From the IMG/VR virus record IMGVR_UViG_3300045988_176499: a stretch of DNA of 40,514 bases; one strand, 5' to 3'. Positions within the stretch are counted from its first letter, which is position 1. Each line of letters starts with the position of its first letter. This DNA comes from a virus. The position numbers and the translations under genes were made by a program. Under the pieces are notes generated by a model. It was not told the DNA's origin. It worked only from the letters and a program-made list of their open reading frames with translations, and did no database searches. Shown in pieces: positions 1-40,514 of this stretch.

Positions 1-251
1 AGCTGGTGGCCGTAGACGGCCGCCCCCGCGCAGAGGATGCCCTGCGTGACGGCTGTGAAAAGGCCGGTCACGCCGAAAGGCTCTCCGCCTCCGCCGATCC
101 AGCAGACGGCGAGCAGGATGCCGGCGCCGCCCAGGACGAGCGGAATCCACTTGTCCCGCAGGAAAGACGCCTCTTTGAGGATTTTTCCCAGCACCCAAAG
201 CACCGGCACGGTCAGCAGCAGCTCCGGGCGGATATACTCCAGCACATTCAT
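1..251 (-). CDS. Phage holin, 5' part (about 100 aa in total); the gene runs off the window start and continues at 40344-40395 across the circular junction
   Basis: Minus-strand ATG at 251 preceded by GGAGGAAA RBS. My own translation gives MNVLEYIRPELLLTVPVLWVLGKILKEASFLRDKWIPLVLGGAGILLAVCWIGGGGEPFGVTGLFTAVTQGILCAGAAVYGHQLIKQAGKDKDKDGDTHD with 2-3 hydrophobic TM segments. It lies immediately upstream of the endolysin, and its stop overlaps the endolysin start. Confidence 0.6.
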   Translation of the reverse strand, partial: MNVLEYIRPELLLTVPVLWVLGKILKEASFLRDKWIPLVLGGAGILLAVCWIGGGGEPFGVTGLFTAVTQGILCAGAAVYGHQ

Positions 252-252
252 C

Positions 253-471
253 TCAGTTTCCTCCCGCGGTTTCTTCCAGGTCGTGAATCCGGTGGTTGAT
301 GACCTTGATCTGCTCTTCCATGATGGGCATCCGCTCGGCAAAGCGGTTGTGCTTGTCTACCTTTTTCTCCAGCTGCTCCACCCGGTAGGATGTCAGGCGC
401 AGGCCGGAGTAGCTGCCGATCGCCGTTCCGAGCAGGGCAACGACGGCGCAGATGATGCTTGTCCAGTCCAT
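253..471 (-). CDS. Small single-TM membrane protein with coiled-coil tail (XhlA-like position directly upstream of holin)
   Basis: ORF 253..492 trimmed to the internal ATG at 471, which has an AGGAGGG RBS (MDWTSIICAVVALLGTAIGS...). Its stop overlaps the holin start. Confidence 0.5.
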   Translation of the reverse strand: MDWTSIICAVVALLGTAIGSYSGLRLTSYRVEQLEKKVDKHNRFAERMPIMEEQIKVINHRIHDLEETAGGN

Positions 472-507
472 TTTTTCCCTCCTGTTTGTCATTTCCGTTT
501 GTCATTT

Positions 508-726
508 TTATGCGCCGGGTTCCGTTTCTTCCGGCGGCAGGTCGTATTCCTCCCATGTGAGGTCGGTTTTCAGGCGGTATCCCTTGCCCGCTTCCTGCGG
601 GCAGGCCCGGATGACCGCCAGGATGGCGTCGTATTCCGCTTTCGTGATCGCCGTACCGCTCGAACCGGTACCGATGGCCAGCAGGTACGCACCATCGATC
701 TGCTTCCATCTTCTCATGCTCCTCAT
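508..726 (-). CDS. Hypothetical protein, 72 aa
   Basis: ORF on the late-operon strand. Its start overlaps the stop of the upstream gene (GCATGAGG), consistent with translational coupling. Confidence 0.35.
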   Translation of the reverse strand: MRSMRRWKQIDGAYLLAIGTGSSGTAITKAEYDAILAVIRACPQEAGKGYRLKTDLTWEEYDLPPEETEPGA

Positions 727-1259
727 GCGTCAAGCACCCCGCTTCCGACGGCAATCCAGTCATACGTCGCACCGCCGACCAGCTGATACCCGGTGCCGGC
801 GGCACACAGGCAGACGGTCTGTTCGTCGGCGGCGGACATCAGCAGGTTCCCGTTCGCTTCCTGAATGCTGTATAATGCGCTCAGCACTTTTTCGCTCGCC
901 AGCTTCGTTTCCACCACAATGTGGGACTGCGAAGCCATTTCGCCAAACCCGAAGCCCCCGCAATACCGCGGGGCAACCACCGTCACATGCGGTTCCATGC
1001 AGACGGCGAACAGCACCGGCACTTCGCCGAGACCGCGGTTCACAGCGTATGCCTTCGTATTGGATGCCGGTGTGAAGGAACCGGCCGCCGCATTCAGACC
1101 GCCCGCCGAAAGTGCTGCAACCGCGCTGACAAATCCGGACGGAAAGGTCAGCGGGGAGGCAAGCGGGTCGCCCAAATTGCCCTTTTCGCGGATGGCGTCG
1201 GCGATGGAGGACAGCCCGTTTTCCAGCGCGGTCGAATCGACTACTTTGTCATATGCCAC
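723..1259 (-). CDS. Hypothetical virion/tail-associated protein, about 178 aa
   Basis: ORF 723..1280, but the likely start is GTG at 1259, 9 nt after an AGGAGG RBS. This start overlaps the TAG stop of the collagen-like fibre gene by 1 nt. Confidence 0.45.
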   Translation of the reverse strand: MAYDKVVDSTALENGLSSIADAIREKGNLGDPLASPLTFPSGFVSAVAALSAGGLNAAAGSFTPASNTKAYAVNRGLGEVPVLFAVCMEPHVTVVAPRYCGGFGFGEMASQSHIVVETKLASEKVLSALYSIQEANGNLLMSAADEQTVCLCAAGTGYQLVGGATYDWIAVGSGVLDA

Positions 1260-2161
1260 TAAAAAGCGCCTCCTGTCCACGTCGGCAGCGCGGCAAGCAC
1301 CGCGTTTGTGATGGTTTGTTTATCGGCGTCGGTCAGGGTGTAGGGGTCGCCCTTTGCGCCGGGTGAACCGGTATCGCCTTTATCGCCTTTTGCGCCTCTT
1401 GGAATTGTGAAATTCAGGGTGGCGGCGGCGCTTGTGCCTGTGTTTTCCACACTGGCGTCTGTGCCGGGTTCACTGGTTGTGACCGTTCCAACGGTGATGG
1501 TTGCAGCGGCGCCGGGAGTTCCTTTTTCACCTTGAGAACCCTTTTCACCCTGATCACCTTTCGGACCTTTGAGCGCGGCGAGCTGGGCCTCTGTAAAATC
1601 CCCGTAGGTAAACGGGTCGCCTTTATCACCTTTTGAGCCGGGGCTTCCTGCCGCGCCGGGGTCGCCTTTATCCCCCTTGTCGCCTTTATCGCCCTTATCC
1701 CCTTTGTCGCCTTTGAAGCGGCCGGTTTGGGCTTCTTCATAGAGCGTATCGACGCGGGTCGTGCAGCTTTTGAGCTGTTGGTTGATCTGCTCGTAAATCG
1801 TCGGCGTCGGGTCGGACGGGATGCGGGCATCGCGGTAGGTGCCGCGCGCGACGCTCTGTGCGATGGGCTGCGTCGTGACGAGGGAACCGTCTGCGCCGAT
1901 GCCGGTGACGCCGATCTGAATATAGCCGTCCTTTTGCAGCAGCTCCCACGGGATGTCGCATTCGTTCGTATCGTCGAGCAGAATCTGGTACACGTCCGCC
2001 GCTTTGCTGCCGCGCCAGAACGTCGCCGTCCGGACGAGGTCTGCCCAGCTTTCGTCAAACGTGAACGCAACGCGGTCATAGTTGACGCATTTTTCGACGG
2101 TCAGCTCTGTCTTTTCGATTTTCAGGGTGGTTTTAGATACCGAAAGGCGCAAAAGATTCAC
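1259..2161 (-). CDS. Collagen-like tail fibre protein with a BppU-like N-terminal domain
   Basis: GTG start with a GGAAGGAGG RBS. Gly-X-Y repeats include GDKGDKGDKGDKGDKGDPGAAGSPGSKGDKGD, GPKGDQGEKGSQGEKGTPG and GAKGDKGDTGSPGAKGD. The N-terminal about 130 aa resemble the baseplate upper protein BppU N-domain. Confidence 0.7.
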   Translation of the reverse strand: MNLLRLSVSKTTLKIEKTELTVEKCVNYDRVAFTFDESWADLVRTATFWRGSKAADVYQILLDDTNECDIPWELLQKDGYIQIGVTGIGADGSLVTTQPIAQSVARGTYRDARIPSDPTPTIYEQINQQLKSCTTRVDTLYEEAQTGRFKGDKGDKGDKGDKGDKGDPGAAGSPGSKGDKGDPFTYGDFTEAQLAALKGPKGDQGEKGSQGEKGTPGAAATITVGTVTTSEPGTDASVENTGTSAAATLNFTIPRGAKGDKGDTGSPGAKGDPYTLTDADKQTITNAVLAALPTWTGGAF

Positions 2162-2531
2162 GCTTGCCGCCTCCTTCCGTGACGATTCTGCACACCGCGC
2201 GGTCGCATTCGGCGATGGCGTTCAGGTAATCCTGCCGGTACATGGCGAGCTGTGCGTTGTCGCAGTCCTCCGAAAAGAGCCTCGCGACAAGCCCCTTCGG
2301 GATGACGCGGACGACCAGCTCTTCGTCGTATGGGAGTTCGTCGTCCAGCGCGTCGATCTGCGGCAGGCTGCGGAACGGCTCCTCGCCGCGGAATTCGCGT
2401 CTGCGGTTGGCGACGTCATACAGTTCGCCGAGGATGACGTTGAGCCACGATTTTGCCGTTGCGGTATAGATGGAAACGTCCGTTTCGTGGACGATGTTTG
2501 CTGCGGTTTCGAGTGCTTCTCTGCCGGTCAT
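2133..2531 (-). CDS. Hypothetical protein, 132 aa (tail-fibre-associated position)
   Basis: ORF with a GAGGAAGGTGA RBS ahead of the ATG at 2531. Confidence 0.45.
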   Translation of the reverse strand: MTGREALETAANIVHETDVSIYTATAKSWLNVILGELYDVANRRREFRGEEPFRSLPQIDALDDELPYDEELVVRVIPKGLVARLFSEDCDNAQLAMYRQDYLNAIAECDRAVCRIVTEGGGKRESFAPFGI

Positions 2532-3106
2532 GCGTTTTCACCTTCCTCTGCTGGATATCCGATGGCGCCCTTGGAAACGTACCAGTAGCCGTCGGAGTGT
2601 CTGCCGTTCGCCGGGTAATCGCCGGGATTGCCGTTGACGATGCCGTAGGAAATGTTGCCCTTGACATAGACCGTTTCACCGGAATCCACAGGGACAACCT
2701 GATAAGTGTTGACCTGCATGACGCCGTTCTGGATGCCTGCCAGTTCCTGAAACGATTTGTACATGGTGACGGTGTCCTGACCGTAGGCGCCCCCGACGCC
2801 AAAATACCGGTATCCTCCGTTGTACAGGTCTTCAAGCGGATAGTTTGCGACTGTGAGTTCATCTGCGAACTGAATCCCCCAGTAGTAATAGCCGGAAATG
2901 CGCCTGTAGTACACGCCGTTGACTTTTTCGAGCGTGATGAGCGATGTGCCGGTTTTCTGCAATCCGGCGACGGTCTGGCTCTCCTTGATGCAGTCGAACT
3001 TTTCCCAGTTATATTTGTTCCAGACGAGCTTTTCGCCCTGATAGATGCGCTTGATTTTATCCGTGCCGAGGCGCGCGTCTTTGATGGCGGTGAAGTCGAT
3101 GTTCAT
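2528..3106 (-). CDS. Putative tail fibre or receptor-binding protein, 192 aa, rich in Tyr, Gly and Trp
   Basis: ORF lying between structural genes. The composition is beta-rich and aromatic. Confidence 0.4.
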   Translation of the reverse strand: MNIDFTAIKDARLGTDKIKRIYQGEKLVWNKYNWEKFDCIKESQTVAGLQKTGTSLITLEKVNGVYYRRISGYYYWGIQFADELTVANYPLEDLYNGGYRYFGVGGAYGQDTVTMYKSFQELAGIQNGVMQVNTYQVVPVDSGETVYVKGNISYGIVNGNPGDYPANGRHSDGYWYVSKGAIGYPAEEGENA

Positions 3107-3288
3107 TCTTTCACCAGATACAGCGTTTGGCTGTCCTTTGATGTGAGGGCGTTGTACGCCGCTTCGGTCAGAACGACCGTCGGCGGCAGCGTGCCGGTCA
3201 CGCCTTGAATCGTGACGCCCTTTTTGATGTTTTCCGCTTTGACGTTCGCGTCTTTCGGCGCGCCGCCGGTTAAGTTATAGACTGCCAT
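3103..3288 (-). CDS. Small hypothetical protein, 61 aa
   Basis: ATG at 3288 with an AGGAGGG RBS. Confidence 0.4.
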   Translation of the reverse strand: MAVYNLTGGAPKDANVKAENIKKGVTIQGVTGTLPPTVVLTEAAYNALTSKDSQTLYLVKE

Positions 3289-3297
3289 GTGACCCTC

Positions 3298-5217
3298 CTA
3301 TATTCTTGCGGGGCGGAGCTTATGGAAGCGTTTGACGATGCCGTAGACGCCGAAGCCTTCGTTCGGCTTGTTGTTTTCCACGACGATCTGACAGGTTTTA
3401 TACCGTTTGATTTTCCGGTTCATGGGGATGACCTGCGAGCTGTCATTGGTTTCAAACGTGAAGCTGTCGAAGTCGATGTCCGAGAAGTCGAAGATATTTG
3501 TGCGCTCCGATTTGACGCTGACGCCGAAGTCGTGGTCGGTGCGGATGGCGACGGACGCGCCGGAGCGGGTATAGGGCTTGATCATGATCGCCGTGCCGCG
3601 GAGCGGGATGCTCTTCAGCAGGGCGAAGTTGCCGTCGTCGTCCGCTTTGGTCGCCCAGCGCGCCGGGATGGCTGCGCCGTCGTCGGAGAAGCGGGACATG
3701 CCGGTTTCGTCGGTCTTGAATCTGCAAATTCTGCCGTCGGGCGTTCCGAACCAGAGCGAACCGCCGCATTCGAGCCAGCAGCGGGCGGGGATATTTGTCC
3801 AGTAGTAGCATTCATAGACGTAGTCGCCTCTGGACTGCGGCTTATACGATTTATACTGTTTGCCGTCCAGAACATAGCAGCGGCCGTTCAGCGCGAGCAG
3901 ATAGTAGCCGTTCCATTCGACGGCAGCCGCTTCGGCGAGGTTCGGCTCTTTGGTGAGCTGCGCGTCGATGAAATAGCTGCGGTTTTGCAGCGCGTAATGC
4001 GAACCCATGTCCTGAGACGCGATGCCGGTGATGCCGGTTTCGGAGAGAAACAGCCCTTCGTCGCCGAGGTTCGCAATGCTGTACATGCCTGCCGCGCCTG
4101 CGCCCGAGACACCCTGCGAGAGGCTGAACACGGCCTTGCCGTTTGCATCCGTCCCTGCGCTGCGGAGAAAGACCGTCGCGTCGGCGCTGTTGGTCGATTT
4201 GAGGATCGCCTGATACTGGTTGATGCGCCGGTAGCCCATGACGGCGTTGGCGTCGCTCCCGATGTAGGCAAACGACGTGTCCGGGACATATGCCGGGTCC
4301 GGGCGGTAATCCGGTGCGTGAATCTCGCAGTGCCAGTCGACATTGGGCTTATCCGGATGACCGGAGAAGAAAATGCGTTCGCCCATGTCGCCGCCGAACC
4401 CGTAGCTTGCGGCAAACCGGCATTTGCGGATGGTGTCGGCGTATCCTTCGACGGTCGCGGTGAAGGCGATTTCCACATTGTCCTCGCCGGTGATCGTCGG
4501 TTTTGCCGGGGCGGTCGAAAATTTGACCTTGCCGGCGGTCAGGTCGACGGTGTACGCGCTGGTTTCCTGCACGGTTCCATTGACCTTGACTTCGGAGACG
4601 CCGGTAATCGGGGCGGTGTCAAGCTGGTAATCTTTGGAGGTGCCGTCTGCCTGAAAGGCGTTCCGCCGTTTCGGTGTGAGCAGGTTGACGCCTTCCAGCG
4701 TCTGACCGCCGCCTGCCGGAGGTGCACTGAATGTGGTCAGCGGGGCATATGCAACGGTGGAGACGTCGGCGAGTGTCTGTCCGTCATAGACAAGATATTC
4801 GCTGCCGGTGAGAATCCAGAGTTTCCCGGCGCAGGTAAACGATGTGCTGCGGGCGTCTGCGTATGTGCCGGTCAGCGCGGTCAGCGCTTCCGCAGCCGTG
4901 TCCCAGCCTGTCCATTGGTACAGCTTTGTCCCGATGTGGACGAGACGAACCTCGCCGGATGACAGCACGGCGCGGTGAATGCCGTTGACCCTGCCGGGGC
5001 TTCCAGCGGTGTAATCCGCTTCCGGCTGTTCGACGACGGTCTTCCAGCCGTGACGCTTTTCCGGATAACCGCCGGTGTCGGAGATCAGGTTCGGGGCGTC
5101 CGGGCTGCGGGTGGTGTCGATGAGCGCCGGGTCGGTGGACATGTCCACGCCGCGAAACTTATCGTAGATGGTGGTATACGACGCCGGGCTTGAGCCGGTT
5201 GGAATGCTGATGGGCAT
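3298..5217 (-). CDS. Large virion structural protein (tail, tailspike or baseplate-like with an Ig-like region), about 639 aa
   Basis: ORF 3298..5268, but the likely start is ATG at 5217 (MPISIPTG...) preceded by an AAGGAGGA RBS. It is beta-rich and contains an Ig-like segment (TAPITGVSEVKVNGTVQETSAYTVDLTAGKVKF). It is the first gene of the late operon. Confidence 0.5.
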   Translation of the reverse strand: MPISIPTGSSPASYTTIYDKFRGVDMSTDPALIDTTRSPDAPNLISDTGGYPEKRHGWKTVVEQPEADYTAGSPGRVNGIHRAVLSSGEVRLVHIGTKLYQWTGWDTAAEALTALTGTYADARSTSFTCAGKLWILTGSEYLVYDGQTLADVSTVAYAPLTTFSAPPAGGGQTLEGVNLLTPKRRNAFQADGTSKDYQLDTAPITGVSEVKVNGTVQETSAYTVDLTAGKVKFSTAPAKPTITGEDNVEIAFTATVEGYADTIRKCRFAASYGFGGDMGERIFFSGHPDKPNVDWHCEIHAPDYRPDPAYVPDTSFAYIGSDANAVMGYRRINQYQAILKSTNSADATVFLRSAGTDANGKAVFSLSQGVSGAGAAGMYSIANLGDEGLFLSETGITGIASQDMGSHYALQNRSYFIDAQLTKEPNLAEAAAVEWNGYYLLALNGRCYVLDGKQYKSYKPQSRGDYVYECYYWTNIPARCWLECGGSLWFGTPDGRICRFKTDETGMSRFSDDGAAIPARWATKADDDGNFALLKSIPLRGTAIMIKPYTRSGASVAIRTDHDFGVSVKSERTNIFDFSDIDFDSFTFETNDSSQVIPMNRKIKRYKTCQIVVENNKPNEGFGVYGIVKRFHKLRPARI

Positions 5218-5238
5218 GGGCGCGTCCTCCTTTGGTGT

Positions 5239-5261
5239 TTTATGGTATATAACCATAAAAT
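5239..5261. promoter_or_regulatory. Perfect 8-bp inverted repeat TTTTATGG-tatataa-CCATAAAA just upstream of the RBS of the first late gene
   Basis: Read directly from the sequence. It sits at the 5' end of the structural operon in the 5218-5433 intergenic region. Confidence 0.4.
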
Positions 5262-5433
5262 CAGTCAAAAATCAAGTTATTTCGGCGTGGTTGGCTGTTG
5301 TATGTAGGAATATAAAGTGCAAAAACAGCGAAAACGCACAAAAGAGGAAATTCCGCATTTTTGGCAACAAAAAAAGACCGCAGTGACGAATCACTACGAT
5401 CTTCTTTTGTGGGCGTGTTAAGCTCACACAGCA

Positions 5434-5757
5434 TCAGAGCGAGAAGTCGCACGGAACATCCAGCTTCGGATTGCAGCAGATCATGGCGATCAGCAGCCGG
5501 ACGTGATAGGGCATGGGTCTGTGATCAGCCGTCCAGTTTTCGATGGTTCGCACAGGAATCTGAGTCATCGCGCTGAGTGATCGGAGCGTATACCCCGTGG
5601 CATAAATCAGATCTCGTTGCGGAGCGTGTGCCATGGCATAAATACTGCGGAGCTCCGCAGCATCAGCATACTCTGCATACTGCTTAACGAAAATCAGCTG
5701 CGGGGCTTCACAAGCACATGCCTCGCGAAACAGGGCGCAAAAGGTGGCTTTATCCAC
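5434..5757 (-). CDS. HTH-containing small protein, 107 aa (possible antitoxin or regulator)
   Basis: GTG start with a GAGGAGG RBS overlapping the stop of the upstream gene. The segment TGYTLRSLSAMTQIPVRTIENW is HTH-like. Confidence 0.4.
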   Translation of the reverse strand: MDKATFCALFREACACEAPQLIFVKQYAEYADAAELRSIYAMAHAPQRDLIYATGYTLRSLSAMTQIPVRTIENWTADHRPMPYHVRLLIAMICCNPKLDVPCDFSL

Positions 5758-5760
5758 TAC

Positions 5761-6054
5761 TCACACCTCCTCTTTCAACAGCATGTATGAAAACATTTTT
5801 GAAATGTTCTGGTCAAACGCATCACCGCTTCGCACGACAAACGCTCGATCATCTACGATGCGGAAAACGTGAAAAATCGCATTGTCCAGTGCAATGATGT
5901 ATTTCGGGAAGAATTTTTCGTATGCAGCTTCCGCTTTCCTTTCTCGCTTGATATCCGCTTTGAACGGGAGAATCAGGTCGCCGGGATACAGAATTTTTGC
6001 AGCCGGCAGCTGGCTCTGAATGCTGTCGATGTACGCCTGCGGAATTTTCTTCAT
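5761..6054 (-). CDS. Putative RelE/ParE-superfamily toxin-like protein, 97 aa
   Basis: The C-terminal segment FHVFRIVDDRAFVVRSGDA resembles the RelE/ParE motif R-[IV]-G-D-Y-R-[IV]-I-Y. It pairs with the downstream HTH gene in a HigB/HigA-like order. Confidence 0.3.
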   Translation of the reverse strand: MKKIPQAYIDSIQSQLPAAKILYPGDLILPFKADIKRERKAEAAYEKFFPKYIIALDNAIFHVFRIVDDRAFVVRSGDAFDQNISKMFSYMLLKEEV

Positions 6055-6114
6055 GTGTATCTTCCTTTCGGTTGTGCCCCGGCAAGGATGAACCCTGCCG
6101 GGGTGTAGCTGTTT

Positions 6115-6690
6115 CTATCCTATCTGTTTCAGCACAGGTGTTAGCAGTAAATAACGGACGAGCTGTTTGGCACTAATCCCGCAGACAAATGGGCATTTCA
6201 GCTCTCCGGCTTCGCCGCGAACCAAAACCAAATACTTTTCATCCACGCATTTGGTGATAAACATTGTGCAAAAAAAACAGTCCTCGTAAACCAGAGATGC
6301 CTTCTGAATATCCTCTTCGTCCTCATTTACTGTGGTATCCGATTTCAGCACATCGATGAGGTCATTAGGGTACAGGATTTTCGATTTCCGGCCAACCAGT
6401 TTTTCGATTAAAACCTCGTCATCTATGTCCTTTGGGACAATCCAATCAAGCTTCGACTCGGCAATAAGCCTGTCGGTGCTGCGAATCGCGGCTGCCCATC
6501 GTTGCGTTTCATCCGCACACTCATCTGGGTCGTGGTGCAAAAGCCACCGCCATGCAGCCGTCCACGCATACCACTGCACAGATGTCCCATCTGGCACAAT
6601 TCTGCTGGCTGCACAAATGTCGCGATCATCCTCAGATATGATCGCGTTCAAGCAGCCATACTTGTCTTCATAAATACGCGTCGTTCTCAT
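6115..6690 (-). CDS. Hypothetical protein, about 191 aa
   Basis: ORF 6115..6702, but ATG at 6690 with an AAAGGTGAG RBS is the preferred start. Confidence 0.4.
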   Translation of the reverse strand: MRTTRIYEDKYGCLNAIISEDDRDICAASRIVPDGTSVQWYAWTAAWRWLLHHDPDECADETQRWAAAIRSTDRLIAESKLDWIVPKDIDDEVLIEKLVGRKSKILYPNDLIDVLKSDTTVNEDEEDIQKASLVYEDCFFCTMFITKCVDEKYLVLVRGEAGELKCPFVCGISAKQLVRYLLLTPVLKQIG

Positions 6691-6710
6691 TTTTTTACTC
6701 ACCTTTCTGG

Positions 6711-6929
6711 CTATCGCCAGTAAATATTTCGAAGCACGCTATATCGTGCTTTGATTCCGGAGACGCTGTAAAGTCCCTTCCCATCGGATTTGTACGGATA
6801 TACGGCTACGCCTTTGTCAAGATCGACACCACGCATCAAACGGCCGTCCTCCACAAGGAACTGAAATCCGTCTCCGTGACTATGCCATCCGTCCATGTAA
6901 ACCGTGCGTTTTTTCTTTTCGATTTCCAT
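6711..6929 (-). CDS. Hypothetical protein, 72 aa
   Basis: ATG with a GAGGAGAG RBS. Confidence 0.4.
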   Translation of the reverse strand: MEIEKKKRTVYMDGWHSHGDGFQFLVEDGRLMRGVDLDKGVAVYPYKSDGKGLYSVSGIKARYSVLRNIYWR

Positions 6930-7005
6930 AAAATTCTCTCCTCGCTTTTCTGTATGTAGGGGCGGTTGCCCGCCCCTTGTGATTGTGACTGCTTACAAAC
7001 GGCGA

Positions 7006-7290
7006 TTAATCTTCGTTTGGTTCCTCGATCATGTCTATCAGCGCAGTCAACGCTGCAACATATTCCGGATTGCTCAAGCTTTCAGCATCAGAGATATCAT
7101 CCGGATCCGCGTCTTCGGTTAATCCTAAATCTTCGAGCGTGATTTCCACGCTGAATTTGCGTTTCCCGCCAATGTGCACCAGATCACCGTTATCATCCAG
7201 CTGTGCAAGATACTCCACAGTGCTTCCATCCACATAATGTGGGCAACGGCCAATGTACTCGTCCATTTCGTTCAGTGTGATTTTTTTCAT
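7006..7290 (-). CDS. Hypothetical acidic protein, 94 aa
   Basis: ATG with an AAAGGAGAG RBS. Confidence 0.4.
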   Translation of the reverse strand: MKKITLNEMDEYIGRCPHYVDGSTVEYLAQLDDNGDLVHIGGKRKFSVEITLEDLGLTEDADPDDISDAESLSNPEYVAALTALIDMIEEPNED

Positions 7291-7411
7291 TTTTTTGCTC
7301 TCCTTTACTTTTTTTTGCGTGTCCGGGCTTGTGACCGGGCTGCCGCATTACCAGCCCCGGAGGGCTGTCACTCTGCGTGTGTGGTGTCGAGGCGGTAGAT
7401 ATCATAAGTGC

Positions 7412-7696
7412 TCACGGCGTTTCCTCCTTTGGCTCATCATAGACGAGGTAGATGTCTCCGCTGCCCTCCCAGCTTACGGTTTCAATGGCTTTAAGCTCGG
7501 TGACGAGCCATGCGGCTTCCCCCATTGCTGCGGCGACATACTTGGCTGGAACCCTCCTGCGCTTTGTAGGGCGGCTCCATCCCCGGGATTTTACTTCGCC
7601 GTAGGTGATGTTTTTTTTCAAGGCCAGGAATGCTGCGGGGCTCTGAGCGTCCATGCCGACGGTGATGCCGTCGAACTGCGTCATGTAGAGGTGCAT
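7412..7696 (-). CDS. Hypothetical protein, about 95 aa
   Basis: ORF 7412..7726 trimmed to the start at 7696 (MHLYMTQFDG). That start overlaps the stop of the upstream gene (AAGTGATGCAC). Confidence 0.35.
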   Translation of the reverse strand: MHLYMTQFDGITVGMDAQSPAAFLALKKNITYGEVKSRGWSRPTKRRRVPAKYVAAAMGEAAWLVTELKAIETVSWEGSGDIYLVYDEPKEETP

Positions 7697-8064
7697 CACT
7701 TGTCGCTCGCCTCCTCTGCGGGCCACCAGCCGATGTCGTCGGCGACGGCTGCCATGTAGTCGGCGAGGGCCATCTCACTGCGCGCCAGCTCGATCTCTCC
7801 GTCCTCGGTGTCCTGGGTGATCCATGCGCGCATGTGCTCACCGGATGCGATAGCTTTTCGGACGGCTGCGGCATCCTCTCTATACTCCTCTACGGCGTAC
7901 TCTTCATAGATCCACTCGCTTTTCATCCGCTCCATCTGGTATGCCAGATCGTCCGCGCTCTGGATGCGGTAGGTGCTCTCGCGGTTGCACTCGCCGTGCT
8001 CTGGATCCCATGTGGTAAAGTGCAGCATGGTGTACGGGATTTTTTCTGCTTTTTGGGTTTTCAT
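7696..8064 (-). CDS. Hypothetical protein, 122 aa
   Basis: ATG with a GGAAAGGG RBS. Confidence 0.4.
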   Translation of the reverse strand: MKTQKAEKIPYTMLHFTTWDPEHGECNRESTYRIQSADDLAYQMERMKSEWIYEEYAVEEYREDAAAVRKAIASGEHMRAWITQDTEDGEIELARSEMALADYMAAVADDIGWWPAEEASDK

Positions 8065-8139
8065 GATTTTCGCCCTTTCCTATATGATACTTTTTTTCGG
8101 TGCCGGGCGGGGGTGGACGGGCCCCGCCCGGGTGTTTGG

Positions 8140-8448
8140 TTAGATCGTCGTGCGCTCCAGCTCAGCCAGCATCAGGCGAGCGCGGGTCGCGTCGTGCAGT
8201 CGCTGCGCTTGCTTGGCGTCTGCCAGACTGTCGTCCGGCTCGACTTTGAGCATCTGCATCAGCGATCTGATCGCGCCGGTCTCACCGAGCAGCAGCGCAC
8301 ACTCTCGGTCGCTACTCTCTGCGAGCGTAAGCTCCTGTCTGCTCTTGCAGCTCTGCGCCAGCTTGCTGCGCCTCATCTCGTATGCCAGCTGCGCATCAGC
8401 CAGCCGCACTTGCAGGATCCATGCGATTTTTTTTGCAGTCATAGGCAT
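8140..8448 (-). CDS. Hypothetical protein, 102 aa; first gene of the accessory operon
   Basis: ATG with an AAGGAGGA RBS immediately after the 1.6-kb non-coding region. Confidence 0.4.
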   Translation of the reverse strand: MPMTAKKIAWILQVRLADAQLAYEMRRSKLAQSCKSRQELTLAESSDRECALLLGETGAIRSLMQMLKVEPDDSLADAKQAQRLHDATRARLMLAELERTTI

Positions 8449-9139
8449 CCTCCTTGACTTTTGGCGGAGCCTATGGTATCATATAGGTACCGTGTCCGCC
8501 TCTGTGGATTCGGCCGGCCATCGCATCCGGGAGTCAGCTGTCCAGGCCTTTTACCCGGTGCGATGGTCTTTTTTTGTCCGCCGGACTGTCTGCCCGGCTG
8601 ACACATATAGTATAGCACGTCTGCGGGCGGTTGTCAAGTATTTTCGAAAATTTTCTTCGATACGCTTTGGCGTGCCCTCATAACAAAACGTTATGGAGTG
8701 ATTTTTTTTATGTTTTTGGGTAGTAGGGTGGGGGAAGTATACCATATATGGCGCGTAGCGGGTTCGCCTGTATCCGCACTTTTTTGGGGCTTTACCTGGC
8801 ATATCGCCGTCCGCGCTCCGGCGACTGTGAGTGTACACGGCGTATGCAGAGGTACATATGCGCGCTTGTATATGGTATAGCAGTCCGGCTGAGTGGTAGG
8901 TGTAGGCGATATGCGGTGCTATGTATGCATGATATACAGTGATATACATATGTATATGTATATATATGCATATAGAGGAGCAGTGAATTAAACAAAATGC
9001 GCGTTTTGTTTAATTGGAAACCCGTGTGGTATTTGTGCCATATGGTCTACCCTTGCCCCGAATAGGGGGGCGCTTCGGGACGGGAGGTAGATATACCTAT
9101 CTATCCTCACGCCAACAACGAAACAGAATCAAAGAAGAT

Positions 9140-9600
9140 AAGTTGGATAGATGAATGAATATATATTCTGATTATCTTCATACCGGAAAAGAGAAAGCCA
9201 AATAGAAAAAAAGGAGAAGAGAGAAGAAGAACATAGAAATACCTATACCACCTCACACCGAGAATAAAATAGAATCAAAGAGGATAAGGGGGGGGAAGAT
9301 AGGATGGAGAGTAGTAGTATATATATAATATATATAATATAGGGGTGTGGGGGGATAAGATAGACCCTTGAACCATAAGGGGGGTAGGAAAATAATAGGG
9401 GGGTATGGGGGATTAGAAAAAAGAGTGGGGAGACGGAAGAAAGAGGGGGAAAAAGGTAAGAGATAAGGAGCGGGTGAGATGAGATAAAAAGAACCGCCCT
9501 GAATGACAGAGCGGTTTGGGTGGAAGATGTAAGGGCGAGAAGCTTTTTTTGTAGGGGTAACAGAAAAGACCGAGGGAAAAGGGGAAGTTTGCGGTTGATG
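9140..9600. repeat. Polypurine tract on the plus strand of about 460 bp, inside the 1.6-kb non-coding region 8449-10067
   Basis: The plus strand is almost exclusively A/G with many GGA and AAGGAG-like motifs. ORFs in the track across this region are low-complexity. Confidence 0.6.
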
Positions 9601-9776
9601 TATACCACACAAGTCATCTAAAAATGGTGGGGAATCTCCCCGCCGCTCGGTGGACCTGGGTTTTTCAACCAGCCCGATTTGTGATGTCCGACACCACCAT
9701 AGGCATTATACCACAAAAAATACCACTTTGTCAATGACGTCTGATATACCAGATGTCGGGTGATTGCTGTTTTGGA

Positions 9777-9820
9777 TAACTTGCTTGCAACTTGAAACCA
9801 ACTTAAAACCAACTTGCAAC
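9777..9820. repeat. Four tandem 11-bp repeats of form CAACTTG(A/C)AAC, followed by TGTGGAAC
   Basis: Read directly: taacttgcttg, caacttgaaac, caacttaaaac, caacttgcaac. The period is close to one helical turn. Confidence 0.5.
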
Positions 9821-10067
9821 CTGTGGAACGGAGAAGCTATTGGGTTGGATGGTTCCTGTTCGAAGTGGTATCCGGTTTATTGGTCTATGTGGGAATGGAC
9901 GAATGAAAGGAAAGCATACCAGCAGGACGCATTGGGGGAATCTGAGCAGGATTTGAGCTTGTGGCAATAGCTCTTTTTGAACGCATCAATGTCGAAAACT
10001 GTGCCGGTGAAGATGTCACATGGCGGGCCGAACAACTCAACGAGGGTGGAACAGATTTCGGAATGTG

Positions 10068-10424
10068 TCAGAGGGTGGTACATTTGAATGGCTCCTTTCT
10101 ACGGTAATTCTGTCTGGATTCGTACATACGAAGGATTTGTGGCATGTAATGGCAGGCAACGAAATATTCGACGCGGCAACCGCGGGCGATATCCCAGTCT
10201 TTCGCGAAGAAGATGACGTCTGCGGTGGTCATGCGTTTCAGGGAATCTGCCAGACAGCAGACCGGCAGAGGGCGTTCGCCTGATGTGAAGGGGAGCGGGT
10301 TGATGACCGTAATGTCTTCGTTTGGGAATCTGGACTTGACACGGGCGATGGCGCGATAACGGGTTTTCACGATTTCTTTGTGGGTTTTGCCTCGCATGGG
10401 CATGGAAATGAACAGGTTGATCAT
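10068..10424 (-). CDS. DUF4406-like protein (nucleoside 2-deoxyribosyltransferase-like fold), about 118 aa
   Basis: ORF 10068..10502 trimmed to ATG at 10424 (MINLFISMPMRG...), with a GAGGAGG RBS embedded in the poly-Glu codons of the upstream gene. The pattern M.NLFISMPMRG ... WDIARGCRVEYFVA matches the DUF4406 consensus. Confidence 0.5.
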   Translation of the reverse strand: MINLFISMPMRGKTHKEIVKTRYRAIARVKSRFPNEDITVINPLPFTSGERPLPVCCLADSLKRMTTADVIFFAKDWDIARGCRVEYFVACHYMPQILRMYESRQNYRRKEPFKCTTL

Positions 10425-10795
10425 TCTTCTTCCTCCTCGATTGGCGTGAACCAAAATTTCTTTTTGCATTCGTGACAGTTTGTTCTGCATGTTGCAGTGC
10501 AATCAAATACGCGTACACAGGCTCTCGGTAAATCAGATGGATAATTGTAGTTTGGGAACAGCTTTTTGAACTCCGACAACCGCGTTTTCACCGGATGCTC
10601 TTTCGCCCATTCTTCGACAATTTTAACAATTTCATTTGGTTGTCTTCGGGCAAAAGTGAAACACGTTGTGATTTCGCCATCTCGTATTTTCTCATGTATA
10701 TTGCAGCCAGCACATTTACTTAAGTTATACTGATTTTTCTCTCTAAAATAATCGCACATTCTTTCTTTTTCTCTCAAAAATTCAATTGCATCCAT
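10421..10795 (-). CDS. Cys-rich small protein ending in EEEEE (poly-Glu tail)
   Basis: ORF trimmed to ATG at 10795 (MDAIEFLREK...) with an AAAGGAG RBS. The Cys cluster CVRVFDCTATCRTNCHEC is near the C-terminus, which ends PIEEEEE. Confidence 0.5.
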   Translation of the reverse strand: MDAIEFLREKERMCDYFREKNQYNLSKCAGCNIHEKIRDGEITTCFTFARRQPNEIVKIVEEWAKEHPVKTRLSEFKKLFPNYNYPSDLPRACVRVFDCTATCRTNCHECKKKFWFTPIEEEEE

Positions 10796-10815
10796 GTTTT
10801 TACTCCTTTGTTTGC

Positions 10816-11052
10816 TTATTCGTTTGCTGATTCGTTTGCGTATTTCGGCTGTTTTGGCAGCGGCATCCATGCGATAACACGCGTTCTGGTTCCGTTTGCA
10901 ACTTCGCCGCCCCAATGCCCGTTGTACTGATATCCTATCCCGTATGTTTCAAACATGCAGTTGTAGCTCCCATATCTGAAATATTCATACCAACACAGCA
11001 CGTCTTCCCCGTTTGGCGGCAATCGCTCTTCAACACTAATCCATTCGCTCAT
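10816..11052 (-). CDS. DUF551-domain protein, 78 aa
   Basis: The N-terminal WISVEERLP motif is typical of phage DUF551. Its start is embedded in the GAA repeat of the upstream gene. Confidence 0.55.
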   Translation of the reverse strand: MSEWISVEERLPPNGEDVLCWYEYFRYGSYNCMFETYGIGYQYNGHWGGEVANGTRTRVIAWMPLPKQPKYANESANE

Positions 11053-11363
11053 TCTTCTTCTTCCCCCTCCCTTTGTTCCGCGCTGCTACAAAAACCATCA
11101 TACGATGCGTAAAATTCTACATAACGCCGGCAACAATATTCTTCAATCCAATCATCCCAGTATCGAAATTTACAATCCCGGCAGCGAATTACTGGAACAG
11201 CATCAACTGTTGGCTGGGCATCAATTACGCGTCTAATGCCGGGCGTCAGAAAATCTGGCTCTGTGCATTCATACGTGCACCGATCTGATTTCGAAGGACA
11301 CTCTTTACATATGTCGTATGTCTCAAATGCTGATTTTAGTTTGTCTGCATCAATCAGTCTCAT
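11049..11363 (-). CDS. Cys-rich protein ending in EEEE, about 104 aa
   Basis: ORF 11049..11405 trimmed to ATG at 11363 (MRLIDADKL...). The RBS GGAGGAAGAAGA is formed by the poly-Glu codons of the upstream gene. Confidence 0.5.
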   Translation of the reverse strand: MRLIDADKLKSAFETYDICKECPSKSDRCTYECTEPDFLTPGIRRVIDAQPTVDAVPVIRCRDCKFRYWDDWIEEYCCRRYVEFYASYDGFCSSAEQREGEEEE

Positions 11364-11656
11364 TCTTCTTCCTCCAAATCCATTTTTGCTCCACAGTTGG
11401 GGCAAAATTTATAATTGACTCCCCAGACTGTCCGATATCCGCAAATAGAGCAATCCTCACACTCATTCATGAATGGGGTTTGAGTCGGATTCCATCGTCC
11501 ATGCACAACCGGTGCGACATCAGCGGCGGGCGTATACTCTGGGTAGGAAATCATCTTGATTGCATCCTGAATAGTTCCCTTTTCTTTGCGGTATTCTCTA
11601 TTACCGAGACTTCTGAGCAGTTCAACCGTTTTTTCACGCTCAATGTATTCAGCCAT
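11360..11656 (-). CDS. Zinc-ribbon protein ending in LEEEE, about 98 aa
   Basis: Start MAEYIEREK with a GAGGAGGGAG RBS. Zinc-ribbon pattern CEDCSICG...CPNCGAKM. It shares the motif ADVAPVVHGRW with the gene at 11049-11363 (QPTVDAVPVIRCR). Confidence 0.5.
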   Translation of the reverse strand: MAEYIEREKTVELLRSLGNREYRKEKGTIQDAIKMISYPEYTPAADVAPVVHGRWNPTQTPFMNECEDCSICGYRTVWGVNYKFCPNCGAKMDLEEEE

Positions 11657-11847
11657 TGTCTCCCTCCTCACAGTAAAATCTGGAAATGTCCTTCATACTC
11701 CAGCGAACCGTATCCGAAATTGTGGAGCATAGATACCCACCTTCCATGTGTACGGACTTCACGCCATAGACTTGCGGATTCGTGAAATGCCCAAACTGTT
11801 TTTTCATGTGTTCCTCAAATTCGTCCTTGAAAATAATGGTCAGCTTC
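11649..11847 (-). CDS. Hypothetical protein, about 66 aa
   Basis: ORF 11649..11912 trimmed to ATG at 11847 (MKLTIIFKDEF...). That start overlaps the stop of an upstream zinc-ribbon remnant reading frame. Confidence 0.35.
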
Positions 11848-11850
11848 ATT

Positions 11851-12000
11851 TCATCGCCTCCAATGCTTTCTCCGCCTCTACATTCGTCATTTCCGCCCCG
11901 CAGTTGGGGCAAAAGAAAAACTCTTCGGTGTTGTTATCGCAGCAGTTCCACGTTTTCCCACATACGGAACAGGTTGTTTCTGAAAGTGCCAGGTGCGTCT
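11851..12000 (-). pseudogene. Start-less 50-codon zinc-ribbon reading frame (...CSVCGKTWNCCDNNTEEFFFCPNCGAEMTNVEAEKALEAMK*)
   Basis: My own translation of the minus strand. The frame is bounded upstream by TAG and has no in-frame ATG, GTG or TTG. It carries the same CPNCGA signature as the gene at 11360-11656. Confidence 0.3.
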
Positions 12001-12150
12001 ATCCAGTGTCCTCGTCGCTTTTCGATTCGCCCGTCAACAACGGATCAGAGCATCTCGGATGCTTTCAGGCATACGCTTCGCTTCCACCAGCTTACGCTGT
12101 TTGTATCCGCAATTTTCTGCAAGCCGATAATGACGGAATTGCGTTCTGTT

Positions 12151-12387
12151 TCAGGCATTGCTTTCCACTTCCCTTGTGATAGACTGTTTTTGCTTTTTGT
12201 AGAACCTCTGTGCTTTTTTGCGTTTATAGCGCATTTTTGCGGTTGTTTTGTTCTTGTCTACACAAATTGTCTCGACCGTTTCAAAATTGCGATTGCAGGT
12301 CTGGCAGAGGCGGCGGCGATAAACCTCCCAGCCGTAGGAAATTGTGTTGACGACCTTTGTCTGAGCGCCGCAGTTTGGGCAGTCCAT
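12151..12387 (-). CDS. Zinc-ribbon protein, 78 aa (CPNCG...CQTC), with a basic C-terminus
   Basis: ATG with a GGTGAGG RBS. It has a CxxC...CxxC pattern. Confidence 0.5.
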   Translation of the reverse strand: MDCPNCGAQTKVVNTISYGWEVYRRRLCQTCNRNFETVETICVDKNKTTAKMRYKRKKAQRFYKKQKQSITREVESNA

Positions 12388-12396
12388 CTGTGCGCC

Positions 12397-12894
12397 TCAC
12401 CGGATTTGAAGGTTCCGGTTTTCGACCAGCGCGGCGCCTGGGACTTCCTGACCGAGCTGGATCGCCTGCTTGATGAGCGTCTTGTCGATTTTGACGGAGA
12501 CGACTTCGGATTTGAAGACGGCTGGCACCGCGGCTTCGTCGTCGATCTGAATCGCTTTGGATTTGCGGAAGCTGATAACGACCTTCGGCGTTTCGAGCTT
12601 CGCTTTGCCGACGGCATCCAGACTGTTTTTCAGAAGCTGCTTCAGGTAGTCGTTCCGGCGATCCAGCGATTCGCGGCGCTTCTTCAGCGTTTTTTCCTCT
12701 TCTTTGATGCTTTCTGCCATTGCAGCGGCGTTTTTGATAAAGCAGGCGACTGCCTCCGCCTTCTGGTCAAACGACCCTTCCATTTCGTCGAGGCGTTCCG
12801 CGCCGGTGATTTCGCCGGTCTCTTCATCGATCTCAAGGTTGTCCAGCACATCCAAATATTCCTTCGTGATTTCATACAACGTTTCCATGTTCAA
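12397..12894 (-). CDS. Siphovirus Gp157-family protein
   Basis: The N-terminus MNMETLYEITKEYLDVLDNLEIDEETGEI matches the Sipho_Gp157 signature (M.LYEL...Y..L). AAGGAGAA RBS. It sits in the replication module. Confidence 0.6.
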   Translation of the reverse strand: MNMETLYEITKEYLDVLDNLEIDEETGEITGAERLDEMEGSFDQKAEAVACFIKNAAAMAESIKEEEKTLKKRRESLDRRNDYLKQLLKNSLDAVGKAKLETPKVVISFRKSKAIQIDDEAAVPAVFKSEVVSVKIDKTLIKQAIQLGQEVPGAALVENRNLQIR

Positions 12895-12912
12895 ATTCTC
12901 CTTTGTTGATTT

Positions 12913-13425
12913 TCATATTTTCTTTTTGTTTTGGTTCAGGTAATCCGCCATGGTCTGGATGGCGGTTTTGACGTCTTCCCGCCAGTCTCCGGGATAACAG
13001 CCCCAGTCACTTTGAATGCTTTCATCATCAACCATCTGTCCGTCGATATAGAGCAGGTAGGTCAGGCGGCGTTGGTTGTCTTCGAGCATGTCCAGCGCGT
13101 CAAGCAGGTTTTTGAGCCGGGCTTTCAGCGCGCTGCTTGCTTCGAGCAGCCTGGCTGCCTGACGCGCCGCAACCTTGCTTTCGCGGCTTTTGAGCAGCTG
13201 ACGGATTTCCGCCTTGTATTCATCCCGTCGGCGAGCGACGGCGGCAAAGGCGCGGAGCGCACGTTTCACGTCGGTCGGCGTGATTGTTAGCGTGCGATTT
13301 GCCGACTGGATATCTTTTTCGAGTCTTGCCTCGCGTTTTTCTTGCGCAGATAGCTCTGGTTTGCGCTGAGAGCCACCGAGGCGCGTGTTTTCCATACGGG
13401 ATAACCGAATACTACTCTGCGCCAT
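12913..13425 (-). CDS. Hypothetical coiled-coil protein, about 170 aa
   Basis: ORF 12913..13434, with ATG at 13425 (MAQSSIR) preferred because of its GGTGA RBS. Confidence 0.4.
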   Translation of the reverse strand: MAQSSIRLSRMENTRLGGSQRKPELSAQEKREARLEKDIQSANRTLTITPTDVKRALRAFAAVARRRDEYKAEIRQLLKSRESKVAARQAARLLEASSALKARLKNLLDALDMLEDNQRRLTYLLYIDGQMVDDESIQSDWGCYPGDWREDVKTAIQTMADYLNQNKKKI

Positions 13426-13807
13426 TCGATTCACCTGCTGCCTCTCTGGCCTTTCTGGCGATGCTTTCCCGTCTGGCCGCCAGTGCCTTTTTGCCTCTCT
13501 CTCTCTGCTTCTCCATTTGCTCCGGCGTCAGCACTTTTTTCGGCTGGCGGAAGCGGAGGCATTTTGACGGAAACTCAAACTCTGCAATGGTGTAACCGTT
13601 GGCAAATTCCTTGACAGCGGTCTGCTTGTAAAGGCAGTTGGGGTTCAGCATATACGACCGGAGCAGCTTGATGATGCGCGGGTTCGTCGTGCGCATTTTG
13701 ACAAGTTTCTCTTTTTCTGTCCACTGCATGGTCGTCACGCGGAGAACGCTGCTTTGCTTCTGGCCGCGAGCAATGCCCTCTATTGGGCGGTTGACGTTTT
13801 TTGGCAT
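13412..13807 (-). CDS. Hypothetical protein, about 131 aa
   Basis: ORF trimmed to ATG at 13807 (MPKNVNRPIEG...) with a GGAG RBS. Confidence 0.4.
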   Translation of the reverse strand: MPKNVNRPIEGIARGQKQSSVLRVTTMQWTEKEKLVKMRTTNPRIIKLLRSYMLNPNCLYKQTAVKEFANGYTIAEFEFPSKCLRFRQPKKVLTPEQMEKQRERGKKALAARRESIARKAREAAGESNGAE

Positions 13808-14139
13808 AAGGCTGATCTCCTTTCGATTTCGGGCTGCGCAAATTCGCACAGGAATGCGGCGTTTGTGGCGAGGTGCCAGATGTGCGGCAGGCCGCTTTCC
13901 GCATCCAGCGCGGCGATATCATGCCTTTGAATGATCGCCAGCAGGTGCCGGTAGAGCGCGTCGATATAGCGTTCTGGTTCAACCTGCTTGTAATTTTCGC
14001 TGCTGCCGTATTTGCGGTTGCCGTAGCCGCGGATTTTCGCGACGCCCAGCACAAGCTCTGGCGGGACAAGAGATGGGCACGGCTTGCCTGCGTCTGCCTT
14101 TGCGGACTGGTTTGCTGCCGGGTACGGGGTTGCTAACAT
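13780..14139 (-). CDS. DUF5664-like protein (phage dATP/dGTP pyrophosphohydrolase-like domain), about 119 aa
   Basis: Trimmed to ATG at 14139 (MLATPYPA...) with a GGAGG RBS. The motifs RKYGSSENY and HIWHLATNAAFL resemble the KYG...HLAxxAxNxxFL signature. Confidence 0.4.
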   Translation of the reverse strand: MLATPYPAANQSAKADAGKPCPSLVPPELVLGVAKIRGYGNRKYGSSENYKQVEPERYIDALYRHLLAIIQRHDIAALDAESGLPHIWHLATNAAFLCEFAQPEIERRSALCQKTSTAQ

Positions 14140-14287
14140 GGGGATGCCTCCTTTTTGTTTTGACCGCTCTTGAGCGGGTTCGATTTTGACGCGAGATTGC
14201 CTGTATCTACATAGGGTTTGAGACATGGTTTGTCTGGGTGGTATTCTTATACCCCCTGACGTGAAAGTGTGTCGGAAGCCTGTTAGT

Positions 14288-14644
14288 TTACCTTGTTTCT
14301 GCGCTTAGATTTGCGGTTTCAGGGGTGCTTTCTCTGGGGATGTCGCTTTGTACTTTTTCCTGCCGGTTCCAGTTTGTCGCAAAAGACGCTTTGCCCTGCT
14401 GTCTTCTTCGTTCGATTTCCTCTGCGCTGAGTTCTCTGGGCGGTACAACCTTGAGCCACCGTTTCGGGAATCGGTACTCCCTTGCGCCGGTCTTTTCCTC
14501 CCGCAGCAGCTCCACCGCCGGATTCTTCTCACGCAGCCTTTCCAGCTTGCGGATGAGCGCCTTGTCATAGGTGAAGACAGTTGCTTCCGCTTCGCCTTGG
14601 TTGTAGTTGATGATCGTTTCCTGTTCAATGCTGGACAAATTCAT
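14288..14644 (-). CDS. Hypothetical protein, 118 aa
   Basis: ATG overlaps the upstream stop (ATGA). Confidence 0.4.
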   Translation of the reverse strand: MNLSSIEQETIINYNQGEAEATVFTYDKALIRKLERLREKNPAVELLREEKTGAREYRFPKRWLKVVPPRELSAEEIERRRQQGKASFATNWNRQEKVQSDIPRESTPETANLSAETR

Positions 14645-15033
14645 ACAGATGCCTCCTTGTTTTTTTCAGGCTTCAGGAAATCCTGCGCCTGTTTCTTCTT
14701 GACGTGGTAGATGACCTCAATCATGCGGTCGGCGTTTTCCCTCGACGGGCAGAGGTTATATGCCGTGACGGCAGCGTCGATATCCCTGTACAGCGCTGCG
14801 CCTGCCTGAGCCGCCTCGAGCAGCCGGTCATAGTCAAACGCATCCTTGCGGTACTGGAAGAGCGCCTCCGTCTTCGATGACGCGCAGGCCTCTTTCGTCA
14901 TCTTGCTGACGCTCCACGCATCGTACAGCCGCCGCACCTCTGCATACAGCGACCGGTCAACCACAGTCGCCTCCGTGGGCAGCGGCTTTTCTGCATACGC
15001 CAGACGGCAGATTTCATCGGGTGATAGCTGCAT
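14641..15033 (-). CDS. Hypothetical protein adjacent to the origin, about 130 aa
   Basis: ORF 14641..15072 trimmed to ATG at 15033 (MQLSPDEICRL) with an AGGAGG RBS. Confidence 0.4.
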   Translation of the reverse strand: MQLSPDEICRLAYAEKPLPTEATVVDRSLYAEVRRLYDAWSVSKMTKEACASSKTEALFQYRKDAFDYDRLLEAAQAGAALYRDIDAAVTAYNLCPSRENADRMIEVIYHVKKKQAQDFLKPEKNKEASV

Positions 15034-15059
15034 GGGCGAACCTCCTGTTCCCACTTTTT

Positions 15060-15385
15060 CAGACGTTCCCACTTTCAGATACCAGAAGTGGGAACAGTGA
15101 CGTGAAACATTTTTGGTGGTAAAGTAAAGAAAAAAGACTGATATTTATATTTTATAGAATAAATCATATATGTATAATCGTATGTGTTCCCACTGTTCCC
15201 ACTGTTCCCACTGTTTTTACCTCTCACGCGCGTACGCGTACACGCATACGCGTATAAATTATTTTTTTTGGTGGGAACGGTGGGAAAGTGGGAACAGAAT
15301 CGGGAAAAGTCTTGGCGCTCTAAGGATTTCGCTGTTCCCACTTTTGTTTCCTCTGTTCCGTTGTTCCCACTTTGTGGAACATCAG
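15060..15385. promoter_or_regulatory. Origin-like module A: about ten 9-bp iterons TGTTCCCAC/GTGGGAAC in both orientations, flanking an AT-rich stretch and an ACGCGT-rich alternating purine-pyrimidine core
   Basis: Read directly: (TGTTCCCAC)x3 at 15185-15211 and GTGGGAACG GTGGGAAAG TGGGAACAG at 15271-15297, with further copies at 15064, 15088, 15333 and 15353-15378. The AT-rich stretch is 15121-15180 and the core cacgcgcgtacgcgtacacgcatacgcgta is 15225-15254. Confidence 0.7.
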
Positions 15386-15621
15386 AAGGGCAATTCGTCT
15401 TCATTTGGCTCGTCGCCGTCTTCCTTGAAGATTACCATGACGCACCAAATTGAACGACCGTTGACCCGCTTTTTCTGCGTTGACCGGTTTTTTTTGCCGT
15501 CCACGCTTCGTATTGACACGCCCATTCGAACCGCCTCGTTGAACACATCTTTCGGCGAGAACCCCGCCTTTTTCAAGACTTCCTGCCACTTGCTGGAACA
15601 CATTTTGAGTATGGAACACAT
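15382..15621 (-). CDS. Standalone paralog of the primase C-terminal domain, ending DEPNEDELPF
   Basis: The sequence SKWQEVLKKAGFSPKDVFNEAVRMGVS...VNGRSIWCVMVIFKEDGDEPNEDELPF aligns with the last about 75 aa of the primase (SKWQEVLKKAGYSPKDVFAEAVRMGVS...VNGKKIRCIQVRFKDDFDDENGDELPF). The upstream in-frame MCS codons are module-B iterons, so the true start is uncertain. Confidence 0.5.
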   Translation of the reverse strand: MCSILKMCSSKWQEVLKKAGFSPKDVFNEAVRMGVSIRSVDGKKNRSTQKKRVNGRSIWCVMVIFKEDGDEPNEDELPF

Positions 15622-15928
15622 TTGAAAACAGCGAAATGTGTTCCACGTCGCTGAACTTTTTGGCGGCAATAAGTAAGGAAAAACGTTGATTATATATATT
15701 ATTTAGAACGAATCATATATATATAATCGTATGTGGAACACATGGAACACATGGAACACAAGTTTTTACTTCTCACGCGCGTACGCGTATATACACGCGC
15801 GTGTATAGCTTATTTTTTCGCGTGTTTCATGTGGGACATGTGTTCCAAAGCCTGAAAAGCCTTGGCGCTCTAAGGATTTCGGTGGAACACATTTCGCGTA
15901 AATCTGGAACACGGAACACATCTTAGAG
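15537..15928. promoter_or_regulatory. Origin-like module B: iterons TGGAACACA/TGTGTTCCA, an AT-rich stretch and the same conserved core; tandem paralog of module A
   Basis: Read directly: (TGGAACACA)x3 at 15734-15760 and copies at 15541, 15595, 15612, 15636 (inverted), 15841 (inverted), 15883 and 15905-15920. Conserved blocks shared with module A are gaatcatatat(g/a)tataatcgtatgtg, tttttac(c/t)tctcacgcgcgtacgcgta and cttggcgctctaaggatttcg. Confidence 0.7.
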
Positions 15929-18019
15929 CTAAAATGGGAGTTCGTCTCCATTCTCGTCGTCGAAATCATCTTTGAATCTCACTTGAATGCACCGAATTTT
16001 TTTGCCGTTTACGCGGACGGATGCAGTTGAATAACGCCGTTCAGTGTCAGTGACCCATTGAGAAACGCCCATCCGGACAGCTTCTGCAAATACATCCTTT
16101 GGGGAATATCCGGCTTTTTTCAGAACCTCCTGCCATTTGCTTGCAATCAGCCAGCAGATGTTTCCATCCCAGCGGCCGAAGGTTTCTTTTGTCGGGCTTT
16201 CGGTCTGCGCGCCTTCAAAGCTCTTGGCGTTCTGGACAATCCATTCCTTGATGTACTCGACGCCCTTTTTGTCACGGTCGGCTTCTTCGCTGGTGGTCAG
16301 GAGCGGGAGGACATCCGCTTCGGTCAGGGCGGTCTCCGGATTGTCCGGAAAGAGGACTTGCTGCGCCGCTTCGCTTGTCGCCAGCAGGAGCGAGACGGAA
16401 AGGAGCTGCTTGTCGAGGTAACCGCCTGCGCGGAGCTGGGGCCGGACTTCTGCCGCACGCTGACGGATGGATTCGACGTTGGCGGGGGATTTCAGCCAGC
16501 TTGTCCAGCGGCGGCCGGCGTGACCGTAGTTTGCCGCGATGTCTTCGACAATTTTGGCGCCGTGTTCTGCGCCGTATGTTTCGCCGGTGGCGTCGACGGA
16601 GATGATGCGGTTTTCCGCGCCGGTGCAGACGTTGTCGTCGAGGATTGCCTGTTCGCCTGTCGTGATGGCGATGGAGAGCCAGCGGGATTCCGAGGCGATG
16701 CCGCCGTCCTTCGTGCCTCTGGTTTTGCTTTTGCCGTTGGACAGCATGTAAATCACGTTTTCAAGCACGTCTTTGTTCTGGACTTCCTGCAATTCGTCAA
16801 GCATGAGCGGAAGGTTGCAGAGGAACGCCGCCGTTTTTTCCATGCCGACGGCGGTTGACGCCATGGATTTTACAAGCTCCTGCGGGAGCCCCCAGACGGA
16901 CGCCGCCAGCATAAGAAATACGGTTTTGCCTGTGCCGGACTTGCCGAACAGGTGAACGCCGAAGCCGAGGTATTTCGCCTTTGCCAGCAGGGGCGACGCC
17001 AGCGACGCGGCTACCGCGAAACGCGCGGCTCTGGATGCCGCCATGGTCTGTGCGGCGACCGCCTGCCATTTGTCCGGATCGCCGTGCGGACGGCGGACGG
17101 CTTGCAGCATGGTGTTTGTCGTCGAACTGCGGGGCAGACAGACAATTGACGAGGAAAACGGGACGAACTCTGTCTCGAACCATCCGAGGCGCGAGGATGC
17201 CGGGGAGACCGGCTGATTGTGCAGCCTTAGAGCGAACGCAACCGCCATCTGCCGGTAATCCGTGATGGTAACGCCGTAGCCGCTGAGCGCCTTGACGAGC
17301 TGCGGGTCTGTCAGCGTCCGGCGGTCGAACGGCTCCTCGCGATGCTTCAATCCGTCGTGAAAACGGAGGACGACCGCGTGCAGCCCCGTGTCTTCATCGG
17401 CGTAGACGCCCTGAATCTGGATGCCGGTGTGACAAATGTATTGCATCTGCGGCTGACCTTTTGGCGGCGTGAAGATGAAATAGACGCCATTTTCCGCCCA
17501 GATGAAGCCCTCATCAATCTTGGAGTGTTCCGGGATATCGATTGCGGACGGCTCGAACGGCGCGGACAGCGCGGTGATTTCTTTGTCGAGCTGATCACGC
17601 TTTTCGCGGAGCTGCTGCGCCTTTTCCGTTTCGCCGGAGACCTCTGCGCGGAGGATATCCTCCGCCATGGCATCCCACGCCGCCTCCGCCGCCTTGAGCT
17701 TCGCGCGGTTCTGCCAGTAGTCCGTCTCTGCTTTCGTCGCCGGTTTGTCAAACTCGACACCCAGATGCAGCGCTTCGTTCAACTTTTTCGCCGCGTCATA
17801 AGGGGTGCTTCCGTCCATCTGGGCGGCGAGGGCGATGGTGTCGCCGTGCCACCCGCAGGCGAAACAGTAGAAGCCGTCTTTATAAATGCGCATGGACGGA
17901 TGCTCGTCTTTCCCGTGAAACGGGCAGCTGACCATATTCGCCTTGTTGGCGTGCAGCCCGTAGAGCGCGAGCACATCTGCGGGGTCGGCGCGGTCTTTGA
18001 CCGCCTCGAAAACCGTCAT
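15929..18019 (-). CDS. DNA primase/helicase (N-terminal CHC2 zinc finger, C-terminal P-loop NTPase), ending DDENGDELPF
   Basis: CPFHGKDEHPSMRI...FYCFACGWHGD is a DnaG-type CHC2 zinc-binding motif. Walker A is HLFGKSGTGKT. The iteron origin lies directly downstream, as in Sfi21-type replication modules. Confidence 0.8.
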   Translation of the reverse strand: MTVFEAVKDRADPADVLALYGLHANKANMVSCPFHGKDEHPSMRIYKDGFYCFACGWHGDTIALAAQMDGSTPYDAAKKLNEALHLGVEFDKPATKAETDYWQNRAKLKAAEAAWDAMAEDILRAEVSGETEKAQQLREKRDQLDKEITALSAPFEPSAIDIPEHSKIDEGFIWAENGVYFIFTPPKGQPQMQYICHTGIQIQGVYADEDTGLHAVVLRFHDGLKHREEPFDRRTLTDPQLVKALSGYGVTITDYRQMAVAFALRLHNQPVSPASSRLGWFETEFVPFSSSIVCLPRSSTTNTMLQAVRRPHGDPDKWQAVAAQTMAASRAARFAVAASLASPLLAKAKYLGFGVHLFGKSGTGKTVFLMLAASVWGLPQELVKSMASTAVGMEKTAAFLCNLPLMLDELQEVQNKDVLENVIYMLSNGKSKTRGTKDGGIASESRWLSIAITTGEQAILDDNVCTGAENRIISVDATGETYGAEHGAKIVEDIAANYGHAGRRWTSWLKSPANVESIRQRAAEVRPQLRAGGYLDKQLLSVSLLLATSEAAQQVLFPDNPETALTEADVLPLLTTSEEADRDKKGVEYIKEWIVQNAKSFEGAQTESPTKETFGRWDGNICWLIASKWQEVLKKAGYSPKDVFAEAVRMGVSQWVTDTERRYSTASVRVNGKKIRCIQVRFKDDFDDENGDELPF

Positions 18020-18543
18020 GCGTCCAGCTCCTTCCGGATTTCTGCCAACAAAAACTCATGGGCTTCGCGCTGTAAGATGTCGCGGATGAGCAGACCGCCC
18101 AGTTCGGCCTTGCAGAAGATCGGCACGCAGTTGTAGCGCGAGAGCCACGCGAGGACAGACGCCGTTAATGCTTTGGCATCCATGTGCGACCGGTATTTGC
18201 CGTTGTAGATGTGTTCCCACGTTGCGTTCTCGACGAGGAGGTAAATTTTCATGCCCTTGCCGCGTTCAAACTCACGCTCGAAACGGGCGCGGTCTTTCGT
18301 ATAACACATGCACAGCTCGTCCAGACTAAACTTGCGCTCGATGGCGACGCGGTCGGACAGGTCGGCACTTGACCCGTCCGGCATGGGGATTTTTACGCTG
18401 TAATCGCCGACATTTAAGGCGACGCGCTCAATCGGCCAGCCAACCTGTGTGATGCGTTCATGAAATTTTTTCGTATCCTGTTCTCTGGTATCGACCAGCA
18501 GCGTCAGGTTTTTTTCTGCCGCTGCCATTTCTGCCGGATGCAT
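18016..18543 (-). CDS. ERCC4-type (XPF/Mus81/Hef-like) nuclease, about 175 aa
   Basis: ORF 18016..18591 trimmed to ATG at 18543 with an AAGGAGG RBS. The motif LLVDTREQ...GDYSV...VAIERKFSLDEL matches the ERCC4 GD(Y/F)...ERK...D signature. Confidence 0.6.
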   Translation of the reverse strand: MHPAEMAAAEKNLTLLVDTREQDTKKFHERITQVGWPIERVALNVGDYSVKIPMPDGSSADLSDRVAIERKFSLDELCMCYTKDRARFEREFERGKGMKIYLLVENATWEHIYNGKYRSHMDAKALTASVLAWLSRYNCVPIFCKAELGGLLIRDILQREAHEFLLAEIRKELDA

Positions 18544-18594
18544 AGCCCAACCTCCTTTGGTTTTCTGTTTTCCCGCCAACCCGCCCTGCACGGC

Positions 18595-19173
18595 TTAGAA
18601 CGGGAGGTCGTCGTCTGTGTCGTCTGTTGGCTGGAAGCTGCCCGGCGCCGGAGCGGCAACCGGCTGATTTTTCAGCGGACGGCGTTCCGGCATCTTGAAT
18701 TTGCCGTTTCGGATATCGTCGACCGAGTGTGGGTTGACCAGCTCGATGAGCCACGAGGTTTTGCCGGTGTTTTTGTTCAGCCATTCAAACTCACGGGCGA
18801 GGATGCCGATCTTCTTTTCCTTGAGCGTGTTTTCGTCCCAGTTCCAGTGATAGCCGGGGTTCGATTCTTCGACGCACGCCATGAAGTTGTTAAACGCGCG
18901 TTTGGTATAATCGTCTTTTTCGGAACCGTCATCCTTCGGGAGCCAGAGTTTGACGTTGCCGCGCCATTTTTTGTTGTCGCTGCTCTGGGACTTATAGTCC
19001 TTCATGTAGAAATCCTTCTGGTCACCTTCGGCGATATCGACCATGACGTTCATGAGTTCGCTGCCGTTGTAGTTCTCGATGGCGACGCCTTTGATGACGG
19101 CGACGTAACCGCCGACCGGCAGCGGCTCAAACGCCTGAATGCGCTGGGGTGCATAGTTCTTAAACTGTCTCAT
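18595..19173 (-). CDS. DUF669-like phage protein with an SSB-like acidic C-terminal tip (TDDTDDDLPF)
   Basis: AGGAGGAA RBS. Its position next to the Sak4-like ATPase is typical for DUF669. The C-terminal DDDLPF mimics the bacterial SSB tip DDDIPF. Confidence 0.5.
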   Translation of the reverse strand: MRQFKNYAPQRIQAFEPLPVGGYVAVIKGVAIENYNGSELMNVMVDIAEGDQKDFYMKDYKSQSSDNKKWRGNVKLWLPKDDGSEKDDYTKRAFNNFMACVEESNPGYHWNWDENTLKEKKIGILAREFEWLNKNTGKTSWLIELVNPHSVDDIRNGKFKMPERRPLKNQPVAAPAPGSFQPTDDTDDDLPF

Positions 19174-19186
19174 TTTGTTCCTCCTG

Positions 19187-19810
19187 TTATTTTTGCGGGG
19201 CGGTCAAGCCCCAGTATTCACGGATTTTGGTATCGACCAGTTTCAGGTCGTTGTCGATTTGCGGCGTGTCAAACATGCCCATAGGGGACTTGACGCAGGT
19301 CATGCCGTCTGACTGGGTCTCAAACCAGTGCGATTGACCGTCCGTCTTGCAGAGCAAAACAACGGAAAACATCCCTTCAAAGCTGAGCTGGTTGTCCAGC
19401 ATTTTGCCGAGCGTTTTGGCGCGGGTCCTGCCGTCGTCCGTTTTGTCTGTGTGATGCAGAAAGTAGACAAGTATGTCCGGCGGTGTGCCGACTTGGATGG
19501 TGCGGAGCAGGGAATACATATTCTGCGCCATCGCGGTAAACTTTCCGTAACCGGTTTCCTGCGCTTTTTCGAAGCTGTCGAAAACCATGAGGTACTGGCT
19601 GTCGTCAATGACATAGGTTTTGAGCTTCGGTTTTTGCAGCCCGGCCAGAATTTTCTGGTAGCCTGGGTTATCGACGTGTGCGAGCTGCTTCCGAAATGGG
19701 AGCGGTTTTGAAGCGACGTTGAAAACGCCGACTTCGCCGGGGTCAAAGTTGCGCATGGAGGATGATTTTCCGCTGCCGGATTCGCCGAGGATTAAGACGG
19801 GGATGCCCAT
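19187..19810 (-). CDS. P-loop ATPase (AAA_24/Sak4-like recombination and replication ATPase)
   Basis: Walker A is ILGESGSGKSS and Walker B-like is KTYVIDD. Size is 207 aa, and it sits in a module with DUF669 and Gp157. Confidence 0.6.
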   Translation of the reverse strand: MGIPVLILGESGSGKSSSMRNFDPGEVGVFNVASKPLPFRKQLAHVDNPGYQKILAGLQKPKLKTYVIDDSQYLMVFDSFEKAQETGYGKFTAMAQNMYSLLRTIQVGTPPDILVYFLHHTDKTDDGRTRAKTLGKMLDNQLSFEGMFSVVLLCKTDGQSHWFETQSDGMTCVKSPMGMFDTPQIDNDLKLVDTKIREYWGLTAPQK

Positions 19811-20148
19811 TTTTCATCTGTCCTTTCTTCAAAGATTTTTTGATGTGCTTTTGCTGTCGTTTGGGATGCGTATTCGACCGGCATATGGAGCTTTTTTGCC
19901 AGCTCGACGTCTGCGATGGTTTCCTCGCACGGCATGGAGACCACCAGCACGCTGTCACAGACGGTCAGGAGATCATGCCGCAGGAGCGGGTAAAGGGAAC
20001 CGACGCGCTCGATCATCATGTCATACATGAGCGGAGGACAGACAAGGCAGTCATCCGGCCGGAGCTTCTGAAATGCCGCGACTTTTTTGGCGAGGTCAAA
20101 AATACGGCGCGATTGATTTTCATATCGTGCGGTGACGTAGACCATCAT
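19792..20148 (-). CDS. DUF4406-like protein (second paralog), 118 aa
   Basis: The pattern VYVTARYEN...CLVCPP...CDSVLVVSMPCEETIADVELAKKLHMPV parallels the pattern in the gene at 10068-10424. Confidence 0.35.
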   Translation of the reverse strand: MMVYVTARYENQSRRIFDLAKKVAAFQKLRPDDCLVCPPLMYDMMIERVGSLYPLLRHDLLTVCDSVLVVSMPCEETIADVELAKKLHMPVEYASQTTAKAHQKIFEERTDEKWASPS

Positions 20149-20426
20149 GATTTCAGCACCACCTGTCCTTTCAGGATTTTATCAACGCGGGCATCCAGCC
20201 GGGCGTCCGTCAGCTCTGTGTCTTCGAGGGACGATTCACCGTAGGCGTCGAAGTTTTCTTTCAGTTTGGTGAGAAACCGGTCTGCGCGCTTCTCTGCGAA
20301 GCCGAACTCGTCGTTGAGTGTGATGACGGCTATCTTGATCATGACCATAGCGGCTCTTTTGATGGCGCACGCATAGATTTTTTTGAAATTCTCCTGTCTT
20401 TTCGCCAAATATCCGTTTTTGCCCAT
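20145..20426 (-). CDS. Hypothetical protein, 93 aa
   Basis: ATG with an AAGGAGG RBS. Confidence 0.45.
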   Translation of the reverse strand: MGKNGYLAKRQENFKKIYACAIKRAAMVMIKIAVITLNDEFGFAEKRADRFLTKLKENFDAYGESSLEDTELTDARLDARVDKILKGQVVLKS

Positions 20427-20466
20427 TGACTTCTGCCTCCTTTTTGTCGTATAATATATTTGGCTT

Positions 20467-20655
20467 TTATCCTCTGCGCAGAACGGACGAGACGCCGCCG
20501 CAGATGCTTGCCCAGATCAGGGACGAGACGGCAAGGTACACGGCGTCACGCGCGGCTGATGCAGACGCCTGTGTGACGGTTCCGGCGAAGATGATGCAGA
20601 GCAGCAGTGCCACCAGCGCCGCAAACTCGAACAGAATCGAAGCTGCTTTTTTCAC
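20467..20655 (-). CDS. Small two-TM membrane protein, about 62 aa
   Basis: This is the C-terminal part of ORF 20467..20850. The GTG start at 20655 has a GAGGGA RBS. The sequence VKKAASILFEFAALVALLLCIIFAGTVTQASASAARDAVYLAVSSLIWASICGGVSSVL carries two hydrophobic helices. Confidence 0.4.
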   Translation of the reverse strand: MKKAASILFEFAALVALLLCIIFAGTVTQASASAARDAVYLAVSSLIWASICGGVSSVLRRG

Positions 20656-20665
20656 GGCTTGTCCC

Positions 20666-20953
20666 TCACTTTTCATCGGACAGGATTTTTTTGCAGAGCA
20701 GGACGTTGAGCGGAATGTCCGTAAACTCTGCGATTGCGAAGAGCTGCGAGAGCCGGAACTGTTCCGGGCGTTCCAGATAGCTCTGGAAGGTTTGATTGGA
20801 GATTTGGAGCAGGGCGCAGAATTCCTTGCGCTTGTAGCGGTAGACAGCAATCAGGGCAATCAGGTTTTCGCGAAGGATTTCCGGGTTGATGGTGCCGAGC
20901 GGCTGAATCTTGTTATTCCAAACTTGGCTCTGATTCCACGGACGATACGGCAT
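20666..20953 (-). CDS. HTH (XRE-like) DNA-binding protein, about 95 aa
   Basis: Trimmed to ATG at 20953 with a GGGAGGAAA RBS. The segment EFCALLQISNQTFQSYLERP is a helix-turn-helix. Confidence 0.55.
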   Translation of the reverse strand: MPYRPWNQSQVWNNKIQPLGTINPEILRENLIALIAVYRYKRKEFCALLQISNQTFQSYLERPEQFRLSQLFAIAEFTDIPLNVLLCKKILSDEK

Positions 20954-21182
20954 TTTTGTTTCCTCCCTTCTTTTTCGCGATGCGCTCCCATTCGGTGATG
21001 ATTTCATCGACGCCTTCTTTGATTCGGAGCATTTTCGGGTATGTCCGCTTTCCGGTCACGGCGTTGGAGATTTCCGCTGTGTCGGCGTGAATGCCATGGA
21101 CGTCCATGAGCGGGGCGACGAGGTCTTGATAGGTTTTGCCGAGATTCATCAGGCGGATGCGGTACGGGTTGATTGGCTGCAT
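20913..21182 (-). CDS. Putative small DNA-binding protein, 89 aa
   Basis: AAAGGAGAA RBS. The segment LGKTYQDLVAPLMDVHGIHADTAEISNAVTGKRTYP is HTH-like. Confidence 0.4.
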   Translation of the reverse strand: MQPINPYRIRLMNLGKTYQDLVAPLMDVHGIHADTAEISNAVTGKRTYPKMLRIKEGVDEIITEWERIAKKKGGNKNAVSSVESEPSLE

Positions 21183-21185
21183 GGG

Positions 21186-21389
21186 TTATTCTCCTTTCGG
21201 GTCTTGTGTGAATAATTCTCTGTGATTCATCTGGAACAGATCTTCCAGCTTCAGCAGGACGGCGTATGAAGGGCTTCGCTTTCCGGTTTCAATCAGCCGG
21301 ATGCCTTCTGCCGTCATGCCGGTCTGTGCTGCGACGTAGTCACGCGTCCAACCGCGTTTTTGTCGTTCGCTTCGCATGACACGAAACAT
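21186..21389 (-). CDS. Cro-like XRE-family repressor, first gene of the early lytic operon
   Basis: HTH segment WTRDYVAAQTGMTAEGIRLIETGKRSP. It is divergent from the plus-strand XRE genes. AAAGGAGAAA RBS. Confidence 0.7.
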   Translation of the reverse strand: MFRVMRSERQKRGWTRDYVAAQTGMTAEGIRLIETGKRSPSYAVLLKLEDLFQMNHRELFTQDPKGE

Positions 21390-21431
21390 TTTTTTCTCCT
21401 TTTACAGAACCAACTTTTAATTGGCAACTGT

Positions 21432-21460
21432 ATTATACCAACTGATTGTTAGTTTGTCAA
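21432..21460 (-). promoter_or_regulatory. Consensus sigma-70-type promoter for the early lytic operon: TTGACA, 17-nt spacer, TATAAT
   Basis: Minus strand reads cTTGACAaactaacaatcagttggTATAATacag. The -10 box is flanked by CAGTTG direct repeats, which are candidate operator half-sites. Confidence 0.6.
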
Positions 21461-21471
21461 GAGGGCGGACT

Positions 21472-21699
21472 ATGGATTATCGGGAAAAATTTTCGGGGCG
21501 TCTTTATGCGCTGCGGCAGGCGGAAGGGCTTTCGCTTGCTTCTTTGGGCGCGGCGCTTTCCGTGACCGATGAAGCGATTCGACTTCTTGAGAAGGGGAAA
21601 CGGACGCCGAGCTTTGAAATGCTGATTTCGATTGCTGTGTATTTCGGGGTGTCGATTGATTATCTCGTTGGGCTTTCCAACGATCCAACACGGGGATAG
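21472..21699 (+). CDS. XRE-family HTH regulator, about 75 aa
   Basis: ORF 21421..21699 trimmed to MDYREKF. HTH segment LSLASLGAALSVTDEAIRLLEKGKRTP. Confidence 0.6.
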   Translation: MDYREKFSGRLYALRQAEGLSLASLGAALSVTDEAIRLLEKGKRTPSFEMLISIAVYFGVSIDYLVGLSNDPTRG

Positions 21700-21726
21700 G
21701 TCAATCCGCTTATTTTGGTGATTGCT

Positions 21727-21942
21727 ATGAGCTTGTCCGAAGCGCTCAGACGATTCCGCAAGTCTGTGAAAATCACACAGAAACAAGCGGCTGAAGTTGC
21801 CGGAGTTGCTGAACGTGTGTATCAGTCTTATGAATACGGGAAAGTAATTCCGGCGGCGACGGTTTTGATTGCGATTGCCGACTACTTCGACGTCTCGCTC
21901 GATTATCTCTGCGGCCGGTCAGATGACCCTGCGCGTAGATGA
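21727..21942 (+). CDS. XRE-family HTH regulator, about 71 aa
   Basis: ORF 21715..21942 trimmed to MSLSEALRRF. HTH segment ITQKQAAEVAGVAERVYQSYEYGKVIP. Confidence 0.6.
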   Translation: MSLSEALRRFRKSVKITQKQAAEVAGVAERVYQSYEYGKVIPAATVLIAIADYFDVSLDYLCGRSDDPARR

Positions 21943-22410
21943 CGGACGCCGAAGCAAGCCGTGTTTGTTGCGGAGACCTCTTACTCGGTATATCCCGACG
22001 CCGAGCGCTTCGCCGATCTCTTTGTCGGACGCGCCGTTTTCAAAGAGGTCACGCAGCTGTTTTGCCTGTTTCGTGGCGTAGATGCTTGCCTGCGACGGAA
22101 GATTGCTTCGTATACGCCAGTTGGCGACGGTACCGGTTTGAAGCTGCATAGCCTCTGCGATTTCCCGGTCGTTTGCGCCGGATTTGTAGAGCCGGTACGC
22201 TTCTGCTTTGTCAAACGACTTTCTGTTGAGGTTTGCTGTAGACGGCGCTAACGAGAGTTGCTGACGCTCTCGCCGGTTTTCGATTTGCTCATAGACTGTG
22301 CAGCCGATTCCGGCAGGACAAGGACGCCTGTGCTGGGCGACGAGAATGTAGGTGCAGATGGCTTCTTTGCTGCCATATTTGCACGTTGTGCAGGGGATTT
22401 CATCTGGCAT
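21919..22410 (-). CDS. Hypothetical DNA-binding protein with an N-terminal Cys cluster and two HTH-like segments, 163 aa
   Basis: Cys cluster CTTCKYGSKEAICTY...CPAGIGC, and HTH-like segments REIAEAMQLQTGTVANWRIR and KEIGEALGVGIYRVRGLRN. Confidence 0.4.
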   Translation of the reverse strand: MPDEIPCTTCKYGSKEAICTYILVAQHRRPCPAGIGCTVYEQIENRRERQQLSLAPSTANLNRKSFDKAEAYRLYKSGANDREIAEAMQLQTGTVANWRIRSNLPSQASIYATKQAKQLRDLFENGASDKEIGEALGVGIYRVRGLRNKHGLLRRPSSTRRVI

Positions 22411-22834
22411 GGCGCTTCACCTTCGTCAGTTCGCACTCGACGTGTTCTTTCAAAAAGTCAGAGATGACGTCATTTTGCAGGCGCATCGTAAACGCGCCGC
22501 CGAGCTGCTTCGCAAGTTTGGGATTCAATCCGACGAGGTCTTCACCGCTTTGACACATGACCACGACGTCGCCGACGATCTGCTGAAAGCCATGGATGGC
22601 GCTTTGCCACGCCGTGGCGTTTTTGTTGAGCGGGAGGCCCAGCAGTTTGCCTTCTTCATTGACGATCATGACGAGCGGGGCGATTTTGCTGGCGCGGACG
22701 ACCTCAACATAGCCGCCGACGAGTTCTTGCAGCTTTTTCAGCGGCAAGGATTTGCTTGCATCGCAGGGGACGAGCTGCGCGGTTCCATCCGTCTTGATGA
22801 CGACCGCTTGCGGGACACTTGGAATTTTTTTCAC
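22400..22834 (-). CDS. DUF3846-domain protein, about 144 aa
   Basis: ORF 22400..23002 trimmed to GTG at 22834, 8 nt after an AAAGGAGAA RBS. The motifs LQELVGGYVEVV...IVNEEGKLLGLPLN...IVGDVVVM match the DUF3846 signature. Confidence 0.6.
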   Translation of the reverse strand: MKKIPSVPQAVVIKTDGTAQLVPCDASKSLPLKKLQELVGGYVEVVRASKIAPLVMIVNEEGKLLGLPLNKNATAWQSAIHGFQQIVGDVVVMCQSGEDLVGLNPKLAKQLGGAFTMRLQNDVISDFLKEHVECELTKVKRHAR

Positions 22835-22862
22835 TTTTGCGGTTCTCCTTTCATTTAAGCAC

Positions 22863-22891
22863 TTGACAACGGGGCTTTCTTGTGTTATGAT
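22863..22891 (+). promoter_or_regulatory. Strong sigma-70-type promoter: TTGACA, 17-nt spacer, TATGAT
   Basis: Read directly: cacTTGACAacggggctttcttgtgtTATGATtg. It lies about 240 nt upstream of the XRE gene at 23133-23513. Confidence 0.55.
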
Positions 22892-23132
22892 TGTCTCGGA
22901 ATGCTTTTTCCGAATCCGCCGTGCTTCTATGGGAACGACTTTTGCGGGGAGAAAAACGGCCACAGTCGAAGTGACCAAAACTGTGACCATCTTTCCCCAC
23001 AAGAAAGGAGATGCATATGAAGCAAACGGAAGTCGGTAGACGTTATCGAGTACATGTATATTATAACAGACTTTAGTATGTATGCAAGTACGAACTCATA
23101 CTTTTGTCTGTTTCTCTGTTATACACAAAGGA

Positions 23133-23513
23133 ATGAAAGAACAGATGGCGCAAAATGTGAAAGATGTACAAATAGACCGGCTGAAAGCGCTGGCGAAGAA
23201 ACGAGGAATCACACAAAAGTACTTGTGTGACTTGATTGGAAAGTCTAAATGCTTCATTGGAGACGTTCAGCGCGGCATGAATCACTTTGACGAAAACGAA
23301 CTGACGATCATCGCGGCGCGGCTTGAAACAACCGTAGACTATCTGACAGGGAAGACCGATGAGCCGGGGGTTTCTATCCAGCAGCGGATTGACGCGGCGA
23401 TCACGGCGAAGGAAGCTGACGAGCTGACCGCGCTTTTTGAGAGGCTTTCGGAAGAAGACCGGCAGAAGGCTTTGACGATCCTCCGCGCTTTGGCTGAGGC
23501 GAAGCGGGATTGA
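23133..23513 (+). CDS. XRE-family HTH repressor-like protein (CI-like, 127 aa) adjacent to the integrase
   Basis: ORF 23082..23513 trimmed to MKEQMAQ. HTH segment ITQKYLCDLIGKSKCFIGDVQRG. Confidence 0.65.
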   Translation: MKEQMAQNVKDVQIDRLKALAKKRGITQKYLCDLIGKSKCFIGDVQRGMNHFDENELTIIAARLETTVDYLTGKTDEPGVSIQQRIDAAITAKEADELTALFERLSEEDRQKALTILRALAEAKRD

Positions 23514-23537
23514 GTTTCAAACCGTAGTTATTCACGG

Positions 23538-23565
23538 CGAAACCGCGAATGGCTGCGGTTTTTCT
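23538..23565 (+). terminator. Rho-independent terminator (AAACCGC-gaatggct-GCGGTTTTTCT)
   Basis: A GC stem followed by a T-run, 25 nt after the repressor stop. A second, oppositely oriented hairpin lies at 23571-23607. Confidence 0.6.
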
Positions 23566-23993
23566 ACAACAAAAAAAGCCCGACGTCAGACTTGCTGACG
23601 CCGAGCCTTGTCGAGCTTCTCTCTGCCTTAGTTCTCTTTCGCGGGAAGAGGCAATAGCCATCCTCCGGGCTTTGGCTGCGAACCCGAAGCATGACGCTCC
23701 TCCAGCAGCCGGAAAATCGCGCGGACAGTTTCGATGCGGTTGATTGCGAAGATCAACGTGCGGAACTCTTCTGCCTGACCCATAAATATCTCTCTGCACC
23801 CCTCAAACGAATGTTCTATGTATATAGCATACACTTGTTCATTCGTTTTGTCAAGTGCAGAGAGGTTTTCACATCCTTTCTTTTTTGGCAGAAAAGAAGA
23901 ACGACTGATAAATTATAGTCTTTTTTGGGCATAAAAGCAACCGGAAAATTCTGGAAAAATATTTTTTGCGTTTTTGCAAGATGAGGTGAACAA

Positions 23994-25046
23994 ATGGCAA
24001 CAGCACGAAAACAGGACGATGGACGCTGGGCTGTACAAGTCTATGTCCGGCGGGATATCGACGGGAAGCAGCGGCGGAAACGCATCTATGGGCGCACGAA
24101 ACGCGAGGCGGAGCTTGCTGCGGCACAATGGGAAGTGAAGAAGCAGCACAACGTCGGGGCGGGAAATCTGACGGTTGGGAAGGCGATTGACGATTACATT
24201 GAAGAGCGTTCAAATATTTTGTCACCGTCCAGCATTCGAACATATAAGCGAATCGCCAGAAATATCGAATCATGGTTTTTAATGCTTCCGCTGGAATCGG
24301 TCGAGGCGGAAGACATTCAAAAATTGGTCAACCGGTATGCCGCAACACATGCGCCAAAAACGGTTAAGTCGCAAGCCGATCTGATCATCGCGGTCTGGAA
24401 AAAAGCGAATGACGGAAGAGTCCCGAAGATTGTTCTGCCGAGATTGGAGCGGAAAGAAGTCTCCGTTCCGGAGCCAGAAGACATTGAAACCCTGCTTCAA
24501 TTCGTCAAGGGCACGGACTATGAAATCCCGATTTTGCTGGCGTCTCACATGGGGCTGCGCCGGGAAGAAATCTGCGCTTTGACATGGACAGATATCAACT
24601 TTGAGGAAAAAAGCCTGACAGTGAAAAGCGCACTTGTGAAGGACGACAAAAACCAGTGGGTCAAGAAAACGACGAAGGCGGAAGCGTCAAAACGGGTCTT
24701 GCTAATCCCTGAGCGGGTGTTGAATGTGCTGGACGAAAAACGTGAACCGACGGGGAATGTATGCAAGTTGAAACCCAGTACGCTGACCAGCAAACTGCCG
24801 GGGATTATTCAGCGTGCGGGGCTTCCGCCATTCACGATTCACACGCTGCGGCACTACTATGCATCGGTGCTTTTATCCATCGGGGTTCCAATCAATTATG
24901 TTGCAGATGAGCTTGGACACGCAACAAATAGTATGGCGGAGCGGGTTTATGGGCATATTATGTCCGGTGCAAAAACGCAAATTCGTCGCAAAATCCTCAC
25001 GCACTTCAACGGGAACGGTGAACAGGAAAGTGAACAGCAAAATTGA
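23994..25046 (+). CDS. int: Tyrosine site-specific integrase
   Basis: 350 aa. The C-terminal catalytic region contains HTLRHYYASVL (H-x-x-R), LGHATNSMAERVY and a Tyr. The N-terminal region is SAM-like. It is adjacent to a tRNA-derived attP region. Confidence 0.9.
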   Translation: MATARKQDDGRWAVQVYVRRDIDGKQRRKRIYGRTKREAELAAAQWEVKKQHNVGAGNLTVGKAIDDYIEERSNILSPSSIRTYKRIARNIESWFLMLPLESVEAEDIQKLVNRYAATHAPKTVKSQADLIIAVWKKANDGRVPKIVLPRLERKEVSVPEPEDIETLLQFVKGTDYEIPILLASHMGLRREEICALTWTDINFEEKSLTVKSALVKDDKNQWVKKTTKAEASKRVLLIPERVLNVLDEKREPTGNVCKLKPSTLTSKLPGIIQRAGLPPFTIHTLRHYYASVLLSIGVPINYVADELGHATNSMAERVYGHIMSGAKTQIRRKILTHFNGNGEQESEQQN

Positions 25047-25047
25047 A
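25018..25047 (+). repeat. Arm-type direct repeat copy 1: GTGAACAGGAAAGTGAACAGCAAAATTGA, overlapping the integrase 3' end
   Basis: A near-identical 30-bp copy lies at 25301-25330, giving GTGAACAG four times in total. The two copies flank the tRNA fragment. Confidence 0.55.
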
Positions 25048-25065
25048 AACGCTTGCGGTTCTAAG

Positions 25066-25111
25066 GAAAGCAGCGTTTTTTCCGAGAGTTCGAATCTCTC
25101 CTTCTCCGCCA
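25066..25111 (+). tRNA. Partial tRNA gene (3' portion only: T-arm, acceptor strand, G discriminator, CCA); putative attP core
   Basis: T-arm GAGAG-TTCGAAT-CTCTC, acceptor 3' strand CTTCTCC, discriminator G, then CCA. No matching 5' acceptor strand (GGAGAAG) occurs upstream, so only the 3' segment is present, as is typical for attP. Confidence 0.55.
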
Positions 25112-25146
25112 AAAGACGCTGATTTGTTTCGGCGTCTTTTTTCTTT
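25112..25146 (+). terminator. Hairpin plus T-run immediately after the tRNA fragment (GACGCtgatttgtttcgGCGTCTTTTTTCTTT)
   Basis: Read directly. Confidence 0.5.
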
Positions 25147-25300
25147 GATTTCTGCTGTGAAATTTGCAGAAATGCGCGAAATCTGCTCCGTATGCCACAG
25201 ATTCGTTGTGAAACACTGCGTTTCACGCGAAACGAAAATATACGGAATTTCCAGTTTTGCGTACTTTTTGGAGCGGTATGCAAGAATGAAAACACCCCGA

Positions 25301-25330
25301 GTGAACAGGAAAGTGAACAGTAAAAATCGA
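25301..25330 (+). repeat. Arm-type direct repeat copy 2: GTGAACAGGAAAGTGAACAGTAAAAATCGA
   Basis: Matches 25018-25047 at 27 of 30 positions. Confidence 0.55.
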
Positions 25331-25404
25331 CCGGAGCGGGTTTTCCACAGGGAACGGGGATTTTTGGCTATGAAAGTTTGGAATATAGCATATAACAAAA
25401 CGTT

Positions 25405-25455
25405 ATGTAAAAAGGGCAAGCAAAGCCCGACGGGAAAGACCCGCCGGGCTGGCTT
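25405..25455. terminator. Bidirectional terminator region (GCCCGaCGGG / CCCGcCGGGC stems with T-runs on both strands) downstream of the 2010-aa gene
   Basis: Plus strand reads agcccgacgggaaagacccgccgggctggcttttt. Minus strand reads GGGCtttgcttGCCCTTTTT. Confidence 0.5.
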
Positions 25456-25463
25456 TTTGGAGG

Positions 25464-28400
25464 CTATTTTGCCGTGGAATTTTTCTGGCTGAAGTAGGCT
25501 TCCGAGTTCTGGAAGACCTGTCGGACAGCGGCTTTTTTGGCTGCTGTGCTGAGCTTTTTCAGGGCGGAAACCTTGGTTTCAGCGTCCGCGTCGGATGTGA
25601 GAATATCCTCTGCATTTTGGTAGTATTCCGCGATATAGCCGGTGTTGTAGGCGAAGTATTCCGCATAGCTGAGCGGGATGTCCTGATGGCCGACGCGTAT
25701 GGACGTTTCAACTGCTTTTGGGAGGATGGACATATCGCCCGTTTCGACGGCGAGGGCTTTTAGCTTTTCGACGGTTGCGGACGTGTCTTCTGTCTGACGG
25801 TCTGACATGAACTGGTCGAGCATTTGGAGCATAGTGACCTTTGCCGTGCGGGTGTTGGGGTCATTTTTGCTGCTTGCCTGAGAGAGCAGGCCGCTGGCGC
25901 GGCTGTAAAACGTCGCCTGAGCGTCGTAGAGCGCTTTTTCGGCTTGCAGTGCCTTGTTATCCGGGTAGGTCGTTGCTTTCGTTGTGAGGTCGCTGCGCGC
26001 ATCGTAGAAGCGGTTGGTGATGTCCTGGCTGTACACGCTGTCTTTGGTGAAGCCGAGCGTTGTGCTGAGGCCTTCCAGCGAGAGCGGGTTTGCCGCCTGC
26101 GAGCCGTTGACGGGGAAAAGATTCTGCTGGACGGTCTGGACAAAGCCGAGGCTTTTCAGCGCGTAGTCGATTTTCATCGGCGACCAGCCGAGCGCTTTGC
26201 CTGCCGCCTGGGCGAGCTTGGATGTTTTGTCGTTATACTGCTTCCACGCTTCAACGCCTTCGAGGTTCGCCGGAACGATGGGGTTGCCGCGGTAGTCGAT
26301 GTTGAGGATGGCGCCGAGCGGGGAGCCGATCCAGCCGAGGGAGTTGATCGCCGTGCCGAAAAACTGACTGCCGCCGTCTGTGCTGCCCATGCCGCCGGGG
26401 ACGAGGTAGAGCGAATCTACAATTTTCGGCAGAAGCTGATCCATGCTGTAACCGGCGAAATCGTAGAGGGCATTCTCGTTATTGTAGAGTTCTTCTTCGA
26501 CCAGACGGGCGGTCAGGGACGTCAGGATGCCGAGTTCACGCGGCTTGCGCACGGTGAAGAATTTCCCGTTGCCAATGTAGATGCAGTAGGAGTTATTCTT
26601 CTGGTATGTAGACAGGCGCGAATAGGCCTCTTCGGCTTCTTTGTCGCCTGGGTCAAAGCCTGTGCCAGCGAGGGCTTCCAGTGAGCCGAGGACGATGGAC
26701 GCAAGGGCGAAGTGCGTGAGCCGCTTGGCCGCCGTTTCCACGCGAGACTGTCCTGCCTTTCGGTCGAGTCCGGTGAGATAACGGTACTCTTTTGTCAGAC
26801 CTTGCAGCCCGGCATTGAAGAAGGGGACGACGCGGTTGATCTTCTTCGACCAGATGCCGCCGCGGGAGAAATCCGTCGTGATGTTGGCGGCGCGGAACAG
26901 GGCTTCTTCTGCGGACATGCCTGCCTTTCGGCTGAGGACATATTCGTTTGCGCGGAGATACTGTTCGATGCCGCCGGAGAAGCCTTCCCACGCTTCGCCG
27001 GCTTTGCGTTTTGCCTGCTTGAGTTTCTGCACCGTTTGGGAGTCCTTGCTGCTGTCGAAGACGGCGTTTGTGTTGCCGGAGACGCCTTCGCCCCAGCCGC
27101 CGAGCACGAAATATTCACGCATGGTCTGGTCGCTGCCGGAGCCGGTGAACATTTCCTGAAAGAACGGTTTTGTGTTGCGGGCGACTTCTGCAAGCAGGCC
27201 GCCGAACTCTGACATGCTGTCCTGCGTCATCATGGCCGTTTGGAAGTCGCGCGCGGGGTTGGATGCGATGTTGAACGCCGGGTTCATGGTCGTGACGAAC
27301 GACGTAAACTTCCGGTTCATTTTCGCGATGAAGCGGGCGACCGGCCCGATGGTTTCCGGTTTCATCGCTTCGAGCGCATCAAACAGCGTTTTGTCGTGGA
27401 CGTGATAGCTGACCTCTTTGCCGTCCTTAAAATAGCTGACGTAGTCGCCGCCTTTGCGGGCGACCTTGGTGATTCTGGTCAGGACGGACGGGAGGACGGC
27501 TTGCAGGATATCTTCGACTTCTTCCGCGTCGATGTCATAGCCGCGGGACGCGACTTCGGCAATGGCGTCTTTCGTGAGCTTTGCAGCGGCCTGATCGGTT
27601 TTCAGCGTTTCGACCTTCGTCTGCTTGGGCGCCAAATCCGCCAGCCAGCCGAGACCTTCTGTGTTGTGGATAGACTGAAAGATCATGGCGCGCGCGCGGT
27701 TCAGCCGCCCCGCCTGCACGGCGTTGTTGGTGAAGCTGATGATGTTGTCGAGAATCGGATTGACGTCACGCGTGGAGCCGTACTGCCGGTGAACGACCTG
27801 ACCGTCTCCGGACTTGCCCTGCTTTTTGCCGGAGACTTTGGTATCGTTTTCAAAAAAACGGTTCATCGGGACGTAGTTCGGCGCTTCTCTGTCCCAGGCA
27901 TCCGCCTGCTCCTTGGAGATCAGCCCCGTGCCGACGAGCCATGTATCCCGCACGTTTTTGACAAATTGGACGGTCGCTTTGGCCGCGTCCTGAATGCCGG
28001 GGTACTGTGCTTCGAGGCTGGCGAGCGCAGATTGCATGGCTGTATCGGAACTTAGCGTCGGGTCGGCGAAGATCTGGACACCGCGGGCTTGGTCTTCGAG
28101 CGCGTGCTGAATGCCGAGGTAAGTGTTCAAGGCAGCTCTGTGCGCCTGATCGTCGAAATTCAGGTTTCCGGCCTTCATTGCTTCGACGAGACTGCCGCCG
28201 GTCTTCTGGCCGTTGACGTCTGTGACGCCTTGCAGGACGCACTGCGCTGCCTGAGACTGAGCGTTGCGCGTGGCTCTGACGGCAAACTCGATATCGCGGC
28301 TGCCTGTGAGGTCGGCGACCTTTTTGGCGCCGTAGAGATCGTCTGTGATGTGGGTCAGCCACCACTCTTTTGCTTGGGTGTAGGTGTCTTTGCTTTTGAG

Positions 28401-31400
28401 CGCTTCGAGCTTGGACGTCTCTGTTGTCGTCGGGTTGAAGGCGAGACCGTATCTTGTCAGCGCGTCACTGCCGAAATAGCGGTTTGATTCCGCAAAGACT
28501 TCTTGGAGGTTCTGCCATGTTTTGGCGTCAACCGCCGTTTGGAGGTACTGGGTCATGGCGGGGTAGGCTTTTGCGGCGGCGTCAGCGTTCAGCATGGTTT
28601 CGCGGAAGAATTCTGCGAGACCTTCTACCACATGGAGTTGTGCGGGATAAGCCTGTTTCATCGCCGGAGAGAGGTTTCTTTCCAGCTCCGACCGGACGAC
28701 GGGGTCTGCTTTTTTCAGCAGGCTGAACCGTTTATCCATGGCGTGACCGGCTTCATGCGCGAGGACGGGGAGGTCGTTGGTCTGGCGGACGTGAACGTTT
28801 TCCGACTTCGTCATAAATTCGCCGATGGCGCTGCGCAGAAACATTTCTTTTTCCGCAACAGTTAGTTTCAACTTACTCTCTGTAAACTTCCGCAGATCAG
28901 ACAGGGAACGGCTCTGCCCTTCGCCGGATTTTTTGGCGTCGCCAATCCATTGGGATGATGGAGAACGCGCGGCTTGCGTTTCCTGCGGCTGAGACGAACG
29001 CTGAGAAGCGTTTTGCGATTGGGCGGTGTAGTTTAGCGGTTCGACAAACGCGCCGTTCTGAACGGTCTGTGCGCCCGAAAAGGACATTGCCTGAATGTTT
29101 TGTAATTCTGGTGTGCCGGAAAGGGATTTCAACTCGGCGCGCTGTTCCGCTTTTGTTTTGCCTTCGAGGTTGAGCCGAATACCGGCGTTGCTGAGCTGCT
29201 GCAGGGCTTCCGGGCTGGCGAGGATGGATTCTGCCTGCGAGTTGGTGAGCGGTTTGCCGGTTTTCAGGGTTTGCAGTGCGTCTGCTGTTTTGCTGGTGGG
29301 CTGTGCGGTTTGCGCGGCGGTTTGCGCGGTTTGTACGGTTTGCGCGGCTTTATATTTGGCGGGGTCGATGGACAGGCCGTTTGCCGCGTCTAACTGCATG
29401 AATCGGATGAGATTGCCGCGTTCTACCGCCGTGAGCGGCGTCTGCTTGGCTGCCAGCTCTTTGGCCAGCCGGTAGGATTCGGCGCGATCGTCCATTTGAA
29501 GCGCCTGTTTGAGGATGGAGGGCGCGGTCTGTCTGCCTGTTTTGGCGTCTCCGACGGCGTTGATCGCCGCGCCGATGCCGGTCATGGCTGCGCCGGACAG
29601 TGCGCCGCCTGCGCCTGCGAGGACGATGTCACCGATGGTATCTAAAATGGCCTGTTTGGATGCTTCTGTCGCCGACATGCCGCCGGACGTCTTGTATGCT
29701 TCGACCTTCTGGCTGAGCTTTGACAGGTCACCCATGAGGAGATAGTCGGTCACGGCGTTCGCCAGTTCGGTGGCCGCTTCTTCCTGCGCGTTTGTGAGCG
29801 CGGATTTTGCCACATCAGCGACGACGGAGCGGAGGCTGGAGCGGCCGGTCGTCCGGAGTGCCTTGACTTCGGAGAGGCTGTATTTTTCAAACAGCCCTTC
29901 AAAGACACCGGCGAGCAGACCGCCTGCGAGCGCCTGTTCATCCGAGCCGCCGCGCGCTGCGATGTCTCTTGCCGCGGAAGCGCCTGCGCCGGTTGCGAGG
30001 ATGGCTGCGCCGAGCGTGGGGCCGCCCACATAAGAGGCAAGCAGGCTGTTTGCCATGGAGACGCCGGTCTGGTAGAGGAAAGACCAACCGGAACCGTATT
30101 TTCGGTTGATTTTTTCAGCGACGGTTCCGGACAGCGTTTCCGGCGTTGCGCTGTTTCGCTGCGACGGCGTGTTGAAATCGATGGGCTGACCGGTGAACGC
30201 CTTTTTCACGCCCTGTGTGGCAAGGTCTGCCGCACCGGCAAGACCGGCCAAGGGGGACAGCGCGATGGACGCCGCCGTAGCAAGCGTTTCATGCTTGTTT
30301 GCAAACGCCTCCATGCGCTGCTGCTGGTCTTCTGCGGCGCGGTCGTCGAGCAGGGGTTTCAGGCTGTTGAAATAGTCGACCGCCGCCTTATAGCCGCGGG
30401 TGTTTAGAAGATAGCTGGCGACGTCGCGTTCCGACGGCTCCATGAAGTTGACTTTTCCGAGGGTTTCATCCATGGAGAGCTGCTTTGCATCCGTTCCGGT
30501 TGGGTCGGCGAGCATTTTGCTGATGCGGCGGGCGGTTTCATAGGTTTCGCGGTCTTTCGTGAAGAGCTTGGGCGCGTCGCCTTCCAGCACCTTGGGCGCT
30601 TTGTTGGCGGCGAAATCAGGAGCGCTGGTGACTTCGCTTTCGATGCGGTTTTTCACCTGTGCTTCCGGGGATTCCTGTGCTTTGTACCGGTCGGCGAGAT
30701 AGGCTTTCAGCAAATCGAGGTGGAATTTTTCATTTTCATGCTGGCGGTCATAGGCGTCTGCGCCGGACTGACCCAGATTGGCGGCTTTTGTGAGCGACAG
30801 GCCGTTTCCAACACCCATGTTTTCGGTTTCCCGGTCTTTCTGAGACTGCCGAGCCTTCTGCCGTTCGGATTCATATGCTGCCTGCGCTTCGTCGTAGGCG
30901 ATTTTCAAGTCGGCGTAGGATTTGCCGTCCCACTCCTGCATGTACTGGATGGCTTTTGCCTGTTTGAGTTCTTCGCTGTTTGCGGCGCCATGCAGACCGG
31001 CTTTGTTCAGCCGGTATTGAATTTCAGACGGTTTGCCGCCCTTCTGCGCTTCGTCTGAAAGGGCGAGGCGGTCAAACGCCTTCCGGTTGGTGGGGCTTTC
31101 AAAGTTTTGGCGTTCCGGCTTTGGAGCGGGCTGATTTGCCCTTGCCGCCATGCGGCGGCGGGTTTCCGCTTCAGCCGTCATGGATATGCTGTTGTCTTCG
31201 CCGGTGCGCCACGCGGCTTCGTAGCGGCGGGCAGCGGCTCTTTTTTGCCGCGCGATTTCCACATCGTCCTGCGGGAGGGATGCCAGCCCGTTGTTATACC
31301 GCGTTGTCCATGCTTCCGCCGCTTCGGCGCGGCGTCTGCGCGCTTCTTCTTCCTGCCGCTCCTTCTGGCGGGTCGTATTTTCGTACTGCCGGATGGCAGA

Positions 31401-31478
31401 AGCCCCTCGGCGGACGCCTCCGCTTTGGTTCAGCTTCGCCTGCGCGGCGGCATATCGCTGGAAAAGGTTGTCAGCCAT
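25464..31478 (-). CDS. Giant virion protein, about 2004 aa (tape-measure, ejection or polyvalent-like), with Gly-zipper hydrophobic segments and a HExxH metallopeptidase-like motif
   Basis: ORF 25464..31496, but the preferred start is ATG at 31478 (MADNLFQ) behind a GAAGGAGG RBS. The HExxH motif is in VLAHEAGHAMDKRF at about nt 28735-28760. Glycine-rich hydrophobic stretches are GGPTLGAAILATGAGASAARDIAARGG and GDIVLAGAGGALSGAAMTGIGAAINAVG. It is the last gene of the late operon after the capsid genes. Confidence 0.6.
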   Translation of the reverse strand: MADNLFQRYAAAQAKLNQSGGVRRGASAIRQYENTTRQKERQEEEARRRRAEAAEAWTTRYNNGLASLPQDDVEIARQKRAAARRYEAAWRTGEDNSISMTAEAETRRRMAARANQPAPKPERQNFESPTNRKAFDRLALSDEAQKGGKPSEIQYRLNKAGLHGAANSEELKQAKAIQYMQEWDGKSYADLKIAYDEAQAAYESERQKARQSQKDRETENMGVGNGLSLTKAANLGQSGADAYDRQHENEKFHLDLLKAYLADRYKAQESPEAQVKNRIESEVTSAPDFAANKAPKVLEGDAPKLFTKDRETYETARRISKMLADPTGTDAKQLSMDETLGKVNFMEPSERDVASYLLNTRGYKAAVDYFNSLKPLLDDRAAEDQQQRMEAFANKHETLATAASIALSPLAGLAGAADLATQGVKKAFTGQPIDFNTPSQRNSATPETLSGTVAEKINRKYGSGWSFLYQTGVSMANSLLASYVGGPTLGAAILATGAGASAARDIAARGGSDEQALAGGLLAGVFEGLFEKYSLSEVKALRTTGRSSLRSVVADVAKSALTNAQEEAATELANAVTDYLLMGDLSKLSQKVEAYKTSGGMSATEASKQAILDTIGDIVLAGAGGALSGAAMTGIGAAINAVGDAKTGRQTAPSILKQALQMDDRAESYRLAKELAAKQTPLTAVERGNLIRFMQLDAANGLSIDPAKYKAAQTVQTAQTAAQTAQPTSKTADALQTLKTGKPLTNSQAESILASPEALQQLSNAGIRLNLEGKTKAEQRAELKSLSGTPELQNIQAMSFSGAQTVQNGAFVEPLNYTAQSQNASQRSSQPQETQAARSPSSQWIGDAKKSGEGQSRSLSDLRKFTESKLKLTVAEKEMFLRSAIGEFMTKSENVHVRQTNDLPVLAHEAGHAMDKRFSLLKKADPVVRSELERNLSPAMKQAYPAQLHVVEGLAEFFRETMLNADAAAKAYPAMTQYLQTAVDAKTWQNLQEVFAESNRYFGSDALTRYGLAFNPTTTETSKLEALKSKDTYTQAKEWWLTHITDDLYGAKKVADLTGSRDIEFAVRATRNAQSQAAQCVLQGVTDVNGQKTGGSLVEAMKAGNLNFDDQAHRAALNTYLGIQHALEDQARGVQIFADPTLSSDTAMQSALASLEAQYPGIQDAAKATVQFVKNVRDTWLVGTGLISKEQADAWDREAPNYVPMNRFFENDTKVSGKKQGKSGDGQVVHRQYGSTRDVNPILDNIISFTNNAVQAGRLNRARAMIFQSIHNTEGLGWLADLAPKQTKVETLKTDQAAAKLTKDAIAEVASRGYDIDAEEVEDILQAVLPSVLTRITKVARKGGDYVSYFKDGKEVSYHVHDKTLFDALEAMKPETIGPVARFIAKMNRKFTSFVTTMNPAFNIASNPARDFQTAMMTQDSMSEFGGLLAEVARNTKPFFQEMFTGSGSDQTMREYFVLGGWGEGVSGNTNAVFDSSKDSQTVQKLKQAKRKAGEAWEGFSGGIEQYLRANEYVLSRKAGMSAEEALFRAANITTDFSRGGIWSKKINRVVPFFNAGLQGLTKEYRYLTGLDRKAGQSRVETAAKRLTHFALASIVLGSLEALAGTGFDPGDKEAEEAYSRLSTYQKNNSYCIYIGNGKFFTVRKPRELGILTSLTARLVEEELYNNENALYDFAGYSMDQLLPKIVDSLYLVPGGMGSTDGGSQFFGTAINSLGWIGSPLGAILNIDYRGNPIVPANLEGVEAWKQYNDKTSKLAQAAGKALGWSPMKIDYALKSLGFVQTVQQNLFPVNGSQAANPLSLEGLSTTLGFTKDSVYSQDITNRFYDARSDLTTKATTYPDNKALQAEKALYDAQATFYSRASGLLSQASSKNDPNTRTAKVTMLQMLDQFMSDRQTEDTSATVEKLKALAVETGDMSILPKAVETSIRVGHQDIPLSYAEYFAYNTGYIAEYYQNAEDILTSDADAETKVSALKKLSTAAKKAAVRQVFQNSEAYFSQKNSTAK

Positions 31479-31496
31479 CGTTGAGACCTCCTTCAT

Positions 31497-33071
31497 TTAG
31501 TTCTGCTTGTTTTTCAGGCGGTTGCGAACGATGTTGCGCCATGCGTCAGAAGACCGGTCGCGGCTGTCGGTTCCGGCTTTCGCTTCTGCCGCCGTGACCA
31601 TGTCTACAAAGTCATCATAAAGACCGTAGGCTTTCAGGACTGCTTCTGCGTCGGCTTCGGAGACGGCGCCGCTGGCAGCCAGCGTCGAAATGAAGCCGAT
31701 GACGCTGGCCTTCTGCGAATCGTCTCTTGTGTATTCGCCGAGGCTGTTTTTGGTAAAAAGGCGGTCTTTGACGGTTTTGGAAAGGTCGTTGTAGTCGTAC
31801 TGATAGTTCGCTTCCGGCGCCTGGTACTGTGAGGAACCGGGCAGTTTAGCCAGGACAGAATCGCGGTAGAGTGCATAGCCGTCTTCGCCGTAGAGGTTTG
31901 TGACGAGCTGTTCGTTGTCGCGCAGCAGACTCAAGACCTGTGCTGTGGAGTAGCCCTGTTTTTCGGCATTCTGGACGACTTGATTGGCAAAACCGATGAT
32001 TTCCTCATAGGTGAGCGGGTCGGTTTCGGCGAGCTGAGCGGCGTACTGTGCGGAGGCGCCGGAGAGCCCGCCGCCGGATTTTTTGCCGGAAGCGTAGAGC
32101 TTTGCCTGACTGAGGGCGTTGGCAATGGCGTCCTGCTCTTTCTGGTAGGCAAACTGGCGCTCTTTCCATGCCCGGTCTTTGGCGTCCTGATCGACGTTGT
32201 AGTTCCACTTCTGGTTATATCTGTCATCGTCCACCTTGTCGCGGTCAAGCTGGTACTGCCATTTCTGGTTGTATTGGTCATCTTCGATGGCGTCTCGTTC
32301 CTTCTGGTAGGCAAATGCGCGGTCTTTGTTGGCCTGCTCTTGTAGGAGCTGGGCGTATTCCGCTTCCAGATCATTCAGGTCGGCGTCGCCGTTCAAGCGC
32401 GCCTGCGCGATTTGCTGGTCAAGCTCTGCGAGGCGCCGCAGCCGTTCCTGCTCGTTTTGGTTCTGGCGTTCGCGATATGCTGTGGTCTGTGCGACCTTGG
32501 CGCTGTCGGAATAGCCGCTGTTGTAAAGCCCTTGCGAGGCAAGTTCGTTTGCAAGCTGCTCTTTGCTGGACATATAGCCCTGATAGTTCTGCCGGGCGAG
32601 TGCGTCATACTGCTGGTTATAGAGTGGCCGGTTGTATTCGATTTGCTGGATGTTCGCTTCCATGCGCTGGCGGGCGGCTTTCTGTGCGGCCTCCTGCGCC
32701 TGTTGGAGATAGTTCGTCTGCTGAGCGGGCTGGGGGTTATTCTGCGCCTGCTGCTGGGCAAGCCACTGCTGGTAATCGACGCCGCCGGACGGCGTCATGA
32801 CCCACGACTGCGTCCCAGCGGCGTTGGAGACGATGGAGCCGTTGTCAATCCGCTGCGTCCCTGCTGCATCTTTATACATCTTGTTGTCGATTGAGAAGCC
32901 GACGGCCTGCTTGCCGGTCGGGTCTGTGTAGTTCATGCGGATGGCGGGGGACGGGGACTGACCGTGCAGCTCTGCGGCCTGCTGCATGTTGCCGGACTTG
33001 ACGTCGCTGATGTCATAGACCTGACGCCCGGAATCGGGGTCATAGAGGGCGCTTTTCAGAAGATTGGGCAT
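31497..33071 (-). CDS. Virion-associated coiled-coil protein with QKW/NQKW repeats, 524 aa
   Basis: GGAGGA RBS. The central segment has repeats such as DDQYNQKWQYQLDRDKVDDDRYNQKWNYNVDQDAKD. Confidence 0.45.
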   Translation of the reverse strand: MPNLLKSALYDPDSGRQVYDISDVKSGNMQQAAELHGQSPSPAIRMNYTDPTGKQAVGFSIDNKMYKDAAGTQRIDNGSIVSNAAGTQSWVMTPSGGVDYQQWLAQQQAQNNPQPAQQTNYLQQAQEAAQKAARQRMEANIQQIEYNRPLYNQQYDALARQNYQGYMSSKEQLANELASQGLYNSGYSDSAKVAQTTAYRERQNQNEQERLRRLAELDQQIAQARLNGDADLNDLEAEYAQLLQEQANKDRAFAYQKERDAIEDDQYNQKWQYQLDRDKVDDDRYNQKWNYNVDQDAKDRAWKERQFAYQKEQDAIANALSQAKLYASGKKSGGGLSGASAQYAAQLAETDPLTYEEIIGFANQVVQNAEKQGYSTAQVLSLLRDNEQLVTNLYGEDGYALYRDSVLAKLPGSSQYQAPEANYQYDYNDLSKTVKDRLFTKNSLGEYTRDDSQKASVIGFISTLAASGAVSEADAEAVLKAYGLYDDFVDMVTAAEAKAGTDSRDRSSDAWRNIVRNRLKNKQN

Positions 33072-33107
33072 TGGTTCATCCTCCGTTTGGATTCAAGAAG
33101 TTGGTTT

Positions 33108-33143
33108 CGAAAAAGGCGGAGACGGGTTTTTCCGCCTCCGCCT
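33108..33143 (-). terminator. Intra-operon rho-independent terminator or attenuator between the 114-aa gene and the 524-aa gene
   Basis: Minus strand reads GGCGGAGgcggaaaaacccgtCTCCGCCTTTTTCG. Confidence 0.5.
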
Positions 33144-33157
33144 CTCTCTGCTGACTG

Positions 33158-33502
33158 CTATCTGGGCAGGACGATGCAACCGGCGGACAGACCGGCTGCG
33201 GACGTCGTGACCTTGATTTTTCCGGCGTTTGCGCCCTTCGTGATCTTGAAGCGGCCGGATTCGACTGCGACATACGCCGTTTTGTTTGCGCCGACGGAAA
33301 CGGTGATGTCGGAGACACCCTGGATGCCGTCGCCTGCCTTGATGGTGGCGGTGACGGCTGCCGATGAGGTGAGGACAATCAGGGTCGCTTCGTCGTTGCC
33401 CGGCGTCAGAAAGGCGCCGTCGGTGGCATCAACCGCGGTGGCGGCGTACTCTTCGCCCTGGTTCCAGATGAGCTTTTTCGTTACAACGTTTGCTGCTGCC
33501 AT
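33158..33502 (-). CDS. Small beta-rich virion protein, 114 aa (head decoration or head-tail joining candidate)
   Basis: AAGGAGG RBS. It sits immediately after the capsid gene. Ig-like composition. Confidence 0.4.
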   Translation of the reverse strand: MAAANVVTKKLIWNQGEEYAATAVDATDGAFLTPGNDEATLIVLTSSAAVTATIKAGDGIQGVSDITVSVGANKTAYVAVESGRFKITKGANAGKIKVTTSAAGLSAGCIVLPR

Positions 33503-33520
33503 AAGTAAGACCTCCTTTGA

Positions 33521-34342
33521 TTACGCGTTGTGCGCTTTGATGGCGTAAATTTCTTTCGGACGGACAACCTTTGCGCCGTAGGTATCCAGCACTTTGACGG
33601 CGTCGGAGAACTGCTTTTCCGGGCGGTACGGCTCGACCTTGGAGATGCCGGAGGCAAAGGAAACCGCGTCCTTCGTGCAGATCAGGATATAATCGTCCGT
33701 GCCGTCGTTGTGGACATTGTTGGTGAGCTTGACCGTCGCCTTGTTGTACTTGCCGACCTCGCCGGTACGGATGGTATCGACGTTGTTGGTCAGGAGCTGC
33801 GTCAGCTTGTCCTTGAACAGGTTGTAGAACCACGGGGACATGATGATGGTGACGTCGGCATTCAGGCGGACGCCGTTGTCCCACAGCTTGACAAACGCCG
33901 TATCAATGGCGGCCTTGGCTTTGTCAGCCGTGTCGATTTTTGTGGACGCGGAGGCAAAACCGGCGCCGGTTGCGGCGACCTGGGCGATGTAGGTGTCGCG
34001 GACTTCGGCCAGCTCTTCGGCAGAGCCTCTCATATACGCCTGCATGAGACCTTCGACGGCCTGCGCCTCGTCGATATCGTCAACAATGAAGTGCGTATAC
34101 TTGTACTGGTCGATGTCCATGAAGATGGACGTATCTGCCGGGGTTTCGGCGGCGGCGATATCGACGCCGGGCGTGTAGGTTTTGACCGTCGGACGGGCAG
34201 CGCCGATGATTTTCACGCGCTTGCCGAGGCCGATTTCTCCCTGGAACTGGGTATTGCAGACGTCTTCCATGACCATCATCTTGGTCAGTTCGTGCTGAAT
34301 GTGCTTCGACCATACGGTCGGTTTGAAATTCTCGTATGCCAT
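33521..34342 (-). CDS. Major capsid protein
   Basis: 273 aa, AGGAGG RBS, directly preceded by the scaffold gene. The N-terminal pattern KPTVWSKHIQHELTKMMV...NTQFQGEIGLGKRVKI is typical of a phage major capsid family. Confidence 0.6.
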   Translation of the reverse strand: MAYENFKPTVWSKHIQHELTKMMVMEDVCNTQFQGEIGLGKRVKIIGAARPTVKTYTPGVDIAAAETPADTSIFMDIDQYKYTHFIVDDIDEAQAVEGLMQAYMRGSAEELAEVRDTYIAQVAATGAGFASASTKIDTADKAKAAIDTAFVKLWDNGVRLNADVTIIMSPWFYNLFKDKLTQLLTNNVDTIRTGEVGKYNKATVKLTNNVHNDGTDDYILICTKDAVSFASGISKVEPYRPEKQFSDAVKVLDTYGAKVVRPKEIYAIKAHNA

Positions 34343-34366
34343 GATAAAATTCCTCCTGTTTTTCGG

Positions 34367-35161
34367 TTATTTTTTCCACTTGGACATGGATTTCATGACT
34401 TTCGCCATGATTTTCGGGTCGTCAAGCTCTTTGTCGGTCAGGCGGTCGACTTCTTCCGGCGTGAAGAACTCCGGTTCGGTTTTGCCCGTACCGACTGCGC
34501 CGGTATCCGGCGGCGTCGGCTTTTTGGACGCTTCGGCTTTCGCTTTGACCGCGCGGACTGCTTCGTAGGCGGTCAGGTTTTCCACACCGGCGGCGCGGAG
34601 CTTGACAAAGTCGGCCGGAAGGCTTTCCATGGTGATGTTTTCATCTGGATAGGCCTTTCTGAGCGCATCGACGTCTTTTTCACGGAGCGATTTTAGGTAT
34701 TCGCCCTTGTAGAAATTCAGCTCGTCGATGGATTGTTTGTAGGCGGGGTCGGCTTTCAGCTTTTCCTGCGCCTGACGTTCGGCGTCTTCCTCCCGCATAC
34801 GGATGACGGCGGGGTCGACGCCTTCGTTGCGCGCTTGAATGGCGCGGCGGATGTCATCCGGGTCCTGCGAGGCGATTTCCGCTTCTTTCTGGATGACGCT
34901 GCTGAGCCGCTTATAGCGCTCGACTTCTGCGCGGGACTGTTCAAGTTCCCGTCGCATCCGGGCAAAAGCGGCATTTTCTGCGCGGGTCTGGGGCTTTGCC
35001 GCCGACGCGGCTGGCTCCTGCTCCGTGCCTGCTTGTCCGTCAACGGTTTCGGACTGGCCAGCGGGCGGCTGTGCGCTCTGGCTTTCAAGCTGGGCGTCTA
35101 CGACTTCGCCCTGACCTGCGCCGGTCGGTTCTTCCACGACGGTTTCAGGTTTGATTTCCAT
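34367..35161 (-). CDS. Scaffolding protein
   Basis: 264 aa, highly charged and helical (rich in E, K, A, R). It lies between TerL and the capsid gene. AAGGAGGAAAA RBS. Confidence 0.6.
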   Translation of the reverse strand: MEIKPETVVEEPTGAGQGEVVDAQLESQSAQPPAGQSETVDGQAGTEQEPAASAAKPQTRAENAAFARMRRELEQSRAEVERYKRLSSVIQKEAEIASQDPDDIRRAIQARNEGVDPAVIRMREEDAERQAQEKLKADPAYKQSIDELNFYKGEYLKSLREKDVDALRKAYPDENITMESLPADFVKLRAAGVENLTAYEAVRAVKAKAEASKKPTPPDTGAVGTGKTEPEFFTPEEVDRLTDKELDDPKIMAKVMKSMSKWKK

Positions 35162-35178
35162 GGGTTTTCCTCCTTGGG

Positions 35179-36537
35179 TCAGACGATTTTATTTTTTGTG
35201 CCGCGCCCGACGGAATCCTCCATCTTTGCTTTGGGCGCGGAAGAGCGGGTAAACTGGAATTGCGGGATGATGGGCGGCGGCGGTTTGACGCCGCTTGTGC
35301 GGAAGACGCAGAAACCGCGGAGCGCATCCGGCGCGTGAGTGATTTCGTGCGGTTCCGTCGCGCAGTCTGTCGGATTTCGGTCGTCGTGGCAGAGCTGCGG
35401 AAGGTATTTGATGAGGTTCGTGCAGTTTTTGAAAATCTTGAGCATGGACGTATCTGCGCCGAACTCATCCTTGACGGGTTTGAGCTGTTCTTTGACGGCC
35501 AGCCAACCGGCGACGCGGTTGTTGGAGGTTTTCGTGAGGTGGATGCCGGCTTCTTCAAAGATTTCTGCCGTTGTGCGTCCGGTTTCACGCTGGCGGCTCC
35601 ACAAGTCCGGCGGCGCGAGAAATTCGTAGATGGGTTCTGAAGCGTTCATCCACAGGATTTCGTTTGCCGCTTCGGAGACCGGAAGGTTCGGCTTATGCAG
35701 CTCTTTGTAGACGTATGTCCGGTTGTCCGGGGAGACGGCGAACCACAGCACTGCACACATGTCGAGGCCGTAGTCCATGGAGACGTAGCGCCGCCATTCC
35801 GGCGGGATGTCGAACGGGTCGCAGACGTGGATATCACGGCTGAACTCTGAGAAATACTGACCGAGAAACGCGTCCCAGTTGCCGTCGCGCCATGCCTGAC
35901 GCTGCCCTTCCGGCAGGCTGTCGAGCCAGACAAGATAGCCCGGGTCTTTTGCTTTCAGCGCGTCGTTGTCGGACGCCTTGGCCTGAATGAAGGTGTAGTC
36001 CTTTTCGTATTCGCCGGGGCGGTAATCCCGGTCGATGAAGAGGCGTTTCACCCACGAATGACCGACTCCTCCCGGGTTGCAGGTCAGGTAAATTCGTTTC
36101 GGGATATCGTTGACGCCGCGGCAGCAGGACGAAATCCACATATACTGGTATTCCGTGAGCTGCGTCGCCTCGTCGATGAAGATGAAATCGTATTCCTGCC
36201 CTTGATATTGCAGGACGTCTGACTCCTGATCGCAGAAGCCGAGGCGAATCATCGCGCCGTTTTCAAAGAAAAACGCTTTTTCCGTCTCTTTGTAGCTTGC
36301 GATGCCGTTCAGCAGCGCCATCAGGGGACGCGTGTGGTTCTCGCGCAGTTCCGGCAGCGTCCGGCGGACAATCAGAATCCGGCAGTTTGGGTAGTTGAGC
36401 GCCAGCAGGGACGCCTTTGCACGGACTGCCCACGACTTGCCGCCGCCGCGCGCGCCGCCGTAGGCGATGTAGCGCGTATCTGCGCGGAAAAACTGCTCCT
36501 GCTTGGGATTCGGCTTGCCTAAAACCAGTGTTTTCAT
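35179..36537 (-). CDS. terL: Terminase large subunit
   Basis: Walker A is YGGARGGGKSWA and Walker B is FIFIDEATQ. Size is 452 aa, with a C-terminal nuclease-like region. Its start overlaps the upstream stop (AAATGA). Confidence 0.9.
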   Translation of the reverse strand: MKTLVLGKPNPKQEQFFRADTRYIAYGGARGGGKSWAVRAKASLLALNYPNCRILIVRRTLPELRENHTRPLMALLNGIASYKETEKAFFFENGAMIRLGFCDQESDVLQYQGQEYDFIFIDEATQLTEYQYMWISSCCRGVNDIPKRIYLTCNPGGVGHSWVKRLFIDRDYRPGEYEKDYTFIQAKASDNDALKAKDPGYLVWLDSLPEGQRQAWRDGNWDAFLGQYFSEFSRDIHVCDPFDIPPEWRRYVSMDYGLDMCAVLWFAVSPDNRTYVYKELHKPNLPVSEAANEILWMNASEPIYEFLAPPDLWSRQRETGRTTAEIFEEAGIHLTKTSNNRVAGWLAVKEQLKPVKDEFGADTSMLKIFKNCTNLIKYLPQLCHDDRNPTDCATEPHEITHAPDALRGFCVFRTSGVKPPPPIIPQFQFTRSSAPKAKMEDSVGRGTKNKIV

Positions 36538-37007
36538 TTTGCGAATTCAGCGGCGTCGCCGAGAACCACCTTCACGTCGCCTTCCGTAGAGACTTTCATC
36601 TCTTTCTTTTCCGTCCAGCCTTCGCGGCGTTCGAGCCAGAACTTGGCGCCCTGCACCGTATCACGGTTATAGAGCTTTTTCTGGTTGTAGATGGATGCGA
36701 GCTGTTCAATCCGGTCGCAGATGAAGTTGAAATCTTCAATTTCCTTCATCTTTTTTTCGGAGTATTTCGGTTCGCCGTCCGGCTGGGTCGGATGCCGGTG
36801 ATTTTGCAGCGTGGCGTCACAGATGTGACAGCGGCGCGCATACTCCGAAAGCATTGGGACGAGGTTCGGGTTCTCTTGCAGTTCCTTCAGGTAGCGAATC
36901 CCGACCTGAATTTTCTGCTCATAGGTCAGCTGCTTCCACCAGTCGAGCGGGATTCCGTCTTCATCAATTTCCGGATTGGAAACCGGATGTTCGACCTTTT
37001 TTCTCAT
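36534..37007 (-). CDS. Putative terminase small subunit, 157 aa
   Basis: It is directly upstream of terL with an ATGA stop-start overlap. The assignment rests on position; no diagnostic motif was seen. Confidence 0.4.
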   Translation of the reverse strand: MRKKVEHPVSNPEIDEDGIPLDWWKQLTYEQKIQVGIRYLKELQENPNLVPMLSEYARRCHICDATLQNHRHPTQPDGEPKYSEKKMKEIEDFNFICDRIEQLASIYNQKKLYNRDTVQGAKFWLERREGWTEKKEMKVSTEGDVKVVLGDAAEFAK

Positions 37008-37747
37008 GTCGTTTTCACTCCTATCTTCAAAATATTGACCGTCATTGCGGCGGTCGGGAGGGTTTTTGATACGAACGTCGCCTGATTGGCCGTGGAGACG
37101 TCGAGCATATAGACGCCGTTTTCACCGTATGCGCCGAAGCTGGCGGGGGACGGGCTGACGATGTAGCTTGCGCCGGACGCGGAAAGACCTGTGACCGTGA
37201 CCGTCTGGCGGTAGGTGTTGTCTGTCTGCTTTGTCCAGCCATTTGCGGGCAGCGAAACGGTCAGCTCCGGCATTTTGGCGGCATTGTCGGCGTAGGCAAA
37301 GATGTCCTGCGCTTTGGCCTGCGGGTCGTAGGTCGCTTTTGCCATGTCGGCAATGCCGGACTGGAACACGGCGTCTGCGACGACCGCCTGCACGAACGCC
37401 GTTGTAGCGATCTGCGCGTTGCTGGTCGTTTTCGCGGGGGTCGGGGCGGTCGGAACGCCGGACAGCGCGGCGCCGTCTGCGTTTGCCTTTTTGGTATACA
37501 GCTCTTCGAGCAATGCGCCGACGGTTGTCCCTTCCATGCCGCTGATGCTTTCGCCGATCTCGTTTGCGCCGGTGGAGGCGGCGAGGGCGTCAATCAGTGC
37601 GTTCAGCTTCGGGGCGACGACCAGCTTGACGAGCTTGTCAAACGACGCCTGCAAATCGGCGGCAGACATCTGCGGCTTGACCGGCAGGCTGGCGACGTCT
37701 TTGTTTGGGTAGTCTGAATCGTGGACTTTGAGAGTTGAAATACTCAT
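37004..37747 (-). CDS. Hypothetical virion protein, 247 aa, Ala-rich N-terminus and beta-rich C-terminus
   Basis: AAAGGGGTGA RBS. It lies between the portal and the putative TerS. Confidence 0.4.
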   Translation of the reverse strand: MSISTLKVHDSDYPNKDVASLPVKPQMSAADLQASFDKLVKLVVAPKLNALIDALAASTGANEIGESISGMEGTTVGALLEELYTKKANADGAALSGVPTAPTPAKTTSNAQIATTAFVQAVVADAVFQSGIADMAKATYDPQAKAQDIFAYADNAAKMPELTVSLPANGWTKQTDNTYRQTVTVTGLSASGASYIVSPSPASFGAYGENGVYMLDVSTANQATFVSKTLPTAAMTVNILKIGVKTT

Positions 37748-37759
37748 TTTTTCACCCCT

Positions 37760-39394
37760 TTACAGCGAAGTCGAACCGCCGAGCGTCGCCGCCATTTCAA
37801 CAGGGGCTTTTGCTGCGGCGTCCTGCGGGGTTAAGGTTTGAAAATCCGGGAGTGGGAGCTGCTGCGCCTGCATGGCGTTCTGTGGGTTTGTGGTCTGCCG
37901 TTTCAAGAGGATGTTCTGGAAATCCTGTTTCGGCGCGGTGGAATCGAGCGGGAGTGCGTCGACATATTCCTCAAACGTGATATAACCGCCTGCCATGGCG
38001 TTCATGATGGACTGTTCACGCGCGTATTTTGAGAACGGGTTTGTCGGGCTGGCGTCGATACGGACGCGCAGGCGAAGTTCGTCAAACGCTTCCGGCGCGA
38101 TGAAATCCGAGCGCACAAGCCCGTCGGACTGGTACTCCTCGACGGTCAGGCCGTTTGGCTGGTAGGCTTTCCACATGGCGAGCCAAACGACGGCGACGTC
38201 TTCGACAAATTCCTTGAACATGGCGATCTGCTCATTCAGCGGAATGGCCGCTTGGTCTTGGACGGCGATGATGGCCGCACCGGAAGCGCGTTCCGGGTTG
38301 ACCTGACCGAGCGCGGCGTCGCCTGCACCGGCGAGTTCACGCGTGTTCTTGATGATTTCCGCTTGCAGCAGCCCAGCCTCCTGGCTCATGGGCGCGGGGG
38401 CTATGTAGGTGAAGATATCCTTGACGCTTTGGACACTGGACGATTTGACCTCGATGGCCTTGCCGACGCTGTCAACGTCTGCCGGGTTTTCAATCAGGTT
38501 TTTCGCGTAGACCGGCTTGGCAAAGGCGTTCATCTTGGCGGAGATCAGGCGCCGCGCAAGCAGGCGGTTTGCCTCGATCTGGTTCGGGATGATGGGCAGG
38601 ACTTCACCCGTGCCGCGCGCGGAGTTCTTTTTGGGAATCCAGACGAACGACGCCATGGGGTACTTGGTCAGACCGGTGATAGGCGTGTCCGGCTGGTAGA
38701 TGACCGTCTGCGTGGAGCGGGCGATGTGGATTTCGCCGTTATCGTCGCGCCAGAGATACAGGAGGCAGCTGCACTTGCCGTCGCCCTTGACCTCCGTATC
38801 GTCGCCGACGACCGTTTCCGTGTCTTCGTCCGGCGTGATCTGCTCGATCAGTTCCTTTTTCAGCCCGTTTTTCTTGGCGTCGCGCTTGACGTCGTTGACC
38901 GGGCGGCGTTCATAGAGGATAATGTACTCCTGCTTTTGCAGGTCGCGCTGCTGTTCGTCGGCGAGGTAAACCGCCGTGTTGTCGATGACCTGCGCGTCGA
39001 GGTTGCGGTTGTAGAAATAGACATAGGAATCGCCGGAAATGCAGGCATCGCGGACGATGCGCCAGCAGAGATAATCCATCTTTTGGGCTTCCCAGTGCTG
39101 TTGGGCGTAGGTGTTCAGGTCGGCGCAGATTTTCTCGGCTTCTTTCGAAAAGTCGCCCTGCGCGTTGAAAACGATCTGCACCTGCTGCATACTGACCATG
39201 GTCGACTTATACTCGACGGTCGGGGCGATGAAGTTATAGACCGGCAGCTCGTCTGCGTTGGAAACGCCGTGCCACTGGTCGCCTTCAAAGAAACGGAATG
39301 CTTTTTCCGTGTTTCGATAGAGGTTCAGCTGGTTGTGGTGGTTTTTGCCTTTCTGGTACTTCTGCCAGATGTGCGTAGCTTCGAGGGCAGCCAT
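37760..39394 (-). CDS. Portal protein (putative)
   Basis: 544 aa, AGGAGG RBS, same operon as terS and terL. Size and helical, charged composition fit SPP1-type portals. This assignment is inferred. Confidence 0.55.
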   Translation of the reverse strand: MAALEATHIWQKYQKGKNHHNQLNLYRNTEKAFRFFEGDQWHGVSNADELPVYNFIAPTVEYKSTMVSMQQVQIVFNAQGDFSKEAEKICADLNTYAQQHWEAQKMDYLCWRIVRDACISGDSYVYFYNRNLDAQVIDNTAVYLADEQQRDLQKQEYIILYERRPVNDVKRDAKKNGLKKELIEQITPDEDTETVVGDDTEVKGDGKCSCLLYLWRDDNGEIHIARSTQTVIYQPDTPITGLTKYPMASFVWIPKKNSARGTGEVLPIIPNQIEANRLLARRLISAKMNAFAKPVYAKNLIENPADVDSVGKAIEVKSSSVQSVKDIFTYIAPAPMSQEAGLLQAEIIKNTRELAGAGDAALGQVNPERASGAAIIAVQDQAAIPLNEQIAMFKEFVEDVAVVWLAMWKAYQPNGLTVEEYQSDGLVRSDFIAPEAFDELRLRVRIDASPTNPFSKYAREQSIMNAMAGGYITFEEYVDALPLDSTAPKQDFQNILLKRQTTNPQNAMQAQQLPLPDFQTLTPQDAAAKAPVEMAATLGGSTSL

Positions 39395-39428
39395 GGAACC
39401 GCCTCCTTTCGTTTTGATTCAGCCGGAT

Positions 39429-39620
39429 TCAGCCGCGGAACCGGTTGATTTCATCGAGCTGCTTTTTCAAGCGCTCCTGCTCTTCGGACGTTGGTGTCGG
39501 CTGCGGGTCGTGCCTTGGTTTCGGGGTTTCCGGCGGGCGCTGACGCTCAAAGAGCAGCTTGGCGAAGAAGGCAAACGCGATGCCTGCGAGGAATCCGGAG
39601 AACAGACAGATGCCGGTCAC
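39429..39620 (-). CDS. Small membrane protein, 63 aa (one N-terminal TM helix and a charged Pro-rich tail); lysis-associated
   Basis: ATG overlaps the endolysin stop (ATGA). Hydrophobic N-terminus ICLFSGFLAGIAFAFFAKLLF. Confidence 0.45.
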   Translation of the reverse strand: MTGICLFSGFLAGIAFAFFAKLLFERQRPPETPKPRHDPQPTPTSEEQERLKKQLDEINRFRG

Positions 39621-40351
39621 AGAATCACCCCCCGGACGCCGAGATTGGAAAGCATACGCGCCGCCTCTTCGACGGTGACGTATTCTTCCGGCGTTTCATC
39701 TTCGCCGGTGAGGGCGGCGAAATCTTCATAGCAGACGTTCATGTCGACGTTTCCGATGATGCCGTCAATTCGCCCTTTGGACGTCCACTGCCAGATGACG
39801 GCCTGCGGATAGCTGAGCTTCTGACGGTTGTCTTTCCATGCGTCTGTCAGGGTTCTGCCTTCAATGTTTGGATATGCCGCGTACCAGAGCGGGTATCTGG
39901 CGCCGTCCTGCTTTTCAAACACCGCCGGTTCAATCAGGTTCTTTAGCCAGTTGCGGTTGGTATATACACCGGCTGACGTGCCGGTTTCACCGACGATTTC
40001 CAGCCAGCGCCGGAGCAGGGCAGAAATCTTCCGCTTGCCGAGGGCAGCGTGCTTTTTCAGCTCCATATCAAACCATGCGCCGAACTGCGGGTGAAACGCT
40101 TCACAGAACTCTGCGGCAAATCGGGCTTCCGCTTCGACGCCTTCTTCCGTTGTGGCGCCGGACGCAAAATACAGCCCGAAGGGGATGTCCGTCCGCAGCG
40201 CTTCTTTGATGTTTCTATCAAACGCGCTGTCCTGCGCCGTGCCCTGCGCGGCACGGATGATGACGAACGCCAGATGTTCGTTCCGGGCGAGTTTATCCCA
40301 GTCAATCTTGCCTTGGGCGGTGGAGATATCGATACCGTATTGTTCAATCAT
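39617..40351 (-). CDS. Endolysin, glycoside hydrolase family 25 muramidase
   Basis: GIDISTAQGKIDWDKLA...HLAFVIIRAAQG matches the GH25 N-terminal signature. The ATG at 40351 overlaps the holin stop; an alternative GTG start lies at 40360. Confidence 0.75.
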   Translation of the reverse strand: MIEQYGIDISTAQGKIDWDKLARNEHLAFVIIRAAQGTAQDSAFDRNIKEALRTDIPFGLYFASGATTEEGVEAEARFAAEFCEAFHPQFGAWFDMELKKHAALGKRKISALLRRWLEIVGETGTSAGVYTNRNWLKNLIEPAVFEKQDGARYPLWYAAYPNIEGRTLTDAWKDNRQKLSYPQAVIWQWTSKGRIDGIIGNVDMNVCYEDFAALTGEDETPEEYVTVEEAARMLSNLGVRGVIL

Positions 40352-40514
40352 GGGTGTCACCGTCTTTGTCTTTATCCTTACCCGCCTGCTTGATGAGCTG
40401 GTGGCCGTAGACGGCCGCCCCCGCGCAGAGGATGCCCTGCGTGACGGCTGTGAAAAGGCCGGTCACGCCGAAAGGCTCTCCGCCTCCGCCGATCCAGCAG
40501 ACGGCGAGCAGGAT
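40344..40514 (-). CDS. Holin, 3' part (C-terminus ...HQLIKQAGKDKDKDGDTHD*); 40396-40514 duplicates 1-119
   Basis: The frame is continuous with the minus-strand ORF at the window start across the terminal repeat. Confidence 0.55.
   Translation of the reverse strand: MLLAVCWIGGGGEPFGVTGLFTAVTQGILCAGAAVYGHQLIKQAGKDKDKDGDTHD
40396..40514. repeat. 119-bp terminal direct repeat identical to 1-119 (circular contig overlap or terminal redundancy)
   Basis: Exact identity, read directly. Confidence 0.95.

Follow-up and report, generated by a model that had tools for sequence, protein, structure and literature searches.

The core sites cer of ColE1 and psi of pSC101, on which host XerCD acts, and loxP of phage P1, on which Cre acts, serve multimer resolution or cyclisation; each has a spacer of its own and recombines self-by-self. 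Sites of the cer/psi type also have, next to the core, ~180 bp of accessory DNA to which architectural proteins bind. Hijacking of Xer is known so far from plasmids, filamentous phages and some tailless phages. Both cer and psi borrow the Xer enzymes of the host (PMC5357621), and the IMEX (CTX-phi, VGJ-phi, TLC-phi and the gonococcal genetic island), which integrate at dif without an integrase of their own, carry a dif-like site whose arms mimic host dif (PMC5357621). Among chromosomal systems with a single recombinase, difSL lies directly beside xerS, the gene of its only Xer-family recombinase (PMC1914069, PMC5357621).

Here we analyse a gene-free island in a 40,514-nt phage sequence (IMG/VR record IMGVR_UViG_3300045988_176499; "the window" denotes this whole stretch). 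The island is the non-coding DNA at which two minus-strand transcription units meet in a temperate phage with a circular genome, and it is a mosaic of small, separately inherited control modules rather than a single element. The explanation that we consider best overall, and to which we give about an even chance of being right, is that the mosaic is organised around a mimic of host dif, with a private Xer site shielded by terminators and by a tract resembling a Rho-loading zone.

A gene-free junction shared by related gut phages

The window ends in a 119-bp terminal direct repeat, and the genome is therefore a circle of ~40.4 kb. All genes flanking the island lie on the minus strand. Non-coding DNA spans 8443-9876 (1434 nt), ending at 9876 because a conserved 68-aa ORF (9877-10083, minus strand), called in both full assemblies and in relatives, occupies the right end of the interval. 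An earlier note on this DNA had found no credible ORF, a statement that holds for 8443-9876 and fails for the 68-aa ORF; it was right in calling the region non-coding and unusual and in proposing a comparison with relatives. Two long minus-strand ORFs of 124 and 119 aa within the tract described below were accepted by no gene caller; they reflect the absence of stop codons from a purine-poor strand.

The same note had raised misassembly of low-complexity reads as an option, and low-coverage assemblies do break within 9320-9670. This reading, whose probability we now regard as negligible, is refuted by a second, independent full-length assembly from another sample (BRIT16-1 scaffold_959), which is 100% identical over 8100-10550, and by at least eight other contigs, drawn from different studies, that carry diverged homologues of the island. 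Fifteen short contigs derived from other gut metagenomes also span 8100-9417 and 9528-10550, with identities of 99.9-100%. The island is thus a real gene-free region common to related gut phages.

Relatives L034-L041, L163 and L164 were compared, with eight related phage sequences used for the mosaic structure. All of these relatives keep a module running from terminator to promoter, whose parts are the operon terminator, a C/U-rich, G-poor tract, ~55-nt repeats, a 12-6-12 palindrome, a TA/CA stretch and the promoter itself. Other pieces come and go independently. The flanks of a 270-bp insertion found in the window are directly contiguous in L035-L040, and in L034 an unrelated 73-nt filler replaces 9732-9603; L035-L040 also carry a GNAT acetyltransferase gene inserted just past the start point of the downstream-operon promoter. 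L163 lacks an array of 11-bp repeats together with the 68-aa gene, so the repeats travel with the upstream gene module. Searches of INPHARED phages by BLAST with the island, and of IMG/VR with the flanking proteins or with the exact 12-6-12 palindrome, returned no relatives of the island, and a 10-6-10 version of the palindrome occurs in only 7 IMG/VR contigs.

The palindrome and its chromosomal counterpart

The palindrome at 8986-9015 (unstranded), AATTAAACAAAA-TGCGCG-TTTTGTTTAATT, has perfect 12-bp inverted arms around a 6-bp spacer, exactly where the earlier note had placed it; it occurs once in the window and found no match in 100 shuffles. What that note described as a hairpin is, judged by its sequence, a copy of a host dif site, an identity that the note had missed, as it had the mosaic make-up of the island.

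Exact copies of the arms are present in more than 120 genome contigs, mostly of Oscillospiraceae/Clostridiales. In about 45 of the 69 oriented host cases, a gene for a ~335-aa protein of the Xer family (XerC 235 bits, XerD 228, XerA 210) follows the site at a distance of 55-135 nt; the best PDB match of this protein is XerD (7e-39), and it scores under the equivalog cut-offs of XerC, XerD, XerS and XerA. GC skew is higher in the left flank than in the right in 55 of 60 host loci (mean +0.04 versus -0.04; binomial p ~5e-12), and such a left/right switch is the signature of a replication terminus. Lying at this switch, usually just upstream of an Xer-family gene, the site is therefore the host dif. 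Its flanks, as derived from 102 loci, contain polar motifs that point at the site, AGGGAAG at 160:9 and GAAGGGGA at 84:3, and its spacers read TAAAGA or TAAAAA. Rfam returned nothing on the host dif loci. Other elements seem to occupy this host dif; at one locus, L081, a second, degenerate site lies 43 nt away from it.

Two further readings were considered and rejected. The palindrome could not be upheld as the operator of a host gene or as its ribosome-binding leader, since the "GGGGAGG" beside host sites leads only tiny ORFs and the real neighbour is xer, on the other side. Nor does the phage tract form a KOPS/SRS array of motifs guiding FtsK/SpoIIIE: the host polar motifs are barely present there, and those present point away from the site.

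The host arrangement resembles the single-recombinase systems XerS/difSL of streptococci and lactococci, XerH/difH of Helicobacter and XerA of archaea in that an inverted repeat with a 6-bp spacer sits at a skew switch and adjoins a single xer. It differs from them in its arms (AATTAAACAAAA), in its recombinase and in being a perfect palindrome. No description of this site was found in the literature searched, which is not proof of novelty. The host side may represent a single-recombinase Xer/dif system of Oscillospiraceae that has so far not been characterised, with xer adjoining dif and polar motifs of the AGGGAAG/GAAGGGGA type.

A conserved core site with a private spacer

Across nine phage sequences, 23 of the 24 arm positions of the site are invariant, compared with 2 of 6 in the spacer and 45% in the flanks, a pattern of selection on the arms. 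Among the DNA elements of the island, the palindrome alone is under strong constraint. Four spacers occur among them: CGCGCA, which is that of the window, TACGCA, TCCGCA and TACCTA. Each phage genome has one copy. The phage arms are identical to the host arms at 24 of 24 positions, and the spacers match those of the host at 1-3 of 6. The phage site thus has the architecture of an Xer/dif core, two inverted arms of 11-12 bp around a 6-8-bp centre, here 12-6-12; its arms equal a host chromosomal Xer site, as seen in clade genomes rather than in the phage's own host, and they are conserved while the spacer varies between lineages. The phage's host is probably a member of the Oscillospiraceae, and we infer from the clade that the arms match the dif of that host.

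In being a single-copy core on a circular replicon, with a spacer of its own, the phage site is like cer, psi and loxP. Next to its core lie ~55-nt repeats and a 60-nt block, both of them conserved. The carrier of the phage site, unlike theirs, is an integrase-encoding tailed temperate phage, and any role shared with those sites is suggested by analogy. Also adjoining the core is a TA/CA-rich low-complexity stretch (8930-8974), reported in the earlier note and conserved in relatives, and a weak, partly conserved terminator-like hairpin on the plus strand (8758-8786) faces the dif-like site.

Arms identical to host dif could also serve integration there by host Xer, as an alternative to the phage's own integrase. 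Three of the four phage spacers do share TA...A with TAAAGA/TAAAAA, although the CGCGCA of the window shares the final A only, and other elements, for example at L081, seem to be located at this host dif. The phage, however, encodes an integrase of the arm-binding type (23994-25046), its spacers have the low host match given above, and no phage-related DNA was seen in any of the 120 host dif loci. Moreover, in the relative L034, which is integrated within the 183-kb scaffold MERR22-1, the island stands uninterrupted in mid-prophage, and for that reason a role of the island as attP was also ruled out. We consider Xer-mediated integration improbable. The phage shares with IMEX the mimicry of host dif arms by a mobile element, but is not one of them, being neither a dif-flanked prophage at dif nor devoid of an integrase: its site is internal in L034 and its spacer is unlike the host's.

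A C/U-rich tract downstream of the operon terminator

The tract (9100-9483) is polypurine on the plus strand, and minus-strand RNA from it would be C/U-rich and G-poor, making it a candidate Rho-loading or insulator spacer. Purines make up 73% of 9140-9600 and 78% of 9185-9470, versus 47.5% genome-wide. The description "almost purely A/G" in the earlier note was thus too strong, even though 100-nt windows with at least 75% purine occur nowhere else in the genome, and AAGGAG, in which the tract was said to be dense, occurs only twice. In minus-strand RNA of 9290-9490, C reaches 39% and G 3.5%, the highest C/G ratio of the genome, and YC dinucleotides number 34 per 100 nt versus 13.6 genome-wide (2.5-fold). 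That RNA folds with no excess structure (z = -0.65 versus shuffles).

Rho-dependent terminators such as lambda tR1 lie in C-rich, G-poor, unstructured and untranslated RNA past the end of an operon. The tract is directly downstream of a conserved operon terminator, and its RNA has the properties of a rut region, for which 70-80 nt or more of untranslated RNA must be rich in C, poor in G and weakly structured; no ORF is called there. Its likeness to rut sites and lambda tR1 concerns RNA composition and place beyond the operon end; it differs in being ~400 nt long, far longer than is typical, and in having a conserved core, and a role of Rho here is proposed from these features. The core, ~130 nt at 9297-9425 (minus strand) with C-runs, a small hairpin and a TA-repeat, is conserved far beyond the needs of a Rho-loading site that acts by composition only.

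Two diverged copies of a direct repeat, with the core GTGAGGTGGTATAGGTAT, lie at 9088-9142 and 9234-9288; the ~50-bp repeat of the earlier note was thereby recovered as 55 nt at 78% identity. A third copy is weaker, and relatives carry 2-4 copies. Between the two copies of the window lies a private block of ~80 nt.

The divergence of the tract admits a plainer interpretation. Its identity to relatives is 77-83%, versus 94-96% for neighbouring genes, with many indels throughout, and the transition/transversion ratio is 1.65 versus 2.8 in those genes, which gives no support to selection preserving purines and pyrimidines. Because this evolution is near-neutral, the tract may be slippage-prone filler without function, low-complexity DNA that changes length by slippage and local duplication between functional elements. 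Consistent with that, inserted lineage-specific blocks are 73-95% pyrimidine, the ~80-nt block of the window and a ~150-nt block of L034/L163 repeating the same composition, and the RNA has no excess structure. Against it, every relative keeps 400-650 nt of tract with the same strand polarity while sequence and length drift, and the ~130-nt core is almost invariant among sequences otherwise ~75% identical. We regard functionless filler as unlikely overall, though likelier than the other alternatives considered here.

Structure at the DNA level was weighed as well. G-quadruplexes of the plus (non-template) strand, or H-DNA, could block polymerases or mark the site: 8 of the 13 genome windows with G4Hunter at or above 1.5 fall within 8710-9452, including the genome maximum of 2.08 at 9379, and G-runs are kept in relatives. 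The tract nevertheless lacks a canonical four-run motif (loops of up to 12 nt). As for H-DNA, which the earlier note had listed, the one long stretch of uninterrupted purines (9203-9231) is confined to the lineage of the window and lies in a block absent from all relatives, so that no long homopurine-homopyrimidine mirror repeat is kept among them. We hold non-B DNA as the function of the tract to be a slender prospect.

Promoters, terminators and small RNAs

The upstream (early/accessory) operon ends at an intrinsic terminator on the minus strand (9484-9516; 10-bp stem with 6 G-C pairs, tail CTTTTTAT), which is present in all relatives directly after the upstream gene or the repeats. The downstream operon starts from a minus-strand promoter at 8609-8637, TTGACA-17-TGcTATACT, with 11 of 12 consensus positions; its -35 and -10 boxes are invariant in all relatives and its spacer is free to vary. 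The motif TGGTATA is ~9-fold enriched in the island. Credible -35/-10 pairs exist at three sites only, and the additional motifs were ruled out as promoters.

The 270-bp insertion (9517-9785, minus strand), seen in the lineage of the window only, is a self-contained small-RNA cassette. Its promoter (9705-9734, minus strand), TTGACA-18-TGgTATAAT, has all 12 consensus positions and an extended -10, and is comparable to the early promoter at 21440. It precedes a full-length match to the DUF3800-XI RNA, Rfam RF02975 (9620-9676, minus strand; 9676 to 9629 plus a U-run to ~9620), with 63.5 bits versus a gathering threshold of 37.8, model positions 1-48 of 48 and E = 6.5e-12. The match has a 5' hairpin with a GAAA loop and a 2-nt bulge, followed by a 3' G-C hairpin and U-run that a terminator scan identified as an intrinsic terminator, GGGGAGATTCCCC then ACCATTTTT; the predicted transcript is ~79 nt. 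Checking the island against Rfam, as the earlier note had proposed, was in this respect informative. Rfam detects the RNA in none of the relatives, and in L011/L012 the motif is preceded, 36 nt upstream, by a similar promoter.

The DUF3800-XI motif (RF02975; Weinberg et al. 2017, PMC5737381) came to light through its proximity to DUF3800 genes, a neighbourhood that the model does not include. The cassette resembles the described motif in its full-length match, its GNRA-loop hairpin followed by a terminator hairpin and its phage/Clostridia context. It differs in having its own consensus promoter and no encoded DUF3800 protein: PF12686 was found neither in the ORFs scanned nor in the precomputed gene tables of the phage. 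Likewise, no DUF3800 protein lies next to the motif in the four other phages checked, L004, L005, L006 and L010.

The small-RNA promoter bears on another reading of the tract, namely that it is transcribed as a long regulatory RNA, either a C/U-rich minus-strand anti-Shine-Dalgarno or protein-sponge RNA or a G/A-rich plus-strand one. In this lineage a perfect promoter does point into the tract, the conserved C-runs resemble, in a comparison of our own, the C-rich seeds of Firmicute small RNAs, and plus-strand RNA folds somewhat better than shuffles (z = -2.57). But two terminators separate promoter and tract, the promoter is missing in all relatives, indels are frequent, the minus-strand RNA folds no better than shuffles, and no Rfam family was matched at permissive thresholds, with no GOLLD/ROOL-like large structured RNA in the island even at E up to 5. 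The long structured or sponge RNA of the earlier note fares poorly in view of this folding, the near-neutral divergence and the terminators on both sides, and we give a long tract RNA little credence.

A second, plus-strand small RNA is supported by covariation. Its predicted gene (8454-8575) has the promoter TTGACT-17-TGgTATCAT at 8454-8482 and would produce an RNA of ~90 nt with two hairpins and a terminator stem (8518-8566) with U-run, complementary to the 5' UTR of the 100-aa gene downstream. Nine relatives have the unit conserved, L163 with its different sense gene among them; 5 of 29 predicted pairs show compensatory double changes, and G.U pairs are valid on the plus strand only. Lambda OOP and P22 sar are cis-antisense RNAs of temperate phages. 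The candidate is like them a short, terminator-ended RNA from a promoter facing an operon leader, with conserved boxes and structure, and has no sequence relationship to either.

The right end and the replication origin

At the right end, the 68-aa ORF has no Pfam or PHROG match; it and the neighbouring gene have 94% identity to L035. On the other side, the downstream protein is 100 aa long from its called start, and the neighbour named "DUF4406" in the earlier note is weakly supported as such (Pfam E = 0.14), with PHROG indicating a nucleoside 2-deoxyribosyltransferase (3.9e-9).

The phased 11-bp repeats (9777-9821, unstranded) read GTTnCAAGTTG on the minus strand. The tandem repeat CAACTTGAAAC occupies 9788-9821 with 3.1 copies (TRF score 54), and the fourth of the four copies claimed earlier is a degenerate one at 9777. 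The array occurs nowhere else in the genome. It is kept in L034-L040, where its copy number varies, and is probably a protein-binding array.

With this array, the 2-4 copies of the ~55-nt repeat, a TA run of 22-31 bp that could act as an unwinding element and strong strand asymmetry, the island might be taken for a secondary origin or a partition/centromere site with the repeats as iterons. The earlier note had pointed to TGTGGAAC after the 11-bp repeats as an iteron-like core; it is present and shares TGGAAC with the origin iteron, but no iteron copy occurs in the island within one mismatch. Instead, an AT-rich core at 15594-15921 is bordered by copies of the iteron TGTGTTCCA, eight of them exact and two near, in both orientations; this cluster directly follows the gene for the DUF927 primase-helicase, and all exact copies in the genome lie there (15594-15891). 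This textbook arrangement is the real iteron origin of the phage, and the island was rejected as a replication origin once it had been located. In addition, the island tolerates the 270 bp inserted between its 11-bp repeats and its other parts, L163 does without the 11-bp repeats, and no partition genes were seen in the phage genes scanned. An origin or partition role of the island has, in our estimate, only a slim chance.

Discussion

In the mechanism that we favour, the single Xer-type tyrosine recombinase of the host would bind the phage site and recombine two phage copies with each other, and dimers of a circular replicating or episomal form would be resolved or terminally redundant DNA cyclised. 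The non-host 6-bp spacer would block complete exchange with chromosomal dif. Transcription on the minus strand would be stopped by two intrinsic terminators, then by the 400-nt C/U-rich, G-poor, unstructured and untranslated stretch, most likely a rut-like Rho-loading zone, and on the plus strand by two terminator-like hairpins; tract and terminators together would keep transcription away from the site of recombination, and early transcription out of the downstream operon. The sequences show the anatomy of the island, its inheritance by modules, the identity of the arms with host dif and the selection pattern on them; Xer action at the phage site, its purpose and the involvement of Rho are what we infer.

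A bolder reading, possible but held tentatively, is that an integrase-bearing tailed temperate gut phage has domesticated the dimer-resolution machinery of its host, combining dif arms with a private spacer such that the chromosome stays untouched, and placing the site inside a transcription-free zone of convergent terminators and a Rho-loading/G-quadruplex-prone tract; the same finding would define an as yet uncharacterised Oscillospiraceae Xer/dif system. Two considerations stand against the favoured mechanism. The site could be a passenger from the host terminus, though the conservation of arms and spacer argues otherwise, and a lytic cycle with headful packaging has no obvious need for dimer resolution, in a phage that has its own integrase and whose relative L034 is integrated with the island intact.

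For DUF3800-XI, an orphan RNA motif, the cassette offers a clean context, with its own promoter and terminator and no DUF3800 gene, and its presence or absence between near-identical phages is a natural experiment on function. As a practical lesson, most of a striking "polypurine island" can turn out to be spacer that evolves fast and surrounds a few short elements under constraint.

If host Xer uses the phage site, Xer hijacking extends to ordinary tailed temperate phages of the dominant gut Firmicutes, and the arms of such sites would give a sequence-based clue to the hosts of uncultured phages. For the Oscillospiraceae themselves, a clade with almost no genetics, the locus provides a testable candidate dimer-resolution site and recombinase.

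Layout and integrity of the island

The window is the full genome of a temperate phage, and its 119-bp terminal direct repeat implies that this genome is a circle of ~40.4 kb. Among the encoded proteins are an integrase carrying an arm-binding domain, a DUF927/CHC2 primase-helicase, Gp157, DUF551, terminase, portal and capsid proteins, a holin, a GH25 lysin, and a 2010-aa polyvalent protein adjoining the integrase (25464-31496, minus strand; LPD38 'large polyvalent protein' domain). The minus strand carries almost all genes, including those on both flanks of the gene-free island, which must therefore be read from right to left. Despite this gene orientation, the plus strand has more G than C nearly throughout, so that the coding strand is C-rich, the reverse of the usual Firmicutes bias. 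Between HTH genes in the lysogeny-switch region lies a second perfect promoter (TTGACA-17-TGgTATAAT; 21405-21440, minus strand), probably the main early promoter of the phage.

An assembly artefact, one origin considered for the island in the earlier note, is contradicted by an independent assembly from another sample that is 100% identical across 8100-10550, and by 15 short contigs from other gut metagenomes that match the region at 99.9-100%; low-coverage assemblies are prone to break within 9320-9670. ENA contig k119_222078, equal in length to the window, is offset from it by 15133 bases by its locus coordinates, yet the window itself has the 119-bp terminal repeat, and the two appear to be different linearisations of one circle.

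The island had been described as lacking any credible ORF across 8449-10067; because a conserved 68-aa ORF (9877-10083, minus strand) occupies its right end, the non-coding span is 8443-9876. From right to left on the minus strand, this ORF is followed by an 11-bp tandem repeat (9777-9821; 3.1 copies plus one degenerate copy), a perfect sigma-70-type promoter (TTGACA-18-TGgTATAAT; 9734->9705), a full-length DUF3800-XI RNA (9676->9629), a strong intrinsic terminator ~100 nt further on (9516->9484), a C/U-rich tract, two copies of a ~55-nt direct repeat (9234-9288 and 9088-9142; 55 nt, 78% identity), a perfect palindrome (8986-9015), a TA/CA-rich stretch (8930-8974), a near-consensus second promoter (8637->8609), and the 100-aa gene that it drives. 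The repeats, palindrome and TA/CA stretch of the earlier note were all recovered. Its polypurine tract is indeed the sole part of the genome where 100-nt windows reach 75% purine or more, but at 73-78% purine it is not almost pure; long minus-strand ORFs within it, accepted by no gene caller, are a by-product of a purine-poor strand short of stop codons.

The motif TGGTAT has 11 of its 30 genomic occurrences inside the island (8449-10067), a ~9-fold enrichment; credible promoters account for only 3 of these 11, and the motif may be a binding site. Two short related palindromes, TATACCATATA and TATATGGTATA, are spaced 120 nt apart in the island.

A candidate dif site in Oscillospiraceae

The palindrome, AATTAAACAAAA-TGCGCG-TTTTGTTTAATT, occurs once in the window and never in shuffled sequences. 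Scanning its exact arms, with a 4-8-nt gap, against one genome per prokaryotic species returned at least 120 contigs, and nearly all of those listed belonged to Oscillospiraceae, Oscillibacter or other Clostridiales, yielding AATTAAACAAAA-N6-TTTTGTTTAATT as a candidate chromosomal dif for Oscillospiraceae and related Clostridiales. The host spacer is mostly TAAAGA or TAAAAA, with CTGTGA in a rumen/Mageeibacillus group.

Flanking sequence and gene content point the same way. Of the 60 loci whose flanks were long enough, 55 had higher GC skew left of the host site than right of it (means +0.04 and -0.04), a switch characteristic of a replication terminus. Purine-rich words in the flanks point toward the site (AGGGAAG, 160:9; GAAGGGGA, 84:3), strongly polarised as expected for translocase-guiding motifs. 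On the side opposite a purine-rich box, ~45 of 69 oriented loci have a ~335-aa ORF that starts 55-135 nt from the site behind a promoter of its own and encodes a Xer-family tyrosine recombinase (XerC 235, XerD 228 and XerA 210 bits, all under the equivalog cut-offs) whose nearest solved relative is XerD. Considered as a ribosome-binding site, the purine-rich box has no real gene behind it. On this evidence the palindrome copies the arms of the probable dif site of the host. The arrangement of site, skew switch and adjoining xer gene matches that of the single-recombinase systems XerS/difSL and XerH/difH (PMC1914069, PMC5357621); the literature searched held no description of an Oscillospiraceae dif/Xer system, although such a search cannot prove absence.

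Two host contigs carry additional sites. In Candidatus Scatomorpha merdavium (L081, 6824-6930), a degenerate second site, ATTATAACAAAA-CATCCG-TTTTGTTTAATT, lies 43 nt past dif and is followed by foreign-looking DNA, and in L052 two full sites (710-739 and 1616-1645) are 906 bp apart; both arrangements look like Xer-mediated insertions of elements at dif. Host-type polar motifs are few in the window, at 8:1 in favour of the plus strand.

The phage copy of the site

Among nine phage sequences, the arms are invariant at 23 of 24 positions, the spacer at 2 of 6, and the surrounding 300 nt at 45%, with CGCGCA, TACGCA, TCCGCA and TACCTA as spacer variants. Constant arms around a spacer free to vary are what a recombinase core site should show. 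Covariation would be expected in an RNA hairpin, and decay in a passenger sequence. The site, present once per phage genome, does not act as attP: in the integrated relative L034 the island is uninterrupted within a 183-kb scaffold, and the phage has its own integrase, so the site gives no evidence of integration at dif.

With a spacer that differs from the host's, the phage site would not recombine fully with the chromosomal dif, yet two phage copies could still exchange with each other. We infer that the best-fitting role would be to resolve dimers of the circular form or to cyclise terminally redundant DNA, although neither is obviously needed by a headful-packaging phage in lytic growth. 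ColE1 cer with XerCD and P1 loxP with Cre serve in dimer resolution or cyclisation, and the proposed phage role is likened to theirs. Palindromes of this kind are rare in IMG/VR, where the 12-6-12 form had no matches and a 10-6-10 form occurred in seven contigs. No tailed, integrase-bearing temperate phage with an exact host-dif mimic and a private spacer was found described in the literature searched, which cannot prove absence.

The C/U-rich tract

In the transcribed direction, 9290-9490 is 39% C, 40% U and 3.5% G, with 34 YC dinucleotides per 100 nt (13.6 genome-wide); in 80-nt windows the C/G ratio peaks at 32, higher than anywhere else in the genome, and the complementary G-runs have the highest G4Hunter scores in the genome. 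The long structured RNA once suggested here is not borne out, as the tract folds no better than shuffles (z = -0.65). A conserved operon terminator immediately precedes the tract, which is untranslated. C-rich, G-poor, unstructured and untranslated RNA after the end of an operon is the accepted hallmark of a Rho-loading region. On the opposite side of the dif-like site lie two plus-strand terminator-like hairpins, and the site thus sits in a zone that should be closed to transcription from either side. The tract is plausibly a Rho-loading region that would help to keep transcription off the dif-like site; the alternative, filler prone to slippage, fits almost equally well.

Relatives share this base composition (C 28-31%, G ~10%), their private insertions within the tract are 73-95% pyrimidine, and a ~130-nt core (9297-9425), holding C-runs, the hairpin CCCTTATGGTTCAAGGG and a variable-length TA-repeat, is almost invariant among sequences otherwise ~75% identical.

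Small RNAs and mosaic structure

An Rfam search, proposed in the earlier note, placed the DUF3800-XI RNA in the island (63.5 bits; gathering score 37.8), beginning 29 nt past its promoter and ending in a terminator formed by its own 3' hairpin and U-run. The family was found by Weinberg et al., who proposed no function (PMC5737381), and DUF3800 is now described as an RNase H-like domain tied to mobile elements and defence systems (PMC13594972). The window phage encodes no DUF3800 protein, and none adjoins the motif in four other phages checked. None of 13 IMG/VR contigs has a pyrimidine tract after the motif, and several have tRNA-like sequence there; in L011 and L012, a near-consensus promoter lies 36 nt 5' of it. 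In other phages (IMG/VR contigs L002, L004 and L009), some copies of the motif have tRNA-like sequence directly 3' of them, and others lie amid genes for homing endonuclease, RNA ligase and PhoH, with no DUF3800 gene present. It seems to be a marker of phage early/late junctions or tRNA regions.

A third promoter (8454-8482, plus strand) faces the leader of the 100-aa gene. Two hairpins and a U-run come after this promoter, predicting a small RNA at ~8485-8575 (plus strand) that is antisense to the downstream operon's leader. All nine relatives retain its promoter boxes, even those with a different spacer or sense gene; compensatory double changes occur at 5 of 29 predicted pairs, and several G.U pairs exist on the plus strand only.

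Comparison with related phages, also proposed earlier, was made by aligning the islands of eight contigs reached via homologues of the 100-aa protein, and revealed a mosaic of modules. The DUF3800-XI cassette (9785-9517) is missing from L035-L040, with a clean junction, and replaced by unrelated filler in L034; no relative has the motif by Rfam search. The 11-bp repeats accompany the 68-aa gene wherever it is present, in varying copy number, and L163 lacks both. The terminator at 9516 through the promoter at 8609 forms a single conserved module; the -35/-10 boxes of the 8637->8609 promoter are invariant and its spacer is free to vary. Directly after its start point (window position ~8600), L035-L040 carry a GNAT acetyltransferase gene (L035, 3344-3721), a classic moron missing from the window phage. 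Overall identity to relatives is 77-83% in the island versus 94-96% in neighbouring genes, so that most of the island diverges at roughly the rate of unconstrained sequence.

A type-P5 twister ribozyme (RF02684; 7323-7377, minus strand; 65.2 bits, gathering score 37.6) separates the 95-aa and 94-aa genes of the operon that follows the island downstream. Its position is kept in L034, L035, L036, L037 and L041, and it would cleave the polycistronic RNA there.

Probable replication origin

The island had also been proposed as a secondary origin. All exact copies of TGTGTTCCA in the genome are instead confined to 15594-15921, and TGGAAC is all that the island's TGTGGAAC has in common with this iteron. 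There, in a 325-nt gap just 3' of the DUF927/CHC2 primase-helicase gene, eight exact and two near copies in both orientations surround an AT-rich core (~15685-15730). This region is the probable phage replication origin, and its layout resembles SaPI/P4-type origins.

Taken singly, the parts of the island are all of known kinds: an Rfam family, intrinsic terminators, promoters, a cis-antisense RNA and a Xer-type core site. The polypurine tract is probably its least informative part, and the feature of interest is the 'hairpin', the dif-like palindrome.

Follow-up and report, generated by a model that had tools for sequence, protein, structure and literature searches.

Gene pairs which overlap by ATGA or TGATG and carry an intragenic Shine-Dalgarno (SD) sequence are widespread, and 13 of the 14 pairs tested by Huber et al. 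(2019, PMC6728339) were strictly coupled. In the part of the study by Weber et al. (2020, PMC7246954) considered here, the enrichment of NNA-UGA ends is attributed to overlapping AUG starts.

The window analysed here, the whole 40,514-nt stretch of the virus record IMGVR_UViG_3300045988_176499, contains three genes (A, C and D) which share with the pairs of Huber et al. the 4-nt ATGA overlap and a strong SD sequence, which lies within the 3' end of the preceding ORF at 5-10 nt from the start codon; the SD of C is the weaker one. The setting is likewise of the Firmicute type, with heavy SD usage and gene chains in one operon. Nothing mechanistic sets the three genes apart from the described pairs; they differ in the spacer AAGAAGA, which results in a conspicuous glutamate run, and in that coupling is predicted from the sequence. 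As in the bias described by Weber et al., the last sense codon ends in A and supplies the A of the next AUG, so that the neighbouring gene shapes the C-terminal composition. However, that work, in the part considered, addresses the last codon, whereas the effect spans four to six residues here via SD and spacer and follows a frame rule.

We consider it very probable that each poly-Glu tail results from reading, in the upstream frame, the region at which translation of the downstream gene is initiated. They are real, but an ordinary by-product of tight gene packing, a known phenomenon with a textbook mechanism. The initial annotation had proposed, as the first of two readings, that the tails are initiation or coupling elements for the next gene. 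This proposal is strongly supported, as the tail tracks the downstream start and disappears where the downstream gene is deleted.

Architecture of the poly-Glu junctions

All genes concerned, i.e. the poly-Glu genes and their neighbours, are located on the minus strand. Gene A (10421..10795) encodes a Cys-rich protein of 124 aa, whose conserved core (ending in ...CKKKFWFTPI) is followed by the tail EEEEE (...TPIEEEEE). In the product of gene C (11049..11363; 104 aa), the N-terminal MRLIDAD module is followed by a PTVDAVPVIRC hinge, by a Cys-rich C-terminal module with the end FCSSAEQ and by the tail REGEEEE (...QREGEEEE). Gene D (11360..11656; 98 aa) comprises a MAEYIERE N-terminal helical module, an ADVAPVVHGRW hinge, a CxxC...CPNCGAKM zinc ribbon and the tail DLEEEE (...MDLEEEE). 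The tails ending in EEEEE, EEEE and LEEEE and their coordinates had been annotated correctly, but the three genes are not strictly consecutive, since the DUF551 gene (gene B, 10816-11052) lies between C and A.

At all three junctions the stop codon TGA overlaps the next ATG in a 4-nt ATGA (10421-10424, 11049-11052 and 11360-11363). The 16-mer GGAGGAAGAAGAATGA is found exactly at 10421-10436 and 11360-11375 and with one mismatch at 11049-11064. Three such matches compare with 0.02 expected from shuffled sequences, and none of 100 shuffles reached three. The general purine richness of the coding strand might suggest that the three tails are a coincidence, a composition artefact or the product of mis-called ORFs. 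These counts, the many homologs of the ORFs of A, C and D and the reappearance of the same three tails in the related contigs L318 and L319 refute this explanation, the probability of which is negligible.

At the junction between A and its downstream gene (10421..10436) GGAGG (10432-10436) is followed by the spacer AAGAAGA and by ATGA (start 10422-10424, stop 10421-10423). Glutamate is forced in the upstream frame because the SD sits 7 nt before the ATG. The junction between D and C (11360..11375) likewise consists of GGAGG (11371-11375), AAGAAGA and ATGA, with the SD 7 nt upstream. The junction between C and B (11049..11071) consists of GGGAGGGGG (11063-11071), the 10-nt spacer AAGAAGAAGA and ATGA. 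Its canonical GGAGG is 13 nt away from the ATG and just GGGGG is found at 10 nt, i.e. the SD is suboptimal, being weaker or farther off than at the A and D junctions. The start of gene B, MSEWISVEERLP, is also located behind a REGEEEE tail in L318 and L319. Most genes of the window have AGGAGG or GGAGG 5-10 nt before their start; tRNA genes were not found in the window. SSB-tip-like acidic tails of the type D(E/D)LPF were detected on three proteins of its replication region.

According to the initial annotation the GAA codons double as the ribosome binding site (RBS). The RBS is indeed located inside the tail, but its SD core is the GGAGG in the (I/L)-E-E codons and the GAA run is the translated 7-nt spacer; the GAA run as the SD itself was thus rejected.

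The tails presumably originate in an early operon with tight gene packing, belonging to a temperate phage with a Firmicute-type, strongly SD-dependent host. Since the downstream start overlaps the upstream stop, GGAGG and a 7-nt purine-rich spacer come to lie inside the last four to five codons of the upstream gene. With the ATGA overlap and the 7-nt spacing, GGAGG is readable only as xxG-GAG-Gxx, which forces a glutamate; the spacer AAGAAGA, read as GAA-GAA-GA(A), adds further ones, and the last codon has to end in A. As the RNA-level needs of the next gene would dictate these residues, the tail would be an unstructured, tolerated appendage, moving in evolution with the start of the next gene and not with the protein that bears it. 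Ribosome coupling by termination-reinitiation probably takes place at these ATGA sites, judging from their sequence; the strong SD could equally allow independent initiation at the downstream genes.

The geometry, its frame dependence and the association of glutamate with the junction type were also observed in a set of 1,835 unique gene junctions of related gut-phage contigs, which were called with a home-made gene caller and, being related, provide counts without phylogenetic independence. At ATGA junctions, Glu accounts for 26-29% of the five C-terminal residues, compared to 8% in protein bodies and 10-13% where the gap is at least 6 nt. Among non-family proteins outside the window, at least three Glu in the last five residues occur at 67 of the 584 junctions with a distance of -4..+5 and at 14 of the 868 others (p = 1e-15). 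The same enrichment was obtained with starts defined without SD information (first-ATG, p = 6e-22), which excludes circularity from SD-guided start calling. At ATGA junctions a GGAGG spacing of 7, which gives Glu, is modal (103/225), while a spacing of 6 or 9 gives Gly-Gly and a spacing of 8 gives Arg-Arg.

Among non-family proteins, just one of 362 other ATGA junctions has the complete EEEE end, and within the junction set the AAGAAGA spacer occurs at the window's own junctions only. Since the SD strictly forces one Glu only, the full run needs an additional cause: the junction may have been inherited from a common ancestor or copied, or purine-rich spacers may be preferred; we infer selection for the purine richness of the spacer. 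In viral contigs, the exact 16-mer occurs 131 times. In 111 cases it terminates, with ...EEEE, a reading frame that is open for 40 codons or more, the proteins being unrelated, and in 108 cases an ORF of 40 aa or more begins at its ATG.

Tail sequences in homologs and natural variants

The homologs of A (n=118) have a core ending in FW(L/F)TPI and tails that vary between EEEEE, EEEEK, EEE, EEA and D. Altogether, the conserved cores (CPNCGAKM; FCSxAE; FWxTPI) are followed by DLEEEE, DGGDSDAAD, DEKEAVYD, ESEEG, ME, ERKEE, D or by no tail at all. In every homolog locus for which DNA is available, the SD of the next gene is located inside the tail, whatever gene follows; in the DGGDSDAAD tails, for instance, GGAGG encodes Gly-Gly, and 8 nt further on, still within the tail, the next ATG follows. 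Homologs without poly-E, or tails without an overlapping downstream start, had been regarded as evidence against the proposal of the initial annotation. Most homologs do lack poly-E, which is therefore not a family trait, but where tails are rich in E, this goes along with a downstream start that overlaps or directly adjoins them.

Co-inheritance of the tail with the downstream gene was observed directly. Relatives of A from which the deoxyribosyltransferase-like gene has been deleted end in ...TPID without poly-E, SD or ATGA (14 cluster representatives). The tail of A is otherwise EEE + TAA + A + ATG or EEEEE + ATGA, as set by the position of the next start. DLEEEE or NLEEEK is in all cases followed by an MRLID start, although the ribbons in front of it are of three different kinds (L318, L319 and L321). 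Four unrelated proteins end in ...RRADNG or ...EEGDNG before MAEYIE genes, where a 1-nt shift of the SD swaps Arg-Arg for Glu-Glu. In the window, the gene upstream of D (11649..11849, minus strand, 66 aa) overlaps D by 8 nt and has the tail CEEGDNG, encoded by the SD of D (GAGGAGG, 11663-11669), the spacer and ATGGCTGA. On the sequences compared, these natural variants settle the question of the tails: the same tail appears to have been acquired by unrelated proteins before the same downstream gene and to have been lost with its deletion.

The second reading in the initial annotation was that the acidic tails are working parts of the proteins (DNA mimicry, SSB-type partner binding or solubility) and that their overlap with the RBS is incidental. 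Like the SSB tip (...DDDIPF) they are short, acidic and probably disordered C-terminal extensions; the tails of the D family are net acidic or Gly-rich and seldom basic, and the D(E/D)LPF ends of three other window proteins indicate that such tails exist in this phage. Furthermore, an acidic end of the type ...E-V-E-(E/D) is retained in distant relatives of A, in a few cases with the called next gene 15 nt or more away, i.e. without an overlapping start, and a protein-level contribution to these ends is possible.

However, the tail goes when the downstream gene goes, its sequence follows that gene and not the protein, one and the same type of junction encodes either Arg-Arg or Glu-Glu, depending on a 1-nt shift of the SD, and the same EEEE junction is found on unrelated proteins. 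In the multi-residue tails of the relatives of A, Glu is replaced by Lys 24 times and by Asp never. Given that the change to Lys requires a transition and the change to Asp a transversion, this contrast appears to favour purine content over charge, being suggestive and not decisive. The tails also have low model confidence. In contrast to the SSB tip, they possess no conserved hydrophobic tip, are not conserved with the protein irrespective of its neighbourhood, and are interchangeable with Arg-Arg or Gly-Gly. It thus seems highly improbable that the tails of A, C and D are maintained as functional protein parts.

For the annotation of dense SD-dependent genomes it follows that the RBS of the next gene can dictate the last four to six residues of a protein (Glu, Gly-Gly or Arg-Arg, depending on the phase), and that these residues can move in evolution with that gene. 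Conspicuous tails should therefore be checked against the junction geometry before a protein-level function is assigned.

Zinc-ribbon proteins and neighbouring genes

The gene downstream of A (10068..10424, minus strand) is predicted to encode a nucleoside 2-deoxyribosyltransferase-like protein of 118 aa (PHROG 355, E = 3.9e-9). Its previous assignment to DUF4406 could not be confirmed, as no Pfam family matched at an E of 0.1 or better; the protein and DUF4406 probably belong to the same broad fold class. Gene B downstream of C (10816..11052, minus strand) encodes, as annotated, a 78-aa DUF551 protein (Pfam PF04448, E = 3e-10; 41.3 bits compared to a cut-off of 22).

The initial annotation had furthermore reported a start-less zinc-ribbon frame at 11851-12000. 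The frame is real, but these coordinates are out of frame and the true span is 11846-11998 (minus strand; ...CSVCGK...FCPNCGAEM...EKALEAMK). It matches the ribbon profile of the D family (24.6 bits, E = 4e-9), and its length and ends align with D (z = 4.8). Judging from these similarities, it is probably the remnant of a decayed D-type gene extending over about 11846-12158 in three frames. Among related loci, no intact relative of its N-terminal part was detected; the only matches were the ribbon and a 30-nt junction island (11850..11880, minus strand, ...GAGAAAGCATTGGAGGCGATGAAATGA). This island is 97-100% conserved in some 37 related loci, in which it forms the end of another protein (...THEEAEKALEAMK before the stop codon).

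The 78-aa protein encoded at 12151..12387 (minus strand) is an NrdR-type zinc-ribbon protein (Pfam PF22811, 36.3 bits, E = 5.2e-9). Its hhalign comparison with the D family aligned nine residues (CPNCGAxxx), the CPNCGA knuckle being the sole common part. A single paralogous family consisting of A, C, D, the start-less frame and the 78-aa protein, as assumed for the array in the initial annotation, was rejected since homology over most of the length was not found by hhalign: A, C/D and the 78-aa protein belong to different families. By profile comparison A is unrelated to C and D (A versus C, 6.7%), and between D and C just a 12-residue hinge aligns (probability 2%). The motif noted as common to two members (ADVAPVVHGRW/VDAVPVIRCR) is this hinge, which D and C do share. 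Among the proposed array members the start-less frame is the sole match to the ribbon module of D. Module exchange between C and D was demonstrated by the hybrids P0133, P0145 and P0156. Based on these comparisons, the array does not represent one family but a collection of small modular proteins which have been shuffled and are predicted to bind zinc.

The ribbon of D has two CxxC knuckles on beta-hairpins (CEDCSIC...CPNC) and, in line with the fold suggested previously, was modelled by AF2 with beta-strands (pLDDT 81-88). In the model of C the core hairpin has a pLDDT of about 87 and the tail of about 52; overall, the confidence of the models is moderate (pLDDT 72 and 69). The Pfam zinc-ribbon match of D is sub-threshold (22.4 compared to a cut-off of 24.8), and its matches by PDB profile (E = 0.02 or worse) and Foldseek (E = 0.5 or worse) are generic zinc ribbons throughout. 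No assignment was obtained for A in Pfam, PHROG, NCBIfam or PDB. Regarding the function of A, C and D, searches of Pfam, PHROGs and NCBIfam returned nothing beyond sub-threshold generic zinc-ribbon matches or PHROGs of unknown function, PDB profile searches gave generic ribbons only (best E = 0.01), and Foldseek of the AF2 models against PDB gave nothing at an E of 0.001 or better.

A blastn search of 9800-13500 against annotated phage genomes yielded only one match of 42 nt, and tblastn of D yielded six records from faecal viromes, which are unannotated or hypothetical. More than 6,600 matches were found as homologs of D in gut phages, often in several tandem copies per phage. The C/D-type proteins, as far as can be predicted, are a very large modular family of gut-phage early proteins with a near-invariant N-terminal module and hypervariable zinc-ribbon or Cys-rich cassettes, to which we draw attention as an uncharacterised zinc-ribbon family.

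Mosaic structure and possible recombination at the junctions

Temperate phages consist of mosaic modules with joints at gene boundaries, and lambdoid nin-type early regions contain many small overlapping genes, as known from the literature of Hendrix, Juhala and Botstein. The locus resembles these mosaics in its dense small early genes joined by ATGA overlaps, in the sharp block ends near gene boundaries and in the swapped neighbours. It differs in that a block boundary could be resolved to about 12 nt before a start codon and in the additional intragenic shuffling at the C/D hinge. The block in question (11488..11668, minus strand) comprises the SD and spacer of D (12 nt before the ATG) and the complete N-terminal module up to the HGRW hinge, where it ends. 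It shares 93-98% DNA identity with L001, L002, L005, L007, L011 and L024 and has abrupt ends. The genes upstream of the block differ among these loci, yet all end in ...(R/E)(R/G)xDNG. Mosaic joints of these phages are thus placed about 12 nt upstream of start codons, and consequently the last residues of the upstream protein belong to the downstream module.

The junction cassettes (SD, spacer, ATGA and first codons), the PxVDxxPVV hinge and the CPNCGAKM-coding DNA may serve mainly as short homology linkers, with poly-E kept as a shared recombination joint. Such a role would complement the RBS explanation and does not exclude it. It is consistent with the mosaic DNA conservation, with islands at the junctions (about 37-42 loci compared to 0 in the ribbon loop), with the sharp ends of the blocks (one at the hinge, the other at -12 nt relative to the start codon), and with the C/D hybrids. 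Moreover, two or more tail clusters were found in combination with 21 of the 52 ribbon-loop clusters, and two or more loop clusters with 16 of the 58 tail clusters. However, no pair of loop clusters shares two tail clusters, i.e. the four combinations of a strict reassortment test were not found. Sixteen nucleotides are furthermore short for homologous recombination, RBS function alone predicts conserved junctions, and breakpoints at gene boundaries also arise by selection against disrupted genes without any linker role. A main role as homology linkers is doubtful.

A more far-reaching proposal, according to which these elements are built-in recombination linkers, the array is a cassette-shuffling system diversifying host-interaction or anti-defence proteins and the poly-E tails are linker scars, appears distinctly unlikely. 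Two further observations are compatible with a linker role of the junctions: two different genes found downstream of A are preceded by the same junction, without any difference up to ATGAT, and L321 retains the junction together with a 20-codon MRLID remnant.

Gene order and junctions of the array

The window represents a temperate-phage genome with an integrase (23994-25046), a Gp157/Gam-like gene (12397-12888), a DUF927/CHC2 primase-like gene (15929-18019) and otherwise structural genes, nearly every gene being preceded by AGGAGG or GGAGG. In the early region small minus-strand genes are chained by overlaps: the genes predicted to encode an NrdR-type zinc-ribbon protein (12151-12387) and a disrupted zinc ribbon (about 11846-12158), a 66-aa gene (11649-11849), the Cys-rich genes D (11360-11656, tail DLEEEE) and C (11049-11363, tail REGEEEE), a DUF551 gene (10816-11052), the Cys-rich gene A (10421-10795, tail IEEEEE) and a deoxyribosyltransferase-like gene (10068-10424). 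The 3' end of the DUF551 gene carries a 12-nt tandem repeat (2.9 copies, 10810-10844) encoding ...ANESANE, and in the related viral locus L319 this position is enlarged to ...KQTNQQTNKQTNKQTKE.

The stops of A, C and D all overlap the next start as ATGA. Since the window has three copies of the 16-mer GGAGGAAGAAGAATGA (two exact, one with one mismatch) versus 0.02 expected, all of them located at these stops, the poly-Glu tails with overlapping starts reported in the initial annotation are real and not a product of chance. Viral contigs from a wide range of environments contain the exact 16-mer in at least 120 stretches. Among the matches listed, 111 of 131 terminate a reading frame of 40 codons or more with an EEEE end, the proteins being unrelated, and in 108 of 131 the ATG is the start of an ORF of 40 aa or more. 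Tiny Cys-rich ORFs of 23-45 aa (e.g. MICIKHKYICQLGVQECPECKEEEE) flanked on either side by the same junction were observed in unrelated environmental viral contigs (L211 2468-2557, L214, L218 and L222; also L198, L210 and L289).

Shine-Dalgarno sequence, spacer and reading phase

A total of 191 related viral loci were retrieved and their genes called by a coding-potential script. For all family members inspected as DNA, the Shine-Dalgarno sequence (SD) of the next gene lies inside the tail. The proposal that the GAA codons double as the ribosome binding site has to be corrected, since the SD is GGAGG and the GAA run is the translated spacer (AAGAAGA in the window), read as further Glu codons in the upstream frame. 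At ATGA junctions with GGAGG the commonest spacing is 7 nt (103/225), which according to the genetic code puts GAG, and hence Glu, at position -4, while a spacing of 6 or 9 results in Gly-Gly and one of 8 in Arg-Arg. In proteins ending in ...AKMDGGDSDAAD the GGAGG encodes Gly-Gly, with the next ATG located 8 nt on, within the tail. The SD of the junction between C and the DUF551 gene is suboptimal. Since the SD strictly forces one Glu only and other ATGA junctions rarely show a complete EEEE end (1/362), the full run also reflects an inherited or copied junction or a preference for a purine-rich spacer.

Among 1,835 unique same-strand junctions the Glu share of the last five residues was 26-29% at ATGA overlaps and 25-28% at 1-nt overlaps; it was 10-13% where the next start is at least 6 nt away, and 8% in protein bodies. 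With the three families and the window left out, at least three Glu among the last five residues were found at 67/584 junctions at a distance of -4 to +5 versus 14/868 elsewhere (Fisher p = 1e-15), and the same picture emerged when starts were redefined without SD information as the first ATG of the ORF (p = 6e-22).

The literature documents well both the occurrence of SD motifs within genes at ATGA/TGATG overlaps and their part in coupling (PMC6728339), and also the NNA-UGA bias due to overlapping starts (PMC7246954). The locus in the window is a clear new instance of this known phenomenon, and by analogy with the published ATGA pairs (PMC6728339) its ATGA junctions would be translationally coupled. 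The modest additions made here are an explicit rule relating the overprinted residues to phase, and data showing directly that the tail co-migrates with the downstream gene.

Association of the tails with the downstream genes

Judged by the sequences of their relatives, the protein families are not characterised by poly-Glu tails: instead of being kept across homologs, the tails vary behind the conserved cores. In relatives of D the conservation stops at CPNCGAKM(D), followed by DLEEEE, DGGDSDAAD, DEKEAVYD, DIKDGGDNDAVD, ESEEG, DGGTT, ME and others. The core of C relatives ends with FCSxAE(R/Q) followed by KEE, KDGGDG, KEKNNERMD or GEEEE, and the AERKEE tail is also located behind a DUF551 domain (homologous protein P0156) and behind non-zinc C-termini (P0157). 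In A relatives FW(L/F)TPI is followed by EEEEE, EEEEK, EEE, EEA or D alone.

Fourteen cluster representatives of the A family end in TPID. For one of them (P0257) three contigs were examined, in which a deletion has left only the last ~17 codons of the deoxyribosyltransferase-like gene. Poly-Glu, SD and ATGA have disappeared with it, and the gene that comes next is the one also present in the window. Other A relatives keep the SD ATT-GAG-GAG-G ahead of differing downstream genes and end with EEE-TAA-A-ATG or with EEEEE and ATGA, the Glu count depending on the position of the next start. Three different ribbons carry the tail KM(D/N)LEEE(E/K), which in every case precedes ATGAGACTGATTGA (MRLID...), and REGEEEE always precedes the DUF551 start. 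Even locus L321 (491-608) still has the DLEEEE junction with a 20-codon remnant of the MRLID gene behind it, followed by an unrelated 124-aa gene, an example of a gene replacement with the junction left intact. Genes starting with MAEYIE are preceded by four unrelated proteins with the ends RRADNG, RRAENG, GRADNG and, in the window, EEGDNG. These ends represent the SD, the spacer and ATGGCTGA belonging to the downstream gene, and moving the SD by 1 nt turns Arg-Arg into Glu-Glu. The DNA homology block of D, which is 93-98% identical to six loci, starts 12 nt before the ATG (at 11668) and ends abruptly at the HGRW hinge of D, the hinge being the short segment shared with C. Furthermore, about 37 loci share, at 97-100% identity, a 30-nt island (11850-11880, minus strand) that lies ahead of the 66-aa gene and comprises ...EKALEAMK and the overlapping start. 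In those loci it forms the end of a different protein, whereas the flanking genes are conserved in far fewer loci (about 7). Taken together, the six natural variants show that, in evolution, the C-terminal residues of the upstream protein are part of the initiation region of the downstream gene.

A need for negative charge would be an alternative reason for the Glu residues. Distant A relatives keep an acidic EVE(E/D) end, even in a few cases with the next gene farther off. In the multi-residue tails of close A relatives Glu is replaced by Lys (AAA/AAG) 24 times and by Asp 0 times, all 14 Asp residues belonging to the single-residue TPID deletion variant. This pattern fits a constraint for purine-rich RNA better than one for charge, with transition bias contributing. 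The tails have low confidence in the AF2 models.

Composition of the array and neighbouring features

The array had been regarded as one family extended by the 78-aa protein (12151-12387). It is not a single family: in hhalign comparisons only the 12-residue hinge (PTVDAVPVIRC in C, ADVAPVVHGRW in D) links C and D, and A shows no relationship to C; the 78-aa protein belongs to the NrdR-type ribbons instead. More than 6,600 relatives of D are detectable, often as several tandem copies per phage. The first ~55 residues hardly vary among them (93-98% DNA identity across phages), and their ribbon loops are hypervariable, being wholly different in sequence and length (window 11488-11656, loci L001-L031, proteins P0001-P0120). 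Based on the domain arrangements of their homologs C and D are modular partners: P0133 combines the N-terminal half of C with the ribbon and tail of D, P0145 shows the reverse, and P0156 joins the N-terminal half of C to DUF551. Reassortment also takes place between ribbon loops and tails, since 21 of the 52 loop clusters occur with two or more tail clusters. The start-less frame (11846-11998), likewise assigned to the family, does match the D ribbon profile (24.6 bits). Together with the ~160 nt ahead of it, which are distributed over two other frames, it corresponds to a D-type gene in its length and at its ends and is therefore probably a D-type member that has decayed. Family, profile and structure searches (Pfam, PHROGs, PDB, Foldseek, NCBIfam) did not reveal a function for A, C or D.

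Two RNA motifs on the minus strand matched at the Rfam gathering level: a type-P5 twister ribozyme (7323-7377, 65.2 bits, cut-off 37.6) between small phage genes (7006-7290 and 7412-7699), and a DUF3800-XI RNA (9629-9676, 63.5 bits, cut-off 37.8) just downstream of the array, inside a stretch of ~900 nt (8950-9880) without a confident gene call, whose adjoining ORFs (8551-8949 and 9243-9617) had no Pfam hit. Acidic tails resembling the SSB tip (...DEPNEDELPF, ...DDENGDELPF and ...TDDTDDDLPF) end three minus-strand proteins of the replication region, namely a 47-aa ORF (15382-15525), the primase-like protein with DUF927, CHC2-zinc-finger and HTH_56 domains (15929-18019) and a 192-aa protein without Pfam hit (18595-19173). 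Unlike the poly-Glu tails, these D(E/D)LPF tails are probably functional.

Follow-up and report, generated by a model that had tools for sequence, protein, structure and literature searches.

A probable replication origin of a temperate Clostridia phage in which two old winged-helix/iteron alleles appear to be stacked

In lambdoid phages, the iteron-binding domain of the O protein and the iterons of ori covary among phages that otherwise recombine, the origin lying inside the O gene and the initiator being no helicase; we know of no stacked heterospecific copies in this group. Phage P4 alpha, a primase-helicase, binds iterons via its C-terminal domain, and the P4 genome carries two cis-acting iteron regions (ori and crr), which have one iteron type in common and are both needed by the one protein. 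Among the closest described systems are those of the SaPIs, where the winged-helix domain of Rep binds iterons, 6–12 of which lie directly 3' of rep, in opposing orientations around an A+T-rich centre (PMC9371898). A further parallel comes from RepA_N/ori of the PLE satellites of Vibrio cholerae (Barth et al. 2021; PMC8263062): the iteron origin and the domain with which the initiator binds DNA vary together and can be exchanged as one module, which recombination has swapped several times, while the rest of the initiator is conserved, and a copy of this domain is found outside the initiator, in Odn of ICP1.

We have analysed a 40,514-nt stretch of viral DNA (IMG/VR record IMGVR_UViG_3300045988_176499; hereafter the window), in which a module of this general kind occurs twice in tandem. 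The comparison set comprised 30 related loci. We put at about 65% the probability that a temperate Clostridia phage with a self-loading initiator-helicase of the SaPI Rep/Cch type has its origin in this region, and that two old alleles are stacked in it. The minus strand is the coding strand for all genes in the region, the features of which are:

14641–15046, minus strand: next gene, 130 aa from ATG 15033 (MQLSPDEICRL...), the right-hand homologous flank of the cassette
15047–15381, no strand: module A, A1-type candidate iteron origin (~13 sites of GTGGGAACA, 10 exact 8-mers)
15122–15182, no strand: A+T-rich block of module A (from composition and repeat families)
15225–15256, no strand: alternating purine/pyrimidine tract of module A, 32 bp
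15304–15334, no strand: central box of module A, conserved
15382–15603, minus strand: small ORF, 73 aa from ATG 15603, putative displaced A1-type C-terminal fragment
15589–15602, minus strand: stacking junction, where the last B iteron TGTGTTCC (15595–15602) abuts AGCAAG (15589–15594)
15595–15928, no strand: module B, candidate iteron origin paired with the fused B-type wing (~13 sites of TGTGTTCCA, 9 exact 8-mers)
15671–15731, no strand: A+T-rich block of module B, candidate DNA-unwinding element (from composition and repeat families)
15774–15807, no strand: alternating purine/pyrimidine tract of module B, 34 bp, perfect, G+C-rich
15854–15884, no strand: central box of module B, conserved, GAAAAGCCTTGGCGCTCTAAGGATTTCGGTG on the plus strand, with direct and inverted iterons at its flanks
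15929–18019, minus strand: initiator-helicase gene, 696 aa, annotated as 'primase-helicase' (from Pfam, PHROG 8841, PDB matches, AlphaFold2 and Foldseek)
15929–16141, minus strand: coding part of unit B, helicase residues S627–F696 plus stop (from alignment and secondary structure)
16013–16060, minus strand: B-type variable wing, residues 654–669, QWVTDTERRYSTASVR (from allele alignment and secondary structure)

The region 15047–16141 is made up of two tandem units of ~548 bp each, 79% identical, and alignment of 15030–15605 with 15590–16150 yielded a column identity of 79% and a period of 547–550 bp. Each unit combines the 3' portion of a sequence coding for a winged helix (Pfam HTH_56) with a subsequent array of ~13 iteron sites, an A+T-rich block and an alternating purine/pyrimidine tract of 32–34 bp; the two are homologous from S627 of the helicase (16141) through to the last iteron (15047). 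Blocks common to both modules are 80–94% identical, the G+C content reaches a minimum of 0.37 in each, and the sites (degenerate copies counted) follow one another in the same register and orientation: three to four direct, the box, three inverted, the purine/pyrimidine tract, three tandem direct, the A+T block, one inverted and two direct. A preliminary description of this DNA had proposed two paralogous origin-like modules, each with an A+T-rich block and an alternating core and with iteron words differing between them in a correlated way, and had suggested a dot plot of one against the other; our alignment bears out all of this, including the copy of the C-terminal winged-helix region ahead of each module, except that the feature is slightly larger than the originally assigned 15060–16140.

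The iteron word is TGTGTTCCA in unit B and GTGGGAACA in unit A. Module B starts 8 nt past the helicase stop codon, holds nine exact and about four degenerate sites in both orientations, and is nearly invariant across all B-type relatives. TGTGTTCC occurs 12 times in the 40.5-kb window, against a chance expectation of 1.0, with nine of the copies inside 15595–15920; GTGGGAAC occurs 11 times, against an expectation of 0.84, with ten inside 15047–15370. In neither case did any of 100 shuffles reach the observed count.

The 696-aa helicase, which ends in ...SKWQEVLKKAGYSPKDVFAEAVRMGVSQWVTD...GDELPF, comprises by Pfam a DnaG-type CHC2 zinc ribbon (PF01807, residues 4–91), a DUF927 AAA+/MCM-like core (174–442; E 1.4e-48) and an HTH_56 winged helix (583–684; E 3e-9), and it matches PHROG 8841. 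A phmmer search against PDB sequences matched it to SaPI Rep (8TCH, 3e-13) and Cch (5DGK, 8e-13), and its AlphaFold2 model (pLDDT 81) gave the same two structures in Foldseek (8TCH, E 7e-24; 5DGK, E 3e-22; target-normalised TM ~0.7). The protein is a homologue of SaPIbov1 Rep and Cch in both sequence and fold, and its C-terminal domain is modelled (pLDDT ~90) as a helix, a hairpin, a helix-turn-helix and a beta wing. Classification as a primase-helicase (a DnaG-type primase fused to a helicase) was rejected on the criterion of a catalytic TOPRIM domain, for which Pfam gave no match in this protein at E<=0.01, only the CHC2 zinc ribbon being found. Among more distant relatives, L032 has a Toprim domain. 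The coding part of unit B covers helix 2 (SKWQEVLKKA), helix 3 (SPKDVFAEAV), the beta wing and an acidic tail, and appears to represent the helicase-fused, B-type specificity allele.

Comparison across the 30 loci revealed five wing/iteron alleles: B with TGTGTTCCA, A1 with GTGGGAACA, A2 with GTGGTAACA, A3 with CCGGTAACA and A4 with GCGGTCACA. Whether free or fused, a wing type always adjoins its own iteron word (~8–11 exact copies where the module is intact). The B pair is found in all B-type loci; A1 is free in the window, L008, L009 and L017 and fused in L019–25; A2 is free in L006 and fused in L030; A3 is free in L002–5 and L010–15 and fused in L018; and A4 is free in L007 and fused in L029. 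This one-to-one pairing, which agrees with the protein-iteron correspondence postulated earlier, strongly supports a cognate specificity of the winged helix for its iterons. Outside the wing, the helicases of the five specificities are more than 90% identical, and the allelic comparison points directly to residues 654–669, the segment in which the alleles differ, as the specificity determinant.

Synonymous sites between wing types are saturated (dS >1, vs. 0.1–0.8 in the adjacent helicase codons), and the alleles must therefore be old; by these comparisons, the wing and its iteron array would constitute at least five old, interchangeable alleles in the phage population. Each A type also occurs fused to a full-length helicase as the sole origin (L018, L019–25, L029, L030), with iteron counts equal to those of free module A, and both outgroups (L027 and L028, helicase 55–60% identical) have a single module with the same layout directly 3' of the helicase gene. 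The single-module versions that the preliminary description recommended looking for are thus at hand, and most sampled relatives have one module, which is probably the ancestral state. These findings (dS, pre-existing sole A alleles, single-module outgroups) speak against the proposal that a duplication was caught while its iteron specificities were diverging. Since the alleles are old, the A types occur alone and the junction is common to the two-module loci, the window is better read as a recombinational stack of two alleles.

The junction has the form ...TGTGTTCC followed directly by AG(C/A)AA(G/A)TGG in every two-module locus, the AGCAAG of the window encoding S-K in the displaced fragment of the winged helix, and all B-type phages have the one junction TGTGTTCC next to AGCAAGTGG, followed by an A-type remnant or a deletion scar. 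Three lineages have independently undergone deletions affecting module A or the whole unit: L026 has lost both ORF and module A (scar AGCAAGTGG next to GAACAGGAGG), L017 lacks 159 bp within module A, and module A is lost from L002 and eight similar contigs (nine contigs in this lineage). Free and fused copies interconvert: the free A4 copy of L007 differs from the fused one of L029 by a single nucleotide over the first 100, the fused A1 lineage is nested among free A1 copies, and mosaic or gene-conversion tracts are seen in the HTH codons (combinations of Y/F638 with A/N645, and the P0025 hybrid). The two-module form is nevertheless frequent, and it has survived while module B and the B-type codons diverged appreciably.

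These observations suggest the following scenario, the enzymology of which is borrowed from the SaPI Rep family. The C-terminal winged helix (HTH_56) would read the ~13 iterons right after the helicase stop codon, and these would surround the A+T-rich block as the site of DNA opening. The B allele (wing on the helicase, origin 15595–15928) would be the working pair, and the A1 allele (origin 15047–15381 plus the 73-aa C-terminal fragment) the displaced one. A single recombination event may have created the stack, combining a homologous crossover in the helicase gene with an illegitimate join of the ori B end to the codons AGC AAG TGG, and later homologous exchange with single-module A-type phages would have put A1, A2, A3 or A4 behind the same junction. 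The stack would be metastable: recombination between the ~80-nt HTH-coding repeats would yield an A-only phage, and iteron-iteron or microhomology deletions would yield B-only phages. The second cassette is probably dispensable as well.

The evidence on the small ORF points in both directions. Its open frame (15382..15669, minus strand), with in-frame ATGs at 15621 and 15603 and an alternative TTG at 15669, reads ...MCSSKWQEVLKKAGFSPKDVFNEAVRMGVSIRSVDG...EDELPF and covers helix 2, helix 3, wing and acidic tail (HTH_56 profile positions 48–108 of 111). It had been described as a diverged standalone copy of the C-terminal domain; the HTH_56 match and its pairing with module A agree with this, while divergence in situ is not supported, as the same 70 aa make up the C-terminus of the full-length helicase in the sibling phages L019–L025. 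Module A differs from the sole origin of these phages by seven mismatches and one gap over ~347 bp. In an HMM search that covered 1.84 billion representatives exhaustively, free-standing copies came up in this phage group alone.

One could take the ORF for an expressed, free-standing origin-recognition subunit that binds the module A iterons and specifies a second, independent origin, with the common acidic ...DELPF tail drawing in, for instance, the helicase or a host factor. Such a functional dual origin would fit the perfect wing-iteron covariation, the full origin architecture kept in module A, the acidic tail conserved in both proteins, and the position of the ORF inside an early operon, no terminator being found between it and the helicase gene. 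The 59 C-terminal codons are, moreover, intact in 18 of the 18 loci carrying the ORF, with 7–14 synonymous and no nonsynonymous differences within type (12/0 between the window and L008, 11/0 between L003 and L010, 14/0 between L010 and L002) and a conservative K to R change in L017 as the only amino-acid replacement seen. This absence of nonsynonymous decay is the pattern expected from selection on an expressed protein and appears to count against regarding the ORF as a remnant. However, a Shine-Dalgarno site is absent at all three candidate starts (the neighbouring genes have GGAGG or AGGAG), the fragment is devoid of helix 1 (H582–596) and of the first hairpin (615–625) of the winged-helix fold, and the model of it alone reaches a pLDDT of 49.7 on a shallow five-sequence alignment. 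A 1-nt frameshift changes its N-terminus in one widespread haplotype (L008, L009, L010–15), where an upstream ATG restores a 95-aa reading frame; elsewhere the ORF is deleted or stripped of its origin, one module suffices in most sampled relatives and both outgroups, and no route is known by which a helicase-less fragment could load a helicase. We consequently regard a functional dual origin as unlikely, and the ORF most likely is a poorly translated or untranslated remnant. Its intactness could plausibly come from refreshment by recombination, lineage by lineage: functional fused copies would repeatedly overwrite it through exchange or gene conversion and leave it looking 'fresh'.

A related set of readings sees in the stack a weapon or hitch-hiking device in the competition between sibling phages: (i) the truncated A1 winged helix may act as a dominant-negative blocker of A1-type origins in co-infecting or resident phages; (ii) the extra ori A may let an A1-type helicase replicate, or be titrated by, the B-type genome; or (iii) the stack may be a bet-hedging cassette whose specificity is switched by a single deletion. 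In their favour, the same samples contain several heterospecific alleles circulating side by side (the ENA accessions of L007 and L029 are close neighbours), the remnant is without exception of an A type (A1–A4), all four of which also serve as working fused alleles in single-module phages, and products of switching exist (e.g., L018, L029); a precedent comes from PLE, whose RepA_N/ori modules have been exchanged under pressure from the attacking Odn of ICP1 (PMC8263062). Against them stand the missing Shine-Dalgarno site and the deletions in relatives, which show that the stack is not needed, and nothing ties it to a fitness effect; neutral recombination between co-circulating alleles predicts the pattern equally. 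We consider a competitive device rather improbable. The broader notion that the stack is not passive, its truncated A-type winged helix blocking sibling origins in trans, its spare origin being used by a heterospecific helicase, or its specificity changing in one step, is doubtful; the one-step switch may provide phages with an escape from origin-targeting attack. If true, an active stack would amount to a system of incompatibility or immunity between temperate gut phages that operates at the level of replication and derives from a detached initiator domain, with a logic comparable to that of Odn/RepA_N in ICP1-PLE.

Alternatively, the winged-helix proteins might regulate the transcription of downstream genes, the modules serving as operator arrays or as promoter regions rather than as origins. 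The ribosome-binding site of the next gene (GGAGG, 15041–15045) does directly adjoin the last A iteron, and weak promoter-like hexamers occur in the A+T block, but the latter are not in excess (three matches vs. 1.9 expected in shuffles), the layout is that of SaPI origins, the binding domain is part of a helicase homologous to SaPI Rep, and the outgroups keep the same position directly 3' of the helicase gene, making this reading very improbable. A chimeric assembly of two co-occurring strains, joined at common sequence, is hardly credible even though A-type and B-type strains are mixed in the same projects, as the junction sequence is in neither parental form and is identical in independent ENA, Logan and JGI assemblies from different assemblers and samples and with four different A types.

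The five wings and five 9-bp words provide a naturally occurring series of alleles of the HTH_56 winged helix in initiators of the Cch/SaPI-Rep type and a ready-made set of swap constructs for binding and origin assays. Should the preferred reading of two stacked alleles hold, origin specificity in phages would be exchanged as a 'wing + origin' cassette, whose homology arms are the next gene on one side and conserved codons of the HTH on the other, and the stacked intermediate would have been caught together with its resolution products. An active detached fragment would additionally imply a mechanism of replication-level incompatibility between sibling prophages in the gut.

Overall, P4 alpha, invoked in the preliminary description, offers a loose functional parallel only: the arrays here carry different words matched to different wings, and Pfam, PDB sequence and Foldseek results for the helicase revealed no relationship of P4 alpha to the DUF927/HTH_56 family. 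A two-site origin of the P4 ori/crr type (one iteron, both sites required) was likewise rejected, as the second array is probably dispensable, being absent or deleted in many relatives. The PLE system, as far as the consulted sections of its description (PMC8263062) extend, shares with our phages a covarying, exchangeable domain and origin, a conserved remainder, repeated swaps and a detached copy of the domain. It differs in the fold (RepA_N, unrelated to HTH_56), in the N-terminal location of the module, whose origin is not adjacent in the same way, and in the detached domain, which is fused to a nuclease in an enemy genome; tandem stacking of two modules is not described in those sections. 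The parallel with SaPI Rep (SaPI1, SaPIbov1, SaPI5) and SCCmec Cch, after which Pfam HTH_56 is named, goes beyond the analogy originally drawn: both sides have a homologous initiator-helicase with a DUF927 MCM-like/AAA+ core and a C-terminal winged helix, and an origin directly 3' of the gene with iterons in opposing orientations on both sides of an A+T-rich centre (PMC9371898). Rep and ori of SaPIs are cognate pairs, a pairing seen here by comparison among relatives, and whereas SaPI Reps are described as sequence-unrelated (PMC9371898), the five specificities of our phages differ only in the wing. Finally, the host of this system is a temperate siphovirus-like phage of gut Clostridia rather than a satellite or SCC element, its initiator has an N-terminal DnaG zinc ribbon, its origin combines 9-mer iterons at ~13 sites with an alternating purine/pyrimidine tract, and two heterospecific cassettes are stacked in one genome.

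The window carries two origin-like modules in tandem, laid out with a helicase gene and a small ORF as follows.

15929..18019, minus strand: 696-aa helicase ORF
15595-15928: module B, non-coding, 334 bp, downstream of the helicase ORF
15382..15669, minus strand: small ORF, with in-frame ATGs at 15621 and 15603
15047-15381: module A, 335 bp, between the small ORF and the next gene

All genes around the two modules lie on the minus strand, and the GGAGG site of the next gene abuts the final repeat of module A. The self-comparison proposed in the preliminary description, performed by alignment (15030-15605 vs. 15590-16150), revealed a repeat of ~548-bp period at 79% identity, the repeat unit being composed of the helicase's final 70 codons and an origin-like module. 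Each module has its own iteron: GTGGGAAC occurs 10 times in 15047-15370 (11 window-wide vs. 0.84 expected; 0/100 shuffles reach 11) and TGTGTTCC 9 times in 15595-15920 (12 window-wide vs. 1.0 expected), and with degenerate copies included there are ~13 sites per module, matching in register and in orientation pattern. Also common to both are an A+T-rich block, a conserved central box and a perfectly alternating purine/pyrimidine tract of 32-34 bp. Thus, the alignment, the repeat counts and the common blocks bear out the original account of tandem origin-like modules with iterons of their own. A promoter/terminator scan of 14800-16300 gave matches no higher than shuffled expectation. A composite word holding both iteron cores, TGTGTTCCCAC, is found at 18210-18220 (in the ERCC4 nuclease gene) and at 15183-15193 (bordering the triple iteron of module A), probably by chance.

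The helicase, labeled DNA primase/helicase in PHROGs, has the following domains (domain search) and C-terminal secondary structure (AlphaFold2 model).

residues 4-91: DnaG-type CHC2 zinc ribbon
residues 174-442: DUF927 core
residues 583-684: C-terminal HTH_56 "Cch helix-turn-helix" domain
residues 582-596: helix
residues 615-625: hairpin
residues 626-635: helix SKWQEVLKKA
residues 640-649: helix SPKDVFAEAV
residues 656-681: strands, followed by a disordered acidic tail

No TOPRIM domain was detected in the helicase (15929-18019), which retains only the zinc ribbon of DnaG, so that primase activity is not supported by the sequence; Toprim is present in the helicase of a distant relative, L032. 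Both sequence and fold match SaPIbov1 Rep (8TCH; 3e-13 by sequence, E 7e-24 by fold) and SCCmec Cch (5DGK; 8e-13 and E 3e-22, respectively), the model having a pLDDT of 81. The acidic tail ...(G/E)DELPF ends both the helicase (15929-15946) and the small ORF (15382-15399), and among fetched homologues of >400 aa (P0026-P0143) the endings are DELPL in 54, DELPF in 17 and close variants in ~35 more. It resembles the C-terminal tip of SSB (DDDIPF in E. coli, DDDLPF in S. aureus SsbA; PMC5531588) and, by this analogy, may bring an SSB-binding partner to the origin.

Other genes of the window include the following.

23994-25046, plus strand: tyrosine integrase
25464-31496, minus strand: 2010-aa protein with an LPD38 "large polyvalent protein" domain
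13780-14226, minus strand: dATP/dGTP diphosphohydrolase N-terminal domain protein, which we take to be MazZ-like
35179-36537, minus strand: terminase large subunit

The integrase indicates a temperate phage. A blastn search of 14600-18100 against a phage GenBank collection gave no match, an IMG/VR protein scan with two DNA-pattern scans gave a single truncated relative (L001), and a scan of genome contigs gave just one locus (L016, a Clostridia MAG) at 28% identity, so that no precise host can be named. A metagenome scan yielded two loci only, one of which, L018, is decisive. A protein search with the small ORF as query returned only a handful of small proteins, whose contigs carry, in order, the 696-aa helicase, module B, the small ORF, a second module and the next gene. 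Multiple alignment of these two-module relatives revealed a nearly invariant helicase C-terminus and module B, and a second module in which the non-iteron blocks are conserved and the iteron word is changed in concert at every site, as listed here.

A1, GTGGGAACA: second module of the window, L008, L009 and L017
A2, GTGGTAACA: second module of L006
A3, CCGGTAACA: second module of L002-5 and L010-15
A4, GCGGTCACA: second module of L007

The small-ORF stretch after RMGVS, corresponding to the beta wing of the helicase (residues 654-669), varies together with the iteron word, and we therefore distinguish four A types in addition to B. The central box CTTAGAGCGCCAAG (gene strand; window 15304-15334) is inverted in A3 and A4 vs. 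A1, A2 and B, as seen in the second module of L003 and in L018 and L029; since it is flanked by a direct and an inverted iteron triplet, recombination between these may turn it around. Perfect purine/pyrimidine alternation extends furthest in the window at three places: 15225-15256 (32 bp) and 15774-15807 (34 bp), the G+C-rich cores of the two modules, and 8942-8974 (33 bp), an A+T-only run elsewhere. In the cores, the alternation is kept between allele types despite differing sequence and spans just 13 bp in the outgroups L027 and L028.

Single-module versions, which the preliminary description had suggested looking for among related phages, do exist. In L018, the last ~55 residues of a 696-aa helicase are the A3 small-ORF sequence fused in frame, followed directly by a CCGGTAACA module and the next gene, with neither module B nor a small ORF. 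Among the 15 listed of the 283 members of the helicase 90% cluster, wing endings are of type B (5), A1 (8), A2 (1) and A4 (1), and contigs confirm single-module genomes for A1 (L019-L025), A4 (L029) and A2 (L030), each with matching iterons. On this evidence, each A cassette appears to be a working "wing + origin" pair by itself. The outgroups (helicases 55-60% identical) likewise carry a lone module on the same plan, its iterons resembling GGTAACA, and together with the A-type genomes they point to a single module as the ancestral and most common state. In L027, a ~150-bp insert (4595-4745) between helicase stop and origin holds two CCCCATGCCTAAAGGCAG copies and a promoter-like site close to the consensus, TTGACA-17-TATAAT.

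The tandem arrangement had been taken for a duplication caught in the act of divergence. Between types, dS in wing codons is saturated (1 to >2.8) vs. 0.1-0.8 in adjacent helicase codons, which argues that the alleles are old and shuffled by recombination rather than diverged in place; that interpretation thus gives way to two old alleles stacked through recombination, a stack that, judging from the loci compared, can resolve to either. The junction is one and the same in all two-module loci across the A types, with the final B iteron, TGTGTTCC, running straight into AG(C/A)AA(G/A)TGG (Ser-Lys-Trp codons), and a free-standing B was never found among the loci examined, each B-type locus having the junction or its scar. 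A single founding event would have combined homologous crossing-over within the helicase gene with an illegitimate junction where ori B ends, to be followed by homologous exchange with A-type phages. Traces of exchange or gene conversion include mosaic Y/F638 and A/N645 combinations, the hybrid protein P0025, a single difference in 100 nt between the free A4 copy of L007 and the fused one of L029, and the nesting of the fused A1 lineage among free A1 copies.

Most likely, the working origin is module B with the fused wing, and the small ORF and module A together form a dispensable displaced cassette. Because the repeated segment begins at S627, the small ORF comprises helix 2, helix 3, wing and tail without helix 1 and the first hairpin, consistent with its match to HTH_56 profile positions 48-108 of 111 only; its AlphaFold2 model alone (pLDDT 49.7, low confidence) says little either way. 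No Shine-Dalgarno sequence precedes any candidate start, neighbouring genes having GGAGG or AGGAG, and a 1-nt frameshift haplotype alters the N-terminus in L008, L009 and L010-15. Three independent deletion derivatives affect the second cassette: module A is short by 159 bp in L017 and missing in L002 and eight similar contigs, and L026 has lost both ORF and module A, leaving a scar that joins AGCAAGTGG to GAACAGGAGG. Neither module B nor the single-module origins showed any comparable deletion. In an exhaustive profile search of 1.84 billion representatives, free-standing copies were confined to this phage group. An apparent independent case, the 77-aa HTH_56 protein P0145, was rejected as the C-terminus of a Toprim-DUF927-HTH_56 helicase whose gene is split by an N run (L032 2370-2387), a gene-calling artefact at a scaffold gap that calls for caution with database counts of small HTH_56 proteins.

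In favour of a functional second cassette, the 59 C-terminal small-ORF codons are intact in all copies, within-type differences are 7-14 synonymous and 0 nonsynonymous, and module A has the iteron counts of working origins; since free and fused copies interconvert, this conservation may have been brought in from fused alleles that are functional. In a minority reading, which we consider improbable, the spare origin or the detached domain takes part in competition among sibling phages. A partition centromere, made up of a small DNA-binding protein with its iterons, was dismissed, as no ParA/ParM/TubZ-type gene lies nearby and sibling phages have the same module as their only origin.

Joint exchange of an initiator DNA-binding domain and its origin is a known theme, as in lambdoid phages. 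The same joint swap is described for PLE satellites (PMC8263062). In SaPI Reps, a C-terminal winged helix recognises 6-12 iterons directly downstream of rep, around an A+T-rich centre on whose two sides their orientation is opposed (PMC9371898). Module B fits this description, with iterons right after the initiator gene and around an A+T-rich centre, and the initial SaPI-type "specificity domain + origin" reading is strengthened to homology and five-way covariation. New on this theme are an allelic series in a gut-phage HTH_56 helicase and an intermediate in which two cassettes are stacked.
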